Positions 1 to 59,130 of a stretch of 59,130 nt of DNA are shown piece by piece. Position numbers and translations under genes: made by a program. Positions within the stretch are counted from its first letter, which is position 1. Each line of letters starts with the position of its first letter. Source of the stretch: a virus. The notes under the pieces were generated by a model that worked only from the letters and a program-made list of their open reading frames with translations, searched no databases and was not told the origin of the DNA. The DNA is taken from positions 1-59,130 of the IMG/VR virus record IMGVR_UViG_3300024581_000422. One strand, given 5' to 3'.

Positions 1-99
1 TTAATTGATAATCAATAAGTTAAGTAAAATAAAGTCAGCATAAAGTCAACACTAACTCAACACTATTATATATAAAGTCTACACTATTGGTAAAAAAAA
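1..99. repeat. Terminal exact direct repeat, left copy (identical to 59032..59130)
   Basis: Base-by-base comparison: ttaattgataatcaataagttaag...ctattggtaaaaaaaa occurs at both window ends. Confidence 0.95.
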
Positions 100-128
100 A
101 GAGGAAATAGATTGCTCTACTTCCCCTC
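92..128 (-). terminator. Rho-independent terminator of the leftward two-gene operon (633..149)
   Basis: On the - strand an imperfect GC hairpin (gaggggaagtag / ctatttcctc) is followed by T9, about 20 nt after the stop at 149. Confidence 0.55.
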
Positions 129-148
129 CTAACCAAAAAACACAATGA

Positions 149-448
149 TTAATTGAAGTCTGATATTCTTACATATACAGACCCGTAGTTGTCTATTAAC
201 CCATCAGCATCTTCTATAGGTGTGAATTGTGCATCCACCTGTGTCTCTCCATCTATAAACACCTCTACAGTAAACTTTGTTGTCTCACTCTGAGGTAACA
301 TAGAGAAATCCTTTTCTGATGTTGGGTCATCTCCACATTTCACTACACGCAATAGCTTATAGTTGGATGTGTTGTCTTCTTTTGTATTTGTATCTATTAC
401 ATCAACGCTGATAATAAACACTCTTGTATTCTGCGCTACTTTTAACAT
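149..448 (-). CDS. Hypothetical protein (99 aa)
   Basis: ORF track. Tightly coupled to 451..633 and followed by a terminator. Confidence 0.6.
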   Translation of the reverse strand: MLKVAQNTRVFIISVDVIDTNTKEDNTSNYKLLRVVKCGDDPTSEKDFSMLPQSETTKFTVEVFIDGETQVDAQFTPIEDADGLIDNYGSVYVRISDFN

Positions 449-450
449 GA

Positions 451-633
451 CTATAAGTTTCCGAGTCTCACACCTTCAGCAATCATGTCAATCTTTTTAG
501 CTCGCTTCATTTCTTTCTTTAGGTTGGCAAGCTTGGTTAGTCCCATCTCAGGACATGGAGCAGTACGTACCATACGTCCATCTTTCATATCGTACCCCAT
601 TAGACTTGGAGACACATTGAATATCTTTCTCAT
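451..633 (-). CDS. Hypothetical small basic protein (60 aa)
   Basis: ORF track. ATG lies 17 nt downstream of a TATCTTTA -7-like box. Confidence 0.5.
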   Translation of the reverse strand: MRKIFNVSPSLMGYDMKDGRMVRTAPCPEMGLTKLANLKKEMKRAKKIDMIAEGVRLGNL

Positions 634-650
634 AATTATTATTTTGACAG

Positions 651-658
651 TAAAGATA
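651..658 (-). promoter_or_regulatory. Bacteroidota-type -7 box (TATCTTTA on - strand) for the leftward operon
   Basis: + strand taaagata is the reverse complement of TATCTTTA. Its spacing to the ATG matches other TATCTTTG boxes in this genome. Confidence 0.4.
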
Positions 659-675
659 ATAAAAAAATATTAGAT

Positions 676-785
676 ACCCGTAGTGTTTGGGTTGTGTGGT
701 GGCACGCGCGATGACCCCCGATACGGAAACCGATGCTGAGCGATAGGGGGGGGTGCCAAATTCAAATCCGCACTCCGATTTTTTT
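676..785 (+). ncRNA. Candidate structured RNA / attenuator-like element (GC-rich island)
   Basis: GGCAC(701-705)/GTGCC(753-757) and CCCCC(715-719)/GGGGG(746-750) can pair. This competes with the terminator stem GGGGTGC(750-756)/GCACTCC(770-776), which is followed by T7. No family recognised. Confidence 0.3.
750..785 (+). terminator. Intrinsic-terminator-like hairpin plus T-tract
   Basis: 7-bp stem (one G-U), 13-nt loop, then ga + T7 (779-785). Confidence 0.4.
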
Positions 786-797
786 GGCTTTTTGTAC

Positions 798-1018
798 AGG
801 GTATGTGCTGTAGCTGTATGGCTGTAGCTGTATGGCTATAGCTGTTGCTGTTGTGCGCTGTGCTGTTATGCTGTTGCGCTGTTGTTGTCCGTCCATAGCT
901 GTTGCGCTGTCGCTGTTGCTGTATCCTGTATCGTGCATAGCTGTTGTGCTGTGCGCTGTTGCTGTCGTAGCTGTTGTGCATAGCTGTCGTGCTGTATCCT
1001 GTTCCTGTATCCTGTATC
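798..1018. repeat. Degenerate GCTGT/TAGCTGT/GTATCCTGT repeat tract (candidate origin / iterons)
   Basis: About 220 nt made almost only of G, C and T on the + strand. It has reiterated (c)atagctgtt(g), gctgttgc and gtatcctgt words. Confidence 0.7.
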
Positions 1019-1228
1019 AATAGTCTATTCAAAGAGACAAAATGCGCTCTAAATACGCTGTTTACAAGCATTTAAACGCTAACAGAGAGACGATAACCTC
1101 ACAGCGAGCGAGATTAGCCCAAAAAAAATGTCTCTTCAGACTAAACTTTTTTTTACTGAGAATCAATGAGTTATGAAGGCGAAATCTAACTTTAGCTATT
1201 ACCTATTCTTTAGAATCAAGAATTAGAC

Positions 1229-1236
1229 TATATTTG
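1229..1236 (+). promoter_or_regulatory. Candidate rightward early promoter -7 box TATATTTG
   Basis: Exact TAnnTTTG match upstream of the first + strand gene (ATG 1319). Confidence 0.35.
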
Positions 1237-1318
1237 AACACGAAAGGAACATAAAAAACATACAAAAAATTACATAACTTATTGAAAATCAATCATTTAA
1301 CACAAAAAAACAAGTATT

Positions 1319-1570
1319 ATGAAAACTTTTAAGGATTTAAGAAGCAAATTAGTAAGCAAAAAAGCGGGTAGTGAATATGTATATCGCATAAACAATACAC
1401 GATATGAGATATGCGAATTTAACTGCAATAAAGGATGGTGTTTGAACGAATATAGAGAGCATGAGAGATATGGCGAAGAATTAGTTGATTCTTATGGATA
1501 TGAGGGATTATTGCTTAAAGACTGCAAAGAGATGATATTGTTAGCTTGGAATAATAACGAAATAGCTTAA
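1319..1570 (+). CDS. Hypothetical protein (83 aa)
   Basis: ORF track. Its leader aacacaaaaaaacaagtattATG is duplicated before 1619. Confidence 0.6.
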   Translation: MKTFKDLRSKLVSKKAGSEYVYRINNTRYEICEFNCNKGWCLNEYREHERYGEELVDSYGYEGLLLKDCKEMILLAWNNNEIA

Positions 1571-1618
1571 TTGATTACCAAAAAATAGAATTTATAAACA
1601 CAAAAAAAAACAAGTATT

Positions 1619-2260
1619 ATGAGACATTTATTAGAAATCGAAAGACAATTCTTAACATCCGACAGAGTTAGCGCGCACGTTAACTTTGGCGAAGTTGATA
1701 ACCTGTTAACCAAAGCTACAGCGAAAAGCAAAGAAGCCTTTGACGTGCAAGTTGAGTTAGCCAAGATAGTGTATAAGGCATCTATATGGCTTAAATCCGC
1801 TGACACGCAAGCGCAATTAGAGGAAGAGGGTATTGTATTCCAAAACTTTGAAGAGTTAGGTAAACGTGTTTTTAACTATGGCAAAGCGCAGGCTTACAAG
1901 ATGAAAAAAGCGGGAGCAATCGCAATCGAGCAAGAAGAGATGGTAAACAGATTCAAGACCATATGCGACGAGCGCGAAGAAGCGGGAGAGACAGCGGGTA
2001 GAGGAATCGATAACCTAATCGCATTTGTATCGAGAGACGGACGTGAAGAGAAAGAGACGAACGAACGTACACTATTCACGTTATCAATCGCGAAAGACGG
2101 ACTGAATGGCGAGAAAGGCATCTCAGCGCGAATTACTATCAATGAGAATGGAATTGTAAATTCTAAAATATCGGGCGAATCAGACAAGCTAACTGACTTT
2201 GAAGCAGTAAAAGTGATGGAGTTAATCGAATTATTCAAAACCAAAGCAATGTCTCTTTAA
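1619..2260 (+). CDS. Hypothetical protein (213 aa)
   Basis: ORF track. Shares the conserved leader with 1319. The stop overlaps a 1-mismatch copy of the genome palindrome (2251..2266). Confidence 0.65.
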   Translation: MRHLLEIERQFLTSDRVSAHVNFGEVDNLLTKATAKSKEAFDVQVELAKIVYKASIWLKSADTQAQLEEEGIVFQNFEELGKRVFNYGKAQAYKMKKAGAIAIEQEEMVNRFKTICDEREEAGETAGRGIDNLIAFVSRDGREEKETNERTLFTLSIAKDGLNGEKGISARITINENGIVNSKISGESDKLTDFEAVKVMELIELFKTKAMSL

Positions 2261-2293
2261 ATAGACTATTTTTAAACCAATAAATTTAATACA

Positions 2294-3310
2294 ATGAGCA
2301 CATTAATTGAAACAGGGATAACGTTTGATAGATTGTATGACGATGAGTCACGTGGACGAATAATGCCATACAAGCAAGGAGCGAAATCAATTGACCGAAG
2401 TAAGGCGCACAGGGCTGATATTGTTGGGCTGTCAAATTATGACCGAAAGAATGTATTAGAATCAGATGAAGCGCGATTCACGATAGGATTCGAAATCGAG
2501 AAGAATCGTTTGCACAGGAATAGTCTACGTGAATATCCTGTATTTGCAAGATTCGAAACAGATGCATCGTGCGGATTCGAATATGGCGTGAAAGGACATG
2601 AAGCAATCACGCATATCTTACCTTTAATCGGACGTTCGCTATGGCGCACGAAGGTGTACAATATGTTCAATGAAGCGCATACTCTCATAGATGATGCATA
2701 TAGTCCGTCAAACACGCGATGTGGTGGTCATATACATCTTGCGTGCAAAGGGATGGCACCATATGAATTGATGGATAGAGTAAGACGTTTTAGTGGTATA
2801 GTATATGCGCTCTACCGAAAGAGGGTCGGCAATTACTTTTGCCGAGCGAATACGAGAATGTATGATTCAAGCACAAAGTATTCCGTAGCAAAGGTAAATG
2901 ACTATGGCATCGAATTCCGTATCCCAAGCAGAGTTATGTCAGTTAAACAATTGATGCGACGATATGAGTTAATGTACACGATTATGGATTTTGCCTGTAA
3001 TACTCCCGTATATCCCGAATTAAGCACAGCAGTAAAAGCGAAATTCCGTAGTGCTGTGATGCCAATCATTGTATCAATGTGCGAAGGGAACAAAGAGAAA
3101 GCGAAAGCTATCTACAATCTCGGAATGCATTTCCAAGATTACATCAATACAGGTATTGTGAACAAGCATACAATCGGATGGCTTGAGCGCAGATGGTCAA
3201 CAGCAGACTATCGAAAAGGTACCTTCTATGATTTCTATACGAGAGGATTGGATGCGAGATTCGATGAATACGAATGGCTAAACGCACAGCGCGAGATTGG
3301 ATTGCTGTAA
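2294..3310 (+). CDS. Amidoligase (Amidoligase_2 / glutamine-synthetase-like COOH-NH2 ligase family)
   Basis: Ordered motifs: TIGFEIE, ETDASCGFEYG, RCGGHIHL, R..NYFCRAN, GIEFRIPS. Confidence 0.7.
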   Translation: MSTLIETGITFDRLYDDESRGRIMPYKQGAKSIDRSKAHRADIVGLSNYDRKNVLESDEARFTIGFEIEKNRLHRNSLREYPVFARFETDASCGFEYGVKGHEAITHILPLIGRSLWRTKVYNMFNEAHTLIDDAYSPSNTRCGGHIHLACKGMAPYELMDRVRRFSGIVYALYRKRVGNYFCRANTRMYDSSTKYSVAKVNDYGIEFRIPSRVMSVKQLMRRYELMYTIMDFACNTPVYPELSTAVKAKFRSAVMPIIVSMCEGNKEKAKAIYNLGMHFQDYINTGIVNKHTIGWLERRWSTADYRKGTFYDFYTRGLDARFDEYEWLNAQREIGLL

Positions 3311-3421
3311 GATGACAGGACGTGTACAGGGAGAAATCCCTGTGCATTCCGTCCACAGGTGTGTGCCTGTGCTGATGAGTTCAAAAGAACGAAACGGATT
3401 TTTAAACTTAAATTATACACA

Positions 3422-3565
3422 ATGTTAAACGTATTTTTTTTAGTGCTATCAATCATATCTATCGTGATGATAGCTGTACAGGACAAAGACAGCAAGAACA
3501 GAGATGAGATGTTCATCAATCTGATTATCTGTTGGACAATTTTTTTACTAACCTTACCAAGATAG
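3422..3565 (+). CDS. Small two-TM membrane protein (47 aa)
   Basis: Internal ATG of ORF 3359..3565, preceded by the tacacaATG context. Two hydrophobic segments. Confidence 0.45.
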   Translation: MLNVFFLVLSIISIVMIAVQDKDSKNRDEMFINLIICWTIFLLTLPR

Positions 3566-3570
3566 ATTTG

Positions 3571-3658
3571 GATATGTCAAATATTCGTTTTATCTTCGTC
3601 TAAATTATTATTAACAGGGCAGTCTCTTTGAAGAGACAATCCCACAAACACAAACACA
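3571..3658 (+). promoter_or_regulatory. Promoter-hairpin cassette, copy 1
   Basis: tgtcaaatattcgt...tatcttcg...ttaacagggca, then the palindrome gtctctttgaagagac (3622..3637), then cccacaaacacaaacacaATG. Homologous to 5637..5722 and 6746..6835. Confidence 0.55.
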
Positions 3659-3871
3659 ATGAGAAATTTTACAACAAGAATGATTGGCAGAAAAGTAGAA
3701 GTATCTTTTAAACACCCAAAATATGTTACGGCAATATTTCAAGCGCAATTAATGTCTTTTGCTTGTCAAGGTAATTGGGTAACTCAAATGGTTTCTATAC
3801 CTAAAAAAGAATATTCTCTTGAAAAATTACAAGAAGAAGTAGAAAGAGAGTTTAATGTTTATTATTATTAA
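3659..3871 (+). CDS. Hypothetical protein (70 aa)
   Basis: ORF track. Follows cassette copy 1. Confidence 0.6.
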   Translation: MRNFTTRMIGRKVEVSFKHPKYVTAIFQAQLMSFACQGNWVTQMVSIPKKEYSLEKLQEEVEREFNVYYY

Positions 3872-3894
3872 TTAACCAAATAAAATTTAACACA

Positions 3895-4071
3895 ATGAGA
3901 CATCAAGTTAAAATTACAATGGACATCCTAAAGAATTGGGATTGCCTAAAAGACCTAAGCGAAAGCGACAAGGAGTACATCGAATGGCAGTTAAACTTTA
4001 TAGCTGAACAAGCAATAGCTGAATATAGAAAAAAAATTAACGAGTTAGGAAACGAATTATTAAACCAATAA
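3895..4071 (+). CDS. Hypothetical protein (58 aa, below the ORF-track cutoff)
   Basis: Hand-translated: MRHQVKITMDILKNW...GNELLNQ*. Flanked on both sides by the junction motif. Confidence 0.5.
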   Translation: MRHQVKITMDILKNWDCLKDLSESDKEYIEWQLNFIAEQAIAEYRKKINELGNELLNQ

Positions 4072-4082
4072 AATTTAACACA

Positions 4083-4445
4083 ATGAAAGCAAGAGTATTA
4101 AGAAAAATAGATGTAGGATTTACTAACGTAACACTACAGGGGAACGTGTACCGTGTTCACGAGATAGTTGGCACAAGAGTAACAATAAAATTGGAGAGCG
4201 ATAGGTACATAGACTTATCCTTAGACGAAGTAGAGTTATTGATAGATGGCAGACACGTAGCAGTATACCGAAATCAAGGTACAAGGGATGGCAGTTGGAT
4301 AGGATTTAACGAAAGCAAGGGGTATGCATTAGTGTACACTATGCCAAACGGAAGGGAGTTTATAAACCTATGCAAGAATCCATTCAAGTTGGACGAGTAT
4401 ACCACGATTACTAAAGAGAAATTTAAGACATTATTTAACCGATAA
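4083..4445 (+). CDS. Hypothetical protein (120 aa)
   Basis: ORF track, with junction motif upstream. Confidence 0.65.
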   Translation: MKARVLRKIDVGFTNVTLQGNVYRVHEIVGTRVTIKLESDRYIDLSLDEVELLIDGRHVAVYRNQGTRDGSWIGFNESKGYALVYTMPNGREFINLCKNPFKLDEYTTITKEKFKTLFNR

Positions 4446-4458
4446 AATTTATAACACA

Positions 4459-4620
4459 ATGAAAGATTTTAAACAATGGATGGAAACAAATGTAGTTGCC
4501 CGAATGGACAAGTTTGGCAATCAATTTTTCAGCACTCAAGATGCGCTGTATCACAATACCATATATGGTATGGACAGGCTGATTGAGTATTACAAAAAAG
4601 AATTTTTAATTAACCAATAA
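4459..4620 (+). CDS. Hypothetical protein (53 aa, below the ORF-track cutoff)
   Basis: Hand-translated: MKDFKQWMETNVVARMDKFGNQFF...KKEFLINQ*. Junction motif at both ends. Confidence 0.5.
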   Translation: MKDFKQWMETNVVARMDKFGNQFFSTQDALYHNTIYGMDRLIEYYKKEFLINQ

Positions 4621-4632
4621 AATTTAAACACG

Positions 4633-4824
4633 ATGAGAACAATAGAAACAAAAACGGCATTAAGTAAAAAACAAATTGAAGAATTAAAAAACAAGCACGA
4701 AGCAATAAGAAATGTTTTAATAAATAACGATTGTGAGGAACATGGAGATTGCATTATTGATGAAATTTGTGAAGCTATTGGGATATTACCCACGACTGTT
4801 TATTATACAGAAGGTGGGATGTAA
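4633..4824 (+). CDS. Hypothetical protein (63 aa)
   Basis: ORF track, with junction motif upstream. Confidence 0.55.
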   Translation: MRTIETKTALSKKQIEELKNKHEAIRNVLINNDCEEHGDCIIDEICEAIGILPTTVYYTEGGM

Positions 4825-5058
4825 AAAAAATTATTAACCAAATAAAATCAAACACAATTATTAATCAATTAAAATCAAAAAATTATGACACATTTTAAAT
4901 ACACTTTTGCTTTTATGGGTTTCGAGTTTAAAGAAGACAACCATACTTATATCTATATTGGTAGGTCTATTTATTCGGGTAAGTTTATATATCAAACTGA
5001 AATCTAATTTGCCCTAAGGTGCAAATAACATATATCTATAACAATAAAATTAAACACA

Positions 5059-5604
5059 ATGAAAAAGCAAACAAGAAAGGTAGGTGTAGCGGGAGGCTTC
5101 ATCAATCAAATGATGGGTAACAATGCAACAGAGCCAAGAGTTGGCGAAGGTGCTACAATCTTAATGTATAGCGACAGGCACGCATACGAGGTGGTAGATG
5201 TATCCGAGGATGGCAATCAGTGTACACTAAGAAAAATGGACACGATATTTATTGGCTCGGGATATGGCGATGAGAGATACGAGTACAAATCCAATCCGAA
5301 CAATCACACGATAGAACTTGAGTGGAATGCGAAGAAAGGATGTTGGGGAAAGGTTACATACACGATTGAAATCATTCGCTCATTAGCCAAAAAATACTAC
5401 ACCAAGTATGATTTTGGATGGTCAGATATATTAGTGAAGGACTATGGCATTGAGTCATACCAACATCTATACGAAGACCCGAGCGCAGACAATTACTACA
5501 ATCAAATGAAGTTAATTGATGGCTTGACCAAGAGATACAAGAACTTTCATAAGGTGTCAGTCATCTTTGGAATCTCGGAAGAGTATCGTGACCCACATTT
5601 TTAA
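5059..5604 (+). CDS. Hypothetical protein (181 aa)
   Basis: ORF track. Preceded by a 25-nt repeat (5019..5043) that recurs at 5941..5965. Confidence 0.7.
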   Translation: MKKQTRKVGVAGGFINQMMGNNATEPRVGEGATILMYSDRHAYEVVDVSEDGNQCTLRKMDTIFIGSGYGDERYEYKSNPNNHTIELEWNAKKGCWGKVTYTIEIIRSLAKKYYTKYDFGWSDILVKDYGIESYQHLYEDPSADNYYNQMKLIDGLTKRYKNFHKVSVIFGISEEYRDPHF

Positions 5605-5630
5605 CATTTTTTAACATTTTTTAACATTTA
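5601..5630. repeat. Three phased 10-bp tandem repeats (ttaacatttt x3)
   Basis: Read directly. The repeat starts inside the stop codon region of 5059..5604. Confidence 0.85.
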
Positions 5631-5636
5631 AAATTA

Positions 5637-5722
5637 TGTAATGTCGAATATTCGTATTACTTTTGTTTAAAATAATTATTAACAGGGCAAGTCTCGAGGC
5701 TTGCCCACAAAACACAAACACA
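5637..5722 (+). promoter_or_regulatory. Promoter-hairpin cassette, copy 2 (contains an exact TAnnTTTG box TACTTTTG at 5658..5665)
   Basis: tgtcgaatattcgtattacttttgtttaaaataattattaacagggcaag-tctcgagg-cttgccc-acaaaacacaaacacaATG. The 7-bp stem has a different sequence from copies 1 and 3. Confidence 0.6.
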
Positions 5723-5929
5723 ATGAAACAAATATTAAACGATAAAAAAGAAGTAATTTTTGAAGGAGATGCTACAGAAATGACATTAGCATTTAACTAC
5801 CTAACTAAACCATTCTATATACTTGCTGAAAGTATGGGTTTAAGAATGTCTGATGCTTATGAATTAAACAAGAAGTATTGGAATGACAAAACTCGAAATG
5901 TAAAATCATTTGAATTGGTAGATGCTTAA
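5723..5929 (+). CDS. Hypothetical protein (68 aa)
   Basis: Start moved to the ATG behind the conserved cacaATG context. The upstream part of track ORF 5663..5929 is the cassette. Confidence 0.6.
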   Translation: MKQILNDKKEVIFEGDATEMTLAFNYLTKPFYILAESMGLRMSDAYELNKKYWNDKTRNVKSFELVDA

Positions 5930-5981
5930 TGGCATAAAACGTGCAAATAACATATATCTATAACAACAAAAACAAAACACA

Positions 5982-6167
5982 ATGGGAAAAATGAAAGAAC
6001 AATTTATGCTCTTAAGAGAGCAAGACACAAGACACGATGATGATGCGTATCATTACGACCAATGGAGACTACAAGAGCATATGAAAGCAGAACAAGAGTA
6101 TGGCAAATATGTCGTAAGCAGTCTGACTGAGATGTTCAAAAAGATGGGAGGTAGCTATGAGAAGTAG
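5982..6167 (+). CDS. Hypothetical protein (61 aa)
   Basis: ORF track. Exact 25-nt repeat upstream. Confidence 0.55.
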   Translation: MGKMKEQFMLLREQDTRHDDDAYHYDQWRLQEHMKAEQEYGKYVVSSLTEMFKKMGGSYEK

Positions 6168-6444
6168 AAGCGAAGTAGCAGATTACTCTTGGGAGTATGA
6201 CAGAGCTGTGTGCATCTTCAAGGATGGCACATCTATGGAATACAAGTGCGACAAGTATGACCTGTGCGACATCATAGGCAAAGAGATTATGACCGATGTT
6301 GGTGGGGATTGGGTAGCGGACGAGTATGACCTGTCATATGATAGCGATGGATGGATAGCTACGAATGTGGTAGACATCAATCACTACACTCCATACAGAA
6401 AAGAACTTGAGACATTATTCACTAACTTAAAAATGATACAATGA
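6157..6444 (+). CDS. Hypothetical protein (95 aa)
   Basis: ORF track. Overlapping start/stop coupling with its neighbours. Confidence 0.6.
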   Translation: MRSRSEVADYSWEYDRAVCIFKDGTSMEYKCDKYDLCDIIGKEIMTDVGGDWVADEYDLSYDSDGWIATNVVDINHYTPYRKELETLFTNLKMIQ

Positions 6445-6743
6445 TTTACGTAACAAAAGATAATTTCGTATGGTTGGATGTGACCGAGCAGTTAACCAAG
6501 TCGCCAAAGGCGTGGGTAGAAAATGAAATCTACGCAGTACACGACGATGATTCAGAGTCATTACTTGAGTCAATAGAAGAGGTAATAGAGGCTATTAACT
6601 TAGGACTGCGATTGTGTATAGAGGGGGGGTATCTTCCCTCTACACACACGCCACAGAAGACGTGGTGGCATAAGGCACAGAAGGTAGTCAAAGATGGATA
6701 TGTATATGTGCGATGGGCGGATGTAAAAATACCAATGCAATAG
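6441..6743 (+). CDS. Hypothetical protein (100 aa)
   Basis: ORF track. ATGA overlap with the upstream gene. Confidence 0.6.
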   Translation: MIYVTKDNFVWLDVTEQLTKSPKAWVENEIYAVHDDDSESLLESIEEVIEAINLGLRLCIEGGYLPSTHTPQKTWWHKAQKVVKDGYVYVRWADVKIPMQ

Positions 6744-6745
6744 TT

Positions 6746-6835
6746 GGATACGTCAAACGAATGTCGTATATTAGTTTAAAATTAAATTAACTTGGCGAGT
6801 CTCTTCAAAGAGACTTGCTACAAAAATTAAATACA
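6746..6835 (+). promoter_or_regulatory. Promoter-hairpin cassette, copy 3
   Basis: ggatacgtcaaacgaatgtcgtatattagtttaaaattaaattaac, then a 10-bp stem gcgagtctct/agagacttgc (palindrome 6799..6814), then caaaaattaaatacaATG. Confidence 0.5.
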
Positions 6836-7903
6836 ATGTGTGTAATTATAATAAAACAACAAGACAAGATAGTATCATATGATACATTAAAGAATTCAGC
6901 AAGATTAAATCCTCATGGCTTGGGGATTGTGTGGCTTGACACATTTGATGTCACGTATCACAAGTCAAATGAGTATGCGATATTGGATACAGACAGACCA
7001 TACATCGCACACTTTAGATATGCTACGATAGGTGTGGTAAGCAAGGCGAACACGCATCCCTTTGTGTGTGGTAGAAACACGGATGAGATGCTTATGATGA
7101 ATGGTACAATACGAGGGTATGGGACCAAGCTAATGACAGACACAGAAGACTTGGCTATACAATTAGGCAAGATGCCAAGACACGAATGGAAATCATTCCT
7201 ATCTAAATTTGATGCGAGATTCGTATCTGTAAACCTACGGAATAAAACATTCCAAATATACAACAGACATCTGTACACACTCGTGGATGGGGTATGGTAT
7301 TCAAAGACCAATGTACTACAGGAGAATGTGGTTGCGGTGTATGGCACACTAAAGAAAGGATTCAATAACTACAATCACTATCTTACATCATCTACGTATG
7401 TGGGTAGAGGTAAGACACAGGACAGGTATCCGTTAATAGTGAAAGGATTGCCATACCTAATCGAGAAGAAAGGACAGGGGACCAATGTGATTGTAGATGT
7501 ATTCAAGGTATCTGATGGAGTAATGAATAACTTGGATGCGCTTGAAGGTCATCCCAATTGGTACATACGCAAACAGATACCAATCAATATAGGTGGGAAG
7601 ACTATCATAGCTTGGATATATTTCAATCCTTCAGCAGAGGAAGATTGGAATGGACGCAATCACGTGGAGAGCTACGAGCAATACAATCTTTGGAAGTATC
7701 GTGGGTATGAAGATATGATGGGAGAAGAACAAGAAGAAGATAACACGTGCGCTCAGCATGAACTATTCGACACAGAAGAAGATGGCGACGGTGTATGTGT
7801 GTATTGCAGTCACGACCTACAGCACGATGGATTTCAGAACTATTACTGTTCAGCGTGTGATAGTTGGTTTATTGAGAATGATGTAAATGTATTAAAGAGA
7901 TGA
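6836..7903 (+). CDS. Fusion: Ntn (class II) glutamine-amidotransferase-like domain + gamma-glutamyl cyclotransferase (AIG2/GGCT-like) domain + C-terminal zinc ribbon
   Basis: Start reset to the ATG giving Met-Cys (MCVIII...). GATase motifs: NPHGLGIVW, HFRYATIG..NTHPF, MMNGTI. GGCT motifs: VAVYGTLKKG...LDALEGHPNWY. Zinc ribbon: CVYC...CSAC. Confidence 0.7.
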   Translation: MCVIIIKQQDKIVSYDTLKNSARLNPHGLGIVWLDTFDVTYHKSNEYAILDTDRPYIAHFRYATIGVVSKANTHPFVCGRNTDEMLMMNGTIRGYGTKLMTDTEDLAIQLGKMPRHEWKSFLSKFDARFVSVNLRNKTFQIYNRHLYTLVDGVWYSKTNVLQENVVAVYGTLKKGFNNYNHYLTSSTYVGRGKTQDRYPLIVKGLPYLIEKKGQGTNVIVDVFKVSDGVMNNLDALEGHPNWYIRKQIPINIGGKTIIAWIYFNPSAEEDWNGRNHVESYEQYNLWKYRGYEDMMGEEQEEDNTCAQHELFDTEEDGDGVCVYCSHDLQHDGFQNYYCSACDSWFIENDVNVLKR

Positions 7904-8145
7904 GTATGCTACAGGATATAATAGATAACTACTACGAGTATGACTTTCTAATCGCAGATGGATTTAACGATGCGATTATTGGGGTGGATGAGACATCTAT
8001 GCGATTGATTTATTCTGTAAGAAAATGTTTGGAGATATTACAGGAGTATCTTGACGAAGAGGATGCCATAGAATACTTTGAATACAATGTGAGTGGTGCA
8101 TGGATGGGAGAACAGACACCAATATGGTGCTACGATAACTTTTAA
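7900..8145 (+). CDS. Hypothetical acidic protein (81 aa)
   Basis: ORF track. ATGA overlap with 6836..7903. Confidence 0.6.
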   Translation: MSMLQDIIDNYYEYDFLIADGFNDAIIGVDETSMRLIYSVRKCLEILQEYLDEEDAIEYFEYNVSGAWMGEQTPIWCYDNF

Positions 8146-8156
8146 AAAATAAAATT

Positions 8157-8318
8157 ATGAGACAGATAATAACAAGCTATGAATGCCCTCCGATACCATC
8201 GAGAGACTACGATTGGTCAGCAGCGAGAGAAGATTGGGATGAGGGTGACTGCATTGGATATGGTAGGACAGAACAGGATGCCATAGATGATTTAATTGAA
8301 CAAGAATTTTTAAAATAA
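8157..8318 (+). CDS. Hypothetical protein (53 aa, below cutoff)
   Basis: Hand-translated: MRQIITSYECPPIPSRDYDWSAAREDWDEGDCIGYGRTEQDAIDDLIEQEFLK*. Replaces the antisense track ORF 8155..8382. Confidence 0.5.
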   Translation: MRQIITSYECPPIPSRDYDWSAAREDWDEGDCIGYGRTEQDAIDDLIEQEFLK

Positions 8319-8324
8319 AAAGAT

Positions 8325-8471
8325 ATGAATGACGAAGGATTAATCGGTGGGGTGTGTGCCTATTTAGGTAGGAATACACCACTACCTATTTGGATTTGGA
8401 GAGTATTGTTTGTGGTGATGCCCGCAAGCTCATTAGTTTACCTGATAATATGGGCACTGATAGATGTTTAG
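8325..8471 (+). CDS. PspC-domain-like mini membrane protein (48 aa)
   Basis: Hand-translated: MNDEGLIGGVCAYLGRNTPLPIWIWRVLFVVMPASSLVYLIIWALIDV*. It has the G(G)VC..L......R..F......Y...W pattern of PspC domains. Confidence 0.5.
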   Translation: MNDEGLIGGVCAYLGRNTPLPIWIWRVLFVVMPASSLVYLIIWALIDV

Positions 8472-8826
8472 GATTAGCACAAGACTTGCGATACTACTGA
8501 AGAGTATTGTCATCAAGATACCATTGGAGCATAAAGGTATGCTTCAAGGTATTAACGAGAAGATGATATGGAAGAAGTATAAAGATGTTGCCCCATTAGC
8601 TGAACTGAAGTGGGAATTCTTAGGGATAATAATCCAAAAGAGATACACTCATGTAGGCCACATCCCTATGGAAGAGGTGGACAGAGTCAAGACTATTATC
8701 CCTGAGTTTCAGTTTGAGAATGGTGACCTGTGGAACTACGAGAATTGGGGTATGGATGAGCAAGGAAACTACATCTTACTTGACTATGGAAACTCTGAGT
8801 ATGTAGCGAGTCTGTATAAAAAATAA
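8464..8826 (+). CDS. Hypothetical protein (120 aa) with protein-kinase-like motif remnants
   Basis: ORF track. VIKIP ... INEKMIW ... GDLWNYENWG ... ILLDYG resembles the VAIK / alphaC-Glu / catalytic-loop / DFG order, but the protein is far too short for a full kinase. Confidence 0.55.
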   Translation: MFRISTRLAILLKSIVIKIPLEHKGMLQGINEKMIWKKYKDVAPLAELKWEFLGIIIQKRYTHVGHIPMEEVDRVKTIIPEFQFENGDLWNYENWGMDEQGNYILLDYGNSEYVASLYKK

Positions 8827-8987
8827 AAGATATGAAACAGATAGACAGATGGCTGATAGCCTTATACATCATTATGATTTATATGACGTATGAAATTAAC
8901 AGATTAATAGATGGAAATCTTTTCCAATAAAATTTGGTAATCCCAAATATTAATACTATTTTTAAACTTAAATTAAACTTTATTAAA

Positions 8988-9335
8988 ATGAAATCAATTT
9001 ATTTACGAGAAGCTAACTCAGAAAAAATGCGGGTACATTCAGAGAAGGGGTACATTAATAGGATGCAACAATTTGCAGACAGGGATGAGCCATTCACATT
9101 CAGTCTCTTTAAAGAGACAGGCAGACTACACTCACAAACCGATTTCCACAATACATATGATGCAGAAGTGCCTAAGGACTGCACCAATGTGATGGTATAC
9201 TTTGGTGGGGCACACATCTATCTACTATCGGATGGCACATGGCAGATTCCTAATGAGGATATGCGTGTGACAACAGACAGGATAGAAGAACTTGAACAGA
9301 TATTATATAACAAAACAAAAAACAATTTAAAATGA
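8988..9335 (+). CDS. Hypothetical protein (115 aa)
   Basis: Internal ATG of ORF 8934..9335 behind an AT-rich leader. Contains an in-frame copy of the palindrome (9103..9118). Confidence 0.6.
   Translation: MKSIYLREANSEKMRVHSEKGYINRMQQFADRDEPFTFSLFKETGRLHSQTDFHNTYDAEVPKDCTNVMVYFGGAHIYLLSDGTWQIPNEDMRVTTDRIEELEQILYNKTKNNLK
9103..9118. repeat. Perfect 16-bp palindrome gtctctttaaagagac (intragenic copy)
   Basis: Read directly. Encodes ..SLFKET... Confidence 0.9.
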
Positions 9336-9619
9336 AAAAGAATGTATTCAATGAATACGTTGACAAGGTAGTTGACCTATTCAATTTAAAAAAAGACATC
9401 CTATTTATCAAGTCAAAACGTAAGGATATAGTGGACGCAAGACATCTACTATACTACCTGTGCTATGAACGTAATATGCAGATACGATACATACAAGAGT
9501 ACATGGCAGACAATGGATACGAGATAGGACACTCGTCTATTATCTACGGAATATCTCAGGTGAAGTATAAGATAGAAGAAGATGCAGACTACCAAACTAT
9601 ATGTAATGAAATCGCATAG
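9332..9619 (+). CDS. DnaA C-terminal (domain IV)-like helix-turn-helix protein (95 aa)
   Basis: KSKRKDIVDARHLLYYLCYE...IQEYMADNGYEIGHSSIIYGISQVKYKIEED matches the R..vv.aR..a.YL...l....I......dHstV..a pattern of DnaA domain IV. Confidence 0.55.
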   Translation: MKKNVFNEYVDKVVDLFNLKKDILFIKSKRKDIVDARHLLYYLCYERNMQIRYIQEYMADNGYEIGHSSIIYGISQVKYKIEEDADYQTICNEIA

Positions 9620-9638
9620 GTATACACTACAGGACATA

Positions 9639-10046
9639 ATGTCTCAGGCAAAACAAGATTCATACACAGCTATATTAGATGGCAATGGATATGAAGCACG
9701 AGCATTGTATGGCTGTAAAATATCAATGGATTTAAAAACATATGAGGTGCAATTACAGAACACTGCACGAGGTGGCAATTGGTATATCCCACTAACAGAA
9801 AAAGAAATAAATATTTTTTTGGAAAATGGTTGGAGAATTGGAATATATACATTATCTTTGTCTAACTATCGTACAAAACTAAATAGCATCGAGTCTTTTA
9901 TTAAGAGAGAGATGAACGGAAAAAAGAATCCAAAGCAGATACGAAAGTTAAAGACATCGAGAGAACGAGTATTAGAAAACTATTCAAATATTATTAAAAA
10001 ATTAAATCAAATTAAAAATGGAAAAGTTAAAGACAGTAAACATTAA
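9639..10046 (+). CDS. Hypothetical protein (135 aa; alternative start 9606)
   Basis: ORF track frame. ATG 9639 follows the stop of 9332..9619. Confidence 0.55.
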   Translation: MSQAKQDSYTAILDGNGYEARALYGCKISMDLKTYEVQLQNTARGGNWYIPLTEKEINIFLENGWRIGIYTLSLSNYRTKLNSIESFIKREMNGKKNPKQIRKLKTSRERVLENYSNIIKKLNQIKNGKVKDSKH

Positions 10047-10539
10047 AGGCAAAGAGTATGTAGAAGTAAACGAGAGACTCATATACTTCAGAAAGCACTA
10101 TCCTAAATACTCTTTAGTATCTCAGGTATTAGACAAGACAGATAACTCTATATGTATCCTTGCGCGTATAGGTGACGAGAGTGGACACGTCATTGCTACA
10201 GGGATAGCAGAAGAGGAGAAGGGTAGCACATTCATTAACAAGACATCTTACGTAGAGAACTGCGAGACAAGTGCATGGGGTAGAGCATTGGCTAACTTCG
10301 GCATCGGACTTGACACATCTGTGGCATCAGCAAACGAGGTGATAAATGCCATATCAAATCAAGATAAACCAAAAGAATACACGAAGGTTAAATTGAATAT
10401 TGGAGACGACAATTGGGGCAAGGTGCTAAGGTATGTGGCTGCTAACAAAAGCAAGGGTCTAAAGGAGATTGTAGAGACACTTGAAAGTAAGTATAGCATC
10501 ACTGCAAACATTAAAAAAGAACTTAAAAAATTAATCTAA
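10018..10539 (+). CDS. Putative single-strand annealing / recombination protein (family unresolved)
   Basis: Sits directly upstream of, and translationally coupled to, a RecB-family exonuclease. Conserved-looking core: VENCETSAWGRALANFGIG..SVASANEV. Confidence 0.4.
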   Translation: MEKLKTVNIKGKEYVEVNERLIYFRKHYPKYSLVSQVLDKTDNSICILARIGDESGHVIATGIAEEEKGSTFINKTSYVENCETSAWGRALANFGIGLDTSVASANEVINAISNQDKPKEYTKVKLNIGDDNWGKVLRYVAANKSKGLKEIVETLESKYSITANIKKELKKLI

Positions 10540-11300
10540 TGGACACGACACACAATGACATCATCCAAAAGCTAAGGGATGATGATGAATACTACAATGG
10601 CATAGGCAGAAAGTATCTGTCTAACTCAGATATAGGTACACTACTGAAGAACCCAAGAGAGTTTGGTAACAGACAGCCCGACACAAAAGAGTTTGCGATG
10701 GGAAGATATTTCCATCAGCTTTTCTTAGAGCCTGAGAAGGCTAAAGAGTGGGACTTCGTAGATGTATCATCACGAAACACGAAGGCATACAAAGATTACC
10801 TTAAGGAGTTAAGCAGTGGATACACGAGACCACGTGACTTTGCATTACTAAAAAAAGAAAAAGAAAATGTAGAGATGTGGGTGAATGCCATGCAATCTAA
10901 TCTTGATTTCTTTGACATGATTAATGCAGAGACCAATCGATATGAGGTGCCATCCGTACAGGAGATATGCGGAGAGATGTGGAAAGGTAAGGCAGATATT
11001 GTAGGCAAGGATTACGTGTATGACCTGAAGACCACAGGGAATCTAAATGAATTCAAGTGGAATGCAAGGAAATATAACTACGATAGTCAGGCATACATAT
11101 ACTCCACACTATTTGGAAAGCCTATGATGTTCTTGGTTGTAGACAAAAGCAGTCATATGCTTGGCAAGTTTGTCGTAAGTGAAGACAGCTTAGAGCGTGG
11201 CAGGTCAAAGGTAGAACGAGCGGTAGAGGTATATCGTAAATTCTTTGGAGACAATCCAACAGAAGACATAAACCAATACTACTATGAAGATGAAATTTAA
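10539..11300 (+). CDS. PD-(D/E)xK exonuclease, RecB/YqaJ-like
   Basis: GKADIVGKDYVYDLKTT (D..D.K core), then YDSQAYIY (QxxxY motif of the RecB nuclease family). Confidence 0.7.
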   Translation: MDTTHNDIIQKLRDDDEYYNGIGRKYLSNSDIGTLLKNPREFGNRQPDTKEFAMGRYFHQLFLEPEKAKEWDFVDVSSRNTKAYKDYLKELSSGYTRPRDFALLKKEKENVEMWVNAMQSNLDFFDMINAETNRYEVPSVQEICGEMWKGKADIVGKDYVYDLKTTGNLNEFKWNARKYNYDSQAYIYSTLFGKPMMFLVVDKSSHMLGKFVVSEDSLERGRSKVERAVEVYRKFFGDNPTEDINQYYYEDEI

Positions 11301-11310
11301 AAATGCATTT

Positions 11311-11326
11311 GTCTCTTTGAAGAGAC
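11311..11326. repeat. Perfect 16-bp palindrome gtctctttgaagagac
   Basis: Read directly, 10 nt after the exonuclease stop. Confidence 0.9.
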
Positions 11327-11328
11327 TT

Positions 11329-11451
11329 ATGACAAGAAGAGAACGAGTTATCGCATTGGATGTTCCAAGGCAGTGCGATACTCGTGCCGAGAAGATGCGA
11401 ATCATCAAGGCAACGGAAAAATTTTTGGAACATAATATTTTAATCAATTAA
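11329..11451 (+). CDS. Hypothetical protein (40 aa)
   Basis: Hand-translated: MTRRERVIALDVPRQCDTRAEKMRIIKATEKFLEHNILIN*. Fills the gap exactly between the palindrome and 11454. Confidence 0.35.
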   Translation: MTRRERVIALDVPRQCDTRAEKMRIIKATEKFLEHNILIN

Positions 11452-11453
11452 TT

Positions 11454-11723
11454 ATGGCGTATGCTAAGAATGATGAGAAAGTTTTTGCCGAAGGTTTCTC
11501 ATTTAAAAGACAAGACAATGCTCCTGACTTCGTAGTTGGGAGACTATCGGTAAAATGTGATGAAGCTATTCAGTTTATGAAAGAGCATCAGAGCAATGGG
11601 TGGCTTAACCTAAATATCAAGTATGCCAAGAGTGGCAATCCATACGTGGAGCTTGATACATGGAAGCCTTCAGGTGAAAAAGAATCTCAATCAATGCAGA
11701 CAGCAGAAGACCTTCCGTTCTAA
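11454..11723 (+). CDS. Putative ssDNA-binding protein with SSB-type acidic C-terminal tip (..AEDLPF)
   Basis: Sits in the recombination/replication module. The C-terminus mimics the bacterial SSB D-D-D-I-P-F tip. Confidence 0.45.
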   Translation: MAYAKNDEKVFAEGFSFKRQDNAPDFVVGRLSVKCDEAIQFMKEHQSNGWLNLNIKYAKSGNPYVELDTWKPSGEKESQSMQTAEDLPF

Positions 11724-11745
11724 CCCAACAGAAGAATGATTCTAT

Positions 11746-11776
11746 GGGGGAGTGTAATATGCTCCCCCTTTTTTTC
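11746..11776 (+). terminator. Rho-independent terminator
   Basis: GGGGGAG - tgtaatat(g) - CTCCCCC followed by T7. Confidence 0.8.
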
Positions 11777-11779
11777 CGA

Positions 11780-11950
11780 TGTATGAATGCTGACTTTGAA
11801 AAATATATATACACTATACTACTACTACTATTATATATTTTTTTTTATTTCCTATATGATAGAAAAAAGTTAACATAGTCGACAACTCACTGATAATCAA
11901 GAACAAACTCAACACAAACTCAACACAAACACAACACAAAATTAAATATC
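11780..11950. promoter_or_regulatory. AT-rich control region upstream of the primase (candidate promoter/origin)
   Basis: Contains tatactactactac (11815..11828), tgataatcaa (11891..11900) and tandem aaactcaacac x2 (11905..11926). The same words recur at the genome-end region (58947..58960, 6..15, 54..63). Confidence 0.4.
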
Positions 11951-14362
11951 ATGACATCAACAGTAACAATATTCAAGAACATTAAGGAGACAGATGCTCC
12001 ATTCCACAGAGAGGTAGAGCATATATTAGAGCGTATCAAGAATGGTACATCAAAAGATTTAGTTAAGCGCATTAGGACAGAACAGAAGAAGTCTGAGCGT
12101 AATGAACTAAAGAAACTTCTACCCGCCATATGTTTTAGTGGCATCTTCACAAAGCGTAACGACAATTCTATACAACAACACTCAGGTCTGATATGCTTGG
12201 ACTTCGATGGATATGAGAAGAACAGAGAGCTACTACAAGACAAAGAGAATATAACCAAGTCACCATACACATATTCAGTATTCATCTCGCCAAGTGGTAT
12301 GGGTCTAAAGGTATTGGTTAAGATACCACAGGATGTAGACAATCACGTGAACTATTTCAATAGCTTAGAGAAGCACTACAACAATCCAAAGTTTGATGTG
12401 ACCTGTAAGAATGTGTCTCGTGTATGCTACGAGTCGTATGACCCGCTTATCTACATCAACGAGAACTCATCTGTATGGGACAAGATAGAAGAGAGAACAT
12501 ACCAAGAGAAACATCAGTACAGAGATGCGCCTACAATACCAATCACAGATGAGAATAAGATTGTAGAGATATTAATCAAGTGGTGGACGAAGAAGTATCC
12601 TATGGATGAAGGACAGCGAAATAATAACTGCTACATACTTGCCGCTGCATTCAATGACTTTGGTGTGAACAAGTCATTGGCGGGATATGTACTATCGAAT
12701 TACAGGACAGAGGACTTTACTGAAGCAGAGATTAACAGGACGATAGACTCAGCATATGCCAACACACAAAACTTTGGTACGAAATACTACGAAGATGAGG
12801 AGCGTGTGCAGAACCTGAAGATTAAACTAAAGCGTGGTGCATCAAAGAAAGAGATACGTTCACAGCTACAGGACTCACACATAGAAGAAGAGGTGATAGA
12901 TGCTGTGCTGACACGTATCGATGAAGAGTCTCAGGGGATACAGTTTTGGACAAAGAATGATAAGGGTGTCATCAAGGTGATACACGTATTATTCAAACAG
13001 TTTTTAGAAGACAATGGATTCTATAAGTATTGCCCTGAGGGTAGCAAGAACTATGTATTCGTGAAGGTGACAAACAATCTAATAGACCACACGGACGAGA
13101 AGGAGATAAAAGATTTTGTTCTCAACTACCTTATAGAATTAGATGACTTAAGTATATACAACTATTTTGCAGACATGACACGATTCTTTAGAGAAGAGTT
13201 TCTTACACTGCTGTCTACCATAGACATCTATTTCATAGAAGACTCAAAGGATACATCATATCTATACTACAGGAACTGTGCTGTGAAGATTACAAAAAAT
13301 GAGGTGACAATCATAGACTATATAGACCTTGGTGGATACGTATGGAAAGACCACGTCATAGACAGGAACTTTAGGATGTGTGATGCAGACACAGACTACA
13401 GGACATTCATCCATAACATATGCAAACATGAAGAGGATAGGATAGAGTCGATGCAGTCTACTATAGGATTCCTTATGCACGGTCACAAGAACCTGTCGTT
13501 CTGTCCCGCTGTGATATTAAATGACGAGGTTATATCAGACAATCCTGAGGGTGGCACAGGCAAAGGTATCTTTATGAATGCACTCAGTCAGATGAAGAAG
13601 GTCGTGACCATAGATGGAAAGTCATTTACATTCGAGCGGTCATTTGCATATCAACTTGTATCGGCAGATACACAGATACTTGTATTCGATGATGTGAAGA
13701 AACACTTTGACTTCGAGAGGTTGTTCAGCGTGGTGACAGAAGGTCTCACATTAGAAAAGAAAAACAAAGATGCAATCAAGATACCATTCAGCAAGTCACC
13801 GAAGATAGCTATCACAACTAACTATGCTATCAAAGGTAGTGGCAACTCGTTTGCGAGACGTAAATGGGAGCTTGAGTTACACCAACACTACAGCAAGAAC
13901 TTTACTCCGCTTGATGAGTTTAAGAAATTATTCTTTGGTGATTGGGATGATGATGATTGGTGTGCATTTGACAACTACATGATTGAATGTTTGAAAGGAT
14001 ACCTGAATACAGGATTGGTTGAAAGCAAGTTTGTTAACCTGAAGATTCGTCAGCTATCAGCAGAGACATCTCACGATTTCATTGAGTGGTGCGGTCTTAT
14101 CAATGGCAGTCAGTTTAATCCAATGCTTGAACCTAACAGAAAAATATCTCTGTCGTCAGCATACCTTGAGTTTGTCGAGCAGTATCCTGACTATGCGCCA
14201 AAGGCTAAGCTTACGATAAGTAGGATTAGATTCAACAAGTGGATGCATTCATATGCAGTCTATGTGTCAGGCGTGTCGCCTCAGGAGGGTAGAGATTCAA
14301 GTGGCAGATGGATGATAATACAGCCGCCTGCAGAACCTGTACAGACAACATTAGATATATAG
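11951..14362 (+). CDS. Primase-helicase: N-terminal AEP-type primase (BT4734/VirE_N-like) fused to a P-loop (SF3/D5-like) NTPase
   Basis: GLICLDFDGY (DxD), SPSGMGLKVLVKIP, Walker A NPEGGTGKGIF, Walker B ILVFDDV. Confidence 0.8.
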   Translation: MTSTVTIFKNIKETDAPFHREVEHILERIKNGTSKDLVKRIRTEQKKSERNELKKLLPAICFSGIFTKRNDNSIQQHSGLICLDFDGYEKNRELLQDKENITKSPYTYSVFISPSGMGLKVLVKIPQDVDNHVNYFNSLEKHYNNPKFDVTCKNVSRVCYESYDPLIYINENSSVWDKIEERTYQEKHQYRDAPTIPITDENKIVEILIKWWTKKYPMDEGQRNNNCYILAAAFNDFGVNKSLAGYVLSNYRTEDFTEAEINRTIDSAYANTQNFGTKYYEDEERVQNLKIKLKRGASKKEIRSQLQDSHIEEEVIDAVLTRIDEESQGIQFWTKNDKGVIKVIHVLFKQFLEDNGFYKYCPEGSKNYVFVKVTNNLIDHTDEKEIKDFVLNYLIELDDLSIYNYFADMTRFFREEFLTLLSTIDIYFIEDSKDTSYLYYRNCAVKITKNEVTIIDYIDLGGYVWKDHVIDRNFRMCDADTDYRTFIHNICKHEEDRIESMQSTIGFLMHGHKNLSFCPAVILNDEVISDNPEGGTGKGIFMNALSQMKKVVTIDGKSFTFERSFAYQLVSADTQILVFDDVKKHFDFERLFSVVTEGLTLEKKNKDAIKIPFSKSPKIAITTNYAIKGSGNSFARRKWELELHQHYSKNFTPLDEFKKLFFGDWDDDDWCAFDNYMIECLKGYLNTGLVESKFVNLKIRQLSAETSHDFIEWCGLINGSQFNPMLEPNRKISLSSAYLEFVEQYPDYAPKAKLTISRIRFNKWMHSYAVYVSGVSPQEGRDSSGRWMIIQPPAEPVQTTLDI

Positions 14363-14366
14363 AGAT

Positions 14367-14612
14367 ATGGCTGTACTTATTGAAAGTAATAGAGGATATA
14401 GTCCATGCCAACACCTTGATGAACTTAATAGGATGTATAGGGTCTTAACAAAGACAGTCAAGGTGAAGCATGGCAGAGGTAGGAACATACGATACACGGA
14501 GACATTAAAGTATAAGAACAGCAGTGATATTGTAGCACGAGAGAACTTAATTTACTCAATTAAAATATATGAAGAGAGATGTTTGAATTCAGAGAATACC
14601 AAAAGAAAATAA
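14367..14612 (+). CDS. Hypothetical basic protein (81 aa)
   Basis: ORF track. Tight spacing. Confidence 0.5.
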   Translation: MAVLIESNRGYSPCQHLDELNRMYRVLTKTVKVKHGRGRNIRYTETLKYKNSSDIVARENLIYSIKIYEERCLNSENTKRK

Positions 14613-15808
14613 TTGAAAAGGCAACAGAGATATGCAAGGCTCATAGGTTTGTATACCTTGCGATGGAGGTACGTACAGGCAAGACACTCACAAGCTTAGG
14701 ATTGGCATCAGCATTGGGATGTGAGAATGTATTGTTCCTTACAAAGAAGAAGGCTATACAGTCTATATCAGATGACTACGACAAGCTATGCCCAAACTCT
14801 TTTACACTGTTCACTATAAACTACGAGTCAATGCACAAGCTACCTGACGTGAGATGGGACCTTGTGATAGTAGACGAAGCACACTCATTAGGCTCATTCC
14901 CTAAGCCATCCAAGAGAGCTAAGGATGTGAAAGCCATAATTAAAAAGTGTAATCCATATGTGTGTTTGATGTCAGGGACTCCGACACCTGAGAGCTACAG
15001 TCAGATGTATCATCAGGTGTATGGGGTCCCCTCAAACCCATTCAGAGAATACAAAAGTTTCTACAAGTTTGCGGGAGAATATGTAAATGTGAAACAAAAA
15101 AAGATTAACTCGATGTATATCAATGATTATTCACGTGGGCTTACAAGTATATTGGATAGAATGAAGCCAATGACAATCACATATACACAGAAGGATGCAG
15201 GATTTATAAGCACAATAGAAGAGAGAGTGCTGACCGTAAAGATGAAAGACATCACGTATGATATGGCAAAAAAGCTAAGCACACACAGAGTTATTGAGGG
15301 TACAGACGAAGTAATCCTTGGTGACACAGCAGTAAAACTTATGCAGAAACTACATCAGATATACTCGGGCACAGTAAAATTTGAGTCGGGCAACTCTATG
15401 ATATTAGACTATAGCAAGGCAGAGTTTATACGTGACAGGTTTGCCAATCAGAAGATAGGTATCTTCTATAAGTTTAAAGAAGAACTCAATGCACTGCGTG
15501 AGGTCTATGGCAAAGAAAACTTGACAACAGAACTTGATGAGTTTAATAATACCAACAAGTCTATAGCCCTGCAGATAGTCTCAGGGCGTGAGGGCATATC
15601 ACTTCGCAAGGCTGACGCATTGGTGTACTACAACATTGACTTCAGTGCGACAAGCTATTGGCAGAGTCGTGACAGGATGACAACGAAAGATAGATTGGAG
15701 TCAGATGTGTATTGGGTATTTGCTGAAGGTGGGATAGAGCACGATATATACAAGGCAGTCATAAAGAAAAAGGATTACACAGTCAGACACTTTAAAAAAT
15801 TAATATGA
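14579..15808 (+). CDS. SNF2-family SF2 helicase
   Basis: FREYQ, RTGKTLTS (motif I), VIVDEAHSLG (motif II), MSGTPTPES (motif III), SGREGISL...WQSRDRM (motifs V/VI). Confidence 0.85.
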   Translation: MFEFREYQKKIIEKATEICKAHRFVYLAMEVRTGKTLTSLGLASALGCENVLFLTKKKAIQSISDDYDKLCPNSFTLFTINYESMHKLPDVRWDLVIVDEAHSLGSFPKPSKRAKDVKAIIKKCNPYVCLMSGTPTPESYSQMYHQVYGVPSNPFREYKSFYKFAGEYVNVKQKKINSMYINDYSRGLTSILDRMKPMTITYTQKDAGFISTIEERVLTVKMKDITYDMAKKLSTHRVIEGTDEVILGDTAVKLMQKLHQIYSGTVKFESGNSMILDYSKAEFIRDRFANQKIGIFYKFKEELNALREVYGKENLTTELDEFNNTNKSIALQIVSGREGISLRKADALVYYNIDFSATSYWQSRDRMTTKDRLESDVYWVFAEGGIEHDIYKAVIKKKDYTVRHFKKLI

Positions 15809-16119
15809 ATAAGAACATAGCAAAAGAATTAAAGGCATTCACTGAAGAGGTATGTGACAGGTATTCAAATACTGATAGAGCAAACAACTTTAATAATGAG
15901 ACTTTCAAAGTACAAGAAATAATACCTACAAGCGACCATACAGCAACGGTTATATATGAAAAGAACACAGGTAAAAGAGCAGCATTTTTTTTCTACTACA
16001 TACCCGGGATTAAAAAATGGAATTACTTTGTACCTACAGATTCACACATAAATGGTATGTCGTGTTTTGCAAATCAAAAGATAGAAGTGGAAAGGCATAA
16101 CTATAAATATAATTTTTAA
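15805..16119 (+). CDS. Hypothetical protein (104 aa)
   Basis: ORF track. ATGA overlap. Confidence 0.6.
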   Translation: MNKNIAKELKAFTEEVCDRYSNTDRANNFNNETFKVQEIIPTSDHTATVIYEKNTGKRAAFFFYYIPGIKKWNYFVPTDSHINGMSCFANQKIEVERHNYKYNF

Positions 16120-16145
16120 TAAAAAGGATTTAGTAAATTTACATA

Positions 16146-16385
16146 ATGACAGAACAGCAGATACAGACGAAGAGAATAAAGCAGTTAGAATCTGAAGGGT
16201 ACTATGTCATCAAGCTTATAAAGACAAACAAGAATGGGATTCCTGACATTATAGCTATACCACCGAACAGTGATGTACTATTCAGTGAGGTAAAGACAAA
16301 GACAGGGAAGCTGTCAAAGCTTCAGGAGTATAGATTAAAAGAATTGGAGGGGTATGGATTCAACACAGAAGTCTACAGAGGATGA
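16146..16385 (+). CDS. VRR-NUC domain nuclease
   Basis: GYYVIKL...NGIPDIIAIPPNSDVLFSEVKTKTGKLSKLQ (PD..E.K core followed by Q). Confidence 0.7.
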   Translation: MTEQQIQTKRIKQLESEGYYVIKLIKTNKNGIPDIIAIPPNSDVLFSEVKTKTGKLSKLQEYRLKELEGYGFNTEVYRG

Positions 16386-16686
16386 ACTAAACTATTTTGA
16401 GGTTGACGATTGGTTTATCTTAAAACTTAAATCATTTCCTCGTAGGGCAGGGATAGACATAGCGACACAGATAGAGGAAAGCGTTGAAAGCCTGCCAATA
16501 AAAAATGGTTGGACGCAAAAGATTGCAGGTGTAACACATAAAGAAGAAGATACAATATTCTTTGAAGTCGAATACCTAAATCAAGATACAGAGCCTGTAT
16601 ACTTTATGGATATACATACAATAGAATTAGATGAATACTTAGATTATATAAACTTAAATCAATATTTTAAACATGAATCAAATTAA
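16354..16686 (+). CDS. Hypothetical acidic protein (110 aa)
   Basis: ORF track. Confidence 0.55.
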   Translation: MDSTQKSTEDELNYFEVDDWFILKLKSFPRRAGIDIATQIEESVESLPIKNGWTQKIAGVTHKEEDTIFFEVEYLNQDTEPVYFMDIHTIELDEYLDYINLNQYFKHESN

Positions 16687-17221
16687 AGAACTAAGAGAAC
16701 ACGTTGAAAGAGAATTTGGAATTGATGACCTTAGAGAACGTAGACGGTACAATGATATTGTGAACGCACGGATGGTATACTCATACATCCTGAGAGGTCT
16801 TGGATATTCACTTACAGATATAGGCAAGAGTTTAGGTAAACACCATGCCACAATAATAAACTACCTTGATAACATGGATGGCTATCTTAAGACTGACCCT
16901 GTGCTAAGAAAGAAGTTTGATAAGGTGAGCCGCTCATTCTTAGGTGAAGAGATGGAGATTGATAATAGTGCTCTTACTATGAATGCCACACTAAAATACG
17001 CTGAGCTAAAAGAGGTTGAGTTAAAAAATAAGATAAATATTTTGGAAAGCAGAATAAAAGAATTAACTTCGGAGGTGTTAGAGTACAGGTCAACTCAAAA
17101 GTTTAATGCTGATGACATTGACAGGTTCTATAACATATTCAAATTGGTAAAGCAGAAAACGAAACACGGAGACGAGTTTAAAGTATTTCAAAAATTAAAT
17201 AAACTATATGATGTTATTTAG
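16673..17221 (+). CDS. Second DnaA domain IV-like HTH protein with a coiled-coil tail (182 aa)
   Basis: RERRRYNDIVNARMVYSYILRGLGYSLTDIGKSLGKHHATIINYLDNM. Same pattern as 9332..9619. Confidence 0.55.
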   Translation: MNQIKELREHVEREFGIDDLRERRRYNDIVNARMVYSYILRGLGYSLTDIGKSLGKHHATIINYLDNMDGYLKTDPVLRKKFDKVSRSFLGEEMEIDNSALTMNATLKYAELKEVELKNKINILESRIKELTSEVLEYRSTQKFNADDIDRFYNIFKLVKQKTKHGDEFKVFQKLNKLYDVI

Positions 17222-17444
17222 CGAAGAAAGAATAGAAAGGATATTGGGCTATAAGACATGGTCTGATAGACGGAAGATAGATGAACTGCTTCGCATTGAC
17301 TGTGATATGTATGCTAATCTTGGAATCAACTCATCAAAGAAAGAGAAGGATACTGTAAGAGGTAACTCAAAGAGAATATACCGTATCATAAAACAGATTG
17401 ACAATCAGATGGGCTCACAGCTACTGATGCATATGGACAAGTAA
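17208..17444 (+). CDS. Hypothetical protein (78 aa)
   Basis: ORF track. Confidence 0.5.
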   Translation: MMLFSEERIERILGYKTWSDRRKIDELLRIDCDMYANLGINSSKKEKDTVRGNSKRIYRIIKQIDNQMGSQLLMHMDK

Positions 17445-17451
17445 TACTCAA

Positions 17452-17646
17452 ATGAAAGGCAGGCTATCATCTATAGACAAGGAGAGACTTAACTATATAA
17501 ACTATCTAATGGATGACTTATATAATGATATGTCAGACCTATACGAGTCACTTGTAGATAGAGAGATGGAAGAGACCAAGGCTACTCTGTCTAATATGAT
17601 ACTTAAATTAAGAGACTTACAAGATTCAATTGAAGATGACATCTAA
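17452..17646 (+). CDS. Hypothetical acidic protein (64 aa)
   Basis: ORF track. Confidence 0.5.
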   Translation: MKGRLSSIDKERLNYINYLMDDLYNDMSDLYESLVDREMEETKATLSNMILKLRDLQDSIEDDI

Positions 17647-18037
17647 GCAGTGTACAAAATGCAATGAAGTCAAACCATTAGATGAGTTTCATTGGAAGGA
17701 TAAAAGAAGGGACAGCAGTCCTAACTCAAGAAGAAACTCGTGCAAGTCTTGTGTAAATATACAAAGGAATCTAAGGAGACGCAACATAACATCTTGGCTA
17801 AAACAATACAAGCGTAACTGTGAGTGTCAGAAGTGCGGGTATTCTAAGGAGACACATAAAGATTTTACTTGTAAGGCATTAGAGTTTCATCATCATAATA
17901 ATGACAAGAGTTTTGATGTAGGTGACTATCTAATGAAGGGGGTATCTATAGATAAAATTCAGACAGAGATTGACAAGTGCATTGTGCTGTGTTCACGATG
18001 CCACAAAGAAGTACACGAACATGAGATTCGAATCTAA
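17630..18037 (+). CDS. HNH endonuclease with Cys4 zinc fingers
   Basis: CTKCNEVKPLDEF, CKSC, CQKCG, LEFHHHNNDK, VLCSRCHKEVH. Confidence 0.75.
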   Translation: MKMTSKQCTKCNEVKPLDEFHWKDKRRDSSPNSRRNSCKSCVNIQRNLRRRNITSWLKQYKRNCECQKCGYSKETHKDFTCKALEFHHHNNDKSFDVGDYLMKGVSIDKIQTEIDKCIVLCSRCHKEVHEHEIRI

Positions 18038-18434
18038 AAAAGATTTAGAAAGAGAGAGGGTAGCCATAGAAAAATTTGTTGGAAGGTTTGGTGGAAGCTA
18101 TAAGAAGCTCGACCCCAACGATGTAGACTATAGGATATACGACAGTGCAGGAGAGCTGATAGCATACGCAGAAGTTAAAGGGAGATACAGGAGTATTGCA
18201 AATGCATACCCACTGCCTGTGGCTGCACGTAAGGTTGTGAAACTATGCGACAAGAGACTTAATCCTGTAATCATATGGGCGTGTGATGATGGTCTTATAT
18301 ACGGAAAGCCAACCCATCTCACAGGAGATGTCAGATGGGGAGGTCGTAAGCCACGTGATGGTGCATATAATGATGAAGAGATTATGATATACTACGACAA
18401 ACAAAAAGAGTTTCGTTATATCAAATACTATTAG
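18021..18434 (+). CDS. Putative PD-(D/E)xK nuclease-fold protein (137 aa)
   Basis: Start moved to ATG 18021 (MRFESKK...). DYRIYD...LIAYAEVKGR resembles a D...(D/E)xK core. Confidence 0.45.
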   Translation: MRFESKKDLERERVAIEKFVGRFGGSYKKLDPNDVDYRIYDSAGELIAYAEVKGRYRSIANAYPLPVAARKVVKLCDKRLNPVIIWACDDGLIYGKPTHLTGDVRWGGRKPRDGAYNDEEIMIYYDKQKEFRYIKYY

Positions 18435-18450
18435 TCTCTTTGAAGAGACT
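18433..18450. terminator. 18-bp perfect palindrome agtctctttgaagagact between the two convergent arms (candidate bidirectional terminator/boundary)
   Basis: Overlaps the + strand stop (18432..18434) and the - strand stop (18450..18452). No flanking T-tracts. Confidence 0.5.
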
Positions 18451-21400
18451 TAATCTTCCATCATATCTTCTAAGGTTGGCAGCTTAGGCAAATCATCAGA
18501 CATTTTAGGTAGCTCAGGTAACTCAGGTAGACCCAATGCCTCTCGTTCCTTTTTTGTTAGATTAAGTCCACTGCTCTTCTTTTTCTTAGGTTCCCCTTTA
18601 GGTTTTTCTTTAGTTTTTTCTTTTGTTGCATACCCCGGTCTGTATGACTTAGCAACACCCATTATCTTAAACACATCATCCATCTCCCCCTCGCCTGTAG
18701 CAATATTGAATATGCCTTCAGCAGGGTCCATAGGTGAAGCTGTGCCGATTTCAAGCAATATTTTAGTTCCCTCGTAGGCATCAACGTCTTTGAGTGCCTT
18801 AGCAATTTTTTGTGCGAAATCACTATATGGATTCTTCATGCTGTCTCTTGAAAAGTATTCTCCACGATACGCAGCAATACCACTCTCAAGCCCCGCACCT
18901 ACCAAAGGCAGCCTATATAAAAGTGTAAGTGGATTGCCCGAAGCTAATATCTGTTTAAGTGCGTATTCCCTGTCATCCTTATCTCCAAATAATAATGCCA
19001 TTGAATATGATGCTGTTGTATATAACACATTGGCGACAACTGCATTCAAAAGAAAGTTTTTGTAATCACTATATGTAGCTTTCCCATTAATAATCCTGCC
19101 TGCATATTTCATTGTGTTATTCAACAACAAGAATGATGCACTACCAAACATTGTGACACCTTTAACAAGAGGATTATTTGATTGCTGTAAGCCTATCTTG
19201 TTTACATTCTGCTGTGCCTGCTGTGTGCTATCAAATTGATTGAATCGTCTTAGTGCCTCAGCTTTTGACATACCATTCTTTATGTCCCTATTGAATCGTG
19301 CCTTGTATCCTAATACCCCATTTATATCTCCATATGATGTAAAGAAAGCTTTTGCTCTTGACAGTGCCCTTGCAACAGCTCCCCTTTTACCTTGTGCTTC
19401 TAATACAGGTCTGTATGTTCTTTGCCCTGATTCTATAGCAAGAAGGTCTCCTTTCATTCCTTTCCTATAACGCTCTGCAAATATGCCTGACATATCCATT
19501 GCCTCAGCGACATTCTTTTTTCTATTCGCAAGTACATCAGCATAGTCATACATGAATGTGAAAAAGTCAACTATAGGGGTGCTCTTTCCTTTTCTAAATT
19601 GATAGTCACCCAATGGCAACATAAATGATGTAGTCTGCTTTAATGCCTGTATGGGCTTGAATGCTAATACAATTCCTGAAAATGTATTCTGTGCCCATGT
19701 CAATAGCTTTCCACCTCTTTTTATTTCAGGGGTTGCATTTGGATTGATTCCATAATTTAACATCTGTTGGAATATATTCTTGTATCCTGACATATCTAAA
19801 AGCGTCTGTATATCAGGTGACTTATACACCTGATTCATTGTCTTTACACCCAATGCATATGCCTTGAATCGCTCCATATCTCTGAAGTGTTTCTCTAATG
19901 TCTGAGTAAATGAACGATTCATTACAACGTCACCTACCTTGGCTGTCCTCTCCTTTAGTGCACTCTGCCATTCTGCATTGAACACCTTAAAAAAGTCTCC
20001 TGAAAATAAGTCTTCGCTATTAGTTGCACTCACATCTGTCTGTGTAGGGAAGTAGTTTTCAATCTGACGCAGGCTAATATCATTTGCCTGCATGAATACA
20101 TTATTCACAGATTCAAAGTATGGATTGCTAAGGTAATCTACCGTACTCTCTATGATTGCTATATTATCCTCCCCAATAAACTCTTTTAATTGTAAGATTT
20201 TTGCATCGTCAAGACCTTGATTGTTTAGCTTCTCTCTCTGTGTGTCATTCAATGTAAGTGCATACAAAGCCATCGCTTGGTCTCTATTTAACTCTACACT
20301 GAATGGCTCTTTACTTGTGTCTTCCTGTACAGATATTATACCATCTAATGTAATCACATCATTGCCAAGAGAATACTTCCATTTATTCCACTCTTTATTG
20401 GCAAGCCTATTTGTTATGCCATCAAGAACCTTCTCCTGTGTAAAGTACCCAAGCAGGGCATTATTCTCCATGTCAAGCAATGAGTTATAAAAGAATTCGG
20501 TAAACAACCCATTTGTGTTGCGGTCTAATCGCTGCGTTATAAGGTCAAGGTTAAACATATTCTCCTTCATGAACATAGCCAATGCACCTGTCTTATACTT
20601 TAGGTTCTCTGTTACACGAGCCTTAAAGTCTTTTAATGTCTCTAAGAATCCATCTTTTATGAATGCCTGCATGATAGGCTTACGGTCTCTCTTTAGCTGA
20701 GTATCAGACTTACGTTGACCATCCTCATCATATAGCTCACTGAAGTCTTTACTTATCTGAGTTTTAAACTGCTCTTTAATAGACTCAGAGAGCTGTCGTC
20801 TCATCTTTCGTCTTGTATTAAAATTCTTAATAGATTCAGCCCTTGTATTCTTTAAGTCATCTAATAGCAGCTTCACCTGCTCGAGGTCCATGTTAACAAT
20901 GTCAGCATATGAATCAATTGCATCTCTCAAGTTAAGGATGTCTAATTCTTTTTTAGTAAGCTTCTGTCCACGCTCGTCTTTATCTAATGCAGTATTATAT
21001 TCATTTTCATCTATGCTGTTCATTAGGTTTATGATTCCATCAACATCACCATTCATAGCTAATTTTAGTACACGAGATACTGCATCAAGATATGACTTAC
21101 CTCTCACGTCTACACCACTTGCACTAAGCTTGCCTGACCTTGTCTTCTTTACCTTTACTTTCACGGTGTCCTTAATCTCATTGATTAATTTTTTCTTCAC
21201 CTGCTCTCTGCTATTATCCAACTCATCCAATACCTTTGTTAGTTGCTCAGTATAGTTTTGGTCATTGGTCTCATTAAGAATCTTATTGAGTCTATTAATT
21301 GTTGCAACCCTAAACTCTCTTACCTTTATAGGTGTATCCTTCGTCATCTCAGCAAAAGACTTACGTATCACACGTCTAATCTCCTGTTGGAAGTTTCTTA

Positions 21401-24400
21401 CGTCACGTCTCACCTTATCTTCAGCACGCACCTTCCTGTTAAATTCAAGTGTGCTCTGTCTTAGGCTCTCTGCCTGCTGTGCATCAACCATTGTATCAAT
21501 CTCGGCAAAGATTAAATTAGTTATGCCTTCTACATTTTCAGGAGTAGCCTGAGTAATTAGCTTGTTAATCTTGTTTACACTGCTCTTAGACACATTCTTT
21601 ATGCCTACAAGTTTCTGTCTGATTGCATTCTTTAACTCTGTCTGTGCAGCCTTTATATTGCGTTGACCTCTCTTTATGTCAGCTATACGCTTTCTGATGC
21701 CACCTATCTCCTTAGAAATCTTAGGACCTCTATTTATTTTTAGGTCTCTATCTATGGCATTCTGAAGTTCTAATTGAATTCTCTCTATCTGACTCTTGAA
21801 TAATGGATGTGCCTTTAGAATATCCTGAGCCTTCTGTCTTATTTCAATGAGTGACTTTCCTTGTCGAGCGAATCTCTGCAGCTTATCTTTTACATCATTG
21901 AAAAGTTTTAGTCCTTCTCTTGCACCTTCATTAATATTACCAAACTCATATGGCATCTTATTAAATAGGTCAATATCAATCTCCAATGCACTTTTTATTG
22001 TACTTGCATCGAATCCTCTATTTTGTAGTATCGCCTTGATTGCATCATTTGGATAGCCTAACTCTCTTCCTAATGACACTATAGACTCTGCAGATGCATT
22101 GTCTCCTGTCATCAACTGTAATGTGCTTGACAGTGCCGATACATCCTGACCTTTGAATAGCTCTTTGCCTGATAGCAGGTCTACGGTTACAGCCTGAAGA
22201 AATTCATCCAATGTGATATTTTCAAGCTGCTCTGCAGTATACTCTGATATACCAAAAAGTTTTTGTATATTCTTGTATAGGTCTACAAGCCACTGCTTGA
22301 AGTCTCTGCTTACAGATGCATTCACAAAAGATTCACCTTTGTCTCCTATGGCTGTTGCCAATGCTTCTTCTTTTATGTATGTGTCAATCTCTTCTTCTGT
22401 AGCACCTGCCTCACGCATTTTTGTTATAATACGTTTGTAGTCGCTGCTATTCTTTATCTGATTGATATATGTCTCATCCTGCGAGATAAGCTCCATCCCC
22501 TTGTTGTATAGTTCAGGAGATGCCTGCTTCGCTGTATTAATCCATATGTGTCCGAACTCGTGTATAGGTGTGTTGAAGTTTTCTACTCTCCCATTTAGGT
22601 ATAGCTTGCCTTCATATACCGCACCGTATACAGTTTGGTCTTTAGTTAATAGTTCTTTTACCCATAGATTTTTTGTAAGCTCATCAAACTCTTGTTGTGA
22701 TGTTATGACCTCTACTGTAGGGAACGCCTTCGTTAATCTCTCTAAAAATATTTCCCATGGAGTTGGATTCAGCTCAGATATTTGATACGCTGTAGACGAT
22801 GTGGTCATTGCAGATGTACCTGCGGCAGATATTGCCTCAGCTTTACTGTAGTTAACCATCTTTGCTAATGGTAGCTCAGCTTCTTTTAAAAGATTTTTTA
22901 TTTTATCATTGTTATTTAATTGCAGTGCCTCTTCTAATAGTGGCTTCATTATCTTCCTGTCTCTTGCATTTAGTTTAGCAAATGCATCAGATGCCAATAT
23001 CTCTTCAATAAGTTTCAGCTTATCTGCCTTTTTAACCTTATCAGATTTTGCTTCCTGTATTTTTTCAAACACTTCAGTCTCAGCCTTATTAGCATTGTAT
23101 TTTACTTTACCTGACCTCTTTTTTTCTAAGCCAACAGCTCGCTCTTGTAGCTGATTAGAATAGTAATCTGTAACCCTATAGAATGGTGCAGTATCTTCCA
23201 TCAAGGCGACAGCTCTTCCTCGAATATAAAATGGGTAATTTGGATGTATCTGCATTCCTTCAGCTTGCGCCTCTTCTTCTGAAATTTTTGCCGATGCTAT
23301 TATATCATTGATTCCCTTGTTATATTCTTTTTGTGTTATCTCCTTTTTCTTTAGTCTCTCATCGAGTTGTCTTTTTAACTCGCTTACCTTTACACCATCT
23401 TTGTTAGTAATCTCAACCACCATAGTGAGTGCACCCGTCTTCAAGTCTTTGGTAAAGCCTTCAGATGTCTCATCTATAAGTACGTCTCTTGCTATGCCAA
23501 GAGAAATCAACTCTTGAGACAGCTTGATGTCAGTCTTTACATCTAATGTCTCAGGCAATATAAGCTCCATGACTGCAGCCCTTGTCTTTACACCTTCATT
23601 CTCTTGTAATGCCTTGAAAAATGACATTATATCAGTAGCCCCATCCAAGTGTTTCTTAGCCTTCTTTACGTCTGTTAATTTAGACTCCTTAACTTTATCC
23701 TTGATTAGATTAAATATCTTATCCTTTTGATTGTCGGGAATTTTTTCATTCACCATCTCTGCTATAATAATATTAGACATGATGCCACCATTCCCCATGT
23801 TGTACACAACGGAATAGTCTGCATCCATTGCCCCTTTTATTATTTTTGTTGCTGCCACATCTTTTATCGATGCCCATGCAACCTTGCCAAATAGTCCCTC
23901 CATCAATGGGAAAAAGTTTCCTCCCATCTTTACGTATGGATTGGTATCAGGGTTGTGCGGTTTTGTGGGGTCTTTAAGTTCTACCTTTAGCTTGTCAGCC
24001 ATCAACAGGTTTATCTTTTTCCCCACTAACTCTTTTAGTTTAAACCTCTTTATCTTTTCTACAAGTGACAGGTTTTCTTCTACTGTTATAGGTGTAGGCT
24101 CAACAGTTGGCTCTTCTACTACAACTGTCTCTCCTGAACTTTCTTGTTTGTCTAACTCGCTAAATAGTTTCTTTGCCTCTTTTGTCTTCTTGTCTATTAC
24201 ATTGTCTTCTGTCTTACCTTCAGATAGTTGGAACTGTACTTCATCGCTGCCAAGACGTTCTTCTAAGTCAGCTTCTAAGCTTGCTACATCTTGCTTCAAT
24301 ATCTCAAGCTCGGACACTCTTGTCTTGTGTTTTTCTGCTACTCTCTCTTGGAATTTTGTTAGCTTCTTGCCTGCAATATTCTTGTCTGCTATTGCTGAGA

Positions 24401-27400
24401 GGATACCATCAAGCCTTGACTCTTCAATAGTATTGTCGTCAAACGCCTTTACATCAGCCTTGTTAGGTCTTGCAATAGGTGTCGGGACTACCTCAGTCTC
24501 AGTCTCAACCTCAGCCTCAGTCTCAACCTCAGTCTCAGTCTTAACCTGTATATTGTTTTCTGTTTTTACAGGAGACTCTTTAAAATTAGCAGCATCAACT
24601 GATGTACCTGTACCTATTATTATATCATATGTAGGTCTTTCAACAAGCTTTCCGTCTACTACTCTTTTTGGCTTTACAATTGTTTTTACAATCTTAACAC
24701 CTTCAGGGACTTGGTCGCTTTCTTCTATTCTATCTACATCTACTAATTCACCTTTTTCAATTCTTCTTCCAAGCTCCCCATCAAATATGTATCCATCTGC
24801 TTCAAGCTCTGCCTTCCGCTGCTGATACCAACGCATATCTTCTTGAGTTAAAGCCTCATTAGCTAATATGGCATTTTGCATAAAGTTCTTAAGCAATAAT
24901 GCCTTACTTTTTGAGTCTGTAGTATTAGCCCATTGTGCTTTTATGTTGTCAACTCTTTTCTGTAATTTATTTTTCTGAGTCTGTGTTGCAGCCTCTTGTG
25001 CTTTTGGAGTCCTAACCATTGTAACACCATCCTCCTGCATCTCAAATCCATTACGCTCGTATAGTTCCTGTAATCGATTTGCATCTACAGTGTTATCCTT
25101 TGGTACTACTTTCAGTGTAACCTTCTTCCCACCACTGTCAGCCTTCTGTGTAATCTTATTGATTGCAGCCTCAGCCTTTCCTTGACCTTTCTTTCCTTCC
25201 TCTGTTTCTATACTCTCTAATGTGACACCTGTCTCATCTTCAGTTAGTATAACCTTGGTGCCATCCATGTCAACTTCTACACCACCCTCCATTACGTCTT
25301 CAAGAGAAGTGGTCTCACCTAATCCTTCAGCAAAAGATTCGGTCACATCTGTCTCAACATCTACATCAGCAGTCGTCTTACCTTCTGCCTTTAACGCTTC
25401 TGTAATCTTTTGTTCTACTATGCCCTGCGTCTCAGCATCATTGTTAATAATTAAATTGGTTTTTAGTGCCTGCTCAGGAGTAAGCTTTTGCATCTTAGAC
25501 AGAAACTGTTTTTTGCTTAACTCCTTGCCATTGATAGCGTAGTATGGTGATGCATCATCCAATACACTTCTATATGATATGTCAAGCATTCCTTCAAGAT
25601 TAACCTGAGCCTCTTTGCTTGCAAGCTCTCCTGTGCTGACTGTCTCTGCTATCTCGTCATTTATGTTCTTTATCTTCTCACTAAACAGCTCTCTGCTATT
25701 TGTTGTAGATGAAAGTTTTTCTTTTGCGGCTAACAGCTGCATTACCCTTGTCTCTACTTCAGTAGAAGCATCTTCATTCCCACTGACCTCTAATAGGCTC
25801 TTTGCCTCTCTCCTGCGACCTACATTCTTTTGAATTTCTTGGTTTTGTTCAGAGGTAATCTTCCCTAACCTGTGCATCTCATTTGCCCACTCACTTATCC
25901 TGCTGTCGGTCTCTCCTACATTATTAAACTCAGATACATTAGAAAGTCTCTGTGCAAGACTAAGATTCTTCTTTCCTCGTATGTCACTATACATATTAAT
26001 GGCACCTGTTGTATACGATATAGGATTTGCAAATGGCATAAATAAGCCACCTATCACCTCAGATATTATCTCCTTTCTATTTGTCTCTTGACCTGACACC
26101 TTCTGCGCCAAGAACTCTCCACTTCCCTCGAATAATGGGTTTACAAGAGCCTGCTCTGCAGTTAATACACCAAGCTTTGTAGCTCTCGATGACAGTGGTT
26201 TCGCTCTAAATATTCTACCCGCCAACGATGTCTGTAATAATGATATTGCACCAATTGTCAGACCTCTCTTTAATCCTATCTGCTTTCCTTCTTCCCATAC
26301 CGCATCGTCATCAAGAGCCAATTCCATTTGGTCCGGGTCGAGCACATCATACCCTTTTTTTCTTGCCGCATCCATCACAGCATTGGTGTACTCAAGTGCT
26401 ACGATTGTAGTAGAAAATCCAAGCTGTGCCCCTCTACCTAAACCTACAACCCCTGCCGGCAATGCACCCGGTCCACCTGTTGCTGCAGCCCCATATGCTG
26501 CACCCATACCAAACCCCGTAGCAGCAAATGCAGGTATAATAATCGAACCGTATGGTAGCATCTGCGTGAGACTCTCTGCTGCCAAAGATATACCAACCTC
26601 AAATGGTTGGTCATAGAATGCATCTAACTCTTCTGCAAATGTCCTTCCTTTCTGATACCTATAAAAGCCTCTTCCCTCCTTTCCTGTTTGAGCTTCTGCC
26701 GCATACTTAGCTATAGCTTCAGCTGCCTCTTTTGCGGTACTGTTCTCGTCTATATCTTTTAATCCTAATGATATGGCAAGGATGATATATCCAATATTCC
26801 CATTAGCCAATCCCCTCTTATATGAATTTGACACAGCCTCTAAGTTTTCTACCCACTCATCCATTACAGCCTTGTCTGCTTTTTTATTAAACCACGTGTG
26901 TGCTATATCATATCTATTTGCAGCCTCTTGTCTTTTTATTTTTAGTATGTCATATTCTGTGTTGAATTTATCTACAAACTCAGCTTCTTGTTCTGTCTTA
27001 GGCTCATACAATGCAACCTCATCTGCAGTCAATCCAAGTGTATTGGTAGAAAGCTCATTCATTGCTTCCATGTATAGGTCCACCTCTTTTCTTTCATCTA
27101 TTGCTATAGCTCCATTTACAGCATACATATCCTGCAGGTATTTATCAAAGTCCTCTCGAACCCTTTGAAACTCATCTTGGTTTACAGACCCTCTTAGTAT
27201 AGCAGCTTCTTCCTTTAACTCTTTTAATACCTCATTTGCATCTGTACGCTTCTTTCCGTTGATATATAGGAATCCCATCTTCTCTTTCATCGCCTGCTGT
27301 TCTTCTAAGCCCCCTTCCTCGCTGTAGTCCTGTTGGAATTCATACATTGGTGAGTTTTCAATGGCAACAATCTTGTCCATTAAATCCTCATATTTATTAT

Positions 27401-28829
27401 ACATATCCATGTAGGCATTGTAGTCTAATCCTCTCTTCTTATAGAACCTATCAGCCTCTACATCTACTGCAGATATATCTTTCCATGAGCCATTAACTAA
27501 ATCTTTTGCCTTCTCTTCAGAGTCTACAGAGATAACCTCTCCTCTTACTACTGCCTCAAGATATGCCTCGTCTGCATCTAATAGCATCCATTCAGATGGG
27601 TCTGTGCTATAGTCTGTTGCAGCATTTTTAGGGAATAGTGTGGGGTATACAATAAAGTTCCCATTAGGCATCTCTCTATATGTAAGCTCTAATGTGCCTA
27701 CAGATAAGTCATCTAATTGCGTATAGTTCTTACGCATAGTCTGTAACCTTACCGCATTGGTAATATCATCAGTAACCTCAGGTTCAACTCCTGCAGGTAC
27801 TGCATTGTTTATTATAAAAGACTTTAGCTTTGCTGTCTCATCACGAGTCTTTATTTTTTTTGTTGTGCCTGCTGCCAATGGCTTTAGTTCTATGACTTCT
27901 GTCGCACCATTGTCTGTTGATATGACTTCTATAGCATTTAATGTAAATGACTTTGGTATAATCGCACTAAATAATCCAACATCCCTAAATACAAATCCAT
28001 ACTTACCATACTTCTCTGTAAGCAAGTCTATCGCATCACTTGAATTGTAGTCTATGACATCTTCTGTGATTGATGCTATGTCATTTTGAAATTCTTCTGA
28101 TAGTATGAGCTTTTCTTTCTGCTGTATTTTCTCTAAAGTTTTTTTGTCAGCCTCTCTTTGCTCTTCTCCTTTTCTTTGTATAAGTTCGCCTTCTTCTTTT
28201 AATGTGACACCTTCGGGTCTTATAATGTTATCAGCACCCGGCACATCGATATATTCATCTTGTAAATATTCAGGCGATACCTCACCTCTCTGCCCATAAA
28301 ACATTGATTCAAATGACCCTTGTGCAGGTGGTGCAGGCGGTTTTGGCGGACCCGGAGGTGCAGGTTTACTTGCAAAATCAGGAGGCATTATATTGGCAAC
28401 ACCCGGTGTATCGACATATTCATTTGGTTGGTCTTCTTCTTTCTCTCTTCTCTTCTTCTCTTCTTCTATTTTACTTTTCAAAAGCGGAGCTGCTTGTGAT
28501 ATATAATCCCAATCTACTTTTTTATCTAAAGTGTTGTCAGATAATACTGTACCTTCTACGTTCTCAGTCTCTGACGAAGCCAAAGAACCATCTTCCGAAG
28601 GTGATACCATACCTTCCTCTTTTTTTTTTACATCAGGTATAGCTGTATCTGCCCAAGCTGCTTTGAATTTATCAACAGTAGAAGTTTTAAATAAACCATT
28701 AGATTTACCTATTTCAAAAAGCTTCTCTTGTTGTGTTGAATTAGCAGCCTTCCATTTTTCAAAAGAAGTTTTATTCGTTATTATTCCCTCGTCAAGGTAA
28801 AGATTATATAATTTTTCTAACTTATCCAT
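18450..28829 (-). CDS. Giant 3459-aa virion/ejection-type multidomain (polyvalent-like) protein
   Basis: Uninterrupted ORF at the end of the structural operon. HEFGH zincin motif (nt 22548..22562). Gly/Ala-rich hydrophobic segment (PAFAATGFGMGAAYGAAATGGPGALPAGVVGLG). GNAT-like patch (..KKGQGKAEAAI...LQELYERNGFEM). Long coiled-coil stretches and C-terminal hydrophobic segments. Confidence 0.85.
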   Translation of the reverse strand: MDKLEKLYNLYLDEGIITNKTSFEKWKAANSTQQEKLFEIGKSNGLFKTSTVDKFKAAWADTAIPDVKKKEEGMVSPSEDGSLASSETENVEGTVLSDNTLDKKVDWDYISQAAPLLKSKIEEEKKRREKEEDQPNEYVDTPGVANIMPPDFASKPAPPGPPKPPAPPAQGSFESMFYGQRGEVSPEYLQDEYIDVPGADNIIRPEGVTLKEEGELIQRKGEEQREADKKTLEKIQQKEKLILSEEFQNDIASITEDVIDYNSSDAIDLLTEKYGKYGFVFRDVGLFSAIIPKSFTLNAIEVISTDNGATEVIELKPLAAGTTKKIKTRDETAKLKSFIINNAVPAGVEPEVTDDITNAVRLQTMRKNYTQLDDLSVGTLELTYREMPNGNFIVYPTLFPKNAATDYSTDPSEWMLLDADEAYLEAVVRGEVISVDSEEKAKDLVNGSWKDISAVDVEADRFYKKRGLDYNAYMDMYNKYEDLMDKIVAIENSPMYEFQQDYSEEGGLEEQQAMKEKMGFLYINGKKRTDANEVLKELKEEAAILRGSVNQDEFQRVREDFDKYLQDMYAVNGAIAIDERKEVDLYMEAMNELSTNTLGLTADEVALYEPKTEQEAEFVDKFNTEYDILKIKRQEAANRYDIAHTWFNKKADKAVMDEWVENLEAVSNSYKRGLANGNIGYIILAISLGLKDIDENSTAKEAAEAIAKYAAEAQTGKEGRGFYRYQKGRTFAEELDAFYDQPFEVGISLAAESLTQMLPYGSIIIPAFAATGFGMGAAYGAAATGGPGALPAGVVGLGRGAQLGFSTTIVALEYTNAVMDAARKKGYDVLDPDQMELALDDDAVWEEGKQIGLKRGLTIGAISLLQTSLAGRIFRAKPLSSRATKLGVLTAEQALVNPLFEGSGEFLAQKVSGQETNRKEIISEVIGGLFMPFANPISYTTGAINMYSDIRGKKNLSLAQRLSNVSEFNNVGETDSRISEWANEMHRLGKITSEQNQEIQKNVGRRREAKSLLEVSGNEDASTEVETRVMQLLAAKEKLSSTTNSRELFSEKIKNINDEIAETVSTGELASKEAQVNLEGMLDISYRSVLDDASPYYAINGKELSKKQFLSKMQKLTPEQALKTNLIINNDAETQGIVEQKITEALKAEGKTTADVDVETDVTESFAEGLGETTSLEDVMEGGVEVDMDGTKVILTEDETGVTLESIETEEGKKGQGKAEAAINKITQKADSGGKKVTLKVVPKDNTVDANRLQELYERNGFEMQEDGVTMVRTPKAQEAATQTQKNKLQKRVDNIKAQWANTTDSKSKALLLKNFMQNAILANEALTQEDMRWYQQRKAELEADGYIFDGELGRRIEKGELVDVDRIEESDQVPEGVKIVKTIVKPKRVVDGKLVERPTYDIIIGTGTSVDAANFKESPVKTENNIQVKTETEVETEAEVETETEVVPTPIARPNKADVKAFDDNTIEESRLDGILSAIADKNIAGKKLTKFQERVAEKHKTRVSELEILKQDVASLEADLEERLGSDEVQFQLSEGKTEDNVIDKKTKEAKKLFSELDKQESSGETVVVEEPTVEPTPITVEENLSLVEKIKRFKLKELVGKKINLLMADKLKVELKDPTKPHNPDTNPYVKMGGNFFPLMEGLFGKVAWASIKDVAATKIIKGAMDADYSVVYNMGNGGIMSNIIIAEMVNEKIPDNQKDKIFNLIKDKVKESKLTDVKKAKKHLDGATDIMSFFKALQENEGVKTRAAVMELILPETLDVKTDIKLSQELISLGIARDVLIDETSEGFTKDLKTGALTMVVEITNKDGVKVSELKRQLDERLKKKEITQKEYNKGINDIIASAKISEEEAQAEGMQIHPNYPFYIRGRAVALMEDTAPFYRVTDYYSNQLQERAVGLEKKRSGKVKYNANKAETEVFEKIQEAKSDKVKKADKLKLIEEILASDAFAKLNARDRKIMKPLLEEALQLNNNDKIKNLLKEAELPLAKMVNYSKAEAISAAGTSAMTTSSTAYQISELNPTPWEIFLERLTKAFPTVEVITSQQEFDELTKNLWVKELLTKDQTVYGAVYEGKLYLNGRVENFNTPIHEFGHIWINTAKQASPELYNKGMELISQDETYINQIKNSSDYKRIITKMREAGATEEEIDTYIKEEALATAIGDKGESFVNASVSRDFKQWLVDLYKNIQKLFGISEYTAEQLENITLDEFLQAVTVDLLSGKELFKGQDVSALSSTLQLMTGDNASAESIVSLGRELGYPNDAIKAILQNRGFDASTIKSALEIDIDLFNKMPYEFGNINEGAREGLKLFNDVKDKLQRFARQGKSLIEIRQKAQDILKAHPLFKSQIERIQLELQNAIDRDLKINRGPKISKEIGGIRKRIADIKRGQRNIKAAQTELKNAIRQKLVGIKNVSKSSVNKINKLITQATPENVEGITNLIFAEIDTMVDAQQAESLRQSTLEFNRKVRAEDKVRRDVRNFQQEIRRVIRKSFAEMTKDTPIKVREFRVATINRLNKILNETNDQNYTEQLTKVLDELDNSREQVKKKLINEIKDTVKVKVKKTRSGKLSASGVDVRGKSYLDAVSRVLKLAMNGDVDGIINLMNSIDENEYNTALDKDERGQKLTKKELDILNLRDAIDSYADIVNMDLEQVKLLLDDLKNTRAESIKNFNTRRKMRRQLSESIKEQFKTQISKDFSELYDEDGQRKSDTQLKRDRKPIMQAFIKDGFLETLKDFKARVTENLKYKTGALAMFMKENMFNLDLITQRLDRNTNGLFTEFFYNSLLDMENNALLGYFTQEKVLDGITNRLANKEWNKWKYSLGNDVITLDGIISVQEDTSKEPFSVELNRDQAMALYALTLNDTQREKLNNQGLDDAKILQLKEFIGEDNIAIIESTVDYLSNPYFESVNNVFMQANDISLRQIENYFPTQTDVSATNSEDLFSGDFFKVFNAEWQSALKERTAKVGDVVMNRSFTQTLEKHFRDMERFKAYALGVKTMNQVYKSPDIQTLLDMSGYKNIFQQMLNYGINPNATPEIKRGGKLLTWAQNTFSGIVLAFKPIQALKQTTSFMLPLGDYQFRKGKSTPIVDFFTFMYDYADVLANRKKNVAEAMDMSGIFAERYRKGMKGDLLAIESGQRTYRPVLEAQGKRGAVARALSRAKAFFTSYGDINGVLGYKARFNRDIKNGMSKAEALRRFNQFDSTQQAQQNVNKIGLQQSNNPLVKGVTMFGSASFLLLNNTMKYAGRIINGKATYSDYKNFLLNAVVANVLYTTASYSMALLFGDKDDREYALKQILASGNPLTLLYRLPLVGAGLESGIAAYRGEYFSRDSMKNPYSDFAQKIAKALKDVDAYEGTKILLEIGTASPMDPAEGIFNIATGEGEMDDVFKIMGVAKSYRPGYATKEKTKEKPKGEPKKKKSSGLNLTKKEREALGLPELPELPKMSDDLPKLPTLEDMMED

Positions 28830-28847
28830 TTATTATTGTTAGTTTGG

Positions 28848-30665
28848 TTATTCTTCAGTTTCTTCTTCATCAAGTATAGCATCACCGTTTGTATTCTTTA
28901 GCTGTCGTTGACCTTCTATGAGCAATGGAATCCTGCTGTCAGGTACATTTGCTAATCCCTTTCCTATTAATAAATCTATAAGAGATTGAGCGTCTTGGTC
29001 AAGGGATAACTTTATATCTGCTTCACCTTCAACTGAGCTTGTCAATGTTACTTCCTCACTGATTCCCCCACTTGTCTCTGCAGTATAATTTTCAAGACCT
29101 GCAATATTTGCAATCATAGGATTTAATTTTTTAACTACTTCTTTTTTCGATAACATATTTCCATCTGTACCAACAAATGCAGATGTGTCTATATTATTTC
29201 TCATCAATCTTTCTAATGTCTCCAACATAGGCTCATACTCATCTTCAGGAATAGAAGCACCTGACCCTATTACTCTACGTTCAATATTTTGATTGATACC
29301 TGCCCCTTGAGGTATAATACCTCCGGCAGCTACTAAATCGACTATATTATCTATCTGTCTGCCTTCACCTAAGATAAAGTTTCCTTGAGATGTTAAGAAT
29401 GATTCAATGCTTTGAACGTCATTTAATTTTAATGCTCTTCTTACACCACCTTGTGTCATTATTAATTGACCTTTGTCACGGACAATATCAAGACCCGGAT
29501 TCATAGCCTCTAATGCATCTATAGCCTCTAATATTTCTTCTTCATTACCATAGACTAACTTAGCCATGTTTGTTAATGCATTCTTCTTTTGTGTTTTATT
29601 AAGACCTTTACCCGAAGTTGGAGGCTGTGGTGCATATGGCTTATTTACTACATTTTGAATATCAATCTTTTTGTCTATCTGCTCATCTATCTGATTGCTT
29701 AAGAAGTCTCTAACAGTCTGCTCTTGTTCATCTGTAAATACAGGTACGCCATTAGCATCTTGAGTCCTATCCAAAAATATTAATGTGCCCGTCTTGTCAT
29801 TCTTGTATTCAGTCTCGTTATATGTGAAATCAAAGAATTCACCATTTGCAGTCTGTAGTTTCCCTGTGGTAAGCATATCTGCAACATGGTCTTTGTTTGT
29901 CATCATAGCCTCTATTGTGTTTTCTTTCCATGTGGAAAACCCCGGAGCTTCAGTCTTGTCATCTATCTGCGTTACACTACTTAAATTTCCTGCACGCATA
30001 GCCTGATTCAGCTCTTCTATTACATACTCTCCCAAGTAGTCTACTTTCTCTTTTACATTTGCATCTGCATCATACCTGTCATAATTTCTTTTTATCTTGG
30101 TCAACATCTCTGCTGCAGTAGTCTGCTGATTCATGTCTATATTCCCATTTGCATCTCTATTGGCAATGCTTATCACACCATTGGTAGGATTTATAAATGT
30201 CCCTGCATTACGCAGGTTTGCCATACCTTCTACGTGTTGCATATCAAACACTTCACGCCATGCAGACTCGTCATTCTGCCACCTGTCCATCTTTTCTGTA
30301 TATGCCTCTTGGTATGCCTTAGCCATATCAAATGTTAGCTTCGTGCCATCTGTATTGTTCTGACGGTTACGTGTGTAGTCACCTAAATTCAACTGACCTG
30401 ACTTTAGCAGGTTGTCCTGCATACGTCTATATTCAGTCATGTTAGTCACGTATTCATTAATAAAATTATTACCATGGTCATAGTCACCTGTAGGCGCATT
30501 AGAAAGCTCGATACCTATCTGCCTTGACCTTTCATCTATCTCAGCTTTTTTATCAAGACGTACCTTCGCCTCTTCTTTGAGCATATCAGATACACTCTTC
30601 CCGACAGCATTCCAATCTATCCTGTCCTTTTCATTACGCTCGACATATTTATAGTAAGTAGCCAT
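28848..30665 (-). CDS. Putative internal virion protein (605 aa)
   Basis: ORF track. Position between a TM/coiled-coil protein and the giant protein parallels a T7 gp14-15-16-like order. Confidence 0.5.
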   Translation of the reverse strand: MATYYKYVERNEKDRIDWNAVGKSVSDMLKEEAKVRLDKKAEIDERSRQIGIELSNAPTGDYDHGNNFINEYVTNMTEYRRMQDNLLKSGQLNLGDYTRNRQNNTDGTKLTFDMAKAYQEAYTEKMDRWQNDESAWREVFDMQHVEGMANLRNAGTFINPTNGVISIANRDANGNIDMNQQTTAAEMLTKIKRNYDRYDADANVKEKVDYLGEYVIEELNQAMRAGNLSSVTQIDDKTEAPGFSTWKENTIEAMMTNKDHVADMLTTGKLQTANGEFFDFTYNETEYKNDKTGTLIFLDRTQDANGVPVFTDEQEQTVRDFLSNQIDEQIDKKIDIQNVVNKPYAPQPPTSGKGLNKTQKKNALTNMAKLVYGNEEEILEAIDALEAMNPGLDIVRDKGQLIMTQGGVRRALKLNDVQSIESFLTSQGNFILGEGRQIDNIVDLVAAGGIIPQGAGINQNIERRVIGSGASIPEDEYEPMLETLERLMRNNIDTSAFVGTDGNMLSKKEVVKKLNPMIANIAGLENYTAETSGGISEEVTLTSSVEGEADIKLSLDQDAQSLIDLLIGKGLANVPDSRIPLLIEGQRQLKNTNGDAILDEEETEE

Positions 30666-30678
30666 ATATTAATCTTTA

Positions 30679-31752
30679 TTATCTTCCTCCAAACATTTCT
30701 TCTAATTGCTTATATCGTAAATATTCTTTATAAGCTTCTGTATCTAATCCGGCATTTACTCCACCCATATTAAAAATATAAGGAGAACTTGAAAAGTTTT
30801 TACCTATTCTATTTGAACCTCTATAATCTTGATACCCTTCACTTGCGTAAAGTTTTTTAAATGCTGCAGGATTTGCTTTTTCAAGCTGCTTAAAATCTCT
30901 TTTACTCATATCACTTATAGAGGTTGGAAGAACTCCCGAAGGAACCGTAGTAGTCATAGGTGTCTCAGGTACAGTACTCATTACAATTTGTGAAGACGTT
31001 GGAGGCAGAGGACCTGTTTGTGGGCTAAGCCCTCCTATCCCTGTGCCAAGAGATATTTGTGGGTATGATGATTCCAAAGTTGCATCTATAGGGTTAATAT
31101 TTGTTAAAGTTGTATCACCAAATATAGCTGAATTAACTGCATCTTGTCCCAAGGATGCAATCCCTGCTCTTCTTTGACCTGCCGTACCTTTACCATATAG
31201 TGGTGCCATTGATACTGCCTGACCTACAGTACTTATAGCACCTTGTATACCTTGTCCGATTGCTTGTCTTTTTGCATTCTCAGCTTCTGCCGCTGCTCGC
31301 TGAGCACCTTCTGCCTCCTGTAGGCTTATGTCGGCTTGTAGCCCTGCCAATCGAGCGTCTTCTCGTGCAATCAACTCTTCAATCCTATTCATCTCCTGCT
31401 CCTGTTGTGCCATAATCTGCTGCTGTCCTAATAGGTCCTGTTGGTATACCTGACCTGCAGTAGAGGCAACGCCTCGTGTAGACCCCTCTCTTGCTGCCCC
31501 CATCAGATTTGCTGCCTGCACCATAGCCCTGTCACGAGCGATGTCGTATATCTCTTTGTTTATACCAAGGTCTGCCATGTAGTTCACATCAAGACGCTTA
31601 CGTGCATCTTCTAATGCTCTATCAGCTGCTGCCTGTGCTCTTTTTTGTTTTTTACTTTGTGCCGCAGCCTGACCGAATGATGCCGCTGTACCTGCAGCAC
31701 CCATTACTAACCCTGTTATTCCTAATCCCAATGCTAATCCTATTCCTGCCAT
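30679..31752 (-). CDS. Putative internal virion protein with N-terminal Gly-zipper TM and a Q/A-rich coiled coil (357 aa)
   Basis: MAGIGLALGLGITGLVMGAAGTAASFG..., then AQ-rich helices. Confidence 0.5.
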   Translation of the reverse strand: MAGIGLALGLGITGLVMGAAGTAASFGQAAAQSKKQKRAQAAADRALEDARKRLDVNYMADLGINKEIYDIARDRAMVQAANLMGAAREGSTRGVASTAGQVYQQDLLGQQQIMAQQEQEMNRIEELIAREDARLAGLQADISLQEAEGAQRAAAEAENAKRQAIGQGIQGAISTVGQAVSMAPLYGKGTAGQRRAGIASLGQDAVNSAIFGDTTLTNINPIDATLESSYPQISLGTGIGGLSPQTGPLPPTSSQIVMSTVPETPMTTTVPSGVLPTSISDMSKRDFKQLEKANPAAFKKLYASEGYQDYRGSNRIGKNFSSSPYIFNMGGVNAGLDTEAYKEYLRYKQLEEMFGGR

Positions 31753-32273
31753 AATGCTAATTCTTTTTGTATTATTAATGGTGGCAGTGTCTTGTAGTCT
31801 TCTGTGTACACATCTGCCTCTGCCTCTTCAAATGTCTTTGCATCCGTCTTATATACACAACACCAATCGGTATCTTCATGGATATATAAGACTCTCTGCG
31901 TACCTGTCTGCGTGAATATAACATGAGGTGCCTCCACCGTCACAATCTCACCGCTGTCTGTTAGATACGATACCTTCCCTTTTAGCAGGAATGAAGGATG
32001 TTGTTGTTTGTGTATCATAGATATTACTATATGCCCTTTAGGCATAAATAGCTGTCTTGTATACAGACCTCCCTCCAATGTCTGCTTAAGCGGGTATGTA
32101 GCTTTCAACTCTTCGCTTTGAGGTGTGCCACACTTGTGTGTGACAGCCTCATCATATGTACTTAAGACCTGCCTAAATTGTTCTATTCTCTCCCATAGCA
32201 TCCCCCTATTATAGTTGACATAGTTTAGAATGTCTTCAGGATTGTTATCCTCTAATACAATGGTATCCTGCAT
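31740..32273 (-). CDS. Hypothetical protein, possibly cupin-like beta-barrel (177 aa)
   Basis: ORF track. GGLYTRQLFMPKGHIVISMIHKQQHPSFLLKGKV...APHVIFTQTGTQRVLY pattern. Confidence 0.5.
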   Translation of the reverse strand: MQDTIVLEDNNPEDILNYVNYNRGMLWERIEQFRQVLSTYDEAVTHKCGTPQSEELKATYPLKQTLEGGLYTRQLFMPKGHIVISMIHKQQHPSFLLKGKVSYLTDSGEIVTVEAPHVIFTQTGTQRVLYIHEDTDWCCVYKTDAKTFEEAEADVYTEDYKTLPPLIIQKELALWQE

Positions 32274-32307
32274 AGAATTAAATGTTTATCTTACAAAGAT
32301 AATAATT

Positions 32308-33147
32308 TTATGGGAAAGATTTCATTATCTCAGATTCAACAGAAAACATTTCACTCTGATTAATCGCCTTCGTAGGGTCAAGTGTCAACACAAACTTACA
32401 GTAGTGTCCTAATAGACCATGTGACTCTGCTATAGGATTCTTAATATACAAGAAATATGCGTCCTGCAGTGGTATAGGATTAACAGCAGGAGGAACAAAT
32501 GGATTCCCCTGTTGGTCTACAGATGAGTTAATAACCAACTGATTGATACCATTGCGTTTGTCTACGTTTTTCTGAATAATCTGACCTGCAAATATAGGTG
32601 TCTCATATGGTGGCACTGCATAGTATAGATAGTCTCCAACGCTTACAATGCTTCCTATATCAACAGATAGTGCAAAGTCAATCTCGTATGCTGTAGCTAT
32701 GCCTCCAACTGCTGTACTACGAGCGATGCCATTAAGTGAGCGCAACTCAAATTCACTTTCATCTACACTTGCACCTGTCGGTCCATTGTTACGAATGAAT
32801 GCAAACCACGCATCTTCTTTTTTCTCGAACCAATCGTCATCAATCAGTCCTGTGGTCTGTATGTCTGTTGTTAGGATAGCATCCCAAGAGTCGTCACCCT
32901 CCAAGTTTAATGTCTTGAACTGCTTGGTCTCTAATGGGCTCTGATTAAATATACTTGTTATCTGAGACTCATAGGTGGTCCCATAGAACGTGTTGTAGTT
33001 ATTGTTGGTGTTATGCCTATAAAGGTTGCCACCCTTAAACGTATAAAAAAATTGATTCATCCCTATCATCCAATCAGGGAAAAAAGAATAGAATGATGGG
33101 AACCCCTGTGAGGTATTGCTGTATGTTAATGTATAATTCTGACTCAT
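32308..33147 (-). CDS. Putative tail/structural protein (279 aa)
   Basis: ORF track, in the structural operon. Confidence 0.6.
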   Translation of the reverse strand: MSQNYTLTYSNTSQGFPSFYSFFPDWMIGMNQFFYTFKGGNLYRHNTNNNYNTFYGTTYESQITSIFNQSPLETKQFKTLNLEGDDSWDAILTTDIQTTGLIDDDWFEKKEDAWFAFIRNNGPTGASVDESEFELRSLNGIARSTAVGGIATAYEIDFALSVDIGSIVSVGDYLYYAVPPYETPIFAGQIIQKNVDKRNGINQLVINSSVDQQGNPFVPPAVNPIPLQDAYFLYIKNPIAESHGLLGHYCKFVLTLDPTKAINQSEMFSVESEIMKSFP

Positions 33148-33161
33148 AGACTATTTTTTTT

Positions 33162-33177
33162 GTCTCTTTAAAGAGAC
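33162..33177. repeat. Perfect 16-bp palindrome gtctctttaaagagac (intergenic, late operon)
   Basis: Read directly. On the - strand it is followed by A8, not a T-tract. Confidence 0.9.
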
Positions 33178-33179
33178 TG

Positions 33180-34118
33180 TTATGTACACGGACCTATTGC
33201 TGTTATCACACCATTTGCATTTACAGTTATTCTCTTTCTTACACCTCCAACCTCTATTGAATAGTCATTGGCAGGAGCTCTATTGATACCATATTGGTCA
33301 AGACAGAAAAACTCATTTACTTGTGGGTCGCCTGCTGTGCCACCACGATTTGGTACATTATAGTATAATGTATTCAATCTTCCCTCTTCACATTCAAGTA
33401 GTCCATCATATATACGCCCCTGTACAGGCACTAACACAACCGGGCAGTTTATCTCTATCTCCCATATGGCATCGTCACACGGTGAGAATATCTGAGCTAA
33501 TCCTGTCTCAGGAGTAGCGGCTGTCTTAGGGAAATATAATGTACACCAATCCGGGCTTGTAGCAGTAAGCTTTACATCTGCAGATGTACCTGTAACCACA
33601 CCACTTGCCCCTACATTATCAAATACACCTGTCGATGCATTCCAATCGTACTCTTGTAGCCCACTGTATCCACCCCCATCTAATGTCACACCGATAGCAC
33701 AGTCCTCTGCTGTTAACCCAACATACGTAAAGCTATTAGGGTCTGTTGATGCCACATACCCCTGTGTCTCGCTTGTCATCTCATTGTATGTATTAGAGTC
33801 GTATAGCACCCTTAGTCCATCAGGAGATGCCAATGGATTAAAGTATATGATAACTGCACCAATATCAGTGCCAACACTGAAATCAATGTCATATACGCCC
33901 TGACTACTGTCTGTACTTATGCCCTGACTGCAAGGAAACGCACAGCTTGGACAGTCGGGAGAGCCTGCCAATAGCAGTCCACCTAACTGCTGACGTACCA
34001 CATTGCCATCACTATAGTATCCATCAGGAGACGGAGTTGTTAGCGTGCTATCTGCAAATACTGCTGTTGCTCCCGAGAGCGTAGGTGCATCTAAAAAATA
34101 ATTACCAAGTGCTGCCAT
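33180..34118 (-). CDS. Putative structural protein, Cys-containing (312 aa)
   Basis: ORF track. Confidence 0.6.
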   Translation of the reverse strand: MAALGNYFLDAPTLSGATAVFADSTLTTPSPDGYYSDGNVVRQQLGGLLLAGSPDCPSCAFPCSQGISTDSSQGVYDIDFSVGTDIGAVIIYFNPLASPDGLRVLYDSNTYNEMTSETQGYVASTDPNSFTYVGLTAEDCAIGVTLDGGGYSGLQEYDWNASTGVFDNVGASGVVTGTSADVKLTATSPDWCTLYFPKTAATPETGLAQIFSPCDDAIWEIEINCPVVLVPVQGRIYDGLLECEEGRLNTLYYNVPNRGGTAGDPQVNEFFCLDQYGINRAPANDYSIEVGGVRKRITVNANGVITAIGPCT

Positions 34119-34128
34119 ATCTTAAATT

Positions 34129-34362
34129 TTATTCTTCAATAGTTGTCCACTCAGGACCGCTTACAATAACCAACATCTCTTCTTTTGTATAAGGCGTTAG
34201 ACCTTGCGGGGCTATACTCTCCTTAAACATCATTATACCCTTGGTGTCATCCAAAGACATCCGTATGTATATGTGTTGGCTACCAAGGCTTTCAATCATA
34301 AGATTCTTATATCCATCGATGTCATCCTTTAGTACAATATAATATCTCAAATCATCTATCAT
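34129..34362 (-). CDS. Hypothetical protein (77 aa)
   Basis: ORF track. ATGA-type overlap with the 1761-aa gene. Confidence 0.55.
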   Translation of the reverse strand: MIDDLRYYIVLKDDIDGYKNLMIESLGSQHIYIRMSLDDTKGIMMFKESIAPQGLTPYTKEEMLVIVSGPEWTTIEE

Positions 34363-37300
34363 GTCGGGTAGTTTACTTCATCTAAATTAGCTGCACTCAT
34401 ATTGAATGGCGTTCCATCATTAGTTCCAATTATATCATTGACAATTGTTGTAGGGTCATCACGCTTGTCCATCGCCCAATGGCTCACAATATCAGAAGCA
34501 AAGCTTGCCGTTGTGATGTCGATAGGTAGACCACCGTTATATAACTCTGTCACCTCGGCAGCACTCAACTCTTTTCCAATTACCGAAAAATGGTTTGCGT
34601 TTCCGTCAATGTAGTCCGCACCCATAAACTTTAAGGAAGCTGAAGTATTTATCATACCCGTATATGTGCCTGCGTTTTGATTTGCATTGTCAACTTGTAC
34701 GTCATTAATGTATATCTTCATGCCGGCACTTGTTTTTGAACCGTCATATGTACACACAATATTCAACCATGTAGACAAATCTCCACCTGCCAAAGTATTA
34801 TACCTCCTCCCTATCCTGTTGGATGGATTGCTTAATAGTTCAAACAATAATACCCCACCTGACGTTAACCTTATTCTATATTCGTTTGTTTTGTTAACAA
34901 TCATACCGTTAAATGTTGAACCAAATGAGTCTAAATACACCCAAGTTGATAGACTAAAAGCTTGGTCGGTTACACCATCGCCAAAGCTCAAGTCATCAGC
35001 GTCAGGAACTTCAACAAATTGATTGATTCCGTCAAATATAAAACTTGCCTGTAGTGAACCATCACTGCACTCACAGCATACTGCAAATGTTGATGCAGCA
35101 TCATAGCATAGCTCTATCTCTGTAGGCTTTCTATAGTTATATATTAAGTATAGATACTCATCTGAACTGCTCGGCATTGTAAACTCTGCAGTGTACGTAT
35201 TAGCACCATTGGTTGGCACAACAGGCGTAGCATTGATAGATGCATTAAATAGTGCCTGCATCTGTGCAGGTGTATTTGCATAATACGTATTGGTACGCAA
35301 GTATCGTAACTCATCTGTACTCGGGTTATATACATAGTCGTCTGAGCCAATCTTGTTGCTTATAATACTTACAGTTGCACCATCTGCAGGAATAAATCCT
35401 GAGCCTTGTGGACCTGTAATCTGTGTGTATTGCGAGATAAGTGGATTAGATGTACCCGATGCTAACTCTACTTGCTCGCTGTGTAATGGCGATACATATG
35501 TGCCATCTACCCAACTGTACTCATTATGAATATACTGACCTCCATCAACATCAAGAGAGTAACATACCTGAATAATTTTTAGCTCCTGTGCAGCAGGACA
35601 GTTTACAGTAATCTCTAAGTGAGTTGTTCCCTGAGAGAATATCTGTACATTGACAATATTCTCAGATACAGTATCCTTGTCTACAATCAATGCACCTGAA
35701 GATGTCTGCTCACCTGTAGTGTCTACAACACCATTATATGTCGCCTGAACTTCAAATGCACTCTGACCATCTCCTAATACATTGTATTGGATAGATACGT
35801 CTCCTACCAAGAATCCTACATCAACACAGAACGATACACTTTCCTTGCTATCTACTACAAATGAACGTGATATACCGCACTCAATACACTCTTGAATAGA
35901 TGGAAGTAACTCTAAGTTAGAGCTAAGCACATACTCGCCCATATATGGGTCATACCCTCCAAGCTTCTGAGTATTAAAAGATTCAAGGAACAAGTCTCTA
36001 AACCAAGACCTCATCCCAATATTAGATATAACAGATAGCGACTCGCCTTGCCCTGCACCTGTAAGCATTAATACAGCACCACGCTTGGCATCTGTAAAGT
36101 ATTTGTATGGTCCCCATTTAGCAAAACTCTCGGGATGGAAGCTTATACCATACTCTTCTATACGTGCAACCTGCTGTCCTAACACCTCAGGGATTGATGC
36201 AACTTGTCCACCTCCTGTAGAATCTGTAAGAATATTCTTGCCTTGCAGTACATATGATATTTTATCTTCTTGGAATGTAAGGATGTCAGTCTCTCTCCCA
36301 TCGATAAGATATATCGGTCCGTATCTTTCCTCTAATGGCTTAAAGTTTAATAGCCCTAAGTTGAACTCATTTAACTTATTCACATTAGACTCATCATTGT
36401 ATACACCACTATACGTCAGGTCAGCATATCTCCTTACCTCCTGATAGTCTTGTGCAGATGTAGATGTCACCCTGTTACCTAACGACAGGTCTCGTTTACC
36501 AATCGCATCCATAATAACATAGCTTTCAATGCCATTACCAAATGCGTAGCAATTAAAGAAATCTGTACGTACATTTGCCTGTGAAAATGCAGGAAAGCGA
36601 TTCCCTGTATGTGTGCCTATCGGAAGTGCTGTAGTTATAATATCTATATTGTTAGGGTCTACAGGTGGAGTAGATGGGTCTGTAGTTATACTGCTACACA
36701 CACCGTAGAATGGAGATAATCCATCTGTTACAATAGTACCATCATTTGGTACTATAACAGACTGCTCTATCCCATCTATATCTATATAGTTGAACTGTAT
36801 AGGTGCAGGTTCAGGTGGATTAACTCTCAAATAAAATTGACATATACCACTCTGTGTTACAATAGGATATGACTCAGATGATTCATACCATACATCAGGA
36901 AGTGCATCCTGAGGCTCTGTCTCAAATGCAATAAAATTTGCACCTCTGTATACAACTATCTGAACTTCTAACTTTGTCTTTCTCTTTTTAGTTCCTGCCT
37001 GACCTTCTGAAGACTTTACAACAAAAGAATTTCTTCCTGTTGTTGGATGAGGCATTATAGTAGATGATATACTTCCCGGTTGACAAGACCCTATACCACT
37101 TGGATTGTATGCCGGACCTGTACAGTTATCTGTAGTAGCCAATGCTTCTAATGCTATATCTATATTCTCTCCCTCAAACCAATTCTCAAAGTTAGGATAG
37201 TCTGATGTTACAGTAAATGTATGGTCTACAAACCACTCTCTACGTGATGTATTTCCTTTGCCTTCTCTAAGGTTGTTTATATATATCCTAACTCGAGTTC

Positions 37301-39644
37301 CTTCGGGAAGTTCGTAGTCAGTATATACTCCCGGAGAGTCTTCAACATCTATCGGATACAATACATCATTACATCCCTTTCCAAATACAGACTGTACCCC
37401 GTAGTCTATGATATTATTCTCAACATTAGATACAGCAAACTCATTTGCCTTAATCTTCATGTATACACCCTGTGGCACAGTAGTGTCGGGTACGGTAATA
37501 AAGTCCTCTTGTTGAGACTGTTTTTCTAATACAGTGGCAGATACACATCTTTCTAATGTACCATTTGAATCTACTTTTACTCTTAGAATATCACCCTCGT
37601 CAATCTTCTGAGCGTTCTGACCTTCAAGTAAAAAGTAGCTATCTGATGTAATAGGGTCTGTAAAAAAGAAACGTGAGTACACATTAAAATAATTCTCTTT
37701 GTCAGGCTTGATACAGAACTTGTATCGTGTTGCCCATGCAGGTGCAATCTGTGATGATGGAATATTTACAACTATATGATTTGCTAAGTCAGATGCTGAG
37801 CATGGCACGTATACCGTGTTCTCTGTACTTACCAATGCTGTTGTGCTCCTGCCATACTCATCCATGTATATCATGCCAACCTCATAGCTCCTGTCGCTAT
37901 GCAAGCTTGTAGGTGATGCTACCTTCTGAAATGTTGCATCAGCGGATAATATCTCATAGTATTCAAATGTATAATTTGCAGGATTTGTAGGGTCATCAAA
38001 TCTCATAGCCAACAACTGAAGCCCTATGACTGTAGATGTTGGAGATGAGAATATAGCTATATCGCCTTGTACTGATGTAGGAGGTGTTATTGGAATGCCT
38101 ATATTACTTACAGTCTTATTAAGACCATCCAATGTCTGAGGTATAACACAGTTAAAATCATCAGTGAATGTAACGCCATTACACGCATTTGTTACAGGCT
38201 CTACTCCATTAAGTGATATATCCCCAATCCTGTTCCTAAAGTCTGCACTATTTGCAAGCTCATCAACACTGTTAAAGTTTTGTGTTAGCACATATTGAAG
38301 GCTTATTGTAGTATCCTGTGTGGTCTGTGTAGGCGTGACGGTGCCTGTGAAGCTGTGGTGTGTAAATTGTAATGTAAGCTCAATTGATGAGCCTGCCACC
38401 AAGTCTATACCCGCAAAGTCAATGTCTACCCGACAATTAGAGACAGGATAACCCGGGTTGCCACTGTCAACAAAATAGTCCTCCTCTAATAGTGTTTCAG
38501 TTAAACTTTCTGCCCCAATATCTTCTGAAACTAAATCTATAACGTAGTCTATGCTTGTAGGCTGACCTAATGCATCTATCAAGTCATACTGCTCTAAGTA
38601 GTTGCCATAGAAGAGTCTGCCACCCATAACAGTCTGTGCCTTAGCAAGACGAGGCACATTGTCATATAACCTAAGTATCTCAGATGATGGAAGTACAGTA
38701 TATATCTTGCTGTTGTTAAATGTATATTCATACATCGTATTATCCACAAGTCCTAACTTCTCTTTATCTAACTTTTCAATAACACGGATAATCCCATTTG
38801 TCATGTCTTTCCATAACAAATCTATCCCCACTACTAATGGACCACCTGACATATACTCTATCTTCGCCTGCTGTGCTAAGTTTAGCATACCATCATTTAG
38901 CCCTGTACCATAATTATAGTCAAATGGGCTTGGTATAAATGCAGGCGGTGAGAACTGTGATGTCGCTGAGTATTGACCATCAGCGTATCTATATCTATAT
39001 GCAAAGCATATAAATCTATCCTCAATAAAATTATTCTCAGTTGTCGTAATCTGAGGTGTTACATTGGGTGATGTCAGTGGTGGCTTCTTTATTACAAGCA
39101 ATGCCTCTGCACTTACACCATCTACCCCTGCCGATGGATTATCATAGTTCCTATCTATATTTATACATCTCGGAGGATTTATGTCATCGGTAAAAAATAA
39201 TAGCTTTTCATCCACAAGGTCCACACCTGTAATAAGATATGTAGGATTAAAGTTTAGTGTGGTATTAGAACTACCCCCATCATTAATACTAATAACGTGA
39301 TACGTCAGTGTGTTAACCTGCACATTAAATGATACGATAAGGTCTAATTTTCCTGTCGGGCTTGGTGCAAAATTAGAGTCGTGTATAAACCAATATATTG
39401 TCTCGTTTGCTCCATCTTCATATGCACCAATACATCGAGCGTCATCGCTTAGAGATGTGCCATTATACTGTAGGTCTGTTAGCTGTGTGTTCCCTTTGGT
39501 GTTTTCTAATGAACCAATATCAGAATTCTCAGTAGAACCTAACCGTATATTTAATGCATCAACATATTCTCCCGCAGGTAAAAGTCTCTCATCGATACTT
39601 TTATTCATTATCCCACGTATAAAATTTCTTTCTATATTAGCCAT
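34359..39644 (-). CDS. Large tail/nozzle-fibre protein (1761 aa) with a C-terminal LamG/concanavalin-A-like lectin domain
   Basis: C-terminal FDGINQFVEVPDADDLSFGDG..AFSLSTWVY......NIVCTYDGSKTSAGMKIYINDVQV is a Laminin_G_3-type pattern. The N-terminus is typical of large beta-rich tail proteins. Confidence 0.7.
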   Translation of the reverse strand: MANIERNFIRGIMNKSIDERLLPAGEYVDALNIRLGSTENSDIGSLENTKGNTQLTDLQYNGTSLSDDARCIGAYEDGANETIYWFIHDSNFAPSPTGKLDLIVSFNVQVNTLTYHVISINDGGSSNTTLNFNPTYLITGVDLVDEKLLFFTDDINPPRCINIDRNYDNPSAGVDGVSAEALLVIKKPPLTSPNVTPQITTTENNFIEDRFICFAYRYRYADGQYSATSQFSPPAFIPSPFDYNYGTGLNDGMLNLAQQAKIEYMSGGPLVVGIDLLWKDMTNGIIRVIEKLDKEKLGLVDNTMYEYTFNNSKIYTVLPSSEILRLYDNVPRLAKAQTVMGGRLFYGNYLEQYDLIDALGQPTSIDYVIDLVSEDIGAESLTETLLEEDYFVDSGNPGYPVSNCRVDIDFAGIDLVAGSSIELTLQFTHHSFTGTVTPTQTTQDTTISLQYVLTQNFNSVDELANSADFRNRIGDISLNGVEPVTNACNGVTFTDDFNCVIPQTLDGLNKTVSNIGIPITPPTSVQGDIAIFSSPTSTVIGLQLLAMRFDDPTNPANYTFEYYEILSADATFQKVASPTSLHSDRSYEVGMIYMDEYGRSTTALVSTENTVYVPCSASDLANHIVVNIPSSQIAPAWATRYKFCIKPDKENYFNVYSRFFFTDPITSDSYFLLEGQNAQKIDEGDILRVKVDSNGTLERCVSATVLEKQSQQEDFITVPDTTVPQGVYMKIKANEFAVSNVENNIIDYGVQSVFGKGCNDVLYPIDVEDSPGVYTDYELPEGTRVRIYINNLREGKGNTSRREWFVDHTFTVTSDYPNFENWFEGENIDIALEALATTDNCTGPAYNPSGIGSCQPGSISSTIMPHPTTGRNSFVVKSSEGQAGTKKRKTKLEVQIVVYRGANFIAFETEPQDALPDVWYESSESYPIVTQSGICQFYLRVNPPEPAPIQFNYIDIDGIEQSVIVPNDGTIVTDGLSPFYGVCSSITTDPSTPPVDPNNIDIITTALPIGTHTGNRFPAFSQANVRTDFFNCYAFGNGIESYVIMDAIGKRDLSLGNRVTSTSAQDYQEVRRYADLTYSGVYNDESNVNKLNEFNLGLLNFKPLEERYGPIYLIDGRETDILTFQEDKISYVLQGKNILTDSTGGGQVASIPEVLGQQVARIEEYGISFHPESFAKWGPYKYFTDAKRGAVLMLTGAGQGESLSVISNIGMRSWFRDLFLESFNTQKLGGYDPYMGEYVLSSNLELLPSIQECIECGISRSFVVDSKESVSFCVDVGFLVGDVSIQYNVLGDGQSAFEVQATYNGVVDTTGEQTSSGALIVDKDTVSENIVNVQIFSQGTTHLEITVNCPAAQELKIIQVCYSLDVDGGQYIHNEYSWVDGTYVSPLHSEQVELASGTSNPLISQYTQITGPQGSGFIPADGATVSIISNKIGSDDYVYNPSTDELRYLRTNTYYANTPAQMQALFNASINATPVVPTNGANTYTAEFTMPSSSDEYLYLIYNYRKPTEIELCYDAASTFAVCCECSDGSLQASFIFDGINQFVEVPDADDLSFGDGVTDQAFSLSTWVYLDSFGSTFNGMIVNKTNEYRIRLTSGGVLLFELLSNPSNRIGRRYNTLAGGDLSTWLNIVCTYDGSKTSAGMKIYINDVQVDNANQNAGTYTGMINTSASLKFMGADYIDGNANHFSVIGKELSAAEVTELYNGGLPIDITTASFASDIVSHWAMDKRDDPTTIVNDIIGTNDGTPFNMSAANLDEVNYPT

Positions 39645-39645
39645 A

Positions 39646-40569
39646 CTACTTCAGCCATTTATTTTGTCCTCTAAGATTCATTAATAACCTTCCCGGATGT
39701 ATATTGCTTATTCTTATCTTAGCATTTCTTAATAGAGAAGACTTACGTCTTCGTGCCCTTGCAATCACATACTCCTGTACGTTTAGCTTAGAACTTAATA
39801 TAGCATACTCTATCGCAGCATATATATAATCTTCAAACATTTTATTCACAGTAATCAGCGAGTTATCTCCGCCTTCCATACCATCAGACACATACTCAAG
39901 TACCACGCTTTGGTTTGCCATATCAGAGCTAAAGTTTATAACGCCACCCTTCTTGTCTATACTAAACGTAGGATTAGCATTTGCTGTCTCTGTATTTAAT
40001 CCAAATCGTGCGCCTATGTGATAATCAAAATACCACTGCCCATCGCAGTAATATCCCTCACATCCATTGAATGGATTAGCTGAGTTTAGATATATAGACT
40101 TTTTAGAGCCTTTTATTCTATCTAAATCTAAATTAGAATACTCAGGGCTTAGTGCATTGCCTTCTGCATCAAATAAAATATTACAGTCATTGTCTTGTAG
40201 ATATGCGCTACTCCAATTGGTTTGAATGTTTTCTGTTAGTGGGTATAGCATACCATCCTTATACACAGAGATTCGAACCCAATTCACATAGTCAGATGGT
40301 AACACATATCTTAGCGTGTTACATACCGTTAGCTGTAATATCTTAATCTCTTTGAATGCATCATAGTTAAGTTCCTGTATCGCACGTTTTGCATGGAACA
40401 ATACCTTAAATCGCTCCTCATTGTTTACAAGGTTGTGATTCCCTGCATACATCAACATAAAATTATTGACTATGTCCTGTAGTGATACATACTGATATGA
40501 CCCCCAATTAGCATCCTGAGGGCTATTGCCATTATTGTCGTAGTATTCATATTGTGAAATATATGCCAT
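39646..40569 (-). CDS. Putative tail/adaptor protein (307 aa)
   Basis: ORF track. Position between the head genes and the large tail protein. Confidence 0.55.
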   Translation of the reverse strand: MAYISQYEYYDNNGNSPQDANWGSYQYVSLQDIVNNFMLMYAGNHNLVNNEERFKVLFHAKRAIQELNYDAFKEIKILQLTVCNTLRYVLPSDYVNWVRISVYKDGMLYPLTENIQTNWSSAYLQDNDCNILFDAEGNALSPEYSNLDLDRIKGSKKSIYLNSANPFNGCEGYYCDGQWYFDYHIGARFGLNTETANANPTFSIDKKGGVINFSSDMANQSVVLEYVSDGMEGGDNSLITVNKMFEDYIYAAIEYAILSSKLNVQEYVIARARRRKSSLLRNAKIRISNIHPGRLLMNLRGQNKWLK

Positions 40570-40575
40570 AGTCTA

Positions 40576-41538
40576 TTATTTTTCGTCTTGGTCTTCTTTT
40601 TGTTCTAATCCCTGCCCAAACTGTACTGCCTGTACCTCTCTTATAGACATACCTGCATACTGCAATATCTTCAATACTAACGTAGGCTCATCTGAAATTG
40701 GTAACTCAAAGTCTTGAAAGTCAGGTTGAGATTGGTCAAATGAAGGCTCGCCTCCAATCAATGTGATATACGTCCACTTAGGGTCTTTAGGGTATCTTAT
40801 GTACTGACACTGAACTGCACCTATTGTATTTATACTTGCAGGGAACAGTGTTATGTTTGGCTCCTGATGTGTGTATGCCGGGAACAGTGTCGATGGTGAT
40901 GTTAGCAGTGAATTGTTTAACATAGTAATCTTACTATGAGACACCTTCTCTGCCTCACTCACTACACCGCTATCGTATATAACGTACCCTTCAGGGAACG
41001 CCTGAAATATATCTGCAGGATTACCATTGCCATCTGTCAATACAAGTGTATCTGTGCCAATAATAGACTCAACATACGCTGTCTCGTTTGTTGTTGTATT
41101 GCCTACAATGCTACCTACCTGTACACCTGCCGCAACAAAGTTAGTCGTATTGTCAACCAATGATGATACCACTACAGAGGTATTGCTGCCGCTTGCCAAC
41201 AGTCTTGTATATGCCAACACTTTATTTAGCAGATAATAGTTATCATTTGTAGTAGCGGGGCTTGGTGTAAAAAACTTATTAGATACATTATGTGATAAAA
41301 AGTTATCTACTGAAAATGCATCAATAACCTCTTCATATCCCTTTCTAATATCAGCATATCCTGTACCCGATGTCCTTGCATTCTCTTTGTTTATCTGATA
41401 GTTATACTCATAAAAATAATCTTCAAATATATCTAACTGTGCCTGCTTCGCAAACAAATTGAAATCAGATGGTGAGATGTATCCGTAATTATTTTTATTA
41501 AGTATAGATAATACTGTGTTCCTAACCGAGTTTATCAT
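40576..41538 (-). CDS. Putative head-tail adaptor/structural protein (320 aa)
   Basis: Start moved to MINSVRN (ATG 41538). The longer track ORF would run into the upstream terminator T-tract. Confidence 0.55.
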   Translation of the reverse strand: MINSVRNTVLSILNKNNYGYISPSDFNLFAKQAQLDIFEDYFYEYNYQINKENARTSGTGYADIRKGYEEVIDAFSVDNFLSHNVSNKFFTPSPATTNDNYYLLNKVLAYTRLLASGSNTSVVVSSLVDNTTNFVAAGVQVGSIVGNTTTNETAYVESIIGTDTLVLTDGNGNPADIFQAFPEGYVIYDSGVVSEAEKVSHSKITMLNNSLLTSPSTLFPAYTHQEPNITLFPASINTIGAVQCQYIRYPKDPKWTYITLIGGEPSFDQSQPDFQDFELPISDEPTLVLKILQYAGMSIREVQAVQFGQGLEQKEDQDEK

Positions 41539-41554
41539 TTTAAATACTTTGATA

Positions 41555-41562
41555 CAAAGATA
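41555..41562 (-). promoter_or_regulatory. -7 box TATCTTTG (- strand), 16 nt before ATG 41538
   Basis: Exact TAnnTTTG match, embedded in the inverted repeat tactttgatacaaagata. Confidence 0.45.
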
Positions 41563-41565
41563 CAC

Positions 41566-41598
41566 AAAAAAAAAGACCCCTTAAAAATAAGAGGTCTT
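41566..41598 (-). terminator. Rho-independent terminator
   Basis: - strand: aagacc(tc)-ttatttttaa-(gg)ggtctt followed by T9. Confidence 0.65.
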
Positions 41599-41618
41599 GT
41601 CTTTGTAATAGTATAATA

Positions 41619-42356
41619 CTATAATTGTTTTTCTAAGAATGCCAATATCTCTACTCCATCATCAGACTGAAACCAATCAGCAAGATACTGATACGGGTCT
41701 ACTCCAAATGGGATAGTAGTCAATCGCTTCTTGTTGTTCTCTAAATTAAAATATACCTCTCGCTTCTTGTTTCTAAATGCGATAAGCTTATTGTCAAAAA
41801 ACTGTTGTACAGTTGACTGCAATTTTAACTTAGGGTCAGATATTATATTTAAGAATGTTGTAGGATTCTGTCTTGCAAATATCAATACATCTCTCTTTAA
41901 TTCAGCAGTTGTTATCTTAGATACATCCTTATTGAATAATACACGAGCAATATTCTCAATCTGCTCTATGCTAAGAGATTTAGCCTGAATCAATGCATCA
42001 ACCTCTGTATTAAGCTGTTCTACTTCAGTTTCAGCATCTTTGCCATAGTCAACTTCTACAAACTTCTTTCCATTCAATGGATGATAGTGTAAAAACTCTT
42101 GTAGTATAGGATTGGTCTTAGGTACCCTAAGCATACCATCTTCAAATATAATAGGAGTGACAACGACATTGCCATCTTGTTCATCTTCAAAGCAACTCTT
42201 TTGATTTATAGAATATCGCAATGCTCTATTAACTCCTTGCTCTTTATCAAAGTATAGAAGTGCTGCATTACGAGAGCTTCTTGATGGGATAATGCAGGAC
42301 AGTGGTGCCCTGTTTCTTGTGAGTTTATATACTCTGTCTTTTAATTCTGATTTCAT
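41619..42356 (-). CDS. Hypothetical structural-module protein (245 aa)
   Basis: ORF track. Bracketed by two terminators downstream of the capsid gene. Confidence 0.6.
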   Translation of the reverse strand: MKSELKDRVYKLTRNRAPLSCIIPSRSSRNAALLYFDKEQGVNRALRYSINQKSCFEDEQDGNVVVTPIIFEDGMLRVPKTNPILQEFLHYHPLNGKKFVEVDYGKDAETEVEQLNTEVDALIQAKSLSIEQIENIARVLFNKDVSKITTAELKRDVLIFARQNPTTFLNIISDPKLKLQSTVQQFFDNKLIAFRNKKREVYFNLENNKKRLTTIPFGVDPYQYLADWFQSDDGVEILAFLEKQL

Positions 42357-42382
42357 TTTAATTTGATTTTAATTTAAAAAAT

Positions 42383-42418
42383 ATAAAAAGGTTTGGGAGT
42401 GCCACGCATGACACTCCC
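42383..42418 (-). terminator. GC-rich hairpin terminator after the major capsid gene
   Basis: - strand GGGAGTG-tcatgcgtgg-CACTCCC, then aaaccTTTTTataTTTTTT. Confidence 0.5.
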
Positions 42419-42434
42419 GTCCCTTATTTCAATA

Positions 42435-43910
42435 TTAATCTTCGAATAATACGAAGTTGTTAGCACCTAAAGTACAAACAGCTCTCTCAGAAAGGAAGTG
42501 TACTTCCATTGCATCAAGGTCGCTGTTCATAGCTCCACCTGCTGAACCTGTAATCCAAGTCTTGTAACGTCTGTCCTCAGTCTCAGACGCTCGGTAACGA
42601 ACGTGTAAGAATGGACGCTTAGCGTTCTTTCCTAAGATTTGGTCATACACAGATGTTGAACCTGCAGGAACCAATAGACCGTTAATAGAACCTGAGCCAC
42701 CAACACCTACTGCACCAAGGGCTAAACCTCCACGCATAGTTGGGTCGTTCAAGTATTTCCAATCAGTCTTGTAGAAGTCATATCCTCTACGGAATCCTGT
42801 GAATCCTAAGTTCAATGCCATATCTTGGTCATTGTCGAACAATCCGTAAGATGTTCCATTTGCACCGTAAGAGTTTTGAGCAGCTAACATATCGTCAATT
42901 GCAAATCCAAAATCTCTATCTAAGAAGATAACATTCTCTTCGATTGCACCCTGTGCATCAAGACGACCAACGATAGTGTCGAAGTCAGCTAATGCAGCAG
43001 GAACTCCACCTGTCCATAGGTTGCCTCGTGTGCCTACAGTAAAGAAGATTCCTTCAGAACCTTTGTTACCATATGTAGGGTTGATTGCTGCAGTAGCTGC
43101 ACCTGAACCTGCTTCAGCAGGAACTGCTTCTACCATTGCAGTCTCTAAGTAGTCATCGAAACGTAGACGAGTCTCGTGCTCAGACTTCATATACCAAAGG
43201 TATCCTGTAGCACCGTTCTCAGTGGTTACCTCAACCCATCCGATTTGAGCCATGTCAGAACCTGACACTGAATACTTGTCTTTGATGATGATTGGAGAAT
43301 TTTCAAAGATTAGGTCATCAGACTCTAAAGAGCCTTCCATACCTGAAGTACCTTTTCTAAATTCAGAACCATAGATGAATACAGTAACGTCTGCATTTCC
43401 AACACCTGTCCCTGCTGTAACAAGTCCACCTGCCTCATAGAAAGCAACTGTGAATGTTACAGGAGACGCTGTCAAGTCGACATCTGTAACGATACCTTTG
43501 TTCTCACCTGTACCATCATTTTGATGTACTACAACAGTCTGACCTTCTCGCAATGCGATACCGCTTGTAGCACTAAAAGGGTCCGCTGTACTATTTGCTG
43601 CATTAGGGTCATCGTTTACTTGAAATACTGCCTCATCGTCACCTGCTAATGCAGCGGTACCCACGTTTGTATATTTAACGTGAAGTCGTCCCTGCTCAGC
43701 CCACTTGATAAGGTCTGAATTGGAAGGCATCTCTGCGCCTACCATTCTTAAAAATGAACTAATTGTTCTGTTTCCGTAACGCTCGAATTCTTTTTCATAT
43801 GTATCAGGAAGATACTGATTAAAGAAATCGAAGTTTGTAATGTAATTTGTTGCCAACGGCACTTGTTGTGCGGATGGCTGTAGGTCGAAACCCGGTCCTG
43901 TAAATGGCAT
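42435..43910 (-). CDS. Major capsid protein (491 aa)
   Basis: Gene order terminase-portal-scaffold-this gene. Own terminator. Biased, GC-richer codon usage typical of a highly expressed gene. No motif-level proof. Confidence 0.7.
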   Translation of the reverse strand: MPFTGPGFDLQPSAQQVPLATNYITNFDFFNQYLPDTYEKEFERYGNRTISSFLRMVGAEMPSNSDLIKWAEQGRLHVKYTNVGTAALAGDDEAVFQVNDDPNAANSTADPFSATSGIALREGQTVVVHQNDGTGENKGIVTDVDLTASPVTFTVAFYEAGGLVTAGTGVGNADVTVFIYGSEFRKGTSGMEGSLESDDLIFENSPIIIKDKYSVSGSDMAQIGWVEVTTENGATGYLWYMKSEHETRLRFDDYLETAMVEAVPAEAGSGAATAAINPTYGNKGSEGIFFTVGTRGNLWTGGVPAALADFDTIVGRLDAQGAIEENVIFLDRDFGFAIDDMLAAQNSYGANGTSYGLFDNDQDMALNLGFTGFRRGYDFYKTDWKYLNDPTMRGGLALGAVGVGGSGSINGLLVPAGSTSVYDQILGKNAKRPFLHVRYRASETEDRRYKTWITGSAGGAMNSDLDAMEVHFLSERAVCTLGANNFVLFED

Positions 43911-43941
43911 AATTTCTAATTTTTAAATGTTTTAAATCTTT

Positions 43942-45042
43942 TTATTTTTTACTCTTAATTGTTAAGCCTTTACTGCTTGGTGCAGATATAGACCTAATTT
44001 GCAATCCATCCTTACGACTTGATACCTGAGGTGTAACACGCTCTGTCATGTCAATGTTTTTCATTTTGCGTGTAACATTCTCAGTTGCATCAGCTTTGCC
44101 TTGCTCATAAAAGAACGAAGCAAATTTGTTTGGATTCATTGCTACAGCTAACGCTCTGTGATAACCTTCAGCATCGCTAAGCATCCCTGTGTCCGCATCA
44201 ATATACTTCTTAACGAAGCCTTGATAGTCCATGTGCTGCTCTTTGATTCTCTCAGCTTCACCCGGCTTAAAAGTAAAAGTGTTGTCTCCAATCTTGAAAT
44301 CAAAACCTTTGAAATCATTAAAGACTTCGTCTGTCTTTTGGACAAACCAATCTCTTTTTCTTTTAATTTCCTCTTGAGCTGTATTAGCTTCTGCTAAATA
44401 TCGCTTATACTCTTCAAACTCTTGAAGCTCTTCATTGGGGATTCCAACCGTACTTGACTCAAGTGGCTGCTTGTACATCTCCTTTTGCTCTTCAAAAAAG
44501 CTTTTAGCCTTAGCGACAGCTTTTTTCTTTTTTAACTTAATTTTCTTTATATCCTTTTCTTCGTCTAAGTCTTCATCATATCTGTAGTCATCTAATATAA
44601 TGTCTACATCATCTGAATCAATAGCCTCACCTGAAGCAATAAGATACTCAGATAATAGTTCGTCTTCGTCCATAGAAGAGAAATCTCTGTTTAGTTTTAC
44701 GTAATCTTCAATCCCTCTACCTGTGGTCTTCTTATATTCAAAATAACCTTTTACATCTTCAGGCAACTCTTCATTAGTCTCTCTCTGTTCGAATAGTTGG
44801 TCTATAGATGAAATGTCTTTCTCATATCTGTTCTTAATAAATGAAAGAACGTCTTCTTCTTTTAATTCTGCGGGAACTTCAGTCTCAACATTTGTTTCAA
44901 CTTGTTCACCACTTTCCTCAGTAATATGCTCAGTAGTATCAGTGTCATTATTATTTTCTTCATGTGTTTTTAATAATTCACTTTCTATCTCCTGAACAGA
45001 CTTCTGCTCACCTCCACTAATTTCTCTTACTTTAAATTCCAT
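43942..45042 (-). CDS. Scaffolding protein (366 aa)
   Basis: Very acidic and helical (E/K/D-rich), located between portal and capsid. Confidence 0.55.
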   Translation of the reverse strand: MEFKVREISGGEQKSVQEIESELLKTHEENNNDTDTTEHITEESGEQVETNVETEVPAELKEEDVLSFIKNRYEKDISSIDQLFEQRETNEELPEDVKGYFEYKKTTGRGIEDYVKLNRDFSSMDEDELLSEYLIASGEAIDSDDVDIILDDYRYDEDLDEEKDIKKIKLKKKKAVAKAKSFFEEQKEMYKQPLESSTVGIPNEELQEFEEYKRYLAEANTAQEEIKRKRDWFVQKTDEVFNDFKGFDFKIGDNTFTFKPGEAERIKEQHMDYQGFVKKYIDADTGMLSDAEGYHRALAVAMNPNKFASFFYEQGKADATENVTRKMKNIDMTERVTPQVSSRKDGLQIRSISAPSSKGLTIKSKK

Positions 45043-45094
45043 TTGATTAATTTTTTACAAAGTTAATAGTTTTTTTAATTATATTTTTTTTACA

Positions 45095-47530
45095 TTATCG
45101 AGGAGAGAACTCAGCCAAATCAAATCCATCTAAACTATCTTCATTAGACTCAAAGTTTAATGGAGGTAGATTATTCTTTCTTTGATTGATTAACTTGCTC
45201 TGCTCTGTATTCTGCTGACTTATTCTCTTAGCCTTTGCGTCTTCACGCTCAGTCTCTCTCGCCTGTAGTGATGTCTCTCTAAGATTATGAAGCTGCATAT
45301 TATAGTCAAACTCTTCTTTCATTAGCAATGACTTGAGCTTAGCTTCATTGTTCATCTTCTCAATTTCAAATGCAGCCTTAGCCTGCTCGATTTGCATCTT
45401 GCTCTGAGACTCTAACTGTATCTTTTGTGCAGCCACCTGTGCAGCCATCTGTTGTGATTGCATATTGATTTGACTTTGCATCGCCTGCTGCTGCATAGCC
45501 ATCTGCTCTTCTCTGTCCTGCTTCTGCTTACGTTTTAATTTAAGCAACTGATTGGCAAGCTTGATATTCTTAAGCTCTCTGATGTCTATCGCATCCTCAA
45601 GATTAATATCTCCCTTAGATAAAGCCATCTGAACATTCTGCTCAAGCTGAGCTTTCTGCTCTTCGTCAGGTGACACCTCTATAAATATTCCAAAGTCATA
45701 TAAATATAAGTCACTTATCTCGTTAAGGATAGACACATTATACTTTCCAATCTTATTTGCAAAGTCATCTTTGAAGTCAGCATACTCAAGTATGTCTGCA
45801 ATACGATATGTTAATGCCTCTGCAACAGACCTATACACATATAGGCTACCATCAAGTACGTGTCGGGTCGCTACATTTGAATTTAATGCAGCAAGCTTCT
45901 GTAGCCCTACCAATGAGTTAGGGTCAATATCGCTTCCGTCTCTTGCCTCGTTTAGCCCTGTAACAGTTCTAATCATGTTCAGATAATGATTATAGTTCCC
46001 TATAAGCATCTGTGCCTTGGAGGCTCCTGAATTAGATGTAAGCTGTTGGATAGGAATCTTTCCTTGGTTATACTCGCCATCCTGTGTATATGAACGCCCG
46101 ATAACACTACCCGTTTGGAAGTATAGTCTCAATGCATCTTCAGGATTATATGCTGCTCCTGTACCAAGGTCTACCTCATTTAATCCATCGGCATCTATAT
46201 ACACACCGTCAGGTACAACCCTTGAGATTACCTGCTGTAGTTTTAGATGCGTCATCTGTATCAAGTCGGCAAATGGTATCATACGTCTTACCAAAGACTC
46301 TAATCTTCCCTTATACATTCGAGGTGCAACAGCAACATAGTTTGGCAGTGCGTGTTGAGATGTTGACTTGGGTCTTACCATATTCTTTGCAAGCTCCCAC
46401 TTCAATATAATATTGGTACCCATGACCATAACGCCATCGTACCACACATCAATAGTCTTCTCAAACTTTTCAAAGTTTCCCTCTTCCATTATCTCTTCAG
46501 GTGGATTAAATTGGTCATCTTTCTCGATAACCTTGTTTCCGCCCGTTGCTGTAATTTTTTTCTTGTAGACCATCTTTTGTGTGGTCTTGTAGTTGAAGTA
46601 TAACAATGTCGCAGTGTCTCTATAAAACATATCATTCTCATAGAACTGTGCCACATTATAGTAGTCGTACCAAGACTGACTATACTTGCTTATCTCTTCT
46701 AAGTCTTCTTTCGTAAGTGATGGGTCTATCTTCATTAGCTCCGTTATAGGAAGCGTCTTTACTTCACCCCAATAGAAACAGTCTTTAAAGTGTGGGTCTT
46801 CGGTGTAACTATACACCACATTTGCAGGGTCAACATAAGATATTTTTACACCTGAGCCTTTTAAAAACTCGTGCTTTAATACTCCAAGCCCCAATGTAGT
46901 TATGTCGTAATCTACTCTCTTGCGTAAGTCTACATAGTGATTCTCATCAAGTATCGTATTGATAGCCTCTTCTTCAGCTATCTCAATAGCAGGCTTATAG
47001 TTGAGTTGCATATACAATGCCATCTCCTCATCATCTTGAGGTAAAGAATCTTCAGGCATCATGAAAGGGTCATACCCTGACATCTCTTTTACTATAGATA
47101 GCTGCTCTTTTGCTGCCATCTGTCCTTGTATCATATCCTGATACTTACTTCTCTTTGCCTGAGACATTGCGTCCTGTGCATAGGCATTAACCTTAAACAG
47201 CCTGTCAGACATTCCGTTTACAACAATGTCTACAAATTTAGGTATGATAGGTACAGGTGTCCAATCTAAGTTAAGATAAGATAGGTCGCCATCAATGGCT
47301 AACTCATTTTTGTATTTTGCAACAGACTGCTCGCCTCTTGAATACAACCTTAGCTTATGGAACTCTCTCCATTGGTCATAGAACCTACAGCTATTACCAT
47401 CTTTTTTGAACCACTCATATTGAATAGCTTGACCTATCATCAGACCATATTCGTCTGTTGCCTTCTCGGCATCAGAAACAAACTGACTTGGAAACCCTAC
47501 TGATGAAATATTAATCTTTACGTCCTTCAT
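45095..47530 (-). CDS. Portal protein (811 aa) with a Q-rich coiled-coil C-terminus
   Basis: Size and position immediately downstream of, and overlapping, the large terminase. Confidence 0.7.
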   Translation of the reverse strand: MKDVKINISSVGFPSQFVSDAEKATDEYGLMIGQAIQYEWFKKDGNSCRFYDQWREFHKLRLYSRGEQSVAKYKNELAIDGDLSYLNLDWTPVPIIPKFVDIVVNGMSDRLFKVNAYAQDAMSQAKRSKYQDMIQGQMAAKEQLSIVKEMSGYDPFMMPEDSLPQDDEEMALYMQLNYKPAIEIAEEEAINTILDENHYVDLRKRVDYDITTLGLGVLKHEFLKGSGVKISYVDPANVVYSYTEDPHFKDCFYWGEVKTLPITELMKIDPSLTKEDLEEISKYSQSWYDYYNVAQFYENDMFYRDTATLLYFNYKTTQKMVYKKKITATGGNKVIEKDDQFNPPEEIMEEGNFEKFEKTIDVWYDGVMVMGTNIILKWELAKNMVRPKSTSQHALPNYVAVAPRMYKGRLESLVRRMIPFADLIQMTHLKLQQVISRVVPDGVYIDADGLNEVDLGTGAAYNPEDALRLYFQTGSVIGRSYTQDGEYNQGKIPIQQLTSNSGASKAQMLIGNYNHYLNMIRTVTGLNEARDGSDIDPNSLVGLQKLAALNSNVATRHVLDGSLYVYRSVAEALTYRIADILEYADFKDDFANKIGKYNVSILNEISDLYLYDFGIFIEVSPDEEQKAQLEQNVQMALSKGDINLEDAIDIRELKNIKLANQLLKLKRKQKQDREEQMAMQQQAMQSQINMQSQQMAAQVAAQKIQLESQSKMQIEQAKAAFEIEKMNNEAKLKSLLMKEEFDYNMQLHNLRETSLQARETEREDAKAKRISQQNTEQSKLINQRKNNLPPLNFESNEDSLDGFDLAEFSPR

Positions 47531-49755
47531 CTAATTATTTGACTTATATTTCCGGTGTTAGTATACCTTGCAAAGGTAACCTTTATTTTTGATTCTTTTT
47601 TTTCAGGCTGATACATATGCTTTTGACACGCCATGATAGCTAATCCTGAACTGATTGATGCATCAAACTTAGTCCTGTTTGTAATATCAAACCGTGCCCA
47701 ATCCTCGAGAGTCTTGTTAAATGGCATAGATGACATATCCCCATCAGACTTCATACCAACATGATTCTCAATGTAGGACTCTATAGCTGCTGCGTGTGCC
47801 TGCTTTACAGCCTCACTTGAGTTAGGTATACCTCCCAACTCTCTTTCTGTCTTAGACAGCTTCGTAAATGTCTTGTCGGGTCTGTTCATACAGTATCCCC
47901 TGTATCCCCTATTCTTAAAATGGTATAGTAGCCTTGGCTTGTTGTTCTCTATAAGTATTGGCATACTGTAAAACACACACGCCATCAACACATCTTCAAA
48001 AAATATCTCAGCAGTCTGAGGTCTTGCTATGTACTCCAAGAAGAACTCATTAGATGGAGCCTCTTCCATGTTAAACTTTGTTAGCCCATGCAGTGCGCCA
48101 TTGGAGCCTACGCCACCTACAGTCCCACTAATGTCATATGAGTCGCATCCAAATGCTCCTATGTGCTCATTGCCCGGATACATAATCCCATTCTTCTTTA
48201 CGGAATTGTTCTGTAAGCTTTTATTCGGAACCCATGTAATTAGAAACCTCCCCCTATTGTCAGGATTAAATACTACAGTGGTGTCCTTTATTCCATTCTT
48301 CCAACTAAATGAGCCACGTGTAACATACTGCTCTGTTATCATGGCATCATTGTAGTCTATCTGTTGGTATATCTTTGTTAAATTAAATAGCGACTGCTTG
48401 CTCTCATCTCTAAATGCATGAGACTCAGTCCTTGGAAACTGTCTATAATATTCGTTTAGTGCATCAGGGTCATTCTTTAGTGACTCAACTTCATTGTCCC
48501 AATAGTCTAATGCACCTTGTGTTATCCACTCCCCATCAATGCCTCTAATCTTTTCTCCATCATTATGTATTACAGGCATACCATGCCTGTCAATAAATCC
48601 CTCCATGTTCCACTCCATAGGTATAAATAGGCTATATAGTCCACTCTTTGTCTGACCGTTTGCATTCCTCTTCGTTATATCTGAATCATAGTATAACTTT
48701 TTAAAGTTGTCTCCTCCCTTATCTAATGCATTAGATGTAGAGCCCATCATACACTTGCCAATAATCTTGCTACCTAATCTTAGACACGTCTTAGTCACTC
48801 GCCAATTGTTTAGGATGTTATTCGGCTTTACCCACTTACCACTCTCATCGTGCACTAACAACAATAACTTCTCACCATCATAGCTGTTATCATCTGTGTT
48901 CTTCCAATCTATTGTGGTATCCAACCCTTCAATCACATCATCTTCCGAGTCAAACATATTCTTCTTGGTAATCTTAGATGCAGGTACACGATACGCCAAC
49001 TCAGTCTTAGGCTTGTCCATACCGTCCATGATAGGCTTGAAAAAGAATGGCAGCCTGCTGTTTATCGGCACAACCTTGTCCGTAAACATCTTCTTGGCAT
49101 CCGACCCTGTCTTTGACAGTATTCCAACTCGTGCATCTTTTGCAAGTGTTGCAGTATGGACACACTCAGACGATGACATAAACGAGAATCCTGACCGTCT
49201 TATCTTCAAGTACACCATACCAAAACTTCTCTTGTCAGCCTTACACGCCTCCCAAAAAATATATAGCAATCTGTTCGCCTCCCTATAGTCCGGGTATCCT
49301 ACGTCAATAGATGTCCACTGCAGATACATATAATGTGAACCCGTGATGTATGTTGGCTTGCCATTATTCATGAACCAAAAGCCATAGTCCCTATTATCAA
49401 ACTCAGACTCAATATAGTCTACCCAACGAGACTTAAATTCTGTAGGCATCTCATTCCATTGGAATATAGACTGTATTTTTGAAAGTTCTTTTGGCAACTC
49501 TTTACGCTCCCAATACTGCTCGTCTTTACTCTTGTGTCGTTGATAACATTCTTTTGGAGCCTTGGGTAGTGCTATCTTAAGTCCTGATATTTCAATGACT
49601 TCTCCTATCTCTCCTGTCTTTGATATGACTACAACATCATACTTTTCATTGTACCCATATAGCCAAGACTTATTGCGATTCTTATTCACATATACGCTAT
49701 TGGGGATGTGGTCGTGTACTACCCTATATATACTATTTTGACCTTCTTTCTGCAA
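47527..49755 (-). CDS. Terminase large subunit (742 aa)
   Basis: Walker-A-like KIRRSGFSF, Walker B LLLVHDESG, C-terminal nuclease-like acidic residues (GCDSYD). Position before the portal. Confidence 0.8.
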   Translation of the reverse strand: MQKEGQNSIYRVVHDHIPNSVYVNKNRNKSWLYGYNEKYDVVVISKTGEIGEVIEISGLKIALPKAPKECYQRHKSKDEQYWERKELPKELSKIQSIFQWNEMPTEFKSRWVDYIESEFDNRDYGFWFMNNGKPTYITGSHYMYLQWTSIDVGYPDYREANRLLYIFWEACKADKRSFGMVYLKIRRSGFSFMSSSECVHTATLAKDARVGILSKTGSDAKKMFTDKVVPINSRLPFFFKPIMDGMDKPKTELAYRVPASKITKKNMFDSEDDVIEGLDTTIDWKNTDDNSYDGEKLLLLVHDESGKWVKPNNILNNWRVTKTCLRLGSKIIGKCMMGSTSNALDKGGDNFKKLYYDSDITKRNANGQTKSGLYSLFIPMEWNMEGFIDRHGMPVIHNDGEKIRGIDGEWITQGALDYWDNEVESLKNDPDALNEYYRQFPRTESHAFRDESKQSLFNLTKIYQQIDYNDAMITEQYVTRGSFSWKNGIKDTTVVFNPDNRGRFLITWVPNKSLQNNSVKKNGIMYPGNEHIGAFGCDSYDISGTVGGVGSNGALHGLTKFNMEEAPSNEFFLEYIARPQTAEIFFEDVLMACVFYSMPILIENNKPRLLYHFKNRGYRGYCMNRPDKTFTKLSKTERELGGIPNSSEAVKQAHAAAIESYIENHVGMKSDGDMSSMPFNKTLEDWARFDITNRTKFDASISSGLAIMACQKHMYQPEKKESKIKVTFARYTNTGNISQIIR

Positions 49756-50014
49756 AACCTTGTCTTGTGTCTACCTTACTTGGACCCTTATCTAATGACT
49801 CGATAGCCTCCCTTTCAGATTCTATCCTGTTTAATATCTCAAAGGCATCAAAGATTGCAAGCTTCTTTGTGGCAGCAGCATTCTTTAGCCTGTCTGCCGA
49901 CAGCTCATCTTCAGGGTCGTGTTTGATAATGTCCTCTTTTGCAACCTTTATCAGTTGCTCTACAGCCCTGTGACCCGCATCAATTATCTTTAGTTTAATA
50001 TCCTTTGAGTTCAT
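49733..50014 (-). CDS. Hypothetical helical protein (93 aa), possible small terminase subunit by position only
   Basis: Immediately upstream of and overlapping the large terminase. Confidence 0.5.
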   Translation of the reverse strand: MNSKDIKLKIIDAGHRAVEQLIKVAKEDIIKHDPEDELSADRLKNAAATKKLAIFDAFEILNRIESEREAIESLDKGPSKVDTRQGFAERRSK

Positions 50015-50574
50015 ATCTTCAATGTTATTGAATGGTCATACATCCTCCACAGTATCTCTCCATCTACCATAAACTCATATTCCTGTGATGGCTTGTAACA
50101 TATCATGTCTCCTACCTTTAACCCTTCAGCTTTTAGGCTATCATTGATTATAGCAATCGTACCCATCAGAGGCTCATTTGTTATTGGCTTAAAGATATAA
50201 CTATCTTTTACAGGCGTAGGTTTGATAAAACAGTATCTGTCATATCCATGCCACACCCCATCTTTCTTATACGCAAAGAATTGGTCATAGTCTATAAAGA
50301 ATATATTTTCTTTAAAGAAACTCTTCCCACTCTTGCGTCTGCCCTTCATATCATTGTAGAACTTAAACACATTGTGGTGTACCAACAAGATGTCTCCTTT
50401 CTCTATTGGACCACTATAGTCTAATGGTGTCTCTATTACCACAGCCTCTCTATTAGATGCAGACACATCTTCTTCAGATGTGCTGACAATAAAGTCCATG
50501 CCTGCTATTGTCTTTGTGTTATTATATCTCTTATTATTTACAGGCTCTACTATAAACTGATATATAGATTTCAT
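50011..50574 (-). CDS. Hypothetical protein (187 aa) with two GroES-like beta-barrel-looking halves
   Basis: AVVIETPL...IEKGDILLVHHNVF and GTIAIINDSLKAEGLKVGDMICYKPSQEYEFMVDGEILWRM resemble the G.V...G....vkvGD.V.y pattern of Cpn10. Confidence 0.55.
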   Translation of the reverse strand: MKSIYQFIVEPVNNKRYNNTKTIAGMDFIVSTSEEDVSASNREAVVIETPLDYSGPIEKGDILLVHHNVFKFYNDMKGRRKSGKSFFKENIFFIDYDQFFAYKKDGVWHGYDRYCFIKPTPVKDSYIFKPITNEPLMGTIAIINDSLKAEGLKVGDMICYKPSQEYEFMVDGEILWRMYDHSITLKI

Positions 50575-50801
50575 TAAAAGTTTATATTATATTCTATTGC
50601 AATAGGCATATCCGATGTAAATTCTTTCCATAGCAGTACCTCATTAGATGCATTCTCTATCCATATCTTTATAGATTGAGTCTCATCATAATACTTTATA
50701 AGGTGTATGGTATGTGTATTACCTAACACATCCTGCCCTACTATGTAGTGCATAGCCCCTGACTTGTAGTCGGGTCCAACACTTATCTTACGAATGTCCA
50801 T
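50574..50801 (-). CDS. Hypothetical protein (75 aa)
   Basis: ORF track. Confidence 0.55.
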   Translation of the reverse strand: MDIRKISVGPDYKSGAMHYIVGQDVLGNTHTIHLIKYYDETQSIKIWIENASNEVLLWKEFTSDMPIAIEYNINF

Positions 50802-50806
50802 ATCGA

Positions 50807-51037
50807 CTATTTACCTTTTTGTTGAACCTCTCCTGTCTGAATGTTTATGACAGATTCTTCGCCATACTTATCGATAAGTTTCTTTTCGTGTTGTGCGAAC
50901 TTCATTTTAATAGCAGCTATCTCAGATATGATGCTACTCTTTTGAATTTCTAAGTCACCAAGACTAATCTTCATTTTGGTAAACTCAGTATTTAGCTGTT
51001 GCAGCTGTTCCAATTCTTCTTTACTTAATTTTGCCAT
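50807..51037 (-). CDS. Hypothetical coiled-coil protein (76 aa)
   Basis: ORF track. First gene after a TATATTTG box. Confidence 0.55.
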   Translation of the reverse strand: MAKLSKEELEQLQQLNTEFTKMKISLGDLEIQKSSIISEIAAIKMKFAQHEKKLIDKYGEESVINIQTGEVQQKGK

Positions 51038-51053
51038 TTTATTTTATTTTTGG

Positions 51054-51061
51054 CAAATATA
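51054..51061 (-). promoter_or_regulatory. -7 box TATATTTG (- strand), 16 nt before ATG 51037
   Basis: Exact TAnnTTTG match in the only intergenic gap upstream of the packaging/head operon. Confidence 0.45.
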
Positions 51062-51066
51062 AGCAA

Positions 51067-51489
51067 TTATTCTTTATTATTCCGCTTTTTGCGTCTATCA
51101 CGCCCAAATGTAAACGTGTCCATCATTTTCTCACCCGTTCTTCCTATAACATATCCACCTATCCCTAACTGTAATAAATTCCAAAACTCATTCTCTAACG
51201 GTGGTATAGTAAACCCAAACAGTGGGGCTAAGAACTTAACGTATATAACAATGAATCCAAAGGCTAACATAAGAATAGGTCTCCAACTTCTCTGAAGGAA
51301 GTTACCCTTAGCCTCTTCAACAATGATGTCTGTCTGCATCTTCTGCAGCTCCAACTCTTTTTGTATGAATATCTGCTTCAGTGCAATCTCTGCCTGCATC
51401 TTTTCTTCCTTGGATGTGATAAGCCCATCAAGACCTCCAAGCACATCCTTTAACATTGTGCCACTAAACCACTCTACTACCTTATTCAT
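51067..51489 (-). CDS. Putative holin (3-TM type)
   Basis: Start set to MNKVVEWF (ATG inside tATGAATAA, overlapping the amidase stop). N-terminal coiled region followed by WRPILMLAFGFIVIYVKFLAPLFGF and further hydrophobic segments. Adjacent to the endolysin. Confidence 0.5.
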   Translation of the reverse strand: MNKVVEWFSGTMLKDVLGGLDGLITSKEEKMQAEIALKQIFIQKELELQKMQTDIIVEEAKGNFLQRSWRPILMLAFGFIVIYVKFLAPLFGFTIPPLENEFWNLLQLGIGGYVIGRTGEKMMDTFTFGRDRRKKRNNKE

Positions 51490-51889
51490 ATTCTTTTTTT
51501 GCGTCAAAACTCGGACACGCCTTTGTAGAAAAGTCTCTGTGTCCATATACTATAGCATCAGGATACATAGACTTTAACACCGTGATAAGGTTTAGTAGGC
51601 TTAACTTCTGAGTATCTGTCCGGGTATCCTTTGGAGTTGTCCCATCAGACTCTACTCCACCAATGTAACATATCCCTATGCTGTCAGCATTGTGCCCTAC
51701 AGTATGTGCACCTGTGCGTTCAACCTGTCTTCCAATCTTAAGAGTGCCATCCAACTCTATAACATAATGGTATCCAATATCAGACCATCCACGCTCATTG
51801 ACGTGCCAATCACGGATAGTATCAGCTGTAATGTCCTGACCCTCTCGTGTTGCACTGCAGTGGACTATTATCTTCTTAATTGTCCTCAT
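51482..51889 (-). CDS. N-acetylmuramoyl-L-alanine amidase (Amidase_2/PGRP, T7-lysozyme-like) endolysin
   Basis: IIVHCSAT...WSDIGYHYVI..DG....GR.....GAH..GHN..SIGICYIGG. Confidence 0.9.
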   Translation of the reverse strand: MRTIKKIIVHCSATREGQDITADTIRDWHVNERGWSDIGYHYVIELDGTLKIGRQVERTGAHTVGHNADSIGICYIGGVESDGTTPKDTRTDTQKLSLLNLITVLKSMYPDAIVYGHRDFSTKACPSFDAKKEYE

Positions 51890-52034
51890 TATTATTATTC
51901 ATATAAATTTTCTGAAGTGTATATATTATTGTTGTAGATAGCAATAATACTTTTAATAACATTTCAATCTCTGTAAATGATATAGCCAATACTCCTGAAT
52001 TTATACAATATAGCTTTAAGTCTTCCAAGCTCAT
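51876..52034 (-). CDS. Small TM protein (52 aa), possible lysis accessory
   Basis: Hand-translated: MSLEDLKLYCINSGVLAISFTEIEMLLKVLLLSTTIIYTLQKIYMNNNNEDN*. Overlaps the amidase start. Fills an otherwise empty 160-nt gap. Confidence 0.35.
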   Translation of the reverse strand: MSLEDLKLYCINSGVLAISFTEIEMLLKVLLLSTTIIYTLQKIYMNNNNEDN

Positions 52035-52048
52035 CTCTTTAGCAATTT

Positions 52049-52516
52049 TTAATACAGTGCGTACATATCTGTAGCAGTTGTATCTGTAGCGTTAATAACA
52101 GACATTAGCACAGGAATCATTGTTGCGGGAGGCACACTTGGCATGAATATATCATCTCCTCCTGCAGTACGACCACTAATGTCTCCACCTGTACCCGACC
52201 ATATTGCAGCACCACGTCCTACCCCACCAATTACATAAAGCTCTCCAACCGCAGTAAATATATCTGCTGATAGCGTTATTTGCTTTGGTCCATTTACTCC
52301 TACAACCGTAGCACCTGCACCTGTCGACAGGTTGTATACAGTTGAACCTATTGGCACAACTTCAACAAAACTTACAGTAGTGTTTGAATCAAACAGTTTA
52401 TTTGCTCCAAGCGATGTTACTCCACTTGGTCCCGCTATTTGTGAGTCAGGAAGCCTTAGCCCATCTATGGGAATTATCGGAATCGCCTTTGTGGGTTGTA
52501 ATCTTTGATATGTCAT
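52049..52516 (-). CDS. Hypothetical structural-type protein (155 aa, Gly/Thr/Val-rich)
   Basis: ORF track. Confidence 0.6.
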   Translation of the reverse strand: MTYQRLQPTKAIPIIPIDGLRLPDSQIAGPSGVTSLGANKLFDSNTTVSFVEVVPIGSTVYNLSTGAGATVVGVNGPKQITLSADIFTAVGELYVIGGVGRGAAIWSGTGGDISGRTAGGDDIFMPSVPPATMIPVLMSVINATDTTATDMYALY

Positions 52517-52518
52517 AG

Positions 52519-52758
52519 CTATTTATTTTTTTTACTTAGTTTTATTGCTGTTGCAATACCTCCAATGATAGGGAATGTACCTGCTATATTTGCAACAACT
52601 TTTTTTGCTTTAGTTGGCTCTTTCTTTTTCTTTGGTCCACATATTCCATATGATTTACTCTTTGTGCGGCATTTGCCTCCACCCATTTTTCCTTTTTTCT
52701 TTTTTCCTCCGCCCGGTCCAAATGTTGATGGGGCTAATGGTTTACTTAAGTTTCTCAT
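52519..52758 (-). CDS. Tagged lysine-rich mini-protein A (79 aa): N-terminal MRNLSKPLAPSTF tag, poly-K/G core, C-terminal Gly-zipper hydrophobic tail
   Basis: ORF track. Motif shared with 53082..53279, 53290..53490 and 55654..55869. Confidence 0.65.
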   Translation of the reverse strand: MRNLSKPLAPSTFGPGGGKKKKGKMGGGKCRTKSKSYGICGPKKKKEPTKAKKVVANIAGTFPIIGGIATAIKLSKKNK

Positions 52759-52760
52759 AG

Positions 52761-52928
52761 CTATTGTTTATATGGTATAATTCTGTTTAATGTATCTCTC
52801 CTCTTGTTGCATCCGCAGTCCTTGCCTGTCTTCTTTGATATGGTGTCTACCACAGACTTAATGCCTGTCAGCCTTGTTACCTTGGCTACAGTGTCACCGA
52901 ATCCCTTTGACTTCTCACTTAGCTGCAT
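52761..52928 (-). CDS. Small conserved-looking protein (55 aa) with a CGC motif
   Basis: Hand-translated: MQLSEKSKGFGDTVAKVTRLTGIKSVVDTISKKTGKDCGCNKRRDTLNRIIPYKQ*. The stop lies 2 nt before the next ATG. Confidence 0.5.
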   Translation of the reverse strand: MQLSEKSKGFGDTVAKVTRLTGIKSVVDTISKKTGKDCGCNKRRDTLNRIIPYKQ

Positions 52929-53074
52929 CTCTTATTTTTACAGTCACACAATAATCTCTGTGGGCAGTCTTTAACCTTGAACATCAGCTTGCATACGCCA
53001 CCGTTCCACTTACACTTCAGCCTGTTACCCAAGCCCTGTAGCCATGTCCCTAATCGTATTAATAACTTTCCCAT
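52919..53074 (-). CDS. Small Cys-rich basic protein (51 aa)
   Basis: Hand-translated codon by codon: MGKLLIRLGTWLQGLGNRLKCKWNGGVCKLMFKVKDCPQRLLCDCKNKRCS*. Overlaps the next ATG. Confidence 0.45.
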   Translation of the reverse strand: MGKLLIRLGTWLQGLGNRLKCKWNGGVCKLMFKVKDCPQRLLCDCKNKRCS

Positions 53075-53081
53075 TGTTTCT

Positions 53082-53279
53082 TTATTTTCTAAATATTGAT
53101 GGAGCTAATGGTGTAGATAAATCTCTTCTTACTGTATTCTTTGCCGCAGAAGCTATTTTTTTGGCAGCCTGTGTAGCAATAGCAGCCTGTGTAGCAGAAG
53201 CCACTTTTTTGGCAGCCTTTGCCACTAATGTCGTTTTTTTGGCAGCTTTTTTCTTTTTCTTTTTTTCTTTATCTTCCAT
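53082..53279 (-). CDS. Tagged lysine/alanine-rich mini-protein B (65 aa); the tag RRDLSTPLAPSIF is at the C-terminus
   Basis: ORF track. AKK/AAKK histone-H1-like composition. Confidence 0.6.
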   Translation of the reverse strand: MEDKEKKKKKKAAKKTTLVAKAAKKVASATQAAIATQAAKKIASAAKNTVRRDLSTPLAPSIFRK

Positions 53280-53289
53280 AACTATTTAT

Positions 53290-53490
53290 TTATTTTCCTA
53301 ATGATACTCCACTTTTATTCTTCGCAGACTTACTCAAAATAATCAATCCAAGAGTTCCCGCACCTGCTATTCCACCTGCAATCTCTGTAAGCTTTTCTCT
53401 GCGTGCAGCCTTCTTCTCCTCCTTAGTCTTCTTCTTCTTAGGCTCTTTATCAAACTTGCTCTCAGATAATGGTCTACTTAAATCTCTCAT
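53290..53490 (-). CDS. Tagged lysine-rich mini-protein C (66 aa): MRDLSRPLSESKF tag plus C-terminal Gly-zipper tail
   Basis: ORF track. Same architecture as protein A. Confidence 0.65.
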   Translation of the reverse strand: MRDLSRPLSESKFDKEPKKKKTKEEKKAARREKLTEIAGGIAGAGTLGLIILSKSAKNKSGVSLGK

Positions 53491-53495
53491 AACTT

Positions 53496-53744
53496 TTATC
53501 TACTACACCCAAAGTTCTTAGCAAAGTTTGCCATCTTTACTACACTTGGCTTATATTTATTTTTACTTCTCATTACCGATGAAGCAGCAGCACACACAGA
53601 CTTCCCCGGCATATTCTTCTTTGCCCAATCTGTAAACTTGCCTTCATTAGACTTTTTAATTTTTATGTCCTGCTTTCTCTTCACTGCAACAAAGATACTA
53701 ATATTTTCCTTTTCTATTTTTAGGACTTGACTTGGTCGAGCCAC
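53496..53744 (-). CDS. Small basic protein (up to 82 aa; start uncertain)
   Basis: ORF track. Its 5' end overlaps 53698..53988, so the real start is probably an internal or non-ATG codon near 53690. Confidence 0.45.
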   Translation of the reverse strand: MARPSQVLKIEKENISIFVAVKRKQDIKIKKSNEGKFTDWAKKNMPGKSVCAAASSVMRSKNKYKPSVVKMANFAKNFGCSR

Positions 53745-53988
53745 CCGGACCTGCCCACAGGTTCTTACACGCCCAATACCGTGCAGTCAGCTTGTCTTTT
53801 GCTGTACTACACTTGTGTCGTGCCCGGAAAGACTTGCGTGCAGCAGCAGAATAGTTGTGACCGTAGCCCTCAGCACCGAAGTGTATCAACTTCTCTTTGC
53901 CATTAGCACACGCCTTTACCATCTTCTTCTTACCTGCCCTATCAGATTTAGTAACCCGATTGCACTTCATCTTGCTCTTAGTCGCCAT
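53698..53988 (-). CDS. Small basic protein (96 aa)
   Basis: ORF track. KLIHFGAEGYGHNYS..ARKSFRARHKC...ARYWACKNLW looks like a conserved fold rather than low complexity. GC-richer than the surrounding sequence. Confidence 0.6.
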   Translation of the reverse strand: MATKSKMKCNRVTKSDRAGKKKMVKACANGKEKLIHFGAEGYGHNYSAAARKSFRARHKCSTAKDKLTARYWACKNLWAGPGGSTKSSPKNRKGKY

Positions 53989-53991
53989 ATC

Positions 53992-54243
53992 CTATCTCTT
54001 TGTGTAACCCTTCGTTACCTTTGCCTTCTTGGTGTTAGGGACAAACTGCTTTGTCCGTCCCAATGCCTTCTTCTTCCTTGCAGTCTTCGCCCTCTCAGAC
54101 TTTGACATACTGCTCGCCTTCTTCAGCGGTAGACACCTGTCAGGGTTCTTCTTGTTCTTGCTCGTTCCGCACTCACCCTTTATAGAGCCATCCGTTCCGA
54201 TGCGAACCCACTTCTCGTCTCTCCACTTCTTTAGCTCACCCAT
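53992..54243 (-). CDS. Small basic protein (83 aa)
   Basis: ORF track. KWRDEKWVRIGTDGSIKGECG.....PDRCLP motif followed by a K/R-rich tail. Confidence 0.6.
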   Translation of the reverse strand: MGELKKWRDEKWVRIGTDGSIKGECGTSKNKKNPDRCLPLKKASSMSKSERAKTARKKKALGRTKQFVPNTKKAKVTKGYTKR

Positions 54244-54258
54244 AGACCTTTATTATAT

Positions 54259-54849
54259 CTATGCAGACTCTAATGTTATAACTACATTTGCTTCTGCTGT
54301 TGAAGAAGTACTAAATGTACCGGAGCTTAATGCAGTAACAGCCACAACACTCCCTGCAGGCAAATCAATATTCAACGCTGATACATCTTCTACAAATCCG
54401 GGAAATGGAGTGTCGTCAGTATCTATTGTTGTCGTTATAAAATAGTCAGTCCATAATGCCGCATTAGTCATGTCGCCTCCTACAGTTGCTGTTGAAATTT
54501 TAAATGTTATCGTCTTATTAGCTCCTGCAGCTGTAGTAATACTAAGACCGGAACACCACTGCCATCCTAATGATGTAACCTTGCAGTCTTCAGTCACTAT
54601 AACAAATCCTATCTGACCTAATGGAGCTTTAATAGTCCCAAAGTCAGCAGTATAACCACCAAGAAAACTTATCGTCCCACTGCTTCCAAAGTTTTGCATA
54701 GTCCCCGCATATGAAAGATATGAAGAGGAATTGAAATCATCAGGGAAGGTATAAGGCTCTGTTAGGCTGTTAATATAAGCTGACCTTTTTTCTGTAAGGT
54801 CTACCTCTTGTGATATACCTATAAATCTTGTTCCGTTTGGTATTGCCAT
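54259..54849 (-). CDS. Putative fibre/receptor-binding beta-sandwich protein (196 aa)
   Basis: Start moved to MAIPNGTRF (ATG 54849) to remove a 120-nt overlap with the upstream gene. Confidence 0.55.
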   Translation of the reverse strand: MAIPNGTRFIGISQEVDLTEKRSAYINSLTEPYTFPDDFNSSSYLSYAGTMQNFGSSGTISFLGGYTADFGTIKAPLGQIGFVIVTEDCKVTSLGWQWCSGLSITTAAGANKTITFKISTATVGGDMTNAALWTDYFITTTIDTDDTPFPGFVEDVSALNIDLPAGSVVAVTALSSGTFSTSSTAEANVVITLESA

Positions 54850-54869
54850 GTCTGTTTGTTTATTTATTT

Positions 54870-55490
54870 TTATAATCCTATCTTGTATATGCTGAGTGTT
54901 GCTGATGGAACATTGCTCCATCCACCTAACAATATGTGTGAATACAGTCCGCCTTGGTCTACACCTGAACTGTCTCGCATTATCTCCCATGTGAGCACAT
55001 CACCTGCAGTTGCATTGATTGGTATCGTAAGGTCATACGGTATAATAGTGTCCGTGTCCTTCAACTCAACAATCTTTGTTTCGCCTGACTGCACACCATT
55101 GATAAGTGCCCTGAATGCAATCACAGCACCACCACCTGATGAACCCTGACGCTCAAAGCTTGCATACCCATTGATTAGGTATATGCCGGACTCGTTGAAT
55201 GTTACATTGCCCAACCCATCTACCATCACCGGGTCAGCAATTGTCCCTTGTGATGTACCAAACTGTACCTGCAGTGGTGTGTCTAAACCCGAAGGTACTT
55301 GATTGTCTGTACCCGATGCGTTTAGCACGTTGGTCACAGCCAAGTTTGTAGCTATACCGCCTGATATATACGCACTGATGTCAGAGATTAGAAAGTTCTT
55401 CGTCTCGTTATTGCTGTCAGCATCTGTGCCTATCACCTTGTCGTTTGGTGAGATGTTGTTGTCTGTTGTGTATGTTGAAATCTTTGCCAT
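54870..55490 (-). CDS. Putative tail fibre with a C1q/TNF-like C-terminal jelly-roll (206 aa)
   Basis: N-terminal MAKISTYTTDN..DKVIGTD....TKNFLISDISAYI. C-terminal GIYLINGYASF...AVIAFRALINGVQ...ATAGDVLTWEI...ATLSIYKIG. Confidence 0.5.
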   Translation of the reverse strand: MAKISTYTTDNNISPNDKVIGTDADSNNETKNFLISDISAYISGGIATNLAVTNVLNASGTDNQVPSGLDTPLQVQFGTSQGTIADPVMVDGLGNVTFNESGIYLINGYASFERQGSSGGGAVIAFRALINGVQSGETKIVELKDTDTIIPYDLTIPINATAGDVLTWEIMRDSSGVDQGGLYSHILLGGWSNVPSATLSIYKIGL

Positions 55491-55654
55491 TACTTTTTGT
55501 TTTTACCTTTAGCATAGTTTGGGTCTTTGCAGTACTTACTCGCAGCCATGTTTGCATATGCAGATGGATACCTGTCGAATGTTCTCTTCGCCCATGCTAT
55601 GCCCGCAGGACATATCTTGTTCTTTTTTTTATTTGCACTCCTCTTTGTTGGCAC
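55490..55654 (-). CDS. Small basic protein (54 aa, GTG start overlapping the upstream stop)
   Basis: Hand-translated codon by codon: (M)PTKRSANKKKNKICPAGIAWAKRTFDRYPSAYANMAASKYCKDPNYAKGKNKK*. TAGTG and TAATG overlaps couple it to both neighbours. Confidence 0.45.
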   Translation of the reverse strand: MPTKRSANKKKNKICPAGIAWAKRTFDRYPSAYANMAASKYCKDPNYAKGKNKK

Positions 55655-55869
55655 TACTTTTTACTTTTGTATCTATCTGTATACTTAGTTGACTCTGACA
55701 ACTCGTAATCATCCGACTTTTCTAATCGCTTGTCAAAGTCTTTTCTATACTGCTTCAACATCTTGACGTGCTTCTTGAAAGCCTGCTTCTGCTTCTTCTT
55801 TACACTTTTTGGTTTCTTGCTACCATTGTCAAATATTGACTCAGATAGTGGAGTTCGTAGGTCTCTCAT
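55654..55869 (-). CDS. Tagged lysine-rich mini-protein D (71 aa): MRDLRTPLSESIF tag
   Basis: ORF track. First gene behind a perfect TATCTTTG box. Confidence 0.65.
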   Translation of the reverse strand: MRDLRTPLSESIFDNGSKKPKSVKKKQKQAFKKHVKMLKQYRKDFDKRLEKSDDYELSESTKYTDRYKSKK

Positions 55870-55881
55870 CGTAATTTTTAT

Positions 55882-55899
55882 TATCTTTATGCAAAGATA
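55882..55899. promoter_or_regulatory. Palindrome TATCTTTATGCAAAGATA carrying two back-to-back (divergent) -7 boxes
   Basis: The - strand reads TATCTTTG, 22 nt before ATG 55869. The + strand reads TATCTTTA, 24 nt before ATG 55914. Confidence 0.5.
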
Positions 55900-55913
55900 G
55901 TAAATTTAATTTT

Positions 55914-56363
55914 ATGCAGAAATACACCCCAACACATGACTACCTAAAATATTGGAAGGTTGTCAGACAATACATAAAGTCACGATACAAGCTTACGCAG
56001 GCAGACCTTGACATACTGCTGTTCTTGCGTACAGAAGACTACTTCTCTAAAGATAAATTTGAAGAGTTTGACAGGCTCCTATCTTGGGATGACAGGAGAT
56101 TTAATAGGCTACTAAAAGATGGATGGATAGAAGTCTTCCGTAAACGTAAAGGTAAACGTAAAGGGCTATACACATTATCGTTTCATGCCAAGCACGTGGT
56201 CGCATCTATATACAGGAAGCTGAATGGTGAAGAGATTCCAATGACAGCAGAACACAATCCTATGTTTTTAAAGAATGTGTCATACTCAGACAAACGCTAT
56301 CGTGAGGCTATCATCGCAATGAATGAGTCTATTCGACAACAACGACATCACGCTCCTGAATGA
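55914..56363 (+). CDS. Putative winged-helix (MarR-like) DNA-binding regulator (149 aa)
   Basis: LTQADLDILLFL...RFNRLLKDGWIEVFRKRKGKRKGLYTLS pattern. It is the only + strand gene inside the - strand arm. Confidence 0.45.
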   Translation: MQKYTPTHDYLKYWKVVRQYIKSRYKLTQADLDILLFLRTEDYFSKDKFEEFDRLLSWDDRRFNRLLKDGWIEVFRKRKGKRKGLYTLSFHAKHVVASIYRKLNGEEIPMTAEHNPMFLKNVSYSDKRYREAIIAMNESIRQQRHHAPE

Positions 56364-56586
56364 TTGTGCACATGGTATTATCTATGGCGAGCGTATATGA
56401 GTTACGCACGTCATAGTATATGATGTCGTTTTCTTTCAGGTGTGGCACATCTGTGCCCGGCATTATCACCCGACCTTTCTGATACCTAAATGACTTCGCA
56501 TCCTCATCCGATAGTAGGATGCCACTCTCGGTTGTTATCTTCTCTTCTATTTTTTCTATTACGATATTTTTTCCTATTGCCTTCAT
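56329..56586 (-). CDS. groES: Co-chaperonin GroES (Cpn10) homologue (85 aa)
   Basis: KAIGKNIVIEKIEE..TTESGILLS......QKGRVIMPG......LKENDIIYY...........IIQERDVVVV follows the Cpn10 pattern along its full length. Confidence 0.75.
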   Translation of the reverse strand: MKAIGKNIVIEKIEEKITTESGILLSDEDAKSFRYQKGRVIMPGTDVPHLKENDIIYYDVRNSYTLAIDNTMCTIIQERDVVVVE

Positions 56587-57239
56587 TATACTTTTTTTGT
56601 GTTATACATATATCTGTCAGTGTCTTCTGTCACCCACTTCTCATACCCCTCAGCATTGAATGTCTGTGTGCACACCTTATAGTCAGGTCGCTCAGGGAAA
56701 TCTTTTGTAGTAAAAGATGGCTCAATCCATCTCACCCTATTGTTTGGCTGTAGTGCAATGTTACCGTTTTGCAACAGGATTATATGGTGCGACTTATGTT
56801 CGTGTGGTGTCTCACTAAGTGTAAGGTCAGCATTCTCGTTTGTGTCACCCGCCCACTGTAGTGTTGCAAAGTATTCGCCATCATACCACATCTTGTCTTT
56901 CATATACACAGATGCAGTCACGCTACCCAAGTAGTTTAGTTGCACTACCGAGAAGTTCTTACTAAAAGAGTTCCATAGGCACAGGTGGTCAAATGCCATG
57001 GCAGGTGCAGTCGTTGGGTCTATCTCTCTGTCGAATACCACAAATGCAGAGCACGGTAGCTTGTCTCTCATCACACCATTCTCAAGTAGCACTTGGAATA
57101 GTGGCACTTGTCCGGGCAAGCACTTTACAGATACCATCCGCCCCCTGTCAAACTCTCCATGGTTAGACTCCATGTCGTATAGGTACTCTCGTCGTACCCA
57201 TACATCTAAAGGAGGAAAACTTGATTCAATGTATGCCAT
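56586..57239 (-). CDS. Hypothetical protein (217 aa) embedded between groEL and groES
   Basis: ORF track. ATG/stop abutting groES. Confidence 0.65.
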   Translation of the reverse strand: MAYIESSFPPLDVWVRREYLYDMESNHGEFDRGRMVSVKCLPGQVPLFQVLLENGVMRDKLPCSAFVVFDREIDPTTAPAMAFDHLCLWNSFSKNFSVVQLNYLGSVTASVYMKDKMWYDGEYFATLQWAGDTNENADLTLSETPHEHKSHHIILLQNGNIALQPNNRVRWIEPSFTTKDFPERPDYKVCTQTFNAEGYEKWVTEDTDRYMYNTKKV

Positions 57240-57249
57240 GTCTTATAAT

Positions 57250-58860
57250 CTAATTAGATGTGTCGTAGCTTCGTGCCATTGTCACAATAGCATTTGTAGA
57301 TAGTATGGTCACTGCAACAGAGACCGCATTCTGTAGTGCCTGACGTGTCACCTTCACCGGGTCTATCACCCCAAGTGACATCAGGTATCCATACCGCTCA
57401 TTCTTCACATCGTATCCCCACGTTGCCCCCTTGCAGTCCTTGTACACCTCAGCAGCATCGAGACCCGCATTGGATAGTATCTGATACAGCGGAGCCTTCA
57501 GTGCCTGAGACAGGATAGCATATGCAGTCTTCTTTGCTACATTCTTCTCTTTGCGTTCCTTGATGGCATAGCTCTTGTGAAGGTTGTATAACGTCAGCCC
57601 ACCACCCGGCAAGATGCCTTCTTCAAGCGCAGAGCGAACCGCACACACCGCATCGTCTACACGGTCATATAACTCTTTCTGCTCGAGGTCTGTCTGCCCA
57701 CCTACGTATACCACACCGATACCTCCCGACAGGGATGCGATACGCTGATTGATAAAGTCCTTGTCTTCTTTTTTCTTTGCATTGCTGTGTGCCTCCTGCA
57801 ACTGCTTCACTCGCTCTTTCACCTCGTCTGATGTCTCCTCGTCGTCCTTCACGATGACAGTTGAGTCCCTGCCAACTATCACCTTGGAACAGTGACCCAA
57901 ATCATCGAATGTGATATGGCTTAGGTCGTCCCCCGTCTTCTCGCTAAAGTATGTAGCCCCAACACTGATAGCTATGTCCTGCATCAGCTCGTGCTGCCTA
58001 TACCCAAAGTCAGGCGGGTTTATCGTACATACCCTAAGCCCATTTTTTATTACGTTGGCTGCAAGCGTGTTCACCACATTCGTTGAACATGGCGCAATCA
58101 TAAGGAGCTTCTTGCCCTCTTGGATGATTGGCTTCAATACGTTTTCTATCTGTAGTATATTGCTTATCTCTGTGTCACACACCAACACATATGTGTCCTC
58201 GAGTACACACTCATCTCTCTTTTGGTCATTGATGAATAATGTAGATGCATACCCACGCTTTATCTTTATCCCCTGTGTCGTCTCGTAGTATGTATCCGAT
58301 GTCTTGCTTTTCTCTACCGTCACCACACCATCACGCCCTATGCTCTCATACACATCTGCTATAATGCCGCCTATGTGACCATCATTATTCGCTGAGATAA
58401 TCGCAACATCTCGCAGCTTTCGACTGTCTAAGGTCTTGCCTTTTAGCTTTAACATATTCGATATACTCTTGGTCTCGTCTACCATGTGTCGTAACACCTC
58501 TGTTCGATTGACCATATCGCCAATCATGTCGGTGCCTGCATTGACCAATGCTTCTGCCAATACAATCGCAGTCGTCGTGCCATCACCCGCAGATGACGCA
58601 GTCATGTCCGCAGCCTCCTTCATCATCCGAACCGCAAGGTTCTCGACCGGGTCAAGTAATGAGATTGACTTCGCTACAGTCACGCCATCCTTCGTTACCG
58701 TAATGCCATGTAGATGTTCAGGCGACTCTATCAGTACCGTATTGCCTCGTGGTCCAAGTGTGGACTTGACAGCATTGGAAATCTTGTTGATGCCATTGAT
58801 TAGTTTACTTCGTCCACCATCTGAGAAGTGGAGTTCTTTAGGAGTGAATCCCTGTTGCAT
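57250..58860 (-). CDS. groEL: Chaperonin GroEL (Cpn60) homologue (536 aa)
   Basis: KELHFSDGGRSKLINGINKISNAVKSTLGPRGNTVLIE, ITVTKDGVTVAKSI, AGDGTTTAIVLAEAL, PGGG. Start set to ATG 58860 (MQQGFTPK). No C-terminal GGM repeat. Confidence 0.95.
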   Translation of the reverse strand: MQQGFTPKELHFSDGGRSKLINGINKISNAVKSTLGPRGNTVLIESPEHLHGITVTKDGVTVAKSISLLDPVENLAVRMMKEAADMTASSAGDGTTTAIVLAEALVNAGTDMIGDMVNRTEVLRHMVDETKSISNMLKLKGKTLDSRKLRDVAIISANNDGHIGGIIADVYESIGRDGVVTVEKSKTSDTYYETTQGIKIKRGYASTLFINDQKRDECVLEDTYVLVCDTEISNILQIENVLKPIIQEGKKLLMIAPCSTNVVNTLAANVIKNGLRVCTINPPDFGYRQHELMQDIAISVGATYFSEKTGDDLSHITFDDLGHCSKVIVGRDSTVIVKDDEETSDEVKERVKQLQEAHSNAKKKEDKDFINQRIASLSGGIGVVYVGGQTDLEQKELYDRVDDAVCAVRSALEEGILPGGGLTLYNLHKSYAIKERKEKNVAKKTAYAILSQALKAPLYQILSNAGLDAAEVYKDCKGATWGYDVKNERYGYLMSLGVIDPVKVTRQALQNAVSVAVTILSTNAIVTMARSYDTSN

Positions 58861-58883
58861 ATGTATTAAATTTAATTGTACCA

Positions 58884-58891
58884 CAAAGGTA
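58884..58891 (-). promoter_or_regulatory. -7 box TACCTTTG (- strand), 24 nt before the groEL ATG
   Basis: Exact TAnnTTTG match, inside the inverted repeat tgtacc-acaaa-ggtaca (58885..58901). Confidence 0.45.
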
Positions 58892-59031
58892 CACTATTAT
58901 ATTTAATTATGCAAACTATTTTTTTTGTGTCGTCTTCATGCGTCCCTATACTACTACTACCCTTTTTTATTATTATTGTTTTTTATTAATACGAGGCTTT
59001 TAACTTAACATCTTAACATTTTTTTAATTAA

Positions 59032-59130
59032 TTAATTGATAATCAATAAGTTAAGTAAAATAAAGTCAGCATAAAGTCAACACTAACTCAACACTATTAT
59101 ATATAAAGTCTACACTATTGGTAAAAAAAA
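59032..59130. repeat. Terminal exact direct repeat, right copy (identical to 1..99)
   Basis: See 1..99. Confidence 0.95.

Follow-up and report, generated by a model that had tools for sequence, protein, structure and literature searches.

Which reaction do two enzyme genes of a crAss-like phage catalyse, and do they act together? Both ORFs are present on the + strand of the analysed window (the whole stretch of 59,130 nucleotides), ORF-A at 2294..3310 and ORF-B at 6836..7903. An initial annotation had assigned ORF-A to the amidoligases and ORF-B to a fusion of an Ntn amidotransferase with a gamma-glutamyl cyclotransferase (GGCT). These assignments hold in structure matches, profiles and motifs. 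With its two genes the locus is a minimal form of a phage module that combines an amidoligase, a class II glutaminase and a gamma-glutamyl cyclotransferase, and we regard the identity of its parts as highly probable.

Domains of the two proteins

ORF-A (338 aa) is a divergent amidoligase of the GS fold, recognised by structure, profiles and motifs. None of the Pfam, PHROG and NCBIfam models matches it and plain hmmscan misses Amidoligase_2; structure and profile-profile comparison were needed. The AF2 model (pLDDT 91) has only GS/YbdK-type and phage amidoligase matches. The best 50 Foldseek matches in PDB are all GS, GmaS (gamma-glutamylmethylamide synthetase) or YbdK (E 4e-5), and in BFVD, phage models annotated 'amidoligase enzyme' match with E 7e-9 to 1e-4. 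Alignment by hhalign to a profile built from 8 Amidoligase_2 proteins of phages (E 8.8e-5) places all motifs in register: GFEIEK, FETDASCGFE, CGGHIHL, RVGNYFC and EFRIP. Positions G65, E67, E69, K70, E88, D90, S92, E103, C143-H146, R177, N180, C183, E207 and R209 are invariant in 42 homologues. Alignments and model together identify ORF-A as a predicted ATP-dependent carboxylate-amine ligase, distant kin of Pfam Amidoligase_2.

ORF-B starts with Met-Cys at 6836. An upstream TTG start at 6815, given by the ORF lister, was outvoted, as 30 of 32 homologues begin at MC. The protein contains the motifs NPHGLG, HFRYAT..NTHPF, MMNGT, YGTLKKG, LEGHPNWY and CVYC..CSAC.

Residues 1-160 (6836..7315) form a class II (Ntn) glutamine amidotransferase-type domain with Cys2 as the nucleophile. 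Pfam GATase_6 and GATase_4 match weakly, under the gathering cutoffs; many ORF-B homologues carry PF13230, and GATase_4 matches occur among homologues of the Ntn domain. The GATase_4 family includes EgtC, a gamma-glutamyl amide hydrolase. Foldseek matched the GFAT-1/GlmS glutaminase domain, and hhalign aligned the domain to E. coli GlmS (probability 83%, E 9.4e-6), pairing R61 with R73 and N89-G90 with N98-G99. The invariant positions are M1, C2, R61, N72, H74, P75, F76, N89, G90 and D102. Common to ORF-B, the GlmS/GFAT glutaminase and stand-alone GATase_4 proteins (YafJ, EgtC) are the N-terminal Cys, the HxRxAT Arg, the NxHP motif, the N-G oxyanion hole and the TDTE Asp. This Ntn (Cys1) domain retains the residues that bind free L-glutamine or a gamma-glutamyl group. 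However, it comprises only about 160 residues, without the sugar-isomerase or other acceptor domain of the GlmS/GFAT type. Neither Pfam nor the homologue alignment reveals in ORF-B the acceptor or synthase domain usual for ammonia-channelling GAT-II enzymes.

Residues 166-270 (7331..7645) form a GGACT/AIG2-like gamma-glutamyl(amine) cyclotransferase domain with catalytic E237. Pfam GGACT (PF06094) matches at E 1.3e-21 and 77.8 bits, the cutoff being 22.8 bits. A PDB profile match to GGACT (E 6e-14) sets LEGHP against FE(D/S)CP, and Foldseek aligns human/mouse GGACT (1vkb, 3jud) with TM 0.74 and rmsd 1.9 A. Y169-L172 and E237 are invariant. The domain resembles human/mouse GGACT (PDB 3JUB/3JUC/1VKB) in fold, in the YGTLK(R/K)G motif and in its catalytic Glu, but the human/mouse protein is a stand-alone enzyme of 150 aa, whereas the phage domain sits behind an Ntn glutaminase. 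Given the Pfam GGACT score and the Foldseek matches of both proteins, the domain assignments are not due to chance.

The GGACT domain is followed by an acidic, variable, disordered linker (7646..7795; pLDDT <50 at residues 287-316), whose sequence and length differ among aligned homologues; one of them has a Gly/Tyr-rich stretch instead. It tethers a C-terminal CxxC-x13-CxxC zinc ribbon (7796..7903) with invariant C321, C324, C338 and C341, and further invariants D327, D331 and W344. In another homologue the ribbon separates the GATase domain from the GGACT domain, and the homologue from phage C75C1 lacks it. Docking of the fusion onto a partner is its probable role; the disordered tether and the position shifting between homologues make a targeting module plausible.

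Homologues conserve every catalytic residue named in the initial annotation: Cys2, the acidic/His/Arg ladder of the GS type, and the GGACT Glu. The hmmscan hits expected there were obtained in part: GGACT was strong and GATase_4 weak, and Amidoligase_2 was not detected in ORF-A.

The gene pair, its neighbours and related modules

Among related phage contigs with enough flanking sequence, ORF-A and ORF-B co-occur in 67/67 and 73/73 cases, one count for each direction, as the initial annotation had anticipated for relatives. The pair is inherited together, co-occurrence inside the lineage being partly a matter of shared ancestry. The gap between them varies from 97 to 4903 bp, and the intervening genes turn over. 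The fusion of GGACT to the glutaminase is strict among homologues. In C75C1, an unrelated 39-kb phage, the fusion has a canonical Pfam Amidoligase_2 (E 3.5e-30) as its partner, and in unrelated cultured phages Amidoligase_2, GAT-II and GGCT genes are clustered upstream of the primase.

These data bear on the possibility that the two genes are independent auxiliary metabolic genes, ORF-B scavenging host gamma-glutamyl compounds (glutamine, gamma-glutamyl peptides and amines) to yield glutamate, 5-oxoproline and amines, and ORF-A being unrelated. Indeed, PHROGs classes the GGCT family with moron / auxiliary metabolic genes, and up to 4.9 kb of unrelated ORFs separate the two genes. However, co-occurrence is 100% both ways. 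C75C1, with another kind of amidoligase, has the pairing as well, and so do clusters in unrelated phages. Independence is thus quite unlikely.

The block between the two genes (3401..6835, + strand) consists of about ten small ORFs. Those within 3359..6444 have homologues in 0 of 81 related loci, and the sole recurring ORF, 6441..6743, is found in 14 of the 81. The block is outside the system. In 62 of the 81 loci a syntenic homologue of a 213-aa ORF (1619..2260, + strand) immediately precedes ORF-A; Pfam and PDB profile searches give no match for this ORF. Its identification with the ORF of about 200 aa upstream of the phiEco32-type amidoligase, or with the N-terminal extension of long ORF-A homologues, was rejected, as there is no homology to either. 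From its conservation this ORF appears to be a conserved neighbour, at most a candidate member.

Modules of this type are known from many phages since 2009, and the two-gene variant is a stripped-down form. According to the initial annotation, amidoligase, GAT-II and GGCT genes had been noted together in phages by the Aravind group, which agrees with later citations of Iyer et al. 2009; as those citations have it, that paper predicted the phiEco32/LUZ24-type cluster. The papers found on module members give predictions only. The holders of the cluster, phiEco32, LUZ24-like phages (UFV-P2, PaP3), Lahexavirus and Zobellviridae, combine COOH-NH2 ligase type 2, Amidoligase_2, GAT-II, ATP-grasp (RimK-like) and GGCT. 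The amidoligase, the class II glutaminase and AIG2/GGCT are common to these phages and the window, and in both the genes lie on the early strand, with the primase a few kb downstream. A tblastn search with the GGACT half of ORF-B retrieves their GGCT genes, and the ORF-A model matches their amidoligase models. However, the ATP-grasp and PF14395 COOH-NH2 ligase genes are absent from the window, the two genes are not adjacent, and the Pfam model fails to recognise the divergent ORF-A. The glutaminase is a 160-aa domain fused to GGACT and a zinc ribbon here, and a separate protein of 380-850 aa there. The locus is a reduced form of the phiEco32/LUZ24-type module, without ATP-grasp and the second ligase.

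Phage C75C1 (OQ984151.1) resembles the window in having two genes in the same order at the start of the early/replication operon, and its fusion is 45% identical to ORF-B over residues 1-263. On the other hand, its amidoligase is outside the ORF-A family, and its backbone differs (39 kb, DnaB helicase, Erf).

Candidate chemistry of the module

For each of the three catalytic modules, the nearest relatives of characterised function (GS, GmaS and YbdK for ORF-A; the GlmS/GFAT glutaminase and GGACT for ORF-B) act at the gamma-carboxyl or gamma-amide of Glu or Gln. The most likely chemistry, which we propose tentatively, is that a gamma-glutamyl amide is first formed on an amine and cleaved afterwards. 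Writing and erasing of a mark, as proposed in the initial annotation, would be one of at least two schemes that make chemical sense. ORF-A would join the gamma-carboxyl of glutamate to an amine of a small molecule or cell-envelope precursor. ORF-B would later strip the gamma-glutamyl group, as glutamate by its Ntn domain or, alternatively, irreversibly as 5-oxoproline by its GGACT domain. During early infection the gamma-glutamyl group may act temporarily, as a handle, a carrier or a protecting group.

This two-gene scheme is supported by the strict pairing despite turnover of the genes in between, by the independent pairing in C75C1 with a different replication module, by the gene clusters of unrelated cultured phages, by the GATase_4 matches of Ntn-domain homologues, and by the absence from ORF-B of the acceptor or synthase domain of ammonia-channelling enzymes. 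GS-fold, ATP-dependent ligases paired with an Ntn/GATase-type or GGCT-type remover of the gamma-glutamyl group are known in EgtA/EgtC (ergothioneine synthesis), PuuA/PuuD, GmaS with the GAT-II-like subunit of N-methylglutamate synthase, and BtrJ ligase/BtrG cyclotransferase (butirosin synthesis). What they share with the locus is this logic, and none of these pathways fuses both kinds of remover, as ORF-B does. If one bond is both made and broken, a further step has to come in between; the 81 related loci yielded no conserved gene for it, their sole conserved nearby ORF being that at 1619..2260.

Minimal systems elsewhere, such as that of phage MEP401, consist of an amidoligase and GAT-II without GGCT. 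Since these two form the universal core, an ammonia-donor role for GAT-II fits equally well. The main rival, possible though rather unlikely, is a split glutamine-dependent amidotransferase: the Ntn domain would free ammonia from Gln, and ORF-A would amidate an ATP-activated carboxylate, e.g. the D-Glu or diaminopimelate carboxyl of the peptidoglycan stem peptide, with the GGACT domain as an accessory clearing a by-product. The core recurs across phage families and is the sole pair in some phages; the Arg that binds Gln is conserved, as are the Asp and both residues of the Asn-Gly oxyanion hole; and the cell-wall prediction is repeated in later literature, the 'peptidoglycan modification / superinfection exclusion' idea being credited to Iyer et al. 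2009. However, GAT-II glutaminases normally carry their own acceptor domain, whereas here the partner is a cyclotransferase without a role, and the strict GGACT-glutaminase fusion is unaccounted for. Moreover, GS-fold ligases take free ammonia directly, and to our knowledge no GS-fold enzyme has a GAT-II subunit supplying it.

Covalent modification of a protein is improbable. ORF-A would gamma-glutamylate a host or phage protein, or otherwise ligate an amino acid to it, at lysines or carboxylates, and ORF-B, recruited by its zinc ribbon, would reverse or trim the mark. The protein ligase PafA belongs to the GS-fold ligases, the tethered, positionally mobile ribbon resembles a recruitment module, and both genes are in the early operon. 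However, a Pup-like tag fits poorly: judged by the residues kept in both ORF-B domains, the alpha-amino and alpha-carboxyl groups of the glutamyl moiety would have to be free, excluding Pup-like peptides. The characterised substrates of GGACT-family enzymes are free gamma-glutamyl amines, e.g. free epsilon-(gamma-glutamyl)-lysine, and no conserved candidate substrate gene was found in the 81 loci.

We give little credence to hypermodification of DNA or nucleotides, in which a base of the phage DNA would carry a group derived from an amino acid, built or trimmed by the enzymes. Amidoligase and amidotransferase genes adjoin thymidine hypermodification genes in viral contigs (Lee et al. 2021), the module always adjoins replication genes, and the zinc ribbon could bind nucleic acid. 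However, none of the expected hypermodification genes (5-hmdU DNA kinase, aGPT-Pplase, dUMP hydroxymethylase, TET/JBP, deazaguanine genes), and no phage DNA polymerase, was found among the scanned ORFs of the window. The lone ADDT match (E 0.088, one of 42 members) is at noise level. DNA had been listed among possible targets, and nothing in the window supports it.

A hammerhead ribozyme behind the amidoligase gene

A type III hammerhead ribozyme was found at 3346..3400 on the + strand, 36 nt past the stop codon of the amidoligase gene, with predicted cleavage after C3353. Rfam RF00008 matches with 42.7 bits (E 5.5e-6 for the whole window), and the core pattern has one match in the window and none in 100 shuffles. 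We find homologous copies in 124 related loci, on the + strand in every case, and covariation among 93 distinct copies supports the structure. The initial annotation contained neither this element, which lies inside the region it covered, nor the phiEco32/LUZ24-type placement. In relatives, hammerhead copies recur 3' of both ORF-A-type and ORF-B-type genes.

The candidate amidoligase and its partner fusion

ORF-A, the candidate amidoligase gene, occupies positions 2294..3310 of the plus strand and encodes 338 residues. Its coordinates and every motif quoted in the initial annotation were confirmed in the sequence. The blocks GFExEK, FExDxSC, EA, CGGH, R..N..C and EFR are invariant in an alignment of 42 homologues. 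So is the ladder of glutamine synthetase (GS)-type ligands E67/E69, E88/D90, E103, H146, R177, E207/R209, which follows the E-x-E, E/D, E, H, R, E-x-R order of the metal, ATP and substrate ligands of the GS fold.

The AlphaFold2 model built on the homologue alignment (pLDDT 91, pTM 0.91) has a GS-like catalytic fold. The 50 best PDB structure matches found by Foldseek are only GS, GmaS and YbdK/GCS2 (E from 4e-5, probability about 1.0, TM just about 0.3), in agreement with the amidoligase fold proposed earlier. Among predicted viral structures, four members of the same family come on top, and nearly all named matches after them are phage 'amidoligases' (E 7e-9 to 1e-4, TM 0.35-0.48), including those of LAh_9, phage tf, Cellulophaga phage phi14:2 and crAss-like viruses.

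The expected Pfam match to Amidoligase_2 (PF12224) at gathering score was absent. The best E-value for this domain among the ORF-A homologues is 0.016, reached by two of the 42 only. In a direct hmmscan, ORF-A matched no model of Pfam, PHROGs or NCBIfam; megablast of the region against GenBank phages yielded nothing, and the sequence profile of the 42 homologues retrieved only noise from PDB sequences. The family profile can be aligned by hhalign with a profile of eight canonical phage Amidoligase_2 proteins taken from GenBank records (E 8.8e-5, probability 60%, 166 columns). The motifs are in register: GFEIE with GIEIE, DxS with DGS, RCGGHIH with RCSxHVH, R..N.YC with R..N.FC, as well as KY and EFR. 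The PF14395 ligase group does not align with ORF-A (hhalign E 0.012, probability 4%). Given the structure matches and the in-register alignment, ORF-A is, as judged by profile and model comparison, a divergent sister of Amidoligase_2 among the GS-fold carboxylate-amine ligases, and not a member of it by the Pfam rule. As Pfam, PHROGs and NCBIfam all fail to recognise the family, half of the system is missed by current annotation pipelines.

Many members of the ligase family carry N-terminal extensions of 130-630 residues. Extended homologues of 500-850 aa include P0243-P0245, P0250, P0253, P0292 and P0384, and also L001:9314-11038 on a related viral contig. No Pfam domain was found in the family members, including ten long distant ones scanned for domains in these extensions. 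The extensions are not similar to the 213-aa ORF upstream of ORF-A in the window and are extra domains of the ligase family.

ORF-B (6836..7903, plus strand, 355 aa) encodes a fusion of a glutaminase (GATase) domain, a GGACT domain and a zinc ribbon; all the motifs and the architecture described in the initial annotation are present. The ORF call allows an alternative upstream TTG start at 6815. The start was set at 6836, because 30 of 32 homologues begin with Met-Cys. M1 and the catalytic C2 directly after it are invariant in the 32 homologues, as had been anticipated, and so are R61, N72, H74, P75, F76, N89, G90 and D102. In the GGACT domain and the ribbon, the invariant residues are Y169-L172, E237, C321, C324, C338 and C341.

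The glutamine-binding Arg (R61), the Asn-Gly oxyanion hole (N89-G90) and the Asp (D102) of class II GATases are all in place. Against the glutaminase domain of E. coli GlmS, hhalign gives a probability of 83% and E 9.4e-6, and pairs IAHFRYAT with IAHTRWAT (R61 = R73), NTHPF with NAHPH, and MNGTI with HNGII (N89-G90 = N98-G99); D102 corresponds to GlmS D123 by inspection, via the common TDTE motif. These residues hold the free alpha-carboxyl and alpha-amino groups of glutamine, and so the Ntn domain should, on this residue pattern, bind glutamine or another gamma-glutamyl amide. The GATase match expected from Pfam is present around residues 50-99 and is weak: GATase_6 scores 22.4 bits against a gathering score of 27, and GATase_4 scores 18.4 against 23, so that no GATase_2/4/6/7 match exceeds its threshold. 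Many close ORF-B homologues carry precomputed PF13230 and PF06094, and the fold of the domain is matched by Foldseek to the glutaminase domain of GFAT-1/GlmS. No acceptor or synthase domain is fused to the GATase; the GGACT domain and then the zinc ribbon come next.

The GGACT domain is identified above threshold, as expected (PF06094, residues 166-270, E 1.3e-21, 77.8 bits against a gathering score of 22.8). It has the YGTL motif, and its fold is that of the GGACT structures 1vkb and 3jud (Foldseek TM 0.74, rmsd 1.9 A). In a PDB profile search (E 6e-14), LEGHP is aligned to FE(D/S)CP with the catalytic Glu. This places the invariant E237 on the GGACT catalytic residue and supports the earlier assignment. 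The AlphaFold2 model of ORF-B (pLDDT 84) resolves two domains with confidence; residues 287-316 are disordered, and the small ribbon at the C-terminus is ordered.

The zinc ribbon is a movable module. It lies between the GATase and GGACT domains in some relatives (L020:4922-6040 and L033), follows a Gly/Tyr-rich linker in L001, and is missing from the fusion of phage C75C1. One phage amidoligase model matching ORF-A, BFVD entry A0A6J7X2B6, is named 'LIM domain containing protein'. This name suggests that either of the two enzymes can be joined to a zinc module.

The linkage of the two genes was analysed in 80 viral contigs found with ORF-A and in the GenBank relative MW202828. The predicted co-occurrence holds in both directions: the fusion lies on the same strand in all 67 loci with at least about 3.5 kb of downstream sequence, and, in the reverse direction, ORF-A is present in each of the 73 ORF-B loci whose sequence extends far enough upstream. 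The ORF-A loci without the fusion all end within 2.7 kb. The gap between the genes varies from 97 to 4903 bp (median 1837 bp); in the window it holds about ten small ORFs, for which no homologues were found in the relatives. These contigs form one lineage, with primases 70-88% identical, and therefore co-occurrence alone could reflect shared ancestry. Two independent observations, the pairing of the same fusion with a canonical Amidoligase_2 in phage C75C1 and the gene clusters in unrelated cultured phages, argue for a functional link, and functional independence seems quite improbable.

Hammerhead ribozymes

A candidate type III hammerhead ribozyme (RF00008) was found at 3346..3400 of the plus strand, 36 nt past the ORF-A stop codon. 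The Rfam match in the window has 42.7 bits (E 5.5e-6 over the window) and does not reach the gathering score of 48.5; a copy in one relative scores 49.2 against the same threshold. All bases of the conserved core (CUGAUGA, GAAA, the UH cleavage site) are present, and the sequence can form the three stems, closed at I and II, expected of a type III hammerhead. A search for the core pattern gave a single hit in the window and no hit in 100 shuffles.

The same pattern occurs in 124 fetched loci, always on the gene strand, with up to four copies per locus (e.g. L042:10903-10958, L055:10897-10951 and L055:14537-14591). A parser recovered 191 three-stem copies, of which 111 are distinct. Where both ORF-A and ORF-B homologues could be placed, 87 copies follow the ORF-A homologue by no more than 200 nt, 56 lie elsewhere between the two genes among variable small ORFs, and 26 are downstream of ORF-B, 22 of these at 46-72 nt past the match end. 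Base pairing reaches 99.5% in stem I and 99.7% in stem II among 93 distinct 55-nt copies, and six of seven and three of four pairs, respectively, covary. Covariation is strong throughout stems I-III, and double-sided changes number 414, compared with 127 in shuffles.

Gene-flanking hammerheads in transcripts of phages and prophages, one of them in phage PaP3, were described by Perreault et al. 2011, and hence the hammerheads of the window lineage are further members of a described kind. As the predicted ribozymes sit right after ORF-A and ORF-B, cleavage immediately downstream of each enzyme gene would probably divide the early mRNA into gene-sized pieces. One may also speculate that the 55-nt repeats serve as recombination points for cassettes of variable ORFs.

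Related phage modules and candidate reactions

This kind of system is already known from comparative genomics and genome annotations. An Amidoligase_2 gene is present in 306 phage records, and the module is carried by hundreds of cultured phages, e.g. LUZ24-like and phiEco32-like phages, Zobellviridae and Aeromonas phages. In phiEco32, UFV-P2 (LUZ24-like), LAh_9, BUCT695 and several Zobellviridae, genes for Amidoligase_2, GAT-II, GGCT, ATP-grasp and a PF14395 ligase lie just upstream of the primase. The window likewise has amidoligase, GAT-II and GGCT on the early strand (2294..7903), with a primase downstream at 11951. However, the phiEco32/LUZ24-type module also includes a RimK-like ATP-grasp and the PF14395 COOH-NH2 ligase type 2, whereas no ATP-grasp, second ligase or DNA polymerase was found among the scanned ORFs of the window. 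Phage MEP401 has amidoligase and GAT-II only. Phage C75C1 (OQ984151.1) has a similar arrangement, in which a GATase-GGACT fusion (45% identity) follows the amidoligase at the head of its early operon. However, its amidoligase is a canonical Amidoligase_2 (Pfam E 3.5e-30), its genome is 39 kb long, and it has DnaB/Erf replication genes. New here are the minimal form with two genes, the widespread occurrence of the GATase-GGACT-zinc-ribbon fusion, an amidoligase family that present profile libraries do not cover, and the abundance of the module in an environmental crAss-like lineage.

Since 2009 the annotation of the module has been based on prediction only, and a search of the literature found predictions and annotations but no biochemical study. 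Its reduction to two proteins tells experimenters which activities are indispensable, and the fusion suggests that glutaminase and cyclotransferase function as a single unit. Marine and freshwater viromes commonly contain the lineage: the ligase family has 329 clusters at 90% identity and 804 at 50% identity, and the fusion family has more than 830 clusters at 90% identity. The product, whatever it is, would often be made in nature.

By sequence and model, ORF-A is a GS-fold ligase, and ORF-B combines an Ntn hydrolase domain for glutamine or gamma-glutamyl amides with a cyclotransferase domain for gamma-glutamyl amines; the genes are co-inherited, and all three parts are predicted to be catalytically intact. 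The relatives of each module that are best characterised have the gamma-carboxyl or gamma-amide of glutamate as their site of action, and both halves of the fusion would release an amine from a gamma-glutamyl amide. The most economical scheme is that ORF-A would gamma-glutamylate an amine, and ORF-B would later remove the glutamyl group as glutamate or 5-oxoproline. We propose it tentatively, as somewhat short of an even chance. Precedents for a ligase paired with a remover are EgtA/EgtC, PuuA/PuuD, GmaS with NMG synthase, and BtrJ/BtrG. The main rival is that the two proteins form a split amidotransferase, dependent on glutamine and with a carboxylate as its substrate; this is the peptidoglycan-modification idea with which later papers credit Iyer et al. 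2009. It accounts for the amidoligase and GAT-II core common to phages, but leaves both the obligate GGACT fusion and the absence of an acceptor domain without explanation; we consider it rather unlikely.

Modification of a protein, as another target, is improbable in our estimate. For DNA modification, Lee et al. 2021 described thymidine hypermodification genes with amidoligase and amidotransferase genes nearby. However, the required partner enzymes are all absent from the scanned ORFs of the window: no thymidine or deazaguanine hypermodification enzymes were found, nor domains of a 5-hmdU DNA kinase, aGPT-Pplase/AADT or a 5-hmdU source, and this reading is likewise improbable. Gamma-glutamylation of an amine followed by glutamyl removal can be set beside a broader and unlikely possibility. 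A self-sufficient two-enzyme system would install an amino-acid-derived group on a macromolecule (phage or host DNA, a protein, or a lipid-linked peptidoglycan precursor) and unmask it after a maturation step, with the mobile zinc ribbon as a targeting device. If true, it would supply the function that has so long been lacking for the phage amidoligase/GAT-II/GGCT module as a whole, here in its simplest and most easily studied form and in a crAss-like lineage that is abundant in the environment.

Phage context and neighbouring genes

The window encodes a BT4734/VirE-type primase, an SNF2 helicase, DnaA-like HTH proteins, PD-(D/E)XK nucleases, a large terminase and a portal. On the minus strand there are a 3459-aa ORF without a Pfam match (18450-28829), a protein with the crAssvirus muzzle C-terminal domain (32308-33147; PF25729, E 5e-20) and a phage GroEL (57250-58884). 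Full-length fusion homologues in genome bins are confined to phage-like contigs of Flavobacteriaceae, Cytophagales and Bacteroidetes MAGs. From the muzzle domain, the 3459-aa ORF, GroEL and these bins, we infer that the window is a small crAss-like phage of Bacteroidota, from a lineage of about 60 kb. A match of one homologue to ADDT (amino acid:DNA transferase; E 0.088) was rejected as noise.

The plus-strand operon begins after a divergent intergenic region (approximately 634..1318) and continues into the replication genes. Directly upstream of ORF-A, it contains the 213-aa ORF (1619..2260, plus strand), conserved in 62 related loci. This protein has no match in Pfam or PDB, and no homology to the ORF of about 200 aa preceding the amidoligase in phiEco32-type clusters or to the N-terminal extensions of fused ORF-A homologues. 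It contains a strongly conserved segment, KVFGWQKSFFYKxVKAGKL, of helix-turn-helix-like appearance. Its role may be that of a regulator or of a third system component.

No tRNA was found when the GC-rich stretch 670-790 was scanned. Inside the divergent region, with leftward and rightward gene blocks on either side, positions 801-1018 form an array of degenerate, CTGT-rich tandem repeats, whose periods are 14 and about 43 nt (scored up to 152 by TRF). It may be an origin/iteron region or a regulatory array, and the ORFs called across it are probably spurious. A near-identical motif, ACACAAAAAAA(AA)CAAGTATTATG, occurs at 1296-1321 and 1596-1621 and ends at the start codons of the ORFs beginning at 1319 and 1619. 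This motif may represent an early promoter or leader element of the phage, or a translation start context of the Bacteroidota type.

Follow-up and report, generated by a model that had tools for sequence, protein, structure and literature searches.

The window, by which we mean the whole 59,130-nt stretch of DNA analysed here, derives from a roughly 59-kb phage that is related to phages of Bacteroidota, and 17.6% of it is taken up by a single gene. The question raised by this locus is what kind of protein that gene encodes, and whether its product stays with the virion or enters the host. ORF calling gives a frame of 10,380 nt with an ATG start, encoding 3459 aa. As the first-pass annotation described it, the frame (18450..28829) is uninterrupted and closes the structural operon, after ORFs of 357 and 605 aa; it lies on the minus strand. 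The virion module upstream, also on the minus strand, encodes TerL, the portal, structural proteins and a protein with the crAss muzzle C-domain; the giant gene comes last in it and runs towards the replication genes in convergent orientation. Pfam and PHROG searches returned nothing above threshold over the entire length of the giant protein. It is most likely a polyvalent ejection protein resembling gp50 of phage N4. The features on which the analysis draws are as follows.

30679..31752, minus strand: upstream protein of 357 aa, with 0 Cys and 0 His (phrog_13764, virion structural protein)
28848..30665, minus strand: upstream protein of 605 aa, Cys-free (phrog_35506, function unknown)
18450..28829, minus strand: whole ORF of the giant, predicted virion/ejection protein, with 0 Cys and 10 His
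27543..28829, minus strand: poorly conserved N-terminal region, aa 1-429 (conservation maps)
25620..27542, minus strand: conserved N block, aa 430-1070 (conservation maps, alignment A6)
26205..26591, minus strand: Gly/Ala-rich, moderately hydrophobic segments, aa 747-875 (Kyte-Doolittle maxima 1.2-1.4)
24960..25313, minus strand: predicted mini-GNAT acetyltransferase module of AcrVA5 type, about aa 1173-1290, within the variable cassette (profile A3)
24078..24959, minus strand: charge-rich linker of low conservation, aa 1291-1584 (conservation near zero)
23115..24077, minus strand: M domain, aa 1585-1905, conserved family-wide (alignments A4 and A7)
21750..22757, minus strand: Z domain, a putative zincin-like HExxH domain, aa 2025-2360, better conserved across the family than any other part
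22548..22562, minus strand: HEFGH, aa 2090-2094, with H2090, E2091 and H2094 invariant
22365..22367, minus strand: codon of the invariant E2155, within EEALATAIGDKGE, candidate third zinc ligand
20313..21749, minus strand: charge-rich, presumably helical region, aa 2361-2839, of moderate conservation
18630..20312, minus strand: conserved C block, aa 2840-3400 (alignment A5)

Composition, family and block order

The giant protein contains no cysteine where about 40 would be expected, and 10 histidines against an expected 56 or so. With a background Cys frequency of 1.17%, taken from the other ORFs, the probability of finding no cysteine is 2e-18 for this protein alone. The two smaller proteins upstream likewise have none, whereas the flanking tail proteins are Cys-rich (25 in a protein of 1761 aa, 10 in one of 312 aa). 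The same depletion is seen in gp50, gp51 and gp52 of N4, each with 0 Cys, in eight out of eight Schitoviridae vRNAPs (0-1 Cys) and in nearly all members of the giant protein's own family (0-2 Cys). The first-pass annotation had not mentioned the complete lack of cysteine. The 605-aa protein is a candidate ejection protein in the position of N4 gp51 (644 aa), to which no sequence similarity was detected; the 357-aa protein, with its hydrophobic, glycine-zipper-like N-terminus MAGIGLALGLGITGLVMGAAG (Kyte-Doolittle 1.82), is another candidate.

The family comprises at least 1147 clusters of phage proteins (counted as representatives at 50% identity, E<=1e-3), has no Pfam or PHROG model, and consists mostly of proteins of 2000-4800 aa; of the 188 relatives in IMG/VR, many lie on contigs about 60 kb long. 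Its members share one order, namely N block, variable cassette, M domain, HExxH domain and C block, and comparison across relatives shows that this order is kept while the cassette ranges from ~190 to ~1600 aa. Two relatives from cultured phages are labelled structural protein: Gundel_1 gp74, matched by Foldseek in BFVD (3.8e-9), and elemoA gp21, a 'structural protein' of 3694 aa with the same synteny. Such labels on distant relatives may themselves be similarity-based.

Within the poorly conserved N-terminal region, a duplicated EY[VI]D[TV]PG motif, reported in the first pass beside a Pro-rich linker, was recovered by regular expression at aa 137 and 192, the two copies flanking a Pro-rich stretch at about aa 150-170. 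A profile search of PDB sequences with the N block found no match. The Gly/Ala-rich hydrophobic stretch was correctly placed as well: it lies at aa 747-875, includes the invariant glycines G761, G776, G780 and G800, and may form membrane-interacting helices. Its former description as membrane-insertion segments holds in that hydrophobic segments exist, but they are only moderately hydrophobic, since no window of 19 residues anywhere in the giant protein reaches a Kyte-Doolittle value of 1.5 (maxima 1.41 at aa 3263 and 1.40 at aa 763), which is below classical transmembrane thresholds. Residues ~118-347 of the N4 gp50 N-terminal domain score comparably (1.29-1.47), and that domain enters nanodiscs, residues 224-278 being its putative membrane-spanning helices (PMC13434306).

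The variable cassette spans about aa 1071-1584. The GNAT-like patch noted earlier, with KKGQGKAEAAI from aa 1213 and LQELYERNGFEM from aa 1253, is on profile evidence a real mini-GNAT: the family profile (A3) matches AcrVA5 (PDB 6IUF, 6iuf_A) along residues 3-87 of 96 (E 3.6e-9), numerous further GNATs rank below it, and the family motif is RGQGxA ... LYE..GF. Its position differs among relatives. The linker that follows has TE/VE repeats at about aa 1370-1400. In relatives the cassette sites carry Pfam LPD23 and DUF6782 and, in one case, a weak ART-PolyVal match, a link between the family and the polyvalent proteins that Iyer et al. described in 2017 (PMC5512222). Of the C-terminal half, aa 2361-2839 become variable at about aa 2400-2500 and have just weak Pfam matches of coiled-coil type; the C block has moderately hydrophobic segments (aa 3218-3321) and no match among PDB sequences. 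The kilobases of coiled coil described in the first pass are weakly supported: what the composition of the protein shows is long charge-rich stretches.

The HExxH domain

The HExxH site named in the first pass is present, and HEFGH is the only one in the giant protein; given just 10 histidines, such a motif arose by chance in 56 of 20,000 shuffles (0.28%). Of about 150 distant relatives nearly all retain it, and in both alignment A2 and the full-length alignment H2090, E2091, H2094 and E2155 are invariant among sequences about 30% identical. The AlphaFold model of the Z domain (pLDDT 84, pTM 0.80) has the order beta-alpha-beta-beta-alpha(HExxH)-...-alpha(Glu), a topology that agrees with the MPTase core described in Iyer 2017 (PMC5512222). 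E2155 sits in a helix at model residues 116-145 and pairs in the alignment with the Glu that is invariant in the N4 family's 'NEFMAW' motif. When the Z domain was compared by hhalign with C1 of that family (Schitoviridae), the probability was 54% (P 1.3e-4, 160 columns), with HExxH and distal Glu both in register. Foldseek against the PDB returned no zincin nor anything else (best E 0.55), and no Pfam zincin exceeded threshold; SprT-like, the sole Pfam family matched by at least 3 of 24 members, and Peptidase_M78 were both sub-threshold. The BFVD search gave weak structural matches to models from crAss-like phages (E 1.7e-3). The earlier zincin assignment is partly supported: the invariant HExxH and Glu, the modelled zincin-like topology and the moderate alignment with N4 C1 speak for it, but the PDB and Pfam searches do not.

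It is possible, if rather unlikely, that the giant protein is ejected but that this domain is not a peptidase, serving instead as a metal-binding or structural element in encapsidation or intramolecular regulation without self-processing. Such a role would fit the failure of Foldseek to find any solved zincin and the lack of Pfam zincins above threshold, and N4 offers a precedent: its vRNAP is packaged without processing, and encapsidation requires the region with the HExxH domain (Iyer 2017, PMC5512222), so that a proteolytic role for the domain is uncertain even there. In N4 the polymerase is autoinhibited by the C-terminal domain, and enzymes other than proteases are also found to carry HExxH motifs (PMC13434306). 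Against this, the general-base E2091 and the distal E2155 are invariant at about 30% identity, as an active enzyme predicts, the order of secondary structure is that of the zincin core, and the sub-threshold Pfam matches are to zincins.

Proposed packaging and ejection, and the alternatives

On balance we consider it probable that the giant protein is carried inside the capsid and leaves it ahead of or with the DNA to enter the host, following the plan of N4 gp50 with a swappable cassette in place of RNA polymerase. The plan would comprise Gly/Ala-rich helices at the N-terminus that interact with lipid, linkers of low complexity, a payload in the centre, the HExxH domain and a sizeable block at the C-terminus; the payload is a T7-like RNA polymerase in N4 and would here be the AcrVA5-type mini-GNAT cassette followed by the family-wide M domain of unknown fold. 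The first-pass annotation had likewise proposed an ejection protein with accreted effector domains. Its operon position, Cys-free signature, enzyme-like modules and the labels of its relatives favour that proposal, and it is from these that we infer presence in the virion, packaging and ejection.

Upon infection, the Cys-free proteins of 357, 605 and 3459 aa would leave the capsid via the tail, largely unfolded, as beads on a string. The two smaller ones, with the N block, may help to form a trans-envelope conduit, and the other domains of the giant protein would then refold in the cytoplasm. There the GNAT module could acetylate host proteins, plausibly defence proteins, as AcrVA5 acts on Cas12a, and the HExxH domain might cut the polyprotein into modules, or serve packaging or regulation like the corresponding region of N4. 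Every catalytic activity and every target in this scheme is a predicted one.

We think it highly improbable that the giant protein is instead an external or tail-internal structural part, for instance a protein of the tail-length or plug type or a scaffold resembling a fibre, which stays with the virion and carries no injected effectors. Its gene directly follows tail and muzzle-like genes, its relatives are labelled merely 'structural protein' and its long charge-rich stretches are probably helical; but the lack of cysteine sets it apart from the adjacent tail proteins and matches known ejection proteins, its enzyme-like modules comprise a GNAT as well as the HExxH domain, the latter with invariant catalytic-type residues, and a hypervariable cassette with accessory modules (LPD23 and DUF6782 in relatives) is typical of injected polyvalent proteins.

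The invariant residues of the M domain include M1610-A-D1612, G1636-G1637, W1652-A-S and H1862-x-N-Y, and its AlphaFold model is confident (pLDDT 92.2, pTM 0.85). Foldseek found it no neighbour in the PDB (best E 0.88) and searches of PDB sequences and Pfam gave no matches, while a divergent M domain could be seen by eye in more distant relatives. This conserved domain was not mentioned in the first pass. No RNA polymerase motif was found in the giant protein. Drobysheva et al. in 2021 reportedly mapped most of the crAss vRNAP structure to new fold space, which would count for a cryptic polymerase here too. That the giant protein is such a cryptic virion RNA polymerase, with the M domain or another block unrecognisably divergent, has nevertheless the slimmest chance of all: the gene does lie where N4 and crAss001 have their vRNAP genes, the giants at that position in N4 and crAss-like phages are polymerases, no RNA polymerase occurs elsewhere among the ORFs scanned in the window, and the M domain joins a confident fold and invariant Asp and His to a lack of known relatives, but the protein has no DxDxD (the sole D[FYWLIVM]DxD in window ORFs of >150 aa being DWDDD in the primase/helicase ORF), matches no Pfam polymerase family and, in the PDB sequence set, none of the N4 mini-vRNAP chains, which we take that set to contain, and its M block is merely ~320 aa long, scores 0.1% by hhalign against full-length N4 vRNAP and yields no polymerase-like neighbour by Foldseek.

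Comparison with known systems

The polyvalent ejection protein favoured here most resembles N4 gp50 in its layout, a parallel with the N4 virion RNA polymerase that the first pass did not mention. The two giants are of near-equal length (3459 and 3500 aa), lack cysteine, and have N-terminal Gly/Ala-rich segments of similar hydrophobicity, low-complexity linkers joining domains, and a single conserved HExxH domain at about residues 2100-2350 followed by roughly 1100 residues. In each phage the giant gene is the last of the virion operon, after two smaller Cys-free proteins (gp52-gp51-gp50 in N4, where all three are ejected). Published work on N4 gp50 describes a lipid-binding N-terminal domain, a C1 (2124-2375) with the HExxH and a helical C2 without homologues, and reports that the protein must unfold to be ejected (PMC13434306). 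They differ in the centre, where N4 has a T7-like RNA polymerase and this protein the predicted mini-GNAT and the M domain, and in hosts, which are Proteobacteria for N4 and Bacteroidota for relatives of the present phage. Comparing the N block with the N4 N-terminal domain, and the C block with N4 C2, by hhalign gave nothing significant (3-4% probability). As the match to N4 is confined to the moderate C1 alignment, a shared N4 'chassis' is shown for one domain, the rest being analogy in length, order and composition.

The predicted mini-GNAT aligns over almost the whole chain of AcrVA5, a 92-aa GNAT anti-CRISPR of a Moraxella bovoculi prophage, with the same truncated core, R/K-G-Q-G-x-A loop and LY..GF motif; AcrVA5 is a free-standing gene, whereas the module here lies inside a 3459-aa protein. 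The polyvalent proteins described by Iyer, Burroughs, Anand, de Souza and Aravind in 2017 (PMC5512222) are likewise giant, multidomain and encoded in late or virion operons, with a zincin-like HExxH domain as hub, GNAT among the accessory domains, and domain accretion and shuffling. Unlike them, the giant protein matches no Pfam PolyVal, LPD or MPTase model and has a conserved 'chassis' of ~2000 aa (N, M and C blocks) absent from that work, whose text makes no mention of Cellulophaga, Flavobacterium or crAss phages.

Compared with crassviruses (crAss001 gp45-gp50; phi14:2 gp66), the giant protein lacks the DFDxD polymerase motif, and its blocks gave no significant match to crAss001 gp45-gp50. 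The likenesses are those of setting and concept: the gene follows muzzle and tail genes, as do the cargo/vRNAP genes of crAss001, a crAss muzzle C-domain protein is encoded in the window, virion cargo is partially unfolded on ejection, and the one HEAFH of crAss001 gp47 has local surroundings like those of the motif here.

The giant gene in its genomic setting

The giant gene is, as the first-pass annotation had read it, one uninterrupted frame encoding 3459 aa, or 17.6% of the 59,130 nt; it opens with ATG. Every gene from approximately 18.4 kb to 59 kb lies on the minus strand, and the giant gene closes the virion module found there. The larger ORFs scanned in the window yielded neither a DNA polymerase nor an RNA polymerase, and there is no near-identical DNA among GenBank phages.

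Features of the window
1-18.4 kb, plus strand: genes including a primase/helicase (11951-14362), a helicase and a RecE-like exonuclease
6815-7903, plus strand: 362-aa protein with a gamma-glutamyl cyclotransferase family match
18450..28829, minus strand: giant ORF, 3459 aa
28848..30665, minus strand: 605-aa ORF
30679..31752, minus strand: 357-aa ORF, preceded in the module by a tail-fibre-like protein
32308..33147, minus strand: 279-aa protein with the crAss muzzle C-terminal domain (Pfam PF25729, 72 bits)
34359-39644, minus strand: 1761-aa protein, preceded in the module by several PHROG 'virion structural' proteins
45095..47530, minus strand: portal
47527..49755, minus strand: TerL
50011-50574, minus strand: GroES homologue (phrog_13932)
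56586-57239, minus strand: 217-aa protein matching PHROG 3704 'ferredoxin' (E 2e-66)
57250-58884, minus strand: GroEL homologue (phrog_5725, E 4e-130)

Several other genes deserve mention in their own right. The PF25729 match (32308-33147) points to a tail distantly like that of crassviruses, in a genome no larger than ~59 kb. The phage-encoded GroEL and GroES may assist in the folding or loading of giant virion proteins, and the PHROG 3704 protein is an apparent auxiliary metabolic gene adjoining the GroEL homologue. At the convergent junction the next plus-strand ORF stops at 18434, 15 nt away from the stop codon of the giant gene at 18450; just before this junction lies a 135-aa plus-strand ORF (17630-18037) with 11 Cys and 8 His.

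The giant protein contains 10 His and no Cys at all. Elsewhere in the window's ORFs Cys makes up 1.17% and His 1.61% of residues, a background that predicts about 40 Cys and 56 His for a protein of this size and gives a probability of 2e-18 of finding no Cys. The 605-aa and 357-aa proteins encoded upstream are likewise without Cys, whereas the adjacent tail proteins are rich in it (25 Cys in the 1761-aa protein and 10 in a 312-aa protein at 33180-34118), so that the three genes at the end of the operon stand apart in composition. This Cys-free terminal trio (18450-31752, minus strand) mirrors gp50, gp51 and gp52 of phage N4, and absence of Cys may be a general marker for ejection proteins; if so, it would be a cheap one, requiring only the sequence.

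An unannotated family and its variable cassette

Pfam and PHROG scans of the whole giant protein and of 500-aa windows returned nothing significant, phmmer with the whole protein against PDB sequences gave only a weak match to the anti-CRISPR AcrVA5, and profiles of the N, M, Z and C blocks defined below matched no PDB sequence. Relatives are nonetheless abundant. A tblastn search recovered a protein of 3859 aa, in syntenic position, from 'Podoviridae sp. ctfjg026' (60.8 kb) and two modules in gp74 of Tenacibaculum phage Gundel_1 (Pachyviridae), a 2482-aa 'structural protein'; a homologous-protein search with a 310-aa zincin query gave eight fragments, and IMG/VR supplied 188 relatives, many on contigs of ~60 kb. 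An exhaustive HMMER search with aa 1150-2349 reached 1147 representatives at 50% identity (E<=1e-3), 686 of them at E<=1e-10 and most of them 2000-4800 aa long. Nearly all relatives have 0-2 Cys and an HE[FMY]GH site. The family named here has no Pfam or PHROG model, yet it takes up ~17% of what these phages encode.

The first-pass annotation had proposed a comparison of domain order among relatives, and conservation mapping revealed a common plan.

Shared plan (aa numbering of the giant protein)
aa 430-1070: N block
between the N and M blocks: cassette, ~190 to ~1600 aa across relatives
aa 1585-1905: M domain
aa 2025-2360: Z domain, which holds the HExxH site and is the most conserved part of the family
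after the Z domain: charge-rich stretch
roughly aa 2500-3400: C block, best conserved at aa 2840-3400

The duplicated EY[VI]D[TV]PG motif reported earlier is present at aa 137 and 192. In the ctfjg026 homologue (MW202828.1) there are two HEFGH modules, at aa 1615 and 2500, the extra one lying inside the variable cassette and having no Pfam match.

A GNAT-like patch had been noticed by eye, and its strings are located at aa 1213 and 1253, within the cassette. GNAT enzymes bind the pyrophosphate of acetyl-CoA through a loop, Q/R-x-x-G-x-G/A, that follows strand beta4. The corresponding loop of the giant protein reads K-K-G-Q-G-K-A (aa 1213-1219), against a consensus of RGQGxA for the GNAT-module family, which retains the R/K-G-Q-G-x-A loop and an LY..GF motif, and in which the second loop Gly (G1217) is invariant. 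When a profile of 14 sequences (A3; aa 1150-1290 and relatives) was compared with PDB, it matched residues 3-87 of 6iuf_A (96 residues; E 3.6e-9), followed by 1yx0, 1u6m, 1z4e, 2bei, 1tiq and other GNATs. 6IUF is AcrVA5, which acetylates Cas12a as well as other proteins (PMC11021501). Judged by its sequence, the module is an AcrVA5-like mini-GNAT with predicted acetyltransferase activity.

The GNAT module is optional and mobile. Of 81 ORFs, 80 of them on IMG/VR contigs selected for a zincin domain and the other being Gundel_1 gp74, five contain it, two of the five being duplicate pairs; it is also present in proteins of an 'HEVFH' sister group at 53-69% identity. Its position varies among relatives and it is sometimes in tandem, as in P0114 (aa 827-964 and 1004-1129) and P0145 (aa 960-1091 and 1102-1215). 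Other modules occupy the cassette of relatives, defined as the interval from the N block to the conserved block that follows it (M, or Z if no M was detected), or spots after the Z domain. These include DUF3293 (43 bits), LPD23 (46.9, 46.4 and 36.2 bits), the 'putative metallopeptidase' DUF6782 (29.4 bits) with HE[VLM]QH sites, and a weak, sub-threshold match to ART-PolyVal (19 bits); most of the cassette sequence of relatives has no match. Inserts in P0069 (aa ~1790-1950) and L071 (aa ~1870-2060) have in common a module, 'FRAVHD.FGH...G...GEENAW', which lacks a Pfam match and may represent one more accessory domain without annotation.

Polyvalent proteins are known to carry GNATs as accessory domains (Iyer et al. 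2017, PMC5512222), and theirs is the architecture to which the first-pass annotation had assigned the fusion of GNAT-like and zincin-like parts. The giant protein has none of the curated PolyVal or LPD Pfam domains. It does combine several unrelated domains, as that class is defined, with GNAT, HExxH and M domains all in one 3459-aa ORF, and the modules in the variable cassette of relatives, from their sequence matches, tie the family to the polyvalent class.

The HExxH and M domains

HEFGH was found at aa 2090-2094 (nt 22548..22562), exactly where it had been read before, and is the only HExxH in the giant protein; with so few His, an HExxH arose by chance in only 56 of 20,000 shuffles of the sequence. 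Across 24 sequences that are 28-54% identical, G2069, H2090, E2091, H2094, G2111, E2155 and G2165 are invariant, and H2090, E2091, H2094 and E2155 remain so in the full-length alignment. An AlphaFold model from the 24-sequence alignment (pLDDT 84, pTM 0.80) places HEFGH in a helix (model residues 57-74) and E2155, a candidate third metal ligand, in a downstream helix (residues 116-145). Secondary structure assigned by DSSP runs E11-13, H16-28, E37-43, E46-49 and H57-74, with further helices after these, among them that of E2155. This order agrees with the zincin-like metallopeptidase core of polyvalent proteins, in which a three-stranded sheet and a backing helix lie N-terminal to the HExxH helix and a further helix supplies the Glu (PMC5512222).

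Database comparisons of the Z domain were less decisive. Foldseek found no PDB neighbour for the model (best E 0.55). Among the viral models of BFVD it matched Gundel_1 gp74 (3.8e-9), crAss-like phage models (cr108_1, 1.7e-3) and an Elemovirus model (2.2e-3); weaker matches were to proteins annotated as LPD, PolyVal-ART or IrrE-like. When the 24 members were compared singly with Pfam, SprT-like, a minimal zincin, was the only family reached by three of them (best E 0.017, sub-threshold), and Peptidase_M78 was reached by one, also below threshold. Alignment of the Z domain with DUF6782-like modules by hhalign gave a probability of 12%. The earlier call of a zincin is favoured by the invariant HExxH and Glu and by the core order of the model, but no solved zincin was retrieved by Foldseek or by the PDB profile search. 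We conclude that the Z domain likely holds a zincin-like metal site, as conserved residues and the predicted model suggest.

Invariant residues of the M domain include D1612, G1636-G1637, W1652 and H1862-x-N-Y, and inspection by eye shows a diverged form of the domain in remoter members. Its AlphaFold model is confident (pLDDT 92.2, pTM 0.85), yet it has no Foldseek neighbour in PDB (best E 0.88) and no match among Pfam or PDB sequences. The suggested structure search of windows was carried out with two models, for Z and M, and Foldseek against PDB placed neither. A conserved domain of 320 aa with a confident model and no known fold is hereby flagged.

Comparison with phage N4 and crassviruses

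The virion RNA polymerase (vRNAP) of phage N4, gp50, is the closest known parallel. According to a 2026 structure paper (PMC13434306), gp50 begins with a lipid-binding N-terminal domain and a low-complexity linker of ~100 aa. Residues 1007-2101 form the RNA polymerase, the C1 domain at residues 2124-2375 carries a conserved HExxH, and the helical C2 domain (residues 2376-3500) has no structural relatives. The protein is ejected in a beads-on-a-string state, following gp52 and gp51. The HExxH region had been tied to zincins earlier through HHpred (Iyer et al. 2017, PMC5512222). In N4, gp52 (150 aa), gp51 (644 aa) and gp50 (3500 aa) lie at the end of the virion operon, which converges on the replication genes, and the 357-aa, 605-aa and 3459-aa ORFs are arranged in the same manner. 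All three N4 proteins lack Cys, and each of eight vRNAPs from Schitoviridae contains a single HExxH and 0-1 Cys.

By hhalign, the Z domain aligned with the C1 domain at a probability of 53-54% (P 1.3e-4) over 54-160 columns; the C1 alignment built from 11 Schitoviridae gave 54%. In the 160-column match, between locally made family alignments, HEFGH falls on HELVH, and E2155 pairs with the Glu that is invariant in 'NEFMAW' of N4. When both proteins were aligned at full length (a 3459 x 3500 matrix), the best local match was again the HExxH region, and no other region was aligned. The N block against the N4 N-terminal domain (4%) and the C block against C2 (3%) were not significant, and the M domain against the whole vRNAP gave 0.1%. 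Since the other blocks have no match, homology is moderately supported for one domain only; outside it, the likeness to N4 consists of length, order, composition and gene context. The 605-aa and 357-aa proteins had no detectable homology to gp51 and gp52, a search for related loci with C1 returned close relatives only, and a 525-aa C2 query gave five fragments. As regards the HExxH context, then, the searches proposed earlier gave a 54% hhalign link to N4 C1, but neither a PDB structure nor a Pfam family above threshold. A zincin-like domain in the giant protein is probable, and it may be common to N4 as well.

The Gly/Ala-rich hydrophobic stretch described earlier was found at aa 747-875, but the membrane-insertion segments did not hold up as classical transmembrane helices, for which no segment of the giant protein qualifies on the Kyte-Doolittle scale. 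Kyte-Doolittle maxima of the Gly/Ala-rich segments of the N block are 1.2-1.4, and those of segments at N4 residues 118-347 are 1.29-1.47. The N4 N-terminal domain enters nanodiscs and has putative membrane-spanning helices at residues 224-278 (PMC13434306), and because the hydrophobicity is comparable, membrane interaction by the N block is plausible by analogy.

A polymerase of either the crAss type or the N4 type was rejected. A crAss-type, two-barrel enzyme (as phi14:2 gp66) is dismissed since the giant protein contains no DxDxD or DFDxD; among window ORFs of more than 150 aa, D[FYWLIVM]DxD occurs only as DWDDD in the primase/helicase ORF, and crAss001 gp50 has DFDVD. An N4-type, T7-like enzyme is dismissed since there is no PDB match to mini-vRNAP and no Pfam hit, and hhalign aligns only the HExxH region. 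No block of the giant protein significantly matched crAss001 gp45-gp50. One crAss001 protein may be noted separately: gp47 (8120-15145), an RNAP-associated cargo, has 1 Cys in 2341 aa and a single HEAFH at aa 2157, preceded by 'G..VTL........T.Y', a context like that of the Z domain and of an HE[VIA]FH sister group (elemoA gp21, P0081, P0085), although the resemblance is not significant.

Experiments have shown that crassviruses and N4 package and eject the proteins encoded at this position of the genome (N4: PMC13434306). Gundel_1 gp74, itself similar to 'structural proteins' from several Cellulophaga phages (phi38:1, phi13:2 and others), and elemoA gp21, a Cys-free 3694-aa protein with an HEIFH site and the same synteny, are annotated as structural proteins, some such annotations being similarity-based; the elemo phages are not treated by Nilsson et al. 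2020. From gene position and these two annotations we infer that the giant protein is probably packed in the virion. The first-pass view of an ejection protein with accreted effector domains was largely right. We conclude that the giant protein is most likely an N4-gp50-like giant ejection protein without the polymerase, belonging to a very large family and carrying a predicted AcrVA5-type acetyltransferase in a swappable cassette. If this is correct, the plan of the giant ejected protein would not be bound to a polymerase and would be a widespread delivery platform of at least 1147 clusters at 50% identity, mostly from uncultured phages; anti-CRISPR-type enzymes would be packed in the virion and would therefore act before any phage gene expression. 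The cassette site offers a place to mine for new counter-defence domains.

A broader reading, which we offer tentatively and consider rather doubtful as a whole, would make the N, M, Z and C blocks a general protein-injection vehicle sharing ancestry with the N4 vRNAP. The N4 RNA polymerase would then be one payload among many. Podophages of Bacteroidota would use the vehicle to bring in exchangeable counter-defence modules as the DNA enters, an AcrVA5-like acetyltransferase made beforehand among them, and the M domain would be either a novel enzyme or a novel module for translocation.

Follow-up and report, generated by a model that had tools for sequence, protein, structure and literature searches.

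We describe an uncultured Bacteroidota-type phage that encodes four minute Lys-rich proteins (A, B, C, and D) with a common 13-residue tag, found in a window of 59,130 nucleotides that makes up the whole stretch of DNA analysed (IMG/VR record IMGVR_UViG_3300024581_000422). By analogy with known cargo systems, we tentatively interpret the tag as a protease-independent cargo-loading peptide, usable at either terminus, that may put polycationic internal proteins into the virion, an assignment in which we place somewhat less than even confidence. The tag is most likely previously undescribed; Pfam, PHROGs, NCBIfam, and PDB sequences hold no family for it, and the tag profile matched no PDB chain sequence at E up to 10.

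All four open reading frames of the preliminary description are present at their positions on the minus strand. Gene A (52519-52758, 79 aa) starts with the tag (MRNLSKPLAPSTF, nt 52720-52758) and continues with a Gly/Lys-rich body, in which there are two Cys residues, and a hydrophobic segment of the Gly-zipper type (VVANIAGTFPIIGGIATAIK, nt 52540-52599); orthologues are found in L014, L010, and P0020, while the gene is missing from the corresponding slot of the relative L002. Gene B (53082-53279, 65 aa) has the tag RRDLSTPLAPSIF (nt 53091-53129) at its very C-terminal end, where only RK separates it from the stop codon, and the protein ends with RRDLSTPLAPSIFRK. Its body is Ala/Lys-rich and histone-H1-like, and the orthologues P0081-P0083 (~80 aa) keep the tag at the extreme C-terminus, ending in GRDLSTPLAPSIFRK or GRDLSTPLAPSTFGK. 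In gene C (53290-53490, 66 aa) the N-terminal tag (MRDLSRPLSESKF, nt 53452-53490) is followed by a linker rich in K and E and then by a hydrophobic helix of the Gly-zipper type (IAGGIAGAGTLGLIIL, nt 53335-53382), and orthologues form 16 clusters (P0001-P0016), 15 of which score above 100 bits. Gene D (55654-55869, 71 aa), which opens the minus-strand island 44 bp from a divergent regulator-like gene, again starts with the tag (MRDLRTPLSESIF, nt 55831-55869) and continues with a Lys-rich body; an identical protein is on record (P0028, JGI), and the orthologues P0017, P0018, P0022, and P0023 as well as loci L007, L009, and L017 show an invariant tag and a conserved body. Judged by the conserved sequence of these orthologues, all four are real genes.

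The preliminary description of a short portable tag on unrelated Lys-rich bodies proved correct. Lys makes up 21-25% of each of the four proteins, compared with a mean of 7.5% and a maximum of 13% in the window ORFs of at least 100 aa, and the net charges range from +10 to +21 with pI values of 10.0-10.8. Stripped of the tag, A to D gave no significant pairwise BLASTP match (best E-value 0.12). The Gly-zipper tail proposed to be common to A and C was likewise recovered as a C-terminal Gly-rich hydrophobic segment with mean Kyte-Doolittle values of 1.6 and 1.8, respectively, over 17 residues. In the AlphaFold2 model of the gene C product (mean pLDDT 65.6), residues 1-22, which hold the tag, are predicted as coil and residues 23-59 as a single helix that includes the hydrophobic segment.

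We considered whether the likeness of the tags is a matter of chance among low-complexity basic peptides, or whether the ORFs are not genes at all, as might be suspected of short, Lys-rich reading frames without a match to curated families. In six-frame translation of the window the pattern R[DN]L..PL..S.F has exactly four matches, all on the minus strand and within 3.3 kb, against an expected mean of 0.000 and a maximum of 0 over 200 residue shuffles, while the bare core [DN]L..PL is not significant by itself (5 observed versus 3.8 expected). An exhaustive search of 1.84 billion proteins with the tag profile yielded 35 significant matches, of which 33 are small proteins of 31-208 aa that are highly basic and have the tag at residues 1-5. 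Moreover, the 41 distinct DNA versions of the core use two to five synonymous codons at the positions where Leu, Pro, Asp, or Ala is invariant, and within the window the conserved Ser is encoded by AGC in gene C and by TCA in the other three copies; since the invariant residues are kept despite synonymous codon changes, conservation of the tag acts at the protein level. Together with the orthologues of all four genes, the pattern counts, codon usage, and profile matches refute the chance or non-gene explanation, to which we assign a negligible probability, and the motif is clearly conserved in homologous phages, the point on which the preliminary description had let its proposal depend.

The tag core can be written R-[DN]-L-x-x-P-L-[AS]-x-[ST]-x-[FYW], and the profile search gave the wider consensus (M/MAYK/MK)RDL[SG]xPLAP[ST][FY]GD[PD]. 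The aromatic residue mostly has G or D after it and then a flexible stretch rich in G, P, or K, and the tag boundary shows no invariant residue, whether of a cleavage type or otherwise. C-terminal tags are conserved in the B family and also occur in L081 and L017, and N-terminal tags can be preceded by prefixes of 1-12 residues. This use of either terminus with a variable prefix agrees better with a docking peptide than with a signal peptide, a leader, or a start-codon feature.

The 33 basic proteins from the profile search represent clusters at 50% identity, and their sequences after the tag are unrelated. The fetched loci added 36 further distinct tagged ORFs (21-259 aa, pI 9.5-11.4, K+R 15-36%), and the basic bodies that bear the tag are unrelated and number at least 30, with EF-hand-like, H1-like, TM, and plain poly-Lys types among them. 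All tagged genes with a visible neighbourhood lie in one small-basic-gene island of a single uncultured podovirus group, at one to four copies per genome and often in tandem (four in L105, three in L136, and two each in L102, L133, L012, and L090). Only 12 of the 80 loci retrieved via the 96-aa neighbour gene carry the tag, and close relatives differ, with L090 tagged and L095, L098, and L063 untagged. The tagged genes are accessory and often form tandem arrays. A strict DNA pattern of the tag had no copy in 596 Gb of prokaryote genomes; a loose pattern gave 27 matches there, none of which precedes a Lys-rich ORF and all of which we judge to be chance. Because prokaryotes thus offer no true copy, compared with 12 true tags among 17 matches in IMG/VR, the tag is not host-derived. 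No cultured relative with the tag was found, as tblastn with the consensus returned nothing from GenBank phages and the fetched stretches of the Elemovirus and Panino genomes (41 kb) and of MW202828 (27 kb) contained none.

The gene order in the tagged phage group is GroEL/ES, regulator, island, lysis cassette, and terminase. In loci with enough flank, all tagged genes have the GroES/regulator genes on one side and the lysis cassette, terminase, and portal on the other, and tail-fibre-like genes are interspersed among them. Within the window, the untagged rest of the island (52761-55654, minus strand) comprises a 54-aa gene (55490-55654), two tail-fibre-like genes (54870-55490 and 54259-54849), and genes of 83 aa (53992-54243), 96 aa (53698-53988), ~62 aa (53496-53684), 51 aa (52919-53074), and 55 aa (52761-52928), and the island families recur in the same order across ~100 related loci. 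The product of the 96-aa gene hits positions 532-606 of the PHROG 220 profile ("minor head protein and DNA pilot") with E = 4.5e-15. On the plus strand, the divergent 149-aa gene (55914-56363), a "repressor protein" by the MW202828 annotation, marks the left-hand edge of the island, a boundary conserved in ~65 loci. The Bacteroidota sigma-A promoter has the -7 consensus TAnnTTTG, which is matched, as a pattern only, by TATCTTTG at 55892-55899 on the minus strand, 22 nt upstream of the gene D ATG. Downstream, and transcribed in the direction of the island, the segment 51067-52516 encodes on the minus strand a 155-aa conserved protein (52049-52516), a 52-aa hydrophobic protein with a probable single TM (51876-52034), an Amidase_2 endolysin (51482-51889), and a 3TM holin (51067-51546). 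Beyond the lysis genes follow the terminase (47527-49755), the portal (45095-47530), a candidate scaffold (43942-45042), and the major capsid protein (42435-43910). The phage, a podovirus, has a P22-like portal, a crAss-type muzzle domain, and giant proteins (3459 and 1761 aa); in Elemovirus, the ORF at the corresponding position is annotated as a structural protein.

Several of these features argue for a cargo-loading peptide, namely one tag on many unrelated basic bodies, the late/structural position of the tagged genes near the PHROG 220-like protein, their accessory and hyperplastic distribution as in T-even internal proteins, the tolerance of the tag at either terminus, the predicted coil tag and single-helix body of gene C, the virion type, and the absence of a host origin. 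The preliminary description had offered a virion-targeting or processing signal as one alternative; virion targeting is the part best supported by analogy and genomic context, whereas processing found no support, with no prohead-protease domain detected in the structural module, no cleavage-type residue invariant at the tag boundary, and a C-terminal version that is conserved.

By function, the closest analogues of the tag are the T4 capsid-targeting sequence (CTS) and the encapsulin loading peptides. The T4 CTS reads MKTYQEFIAE, to which the tag has no sequence similarity. It is N-terminal on phage internal proteins and is cut by gp21 (PMC3012670). In the T4 CTS proteins (IPI, IPII, IPIII, and Alt) a terminal peptide of ~10-13 residues is the sole common feature, as in the tagged proteins, and T-even internal proteins resemble the tagged set in being diverse, fast-evolving, accessory, basic, and Lys-rich, with clustered, hyperplastic loci in a tailed phage (PMC3012670). 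The earlier comparison with T4 internal proteins holds for the architecture, but not for cleavage or sequence, as neither a gp21-type prohead protease nor an L/I-x-E cleavage site is seen for the tag; besides, the tag also occurs at the C-terminus, the tagged phage is not a T4-like myovirus, and packaging is proposed for the tagged proteins. Encapsulin loading peptides are likewise short, unstructured, and terminal (at either end) on functionally unrelated cargo, and if a phage shell were used in the same way, the expected partner would be the inner face of the HK97-fold shell. Their consensus is LxxGSLK-like and differs from that of the tag, and here we deal with a DNA-packaging phage with terminase and portal instead of a nanocompartment operon, and with polycationic disordered cargo instead of enzymes. 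Adenovirus pVII and pre-Mu are Arg/Lys-rich DNA-condensing proteins in which a short N-terminal peptide contacts the capsid interior during assembly. They resemble what we propose for the tagged proteins in these traits, but belong to a eukaryotic virus of another capsid lineage, have propeptides removed by the adenoviral protease, and share no homology. Cargo-rich virions are documented in Bacteroidota podoviruses, where the cargo protein gp45 has a predicted TM helix (PMC10172136). The cargo and ejection proteins of PhicrAss001 (gp45/gp46), P22, and T7 are stored with the DNA, some with a predicted TM helix (PMC10172136), and PhicrAss001 shares with the tagged phage the podovirus type, the host phylum, and the crAss-type muzzle domain; these known cargo proteins, however, are large (60-280 kDa) and conserved, with no common loading tag described.

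Some observations point away from loading. The hydrophobic tails could take A and C to the cell membrane ahead of packaging, and gene D, with the host-type -7 box upstream, may be expressed early. We therefore weighed whether the tag is a short linear motif docking on a host or non-structural phage protein, the tagged proteins being intracellular effectors or adaptors whose polycationic or membrane-anchored bodies tether or sequester this hub on nucleic acid (DNA or RNA) or membrane and might thereby disturb, for instance, the nucleoid, division, or replication of the host. Hub-binding peptides are usually short, disordered, Pro-containing terminal motifs, which the tag resembles with its predicted coil and its occurrence at either terminus; it may also bear a loose likeness to the N-terminal ParA-stimulating peptide of ParB (KRGLGRGLxALL). 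The -7 box would suit such a role, patchy distribution with tandem diversification is equally typical of host-interaction genes, and the tail anchors of A and C are easier to reconcile with cellular proteins than with cargo. We nevertheless consider this unlikely, though not strongly so, as the tagged genes lie in the late/structural and lysis block and not among the plus-strand replication/early genes, no candidate host motif was recognised and no PDB chain matched at the cutoff given above, the lack of a true copy in the prokaryote genomes searched leaves no obvious host-sequence mimic, and it is hard to explain why one hub should need so many body types.

An improbable alternative is that the tag serves as a handle recognised or cleaved by an enzyme, either a protease of phage or host or a GAT-II/GGACT-type peptide-modification system, which would mature or decorate the Lys-rich peptides. 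The capsid and scaffold proteins of staphylococcal phage 80alpha are cut by the host protease Prp, and N-terminal tags on unrelated phage proteins can, as in T4 and 80alpha, be protease signals; the G or D and flexible stretch after the aromatic position would fit as well. Of the amidoligase/GGCT pair invoked in the preliminary description, we found a GAT-II + GGACT fusion protein (6815-7903), while no amidoligase domain was detected in the scanned ORFs. A GGCT gene is also present in the tagless relative MW202828, so that there is no co-occurrence, and no domain of a protease, recognition-element protein (RRE), ATP-grasp, amidoligase, or transporter was detected beside the tagged genes or in the structural module. 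With no modifying enzyme adjoining the tagged genes in any locus, the proposed modification handle finds no support; the boundary without an invariant residue also speaks against it, and with only two residues after the B-family tag, "leader" removal would be pointless. RiPP leaders do resemble the tag as a conserved N-terminal segment before a variable remainder, with several paralogues per locus, but the tagged bodies are long polycations instead of short Cys/Ser/Thr cores, a C-terminal version exists, and the suggested parallel fails on context, with no RRE, modifying enzyme, or transporter nearby. Even less do we favour a role late in infection in which the tagged proteins are cationic peptides active in lysis or on the envelope, modulate the holin, or disrupt the outer membrane, and in which the tag serves the lysis machinery by regulation or by binding a partner. 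Cationic lysis peptides such as phiKT gp28 exist in phages, A and C each have both a hydrophobic helix and a polycationic segment, and they lie ~0.5 kb and ~1.3 kb, respectively, upstream of the 52-aa hydrophobic/amidase/3TM holin cassette in the same orientation. Yet a hydrophobic segment is missing from B, D, and most of the 33 representatives, tagged plain polycations reach 259 aa, the tagged genes occupy variable island slots, often the first and distant from the lysis genes, and untagged relatives carry the same lysis cassette.

Returning to the cargo-loading peptide, a gene-content association test over 101 loci returned coverage artefacts only and no binding partner. The island also contains other Lys-rich families without the tag, and if these enter the virion as well, packaging does not generally require the tag. 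Many close relatives with near-identical structural modules are untagged, so the tagged proteins cannot be essential for DNA condensation. We infer the partner, packaging, DNA association, and ejection from the genes and propose that the tag is a short, unstructured, Pro-containing linear docking peptide, usable at either terminus, which would direct a varying repertoire of small, polycationic, and largely disordered proteins to an unchanging virion-assembly partner, possibly the capsid interior, scaffold, or portal. The tagged proteins would then be packaged alongside the DNA, with their Lys-rich bodies lying against the DNA phosphates, and let out on infection, when the Gly-zipper helix variants A and C may insert into the host membrane upon ejection.

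All four minus-strand ORFs singled out in the preliminary description are present, namely A (52519-52758), B (53082-53279), C (53290-53490) and D (55654-55869), and they have in common a short peptide tag of the pattern R[DN]L..PL..S.F, N-terminal in A, C and D and C-terminal in B. When all 59,130 bases of the window are translated in six frames, this pattern occurs four times, always on the minus strand and within 3.3 kb, compared with no occurrence in 200 residue shuffles of the window translation; the common tag is thus upheld, and chance similarity as its origin is refuted. The bare core [DN]L..PL alone is not significant (5 observed, 3.8 expected). Lysine makes up 21-25% of the four proteins, against a mean of 7.5% for the longer ORFs of the window, and their net charges lie between +10 and +21. 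After removal of the tag no pair of bodies aligns significantly, in agreement with the earlier view that the bodies are unrelated beyond their high Lys content. The Gly-zipper tail attributed to A and C was also recovered, as a Gly-rich hydrophobic C-terminal segment common to both, these being the sole hydrophobic segments among the four proteins. An AlphaFold2 model of C predicts coil for residues 1-22, comprising tag and linker, followed by a single helix at residues 23-59.

Genes A-D are real genes, with orthologues of each in other assemblies. Those of C fall into 16 clusters in which tag, linker and helix are all conserved, while D is matched by the protein cluster representatives P0017, P0018, P0022 and P0023 and in three fetched loci of related phages (L007, L009 and L017). 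Gene A, an insertion relative to locus L002, has orthologues in L014, L010 and P0020. The bodies of the B orthologues P0081-P0083 have diverged, and the tag is kept at the end, as ...GRDLSTPLAPSIFRK or ...GRDLSTPLAPSTFGK directly before the stop codon, which rules out B as a decayed or fused pseudogene. Two more independent C-terminal tags were found, one on a 97-aa basic protein in L081 and the other in L017, where a second tag has been added at the C-terminus of an N-tagged protein.

The back-translated DNA pattern of the tag, scanned against IMG/VR, matched 17 sites, 12 of which are the starts of small basic ORFs beginning MRDLxxPL[AS]xSxF. A scan of related phages with a tag profile, suggested in the preliminary description and here built from the IMG/VR matches and run over about 100 fetched loci, showed the motif to be conserved and yielded 36 distinct tagged proteins in these loci, of 21-259 aa, with pI values of 9.5-11.4 and K+R contents of 15-36%. 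Exhaustive hmmsearch of 1.84 billion representative proteins with an 18-column profile (E <= 0.001) returned 35 matches, of which 33 are basic proteins of 31-208 aa with the tag beginning between residues 1 and 5, and two are repeat proteins that match through repetition. Positions R2, L4, P7 and L8 are invariant in the alignment, and the consensus reads RDLxxPL[AS]x[ST]x[FY][GD], with no invariant Glu at the boundary. The commonest form is RDL[SG]xPLAP[ST][FY]GD[PD], preceded by M, MK, MAYK, MKYS or similar and followed by poly-Lys; PLAPTFGD and PLSESxFD subtypes can be told apart, and the window copies represent the PL[AS]xSxF[DG] variant. The tag is polar and Pro-rich, without a hydrophobic stretch. 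Its core exists in 41 distinct DNA versions, with several synonymous codons at each of the invariant Leu, Pro, Asp and Ala positions, indicating that selection acts on the protein rather than on the DNA and ruling out a DNA- or RNA-level repeat as its origin.

Behind the tag, the bodies range from plain polycations and Ala/Lys H1-like repeats (B) to Gly-zipper helices (A, C and one protein in L090), Cys-containing segments and proteins with an EF-hand-like DxNKDGxV loop directly behind the tag (L073, L090 and P0079). This loop has the canonical form (DRNKDGVVDAKE, DYNKDGEVTMQE) in L073 (around 6821), L090 (around 4134), P0079 and P0033, which suggests a Ca-binding variant of the tagged body. 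The tagged proteins P0054 and P0061 (L135 and L136), with otherwise unrelated bodies, have the extreme C-terminal motif ...RNPKPGPYQY in common, which may be a second portable peptide. Pfam, PHROGs v4 and NCBIfam gave nothing above noise for A-D and eleven further tagged proteins, of which nine P-numbered representatives and one 259-aa locus ORF were checked against PHROGs and two representatives against NCBIfam. The tag profile matched no PDB chain at E values up to 10, and our literature searches found no description of the tag. The tagged family is undescribed in every library queried.

Every tagged gene with a visible neighbourhood lies in the same island of small basic genes and in the same phage group, flanked by the GroES/regulator genes on one side and by the lysis and terminase genes on the other. 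This includes the diverse tagged proteins P0031 and P0073, which were found in this GroEL-type island in all recovered neighbourhoods; on the P0061 contigs, too short to reach GroEL, the same small-gene families are present. Copy number varies from one to four per genome, often in tandem, with four copies in L105, three in L136 and two in several loci. Only 12 of the 80 loci retrieved via the 96-aa gene of the island carry the tag, and close relatives differ, L090 being tagged and L095, L098 and L063 not. Since tag-positive and tag-negative loci are interleaved at every similarity level, the tag does not mark a single sub-clade. No tag was seen in the stretches fetched from the metagenomic podovirus MW202828, Elemovirus elemoF and Maribacter phage Panino, nor did a tblastn search with the consensus match any of 50,697 GenBank phage records. 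The strict DNA pattern was missing from 596 Gb of prokaryote genomes, in which the loose pattern matched 27 times, never ahead of a Lys-rich ORF; we judged all 27 to be chance matches.

An exact 99-bp direct repeat at the ends of the window (1-99 and 59032-59130) indicates that the genome, of about 59.0 kb, is complete and either circularly closed or terminally redundant. Among the replication-type genes on its plus strand are a primase whose N domain is BT4734-like, an SNF2 helicase, PDDEXK nucleases, a DnaA-C HTH protein and a GAT-II and GGACT fusion. The minus-strand array starts with a normal GroEL (57250-58884) and a normal GroES (56329-56586), continues through a lone divergent 149-aa regulator-like gene into the island, and past it encodes a 155-aa protein (52049-52516), a lysis cassette (52-aa hydrophobic protein, Amidase_2 endolysin and 3TM holin), TerL (47527-49755), a P22-like portal (45095-47530), a putative scaffold (43942-45042) and the major capsid protein (42435-43910), before ending with tail proteins, among them one whose C-terminal domain is a crAss muzzle, and two ORFs of 1761 and 3459 aa. 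The capsid protein is 66% identical to that of MW202828, 53% to that of Panino and 48-49% to those of Flavobacterium Elemovirus, and Cellulophaga podoviruses also match, at below 60%; all these nearest relatives point to a Bacteroidota host. TAnnTTTG boxes, as pattern matches only, lie upstream of D and of GroEL, and a scan for E. coli-type sigma-70 promoters and terminators gave nothing above shuffles.

Several genes outside the island deserve mention. The 279-aa tail-module protein at 32308-33147 (minus strand) carries the Crassvirus muzzle C-terminal domain (PF25729, E = 5e-20), a domain match that would tie the GroEL-encoding podovirus group structurally to crAss-like phages. Of the two giant minus-strand ORFs, the one at 18450-28829 (3459 aa) has no Pfam domain, and the Elemovirus ORF at the matching position is annotated as a structural protein with DUF3293; the other, at 34359-39644 (1761 aa), has a C-terminal Laminin_G_3 as its only Pfam domain. 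Just upstream of the terminase, a conserved 187-aa protein without a Pfam match is encoded at 50011-50574 (minus strand), and the Elemovirus and Panino ORFs in this slot, at twice the size of GroES, are annotated "co-chaperonin GroES". Between GroEL and GroES, some relatives (L102, L103 and L105) have an inserted gene for a 156-aa Mom-family protein (PF25680); in the window this slot is taken by a 217-aa ORF (56586-57239) that matches nothing in Pfam.

The island itself (52761-55654, minus strand), together with its counterparts in L090, L095, L063, L102, L105 and L133, comprises about ten small basic gene families that behave like cassettes shuffled between genomes, with starts or motifs such as ICPAGIAWAKRTFD..YPSAYAN, MGELKKWRDEKWVRIG, MPTVKYKC, MKKQGYNSRLDES, GFGDTVAKVT..CGC.KRRD and NEGKFTDWAKKNMPGKSVC. 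Most of these families lack annotation anywhere, and tail-fibre-like genes are interleaved with them; the neighbourhoods in about 100 loci consist solely of small basic, fibre-like and lysis genes. Part of the island is a 96-aa basic protein with four Cys (53698-53988, minus strand), which is 80-97% identical over the fetched loci and 76% identical in MW202828, and which occurs in at least 600 IMG/VR stretches as well as in pelagiphage, roseophage SIO1, Aeromonas phages and cyanophages. Its matches are confined to a segment (positions 532-606) of PHROG 220, annotated "minor head protein and DNA pilot", and a weak one to DUF5754. For the neighbouring ORF listed at 53496-53744 (minus strand; 82 aa from a GTG), the internal GTG at 53684 is the probable start and gives a 62-aa protein (MKRKQDIKIKKSNEGKF...) like its L090 and L063 homologues; a TATCTTTG box lies directly upstream of this GTG, at 53690-53697.

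The capsid-targeting sequence (CTS) of T4 internal proteins, to which the tag had been likened, has a consensus that ends in an L/I-x-E cleavage site and is the classic loading tag, on which T4-based protein-delivery and vaccine platforms are built. The likeness holds in so far as both are short conserved peptides, N-terminal in T4, shared within one phage lineage by basic accessory proteins that are not otherwise related, and it fails for the processing: the tag is unrelated in sequence and has no L/I-x-E site, and Pfam and PHROG scans of the ORFs between terminase and the giant ORF and around the island, which a divergent protease could escape, detected no peptidase domain of a gp21-type or other prohead protease. 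Encapsulin loading peptides, which set a precedent for use at either terminus, resemble the tag as short disordered terminal peptides on diverse cargo, whereas an encapsulin operon encodes a stand-alone HK97-fold shell without terminase, portal and tail, and the present genome has terminase, portal, tail and lysis genes. Given the unrelated sequence, the lack of a prohead protease and cleavage site in our scans and the different phage type with terminase and portal, we place the tag system in neither family, although it would work in the manner of T4 CTS and encapsulin loading peptides. The likeness to RiPP leaders did not stand, as Pfam and PHROG scans of all island neighbours revealed no RiPP modifying enzyme, RRE protein, leader peptidase or transporter, and no such machinery appeared in the ~100 loci. 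A Sec/Tat or lipoprotein signal is ruled out by the missing hydrophobic h-region and the C-terminal version of the tag. To the best of our knowledge, neither the beta-clamp motifs QLxLF/QLSLPL, the FtsZ C-terminal peptide and the SSB tail nor TonB/TolB boxes and the Bacteroidota D-[ST]-hydrophobic glycosylation site fit the invariant tag positions.

The tagged bodies are many, mutually unrelated and uniformly polycationic; the tag stands at either terminus and tolerates short N-terminal prefixes; and the tagged genes, accessory and tandemly diversifying, lie in a tailed phage among genes for late functions, structure and lysis. Taken together with the short, unstructured and Pro-containing nature of the motif and the strong protein-level selection on it, these properties exclude chance and a DNA repeat as well as readings of the tag as a signal peptide or as a translation-start feature, and they argue for a docking peptide with one constant partner. 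We tentatively favor, as the best-explaining reading and at somewhat short of even odds, a cargo-loading peptide for internal virion proteins: the tag would bind a virion component, and the tagged proteins would be packaged and later ejected. Precedents come from T4, where lysines of the internal proteins touch packaged DNA (PMC3012670), and from the Bacteroidota podovirus PhicrAss001, in which the cargo load is large and one cargo protein has a predicted TM helix (PMC10172136). The cargo-loading reading is weakened by four observations, namely that an association test of clustered ORFs against tag presence over 101 loci gave no candidate partner gene (its top clusters are terminase-proximal genes, whose detection was set by how much contig had been fetched), that many close relatives are tagless, that A and C bear hydrophobic tails, and that a host-type promoter box, as a pattern match, lies upstream of D.

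A motif for a host hub or another non-structural partner seems to us rather unlikely. The proposal that the tag is a handle for processing or modification, which had invoked an amidoligase/GGCT pair acting on the lysines, is improbable. Of this pair, the GGCT part survives as a fusion at 6815-7903 (plus strand), whose N-terminal region is a class-II glutamine amidotransferase (NTN-hydrolase-like) and which further comprises a GGACT/AIG2-like gamma-glutamyl cyclotransferase domain and a tail rich in Cys; none of the plus-strand ORFs scanned showed an amidoligase domain. Against such a handle stand the lack of any protease or modifying enzyme near the tagged genes in the Pfam and PHROG scans, a comparable "GGCT" gene in the tagless MW202828, the extreme C-terminal position that the tag can take and the missing invariant boundary residue. 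A role in lysis or at the envelope would suit the hydrophobic helices and fits only the minority of tagged proteins that have them; we regard it as quite improbable too. Extending the cargo-loading reading, we surmise, with slightly greater reserve, that an unrecognised, protease-independent peptide of about 13 residues, usable at either terminus, loads interchangeable arrays of polycationic disordered proteins into the DNA-filled capsid of abundant uncultured GroEL-encoding Bacteroidota podoviruses. The loaded proteins would form a phage "protamine/histone-H1" set, some of whose members may insert into membranes or bind Ca.

The tag finding is solid, and the family is large and easily searched. 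Well-documented loading tags for phage cargo are, to our knowledge, rare; the concept has classical precedent, and it is the function of this tag that we infer. If cargo loading is true, a T4-CTS-like system would have evolved independently a second time, and a ready-made tag would be at hand by which foreign proteins could be packaged in podovirus capsids. With its unrelated sequence, its use at either terminus and its apparent lack of cleavage, such a second tag would show that the "address label plus swappable cargo" arrangement is recurrent in tailed phages, would help to spot internal or ejected proteins in metagenomic phage genomes by sequence alone, and would be a minimal tool for engineering cargo into Bacteroidota phage capsids. 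Should its partner be a host hub instead, the tag would be a new phage-host interaction motif on more than 30 protein families. Under either reading, "hypothetical low-complexity ORFs" become a defined family that can be searched and tested.
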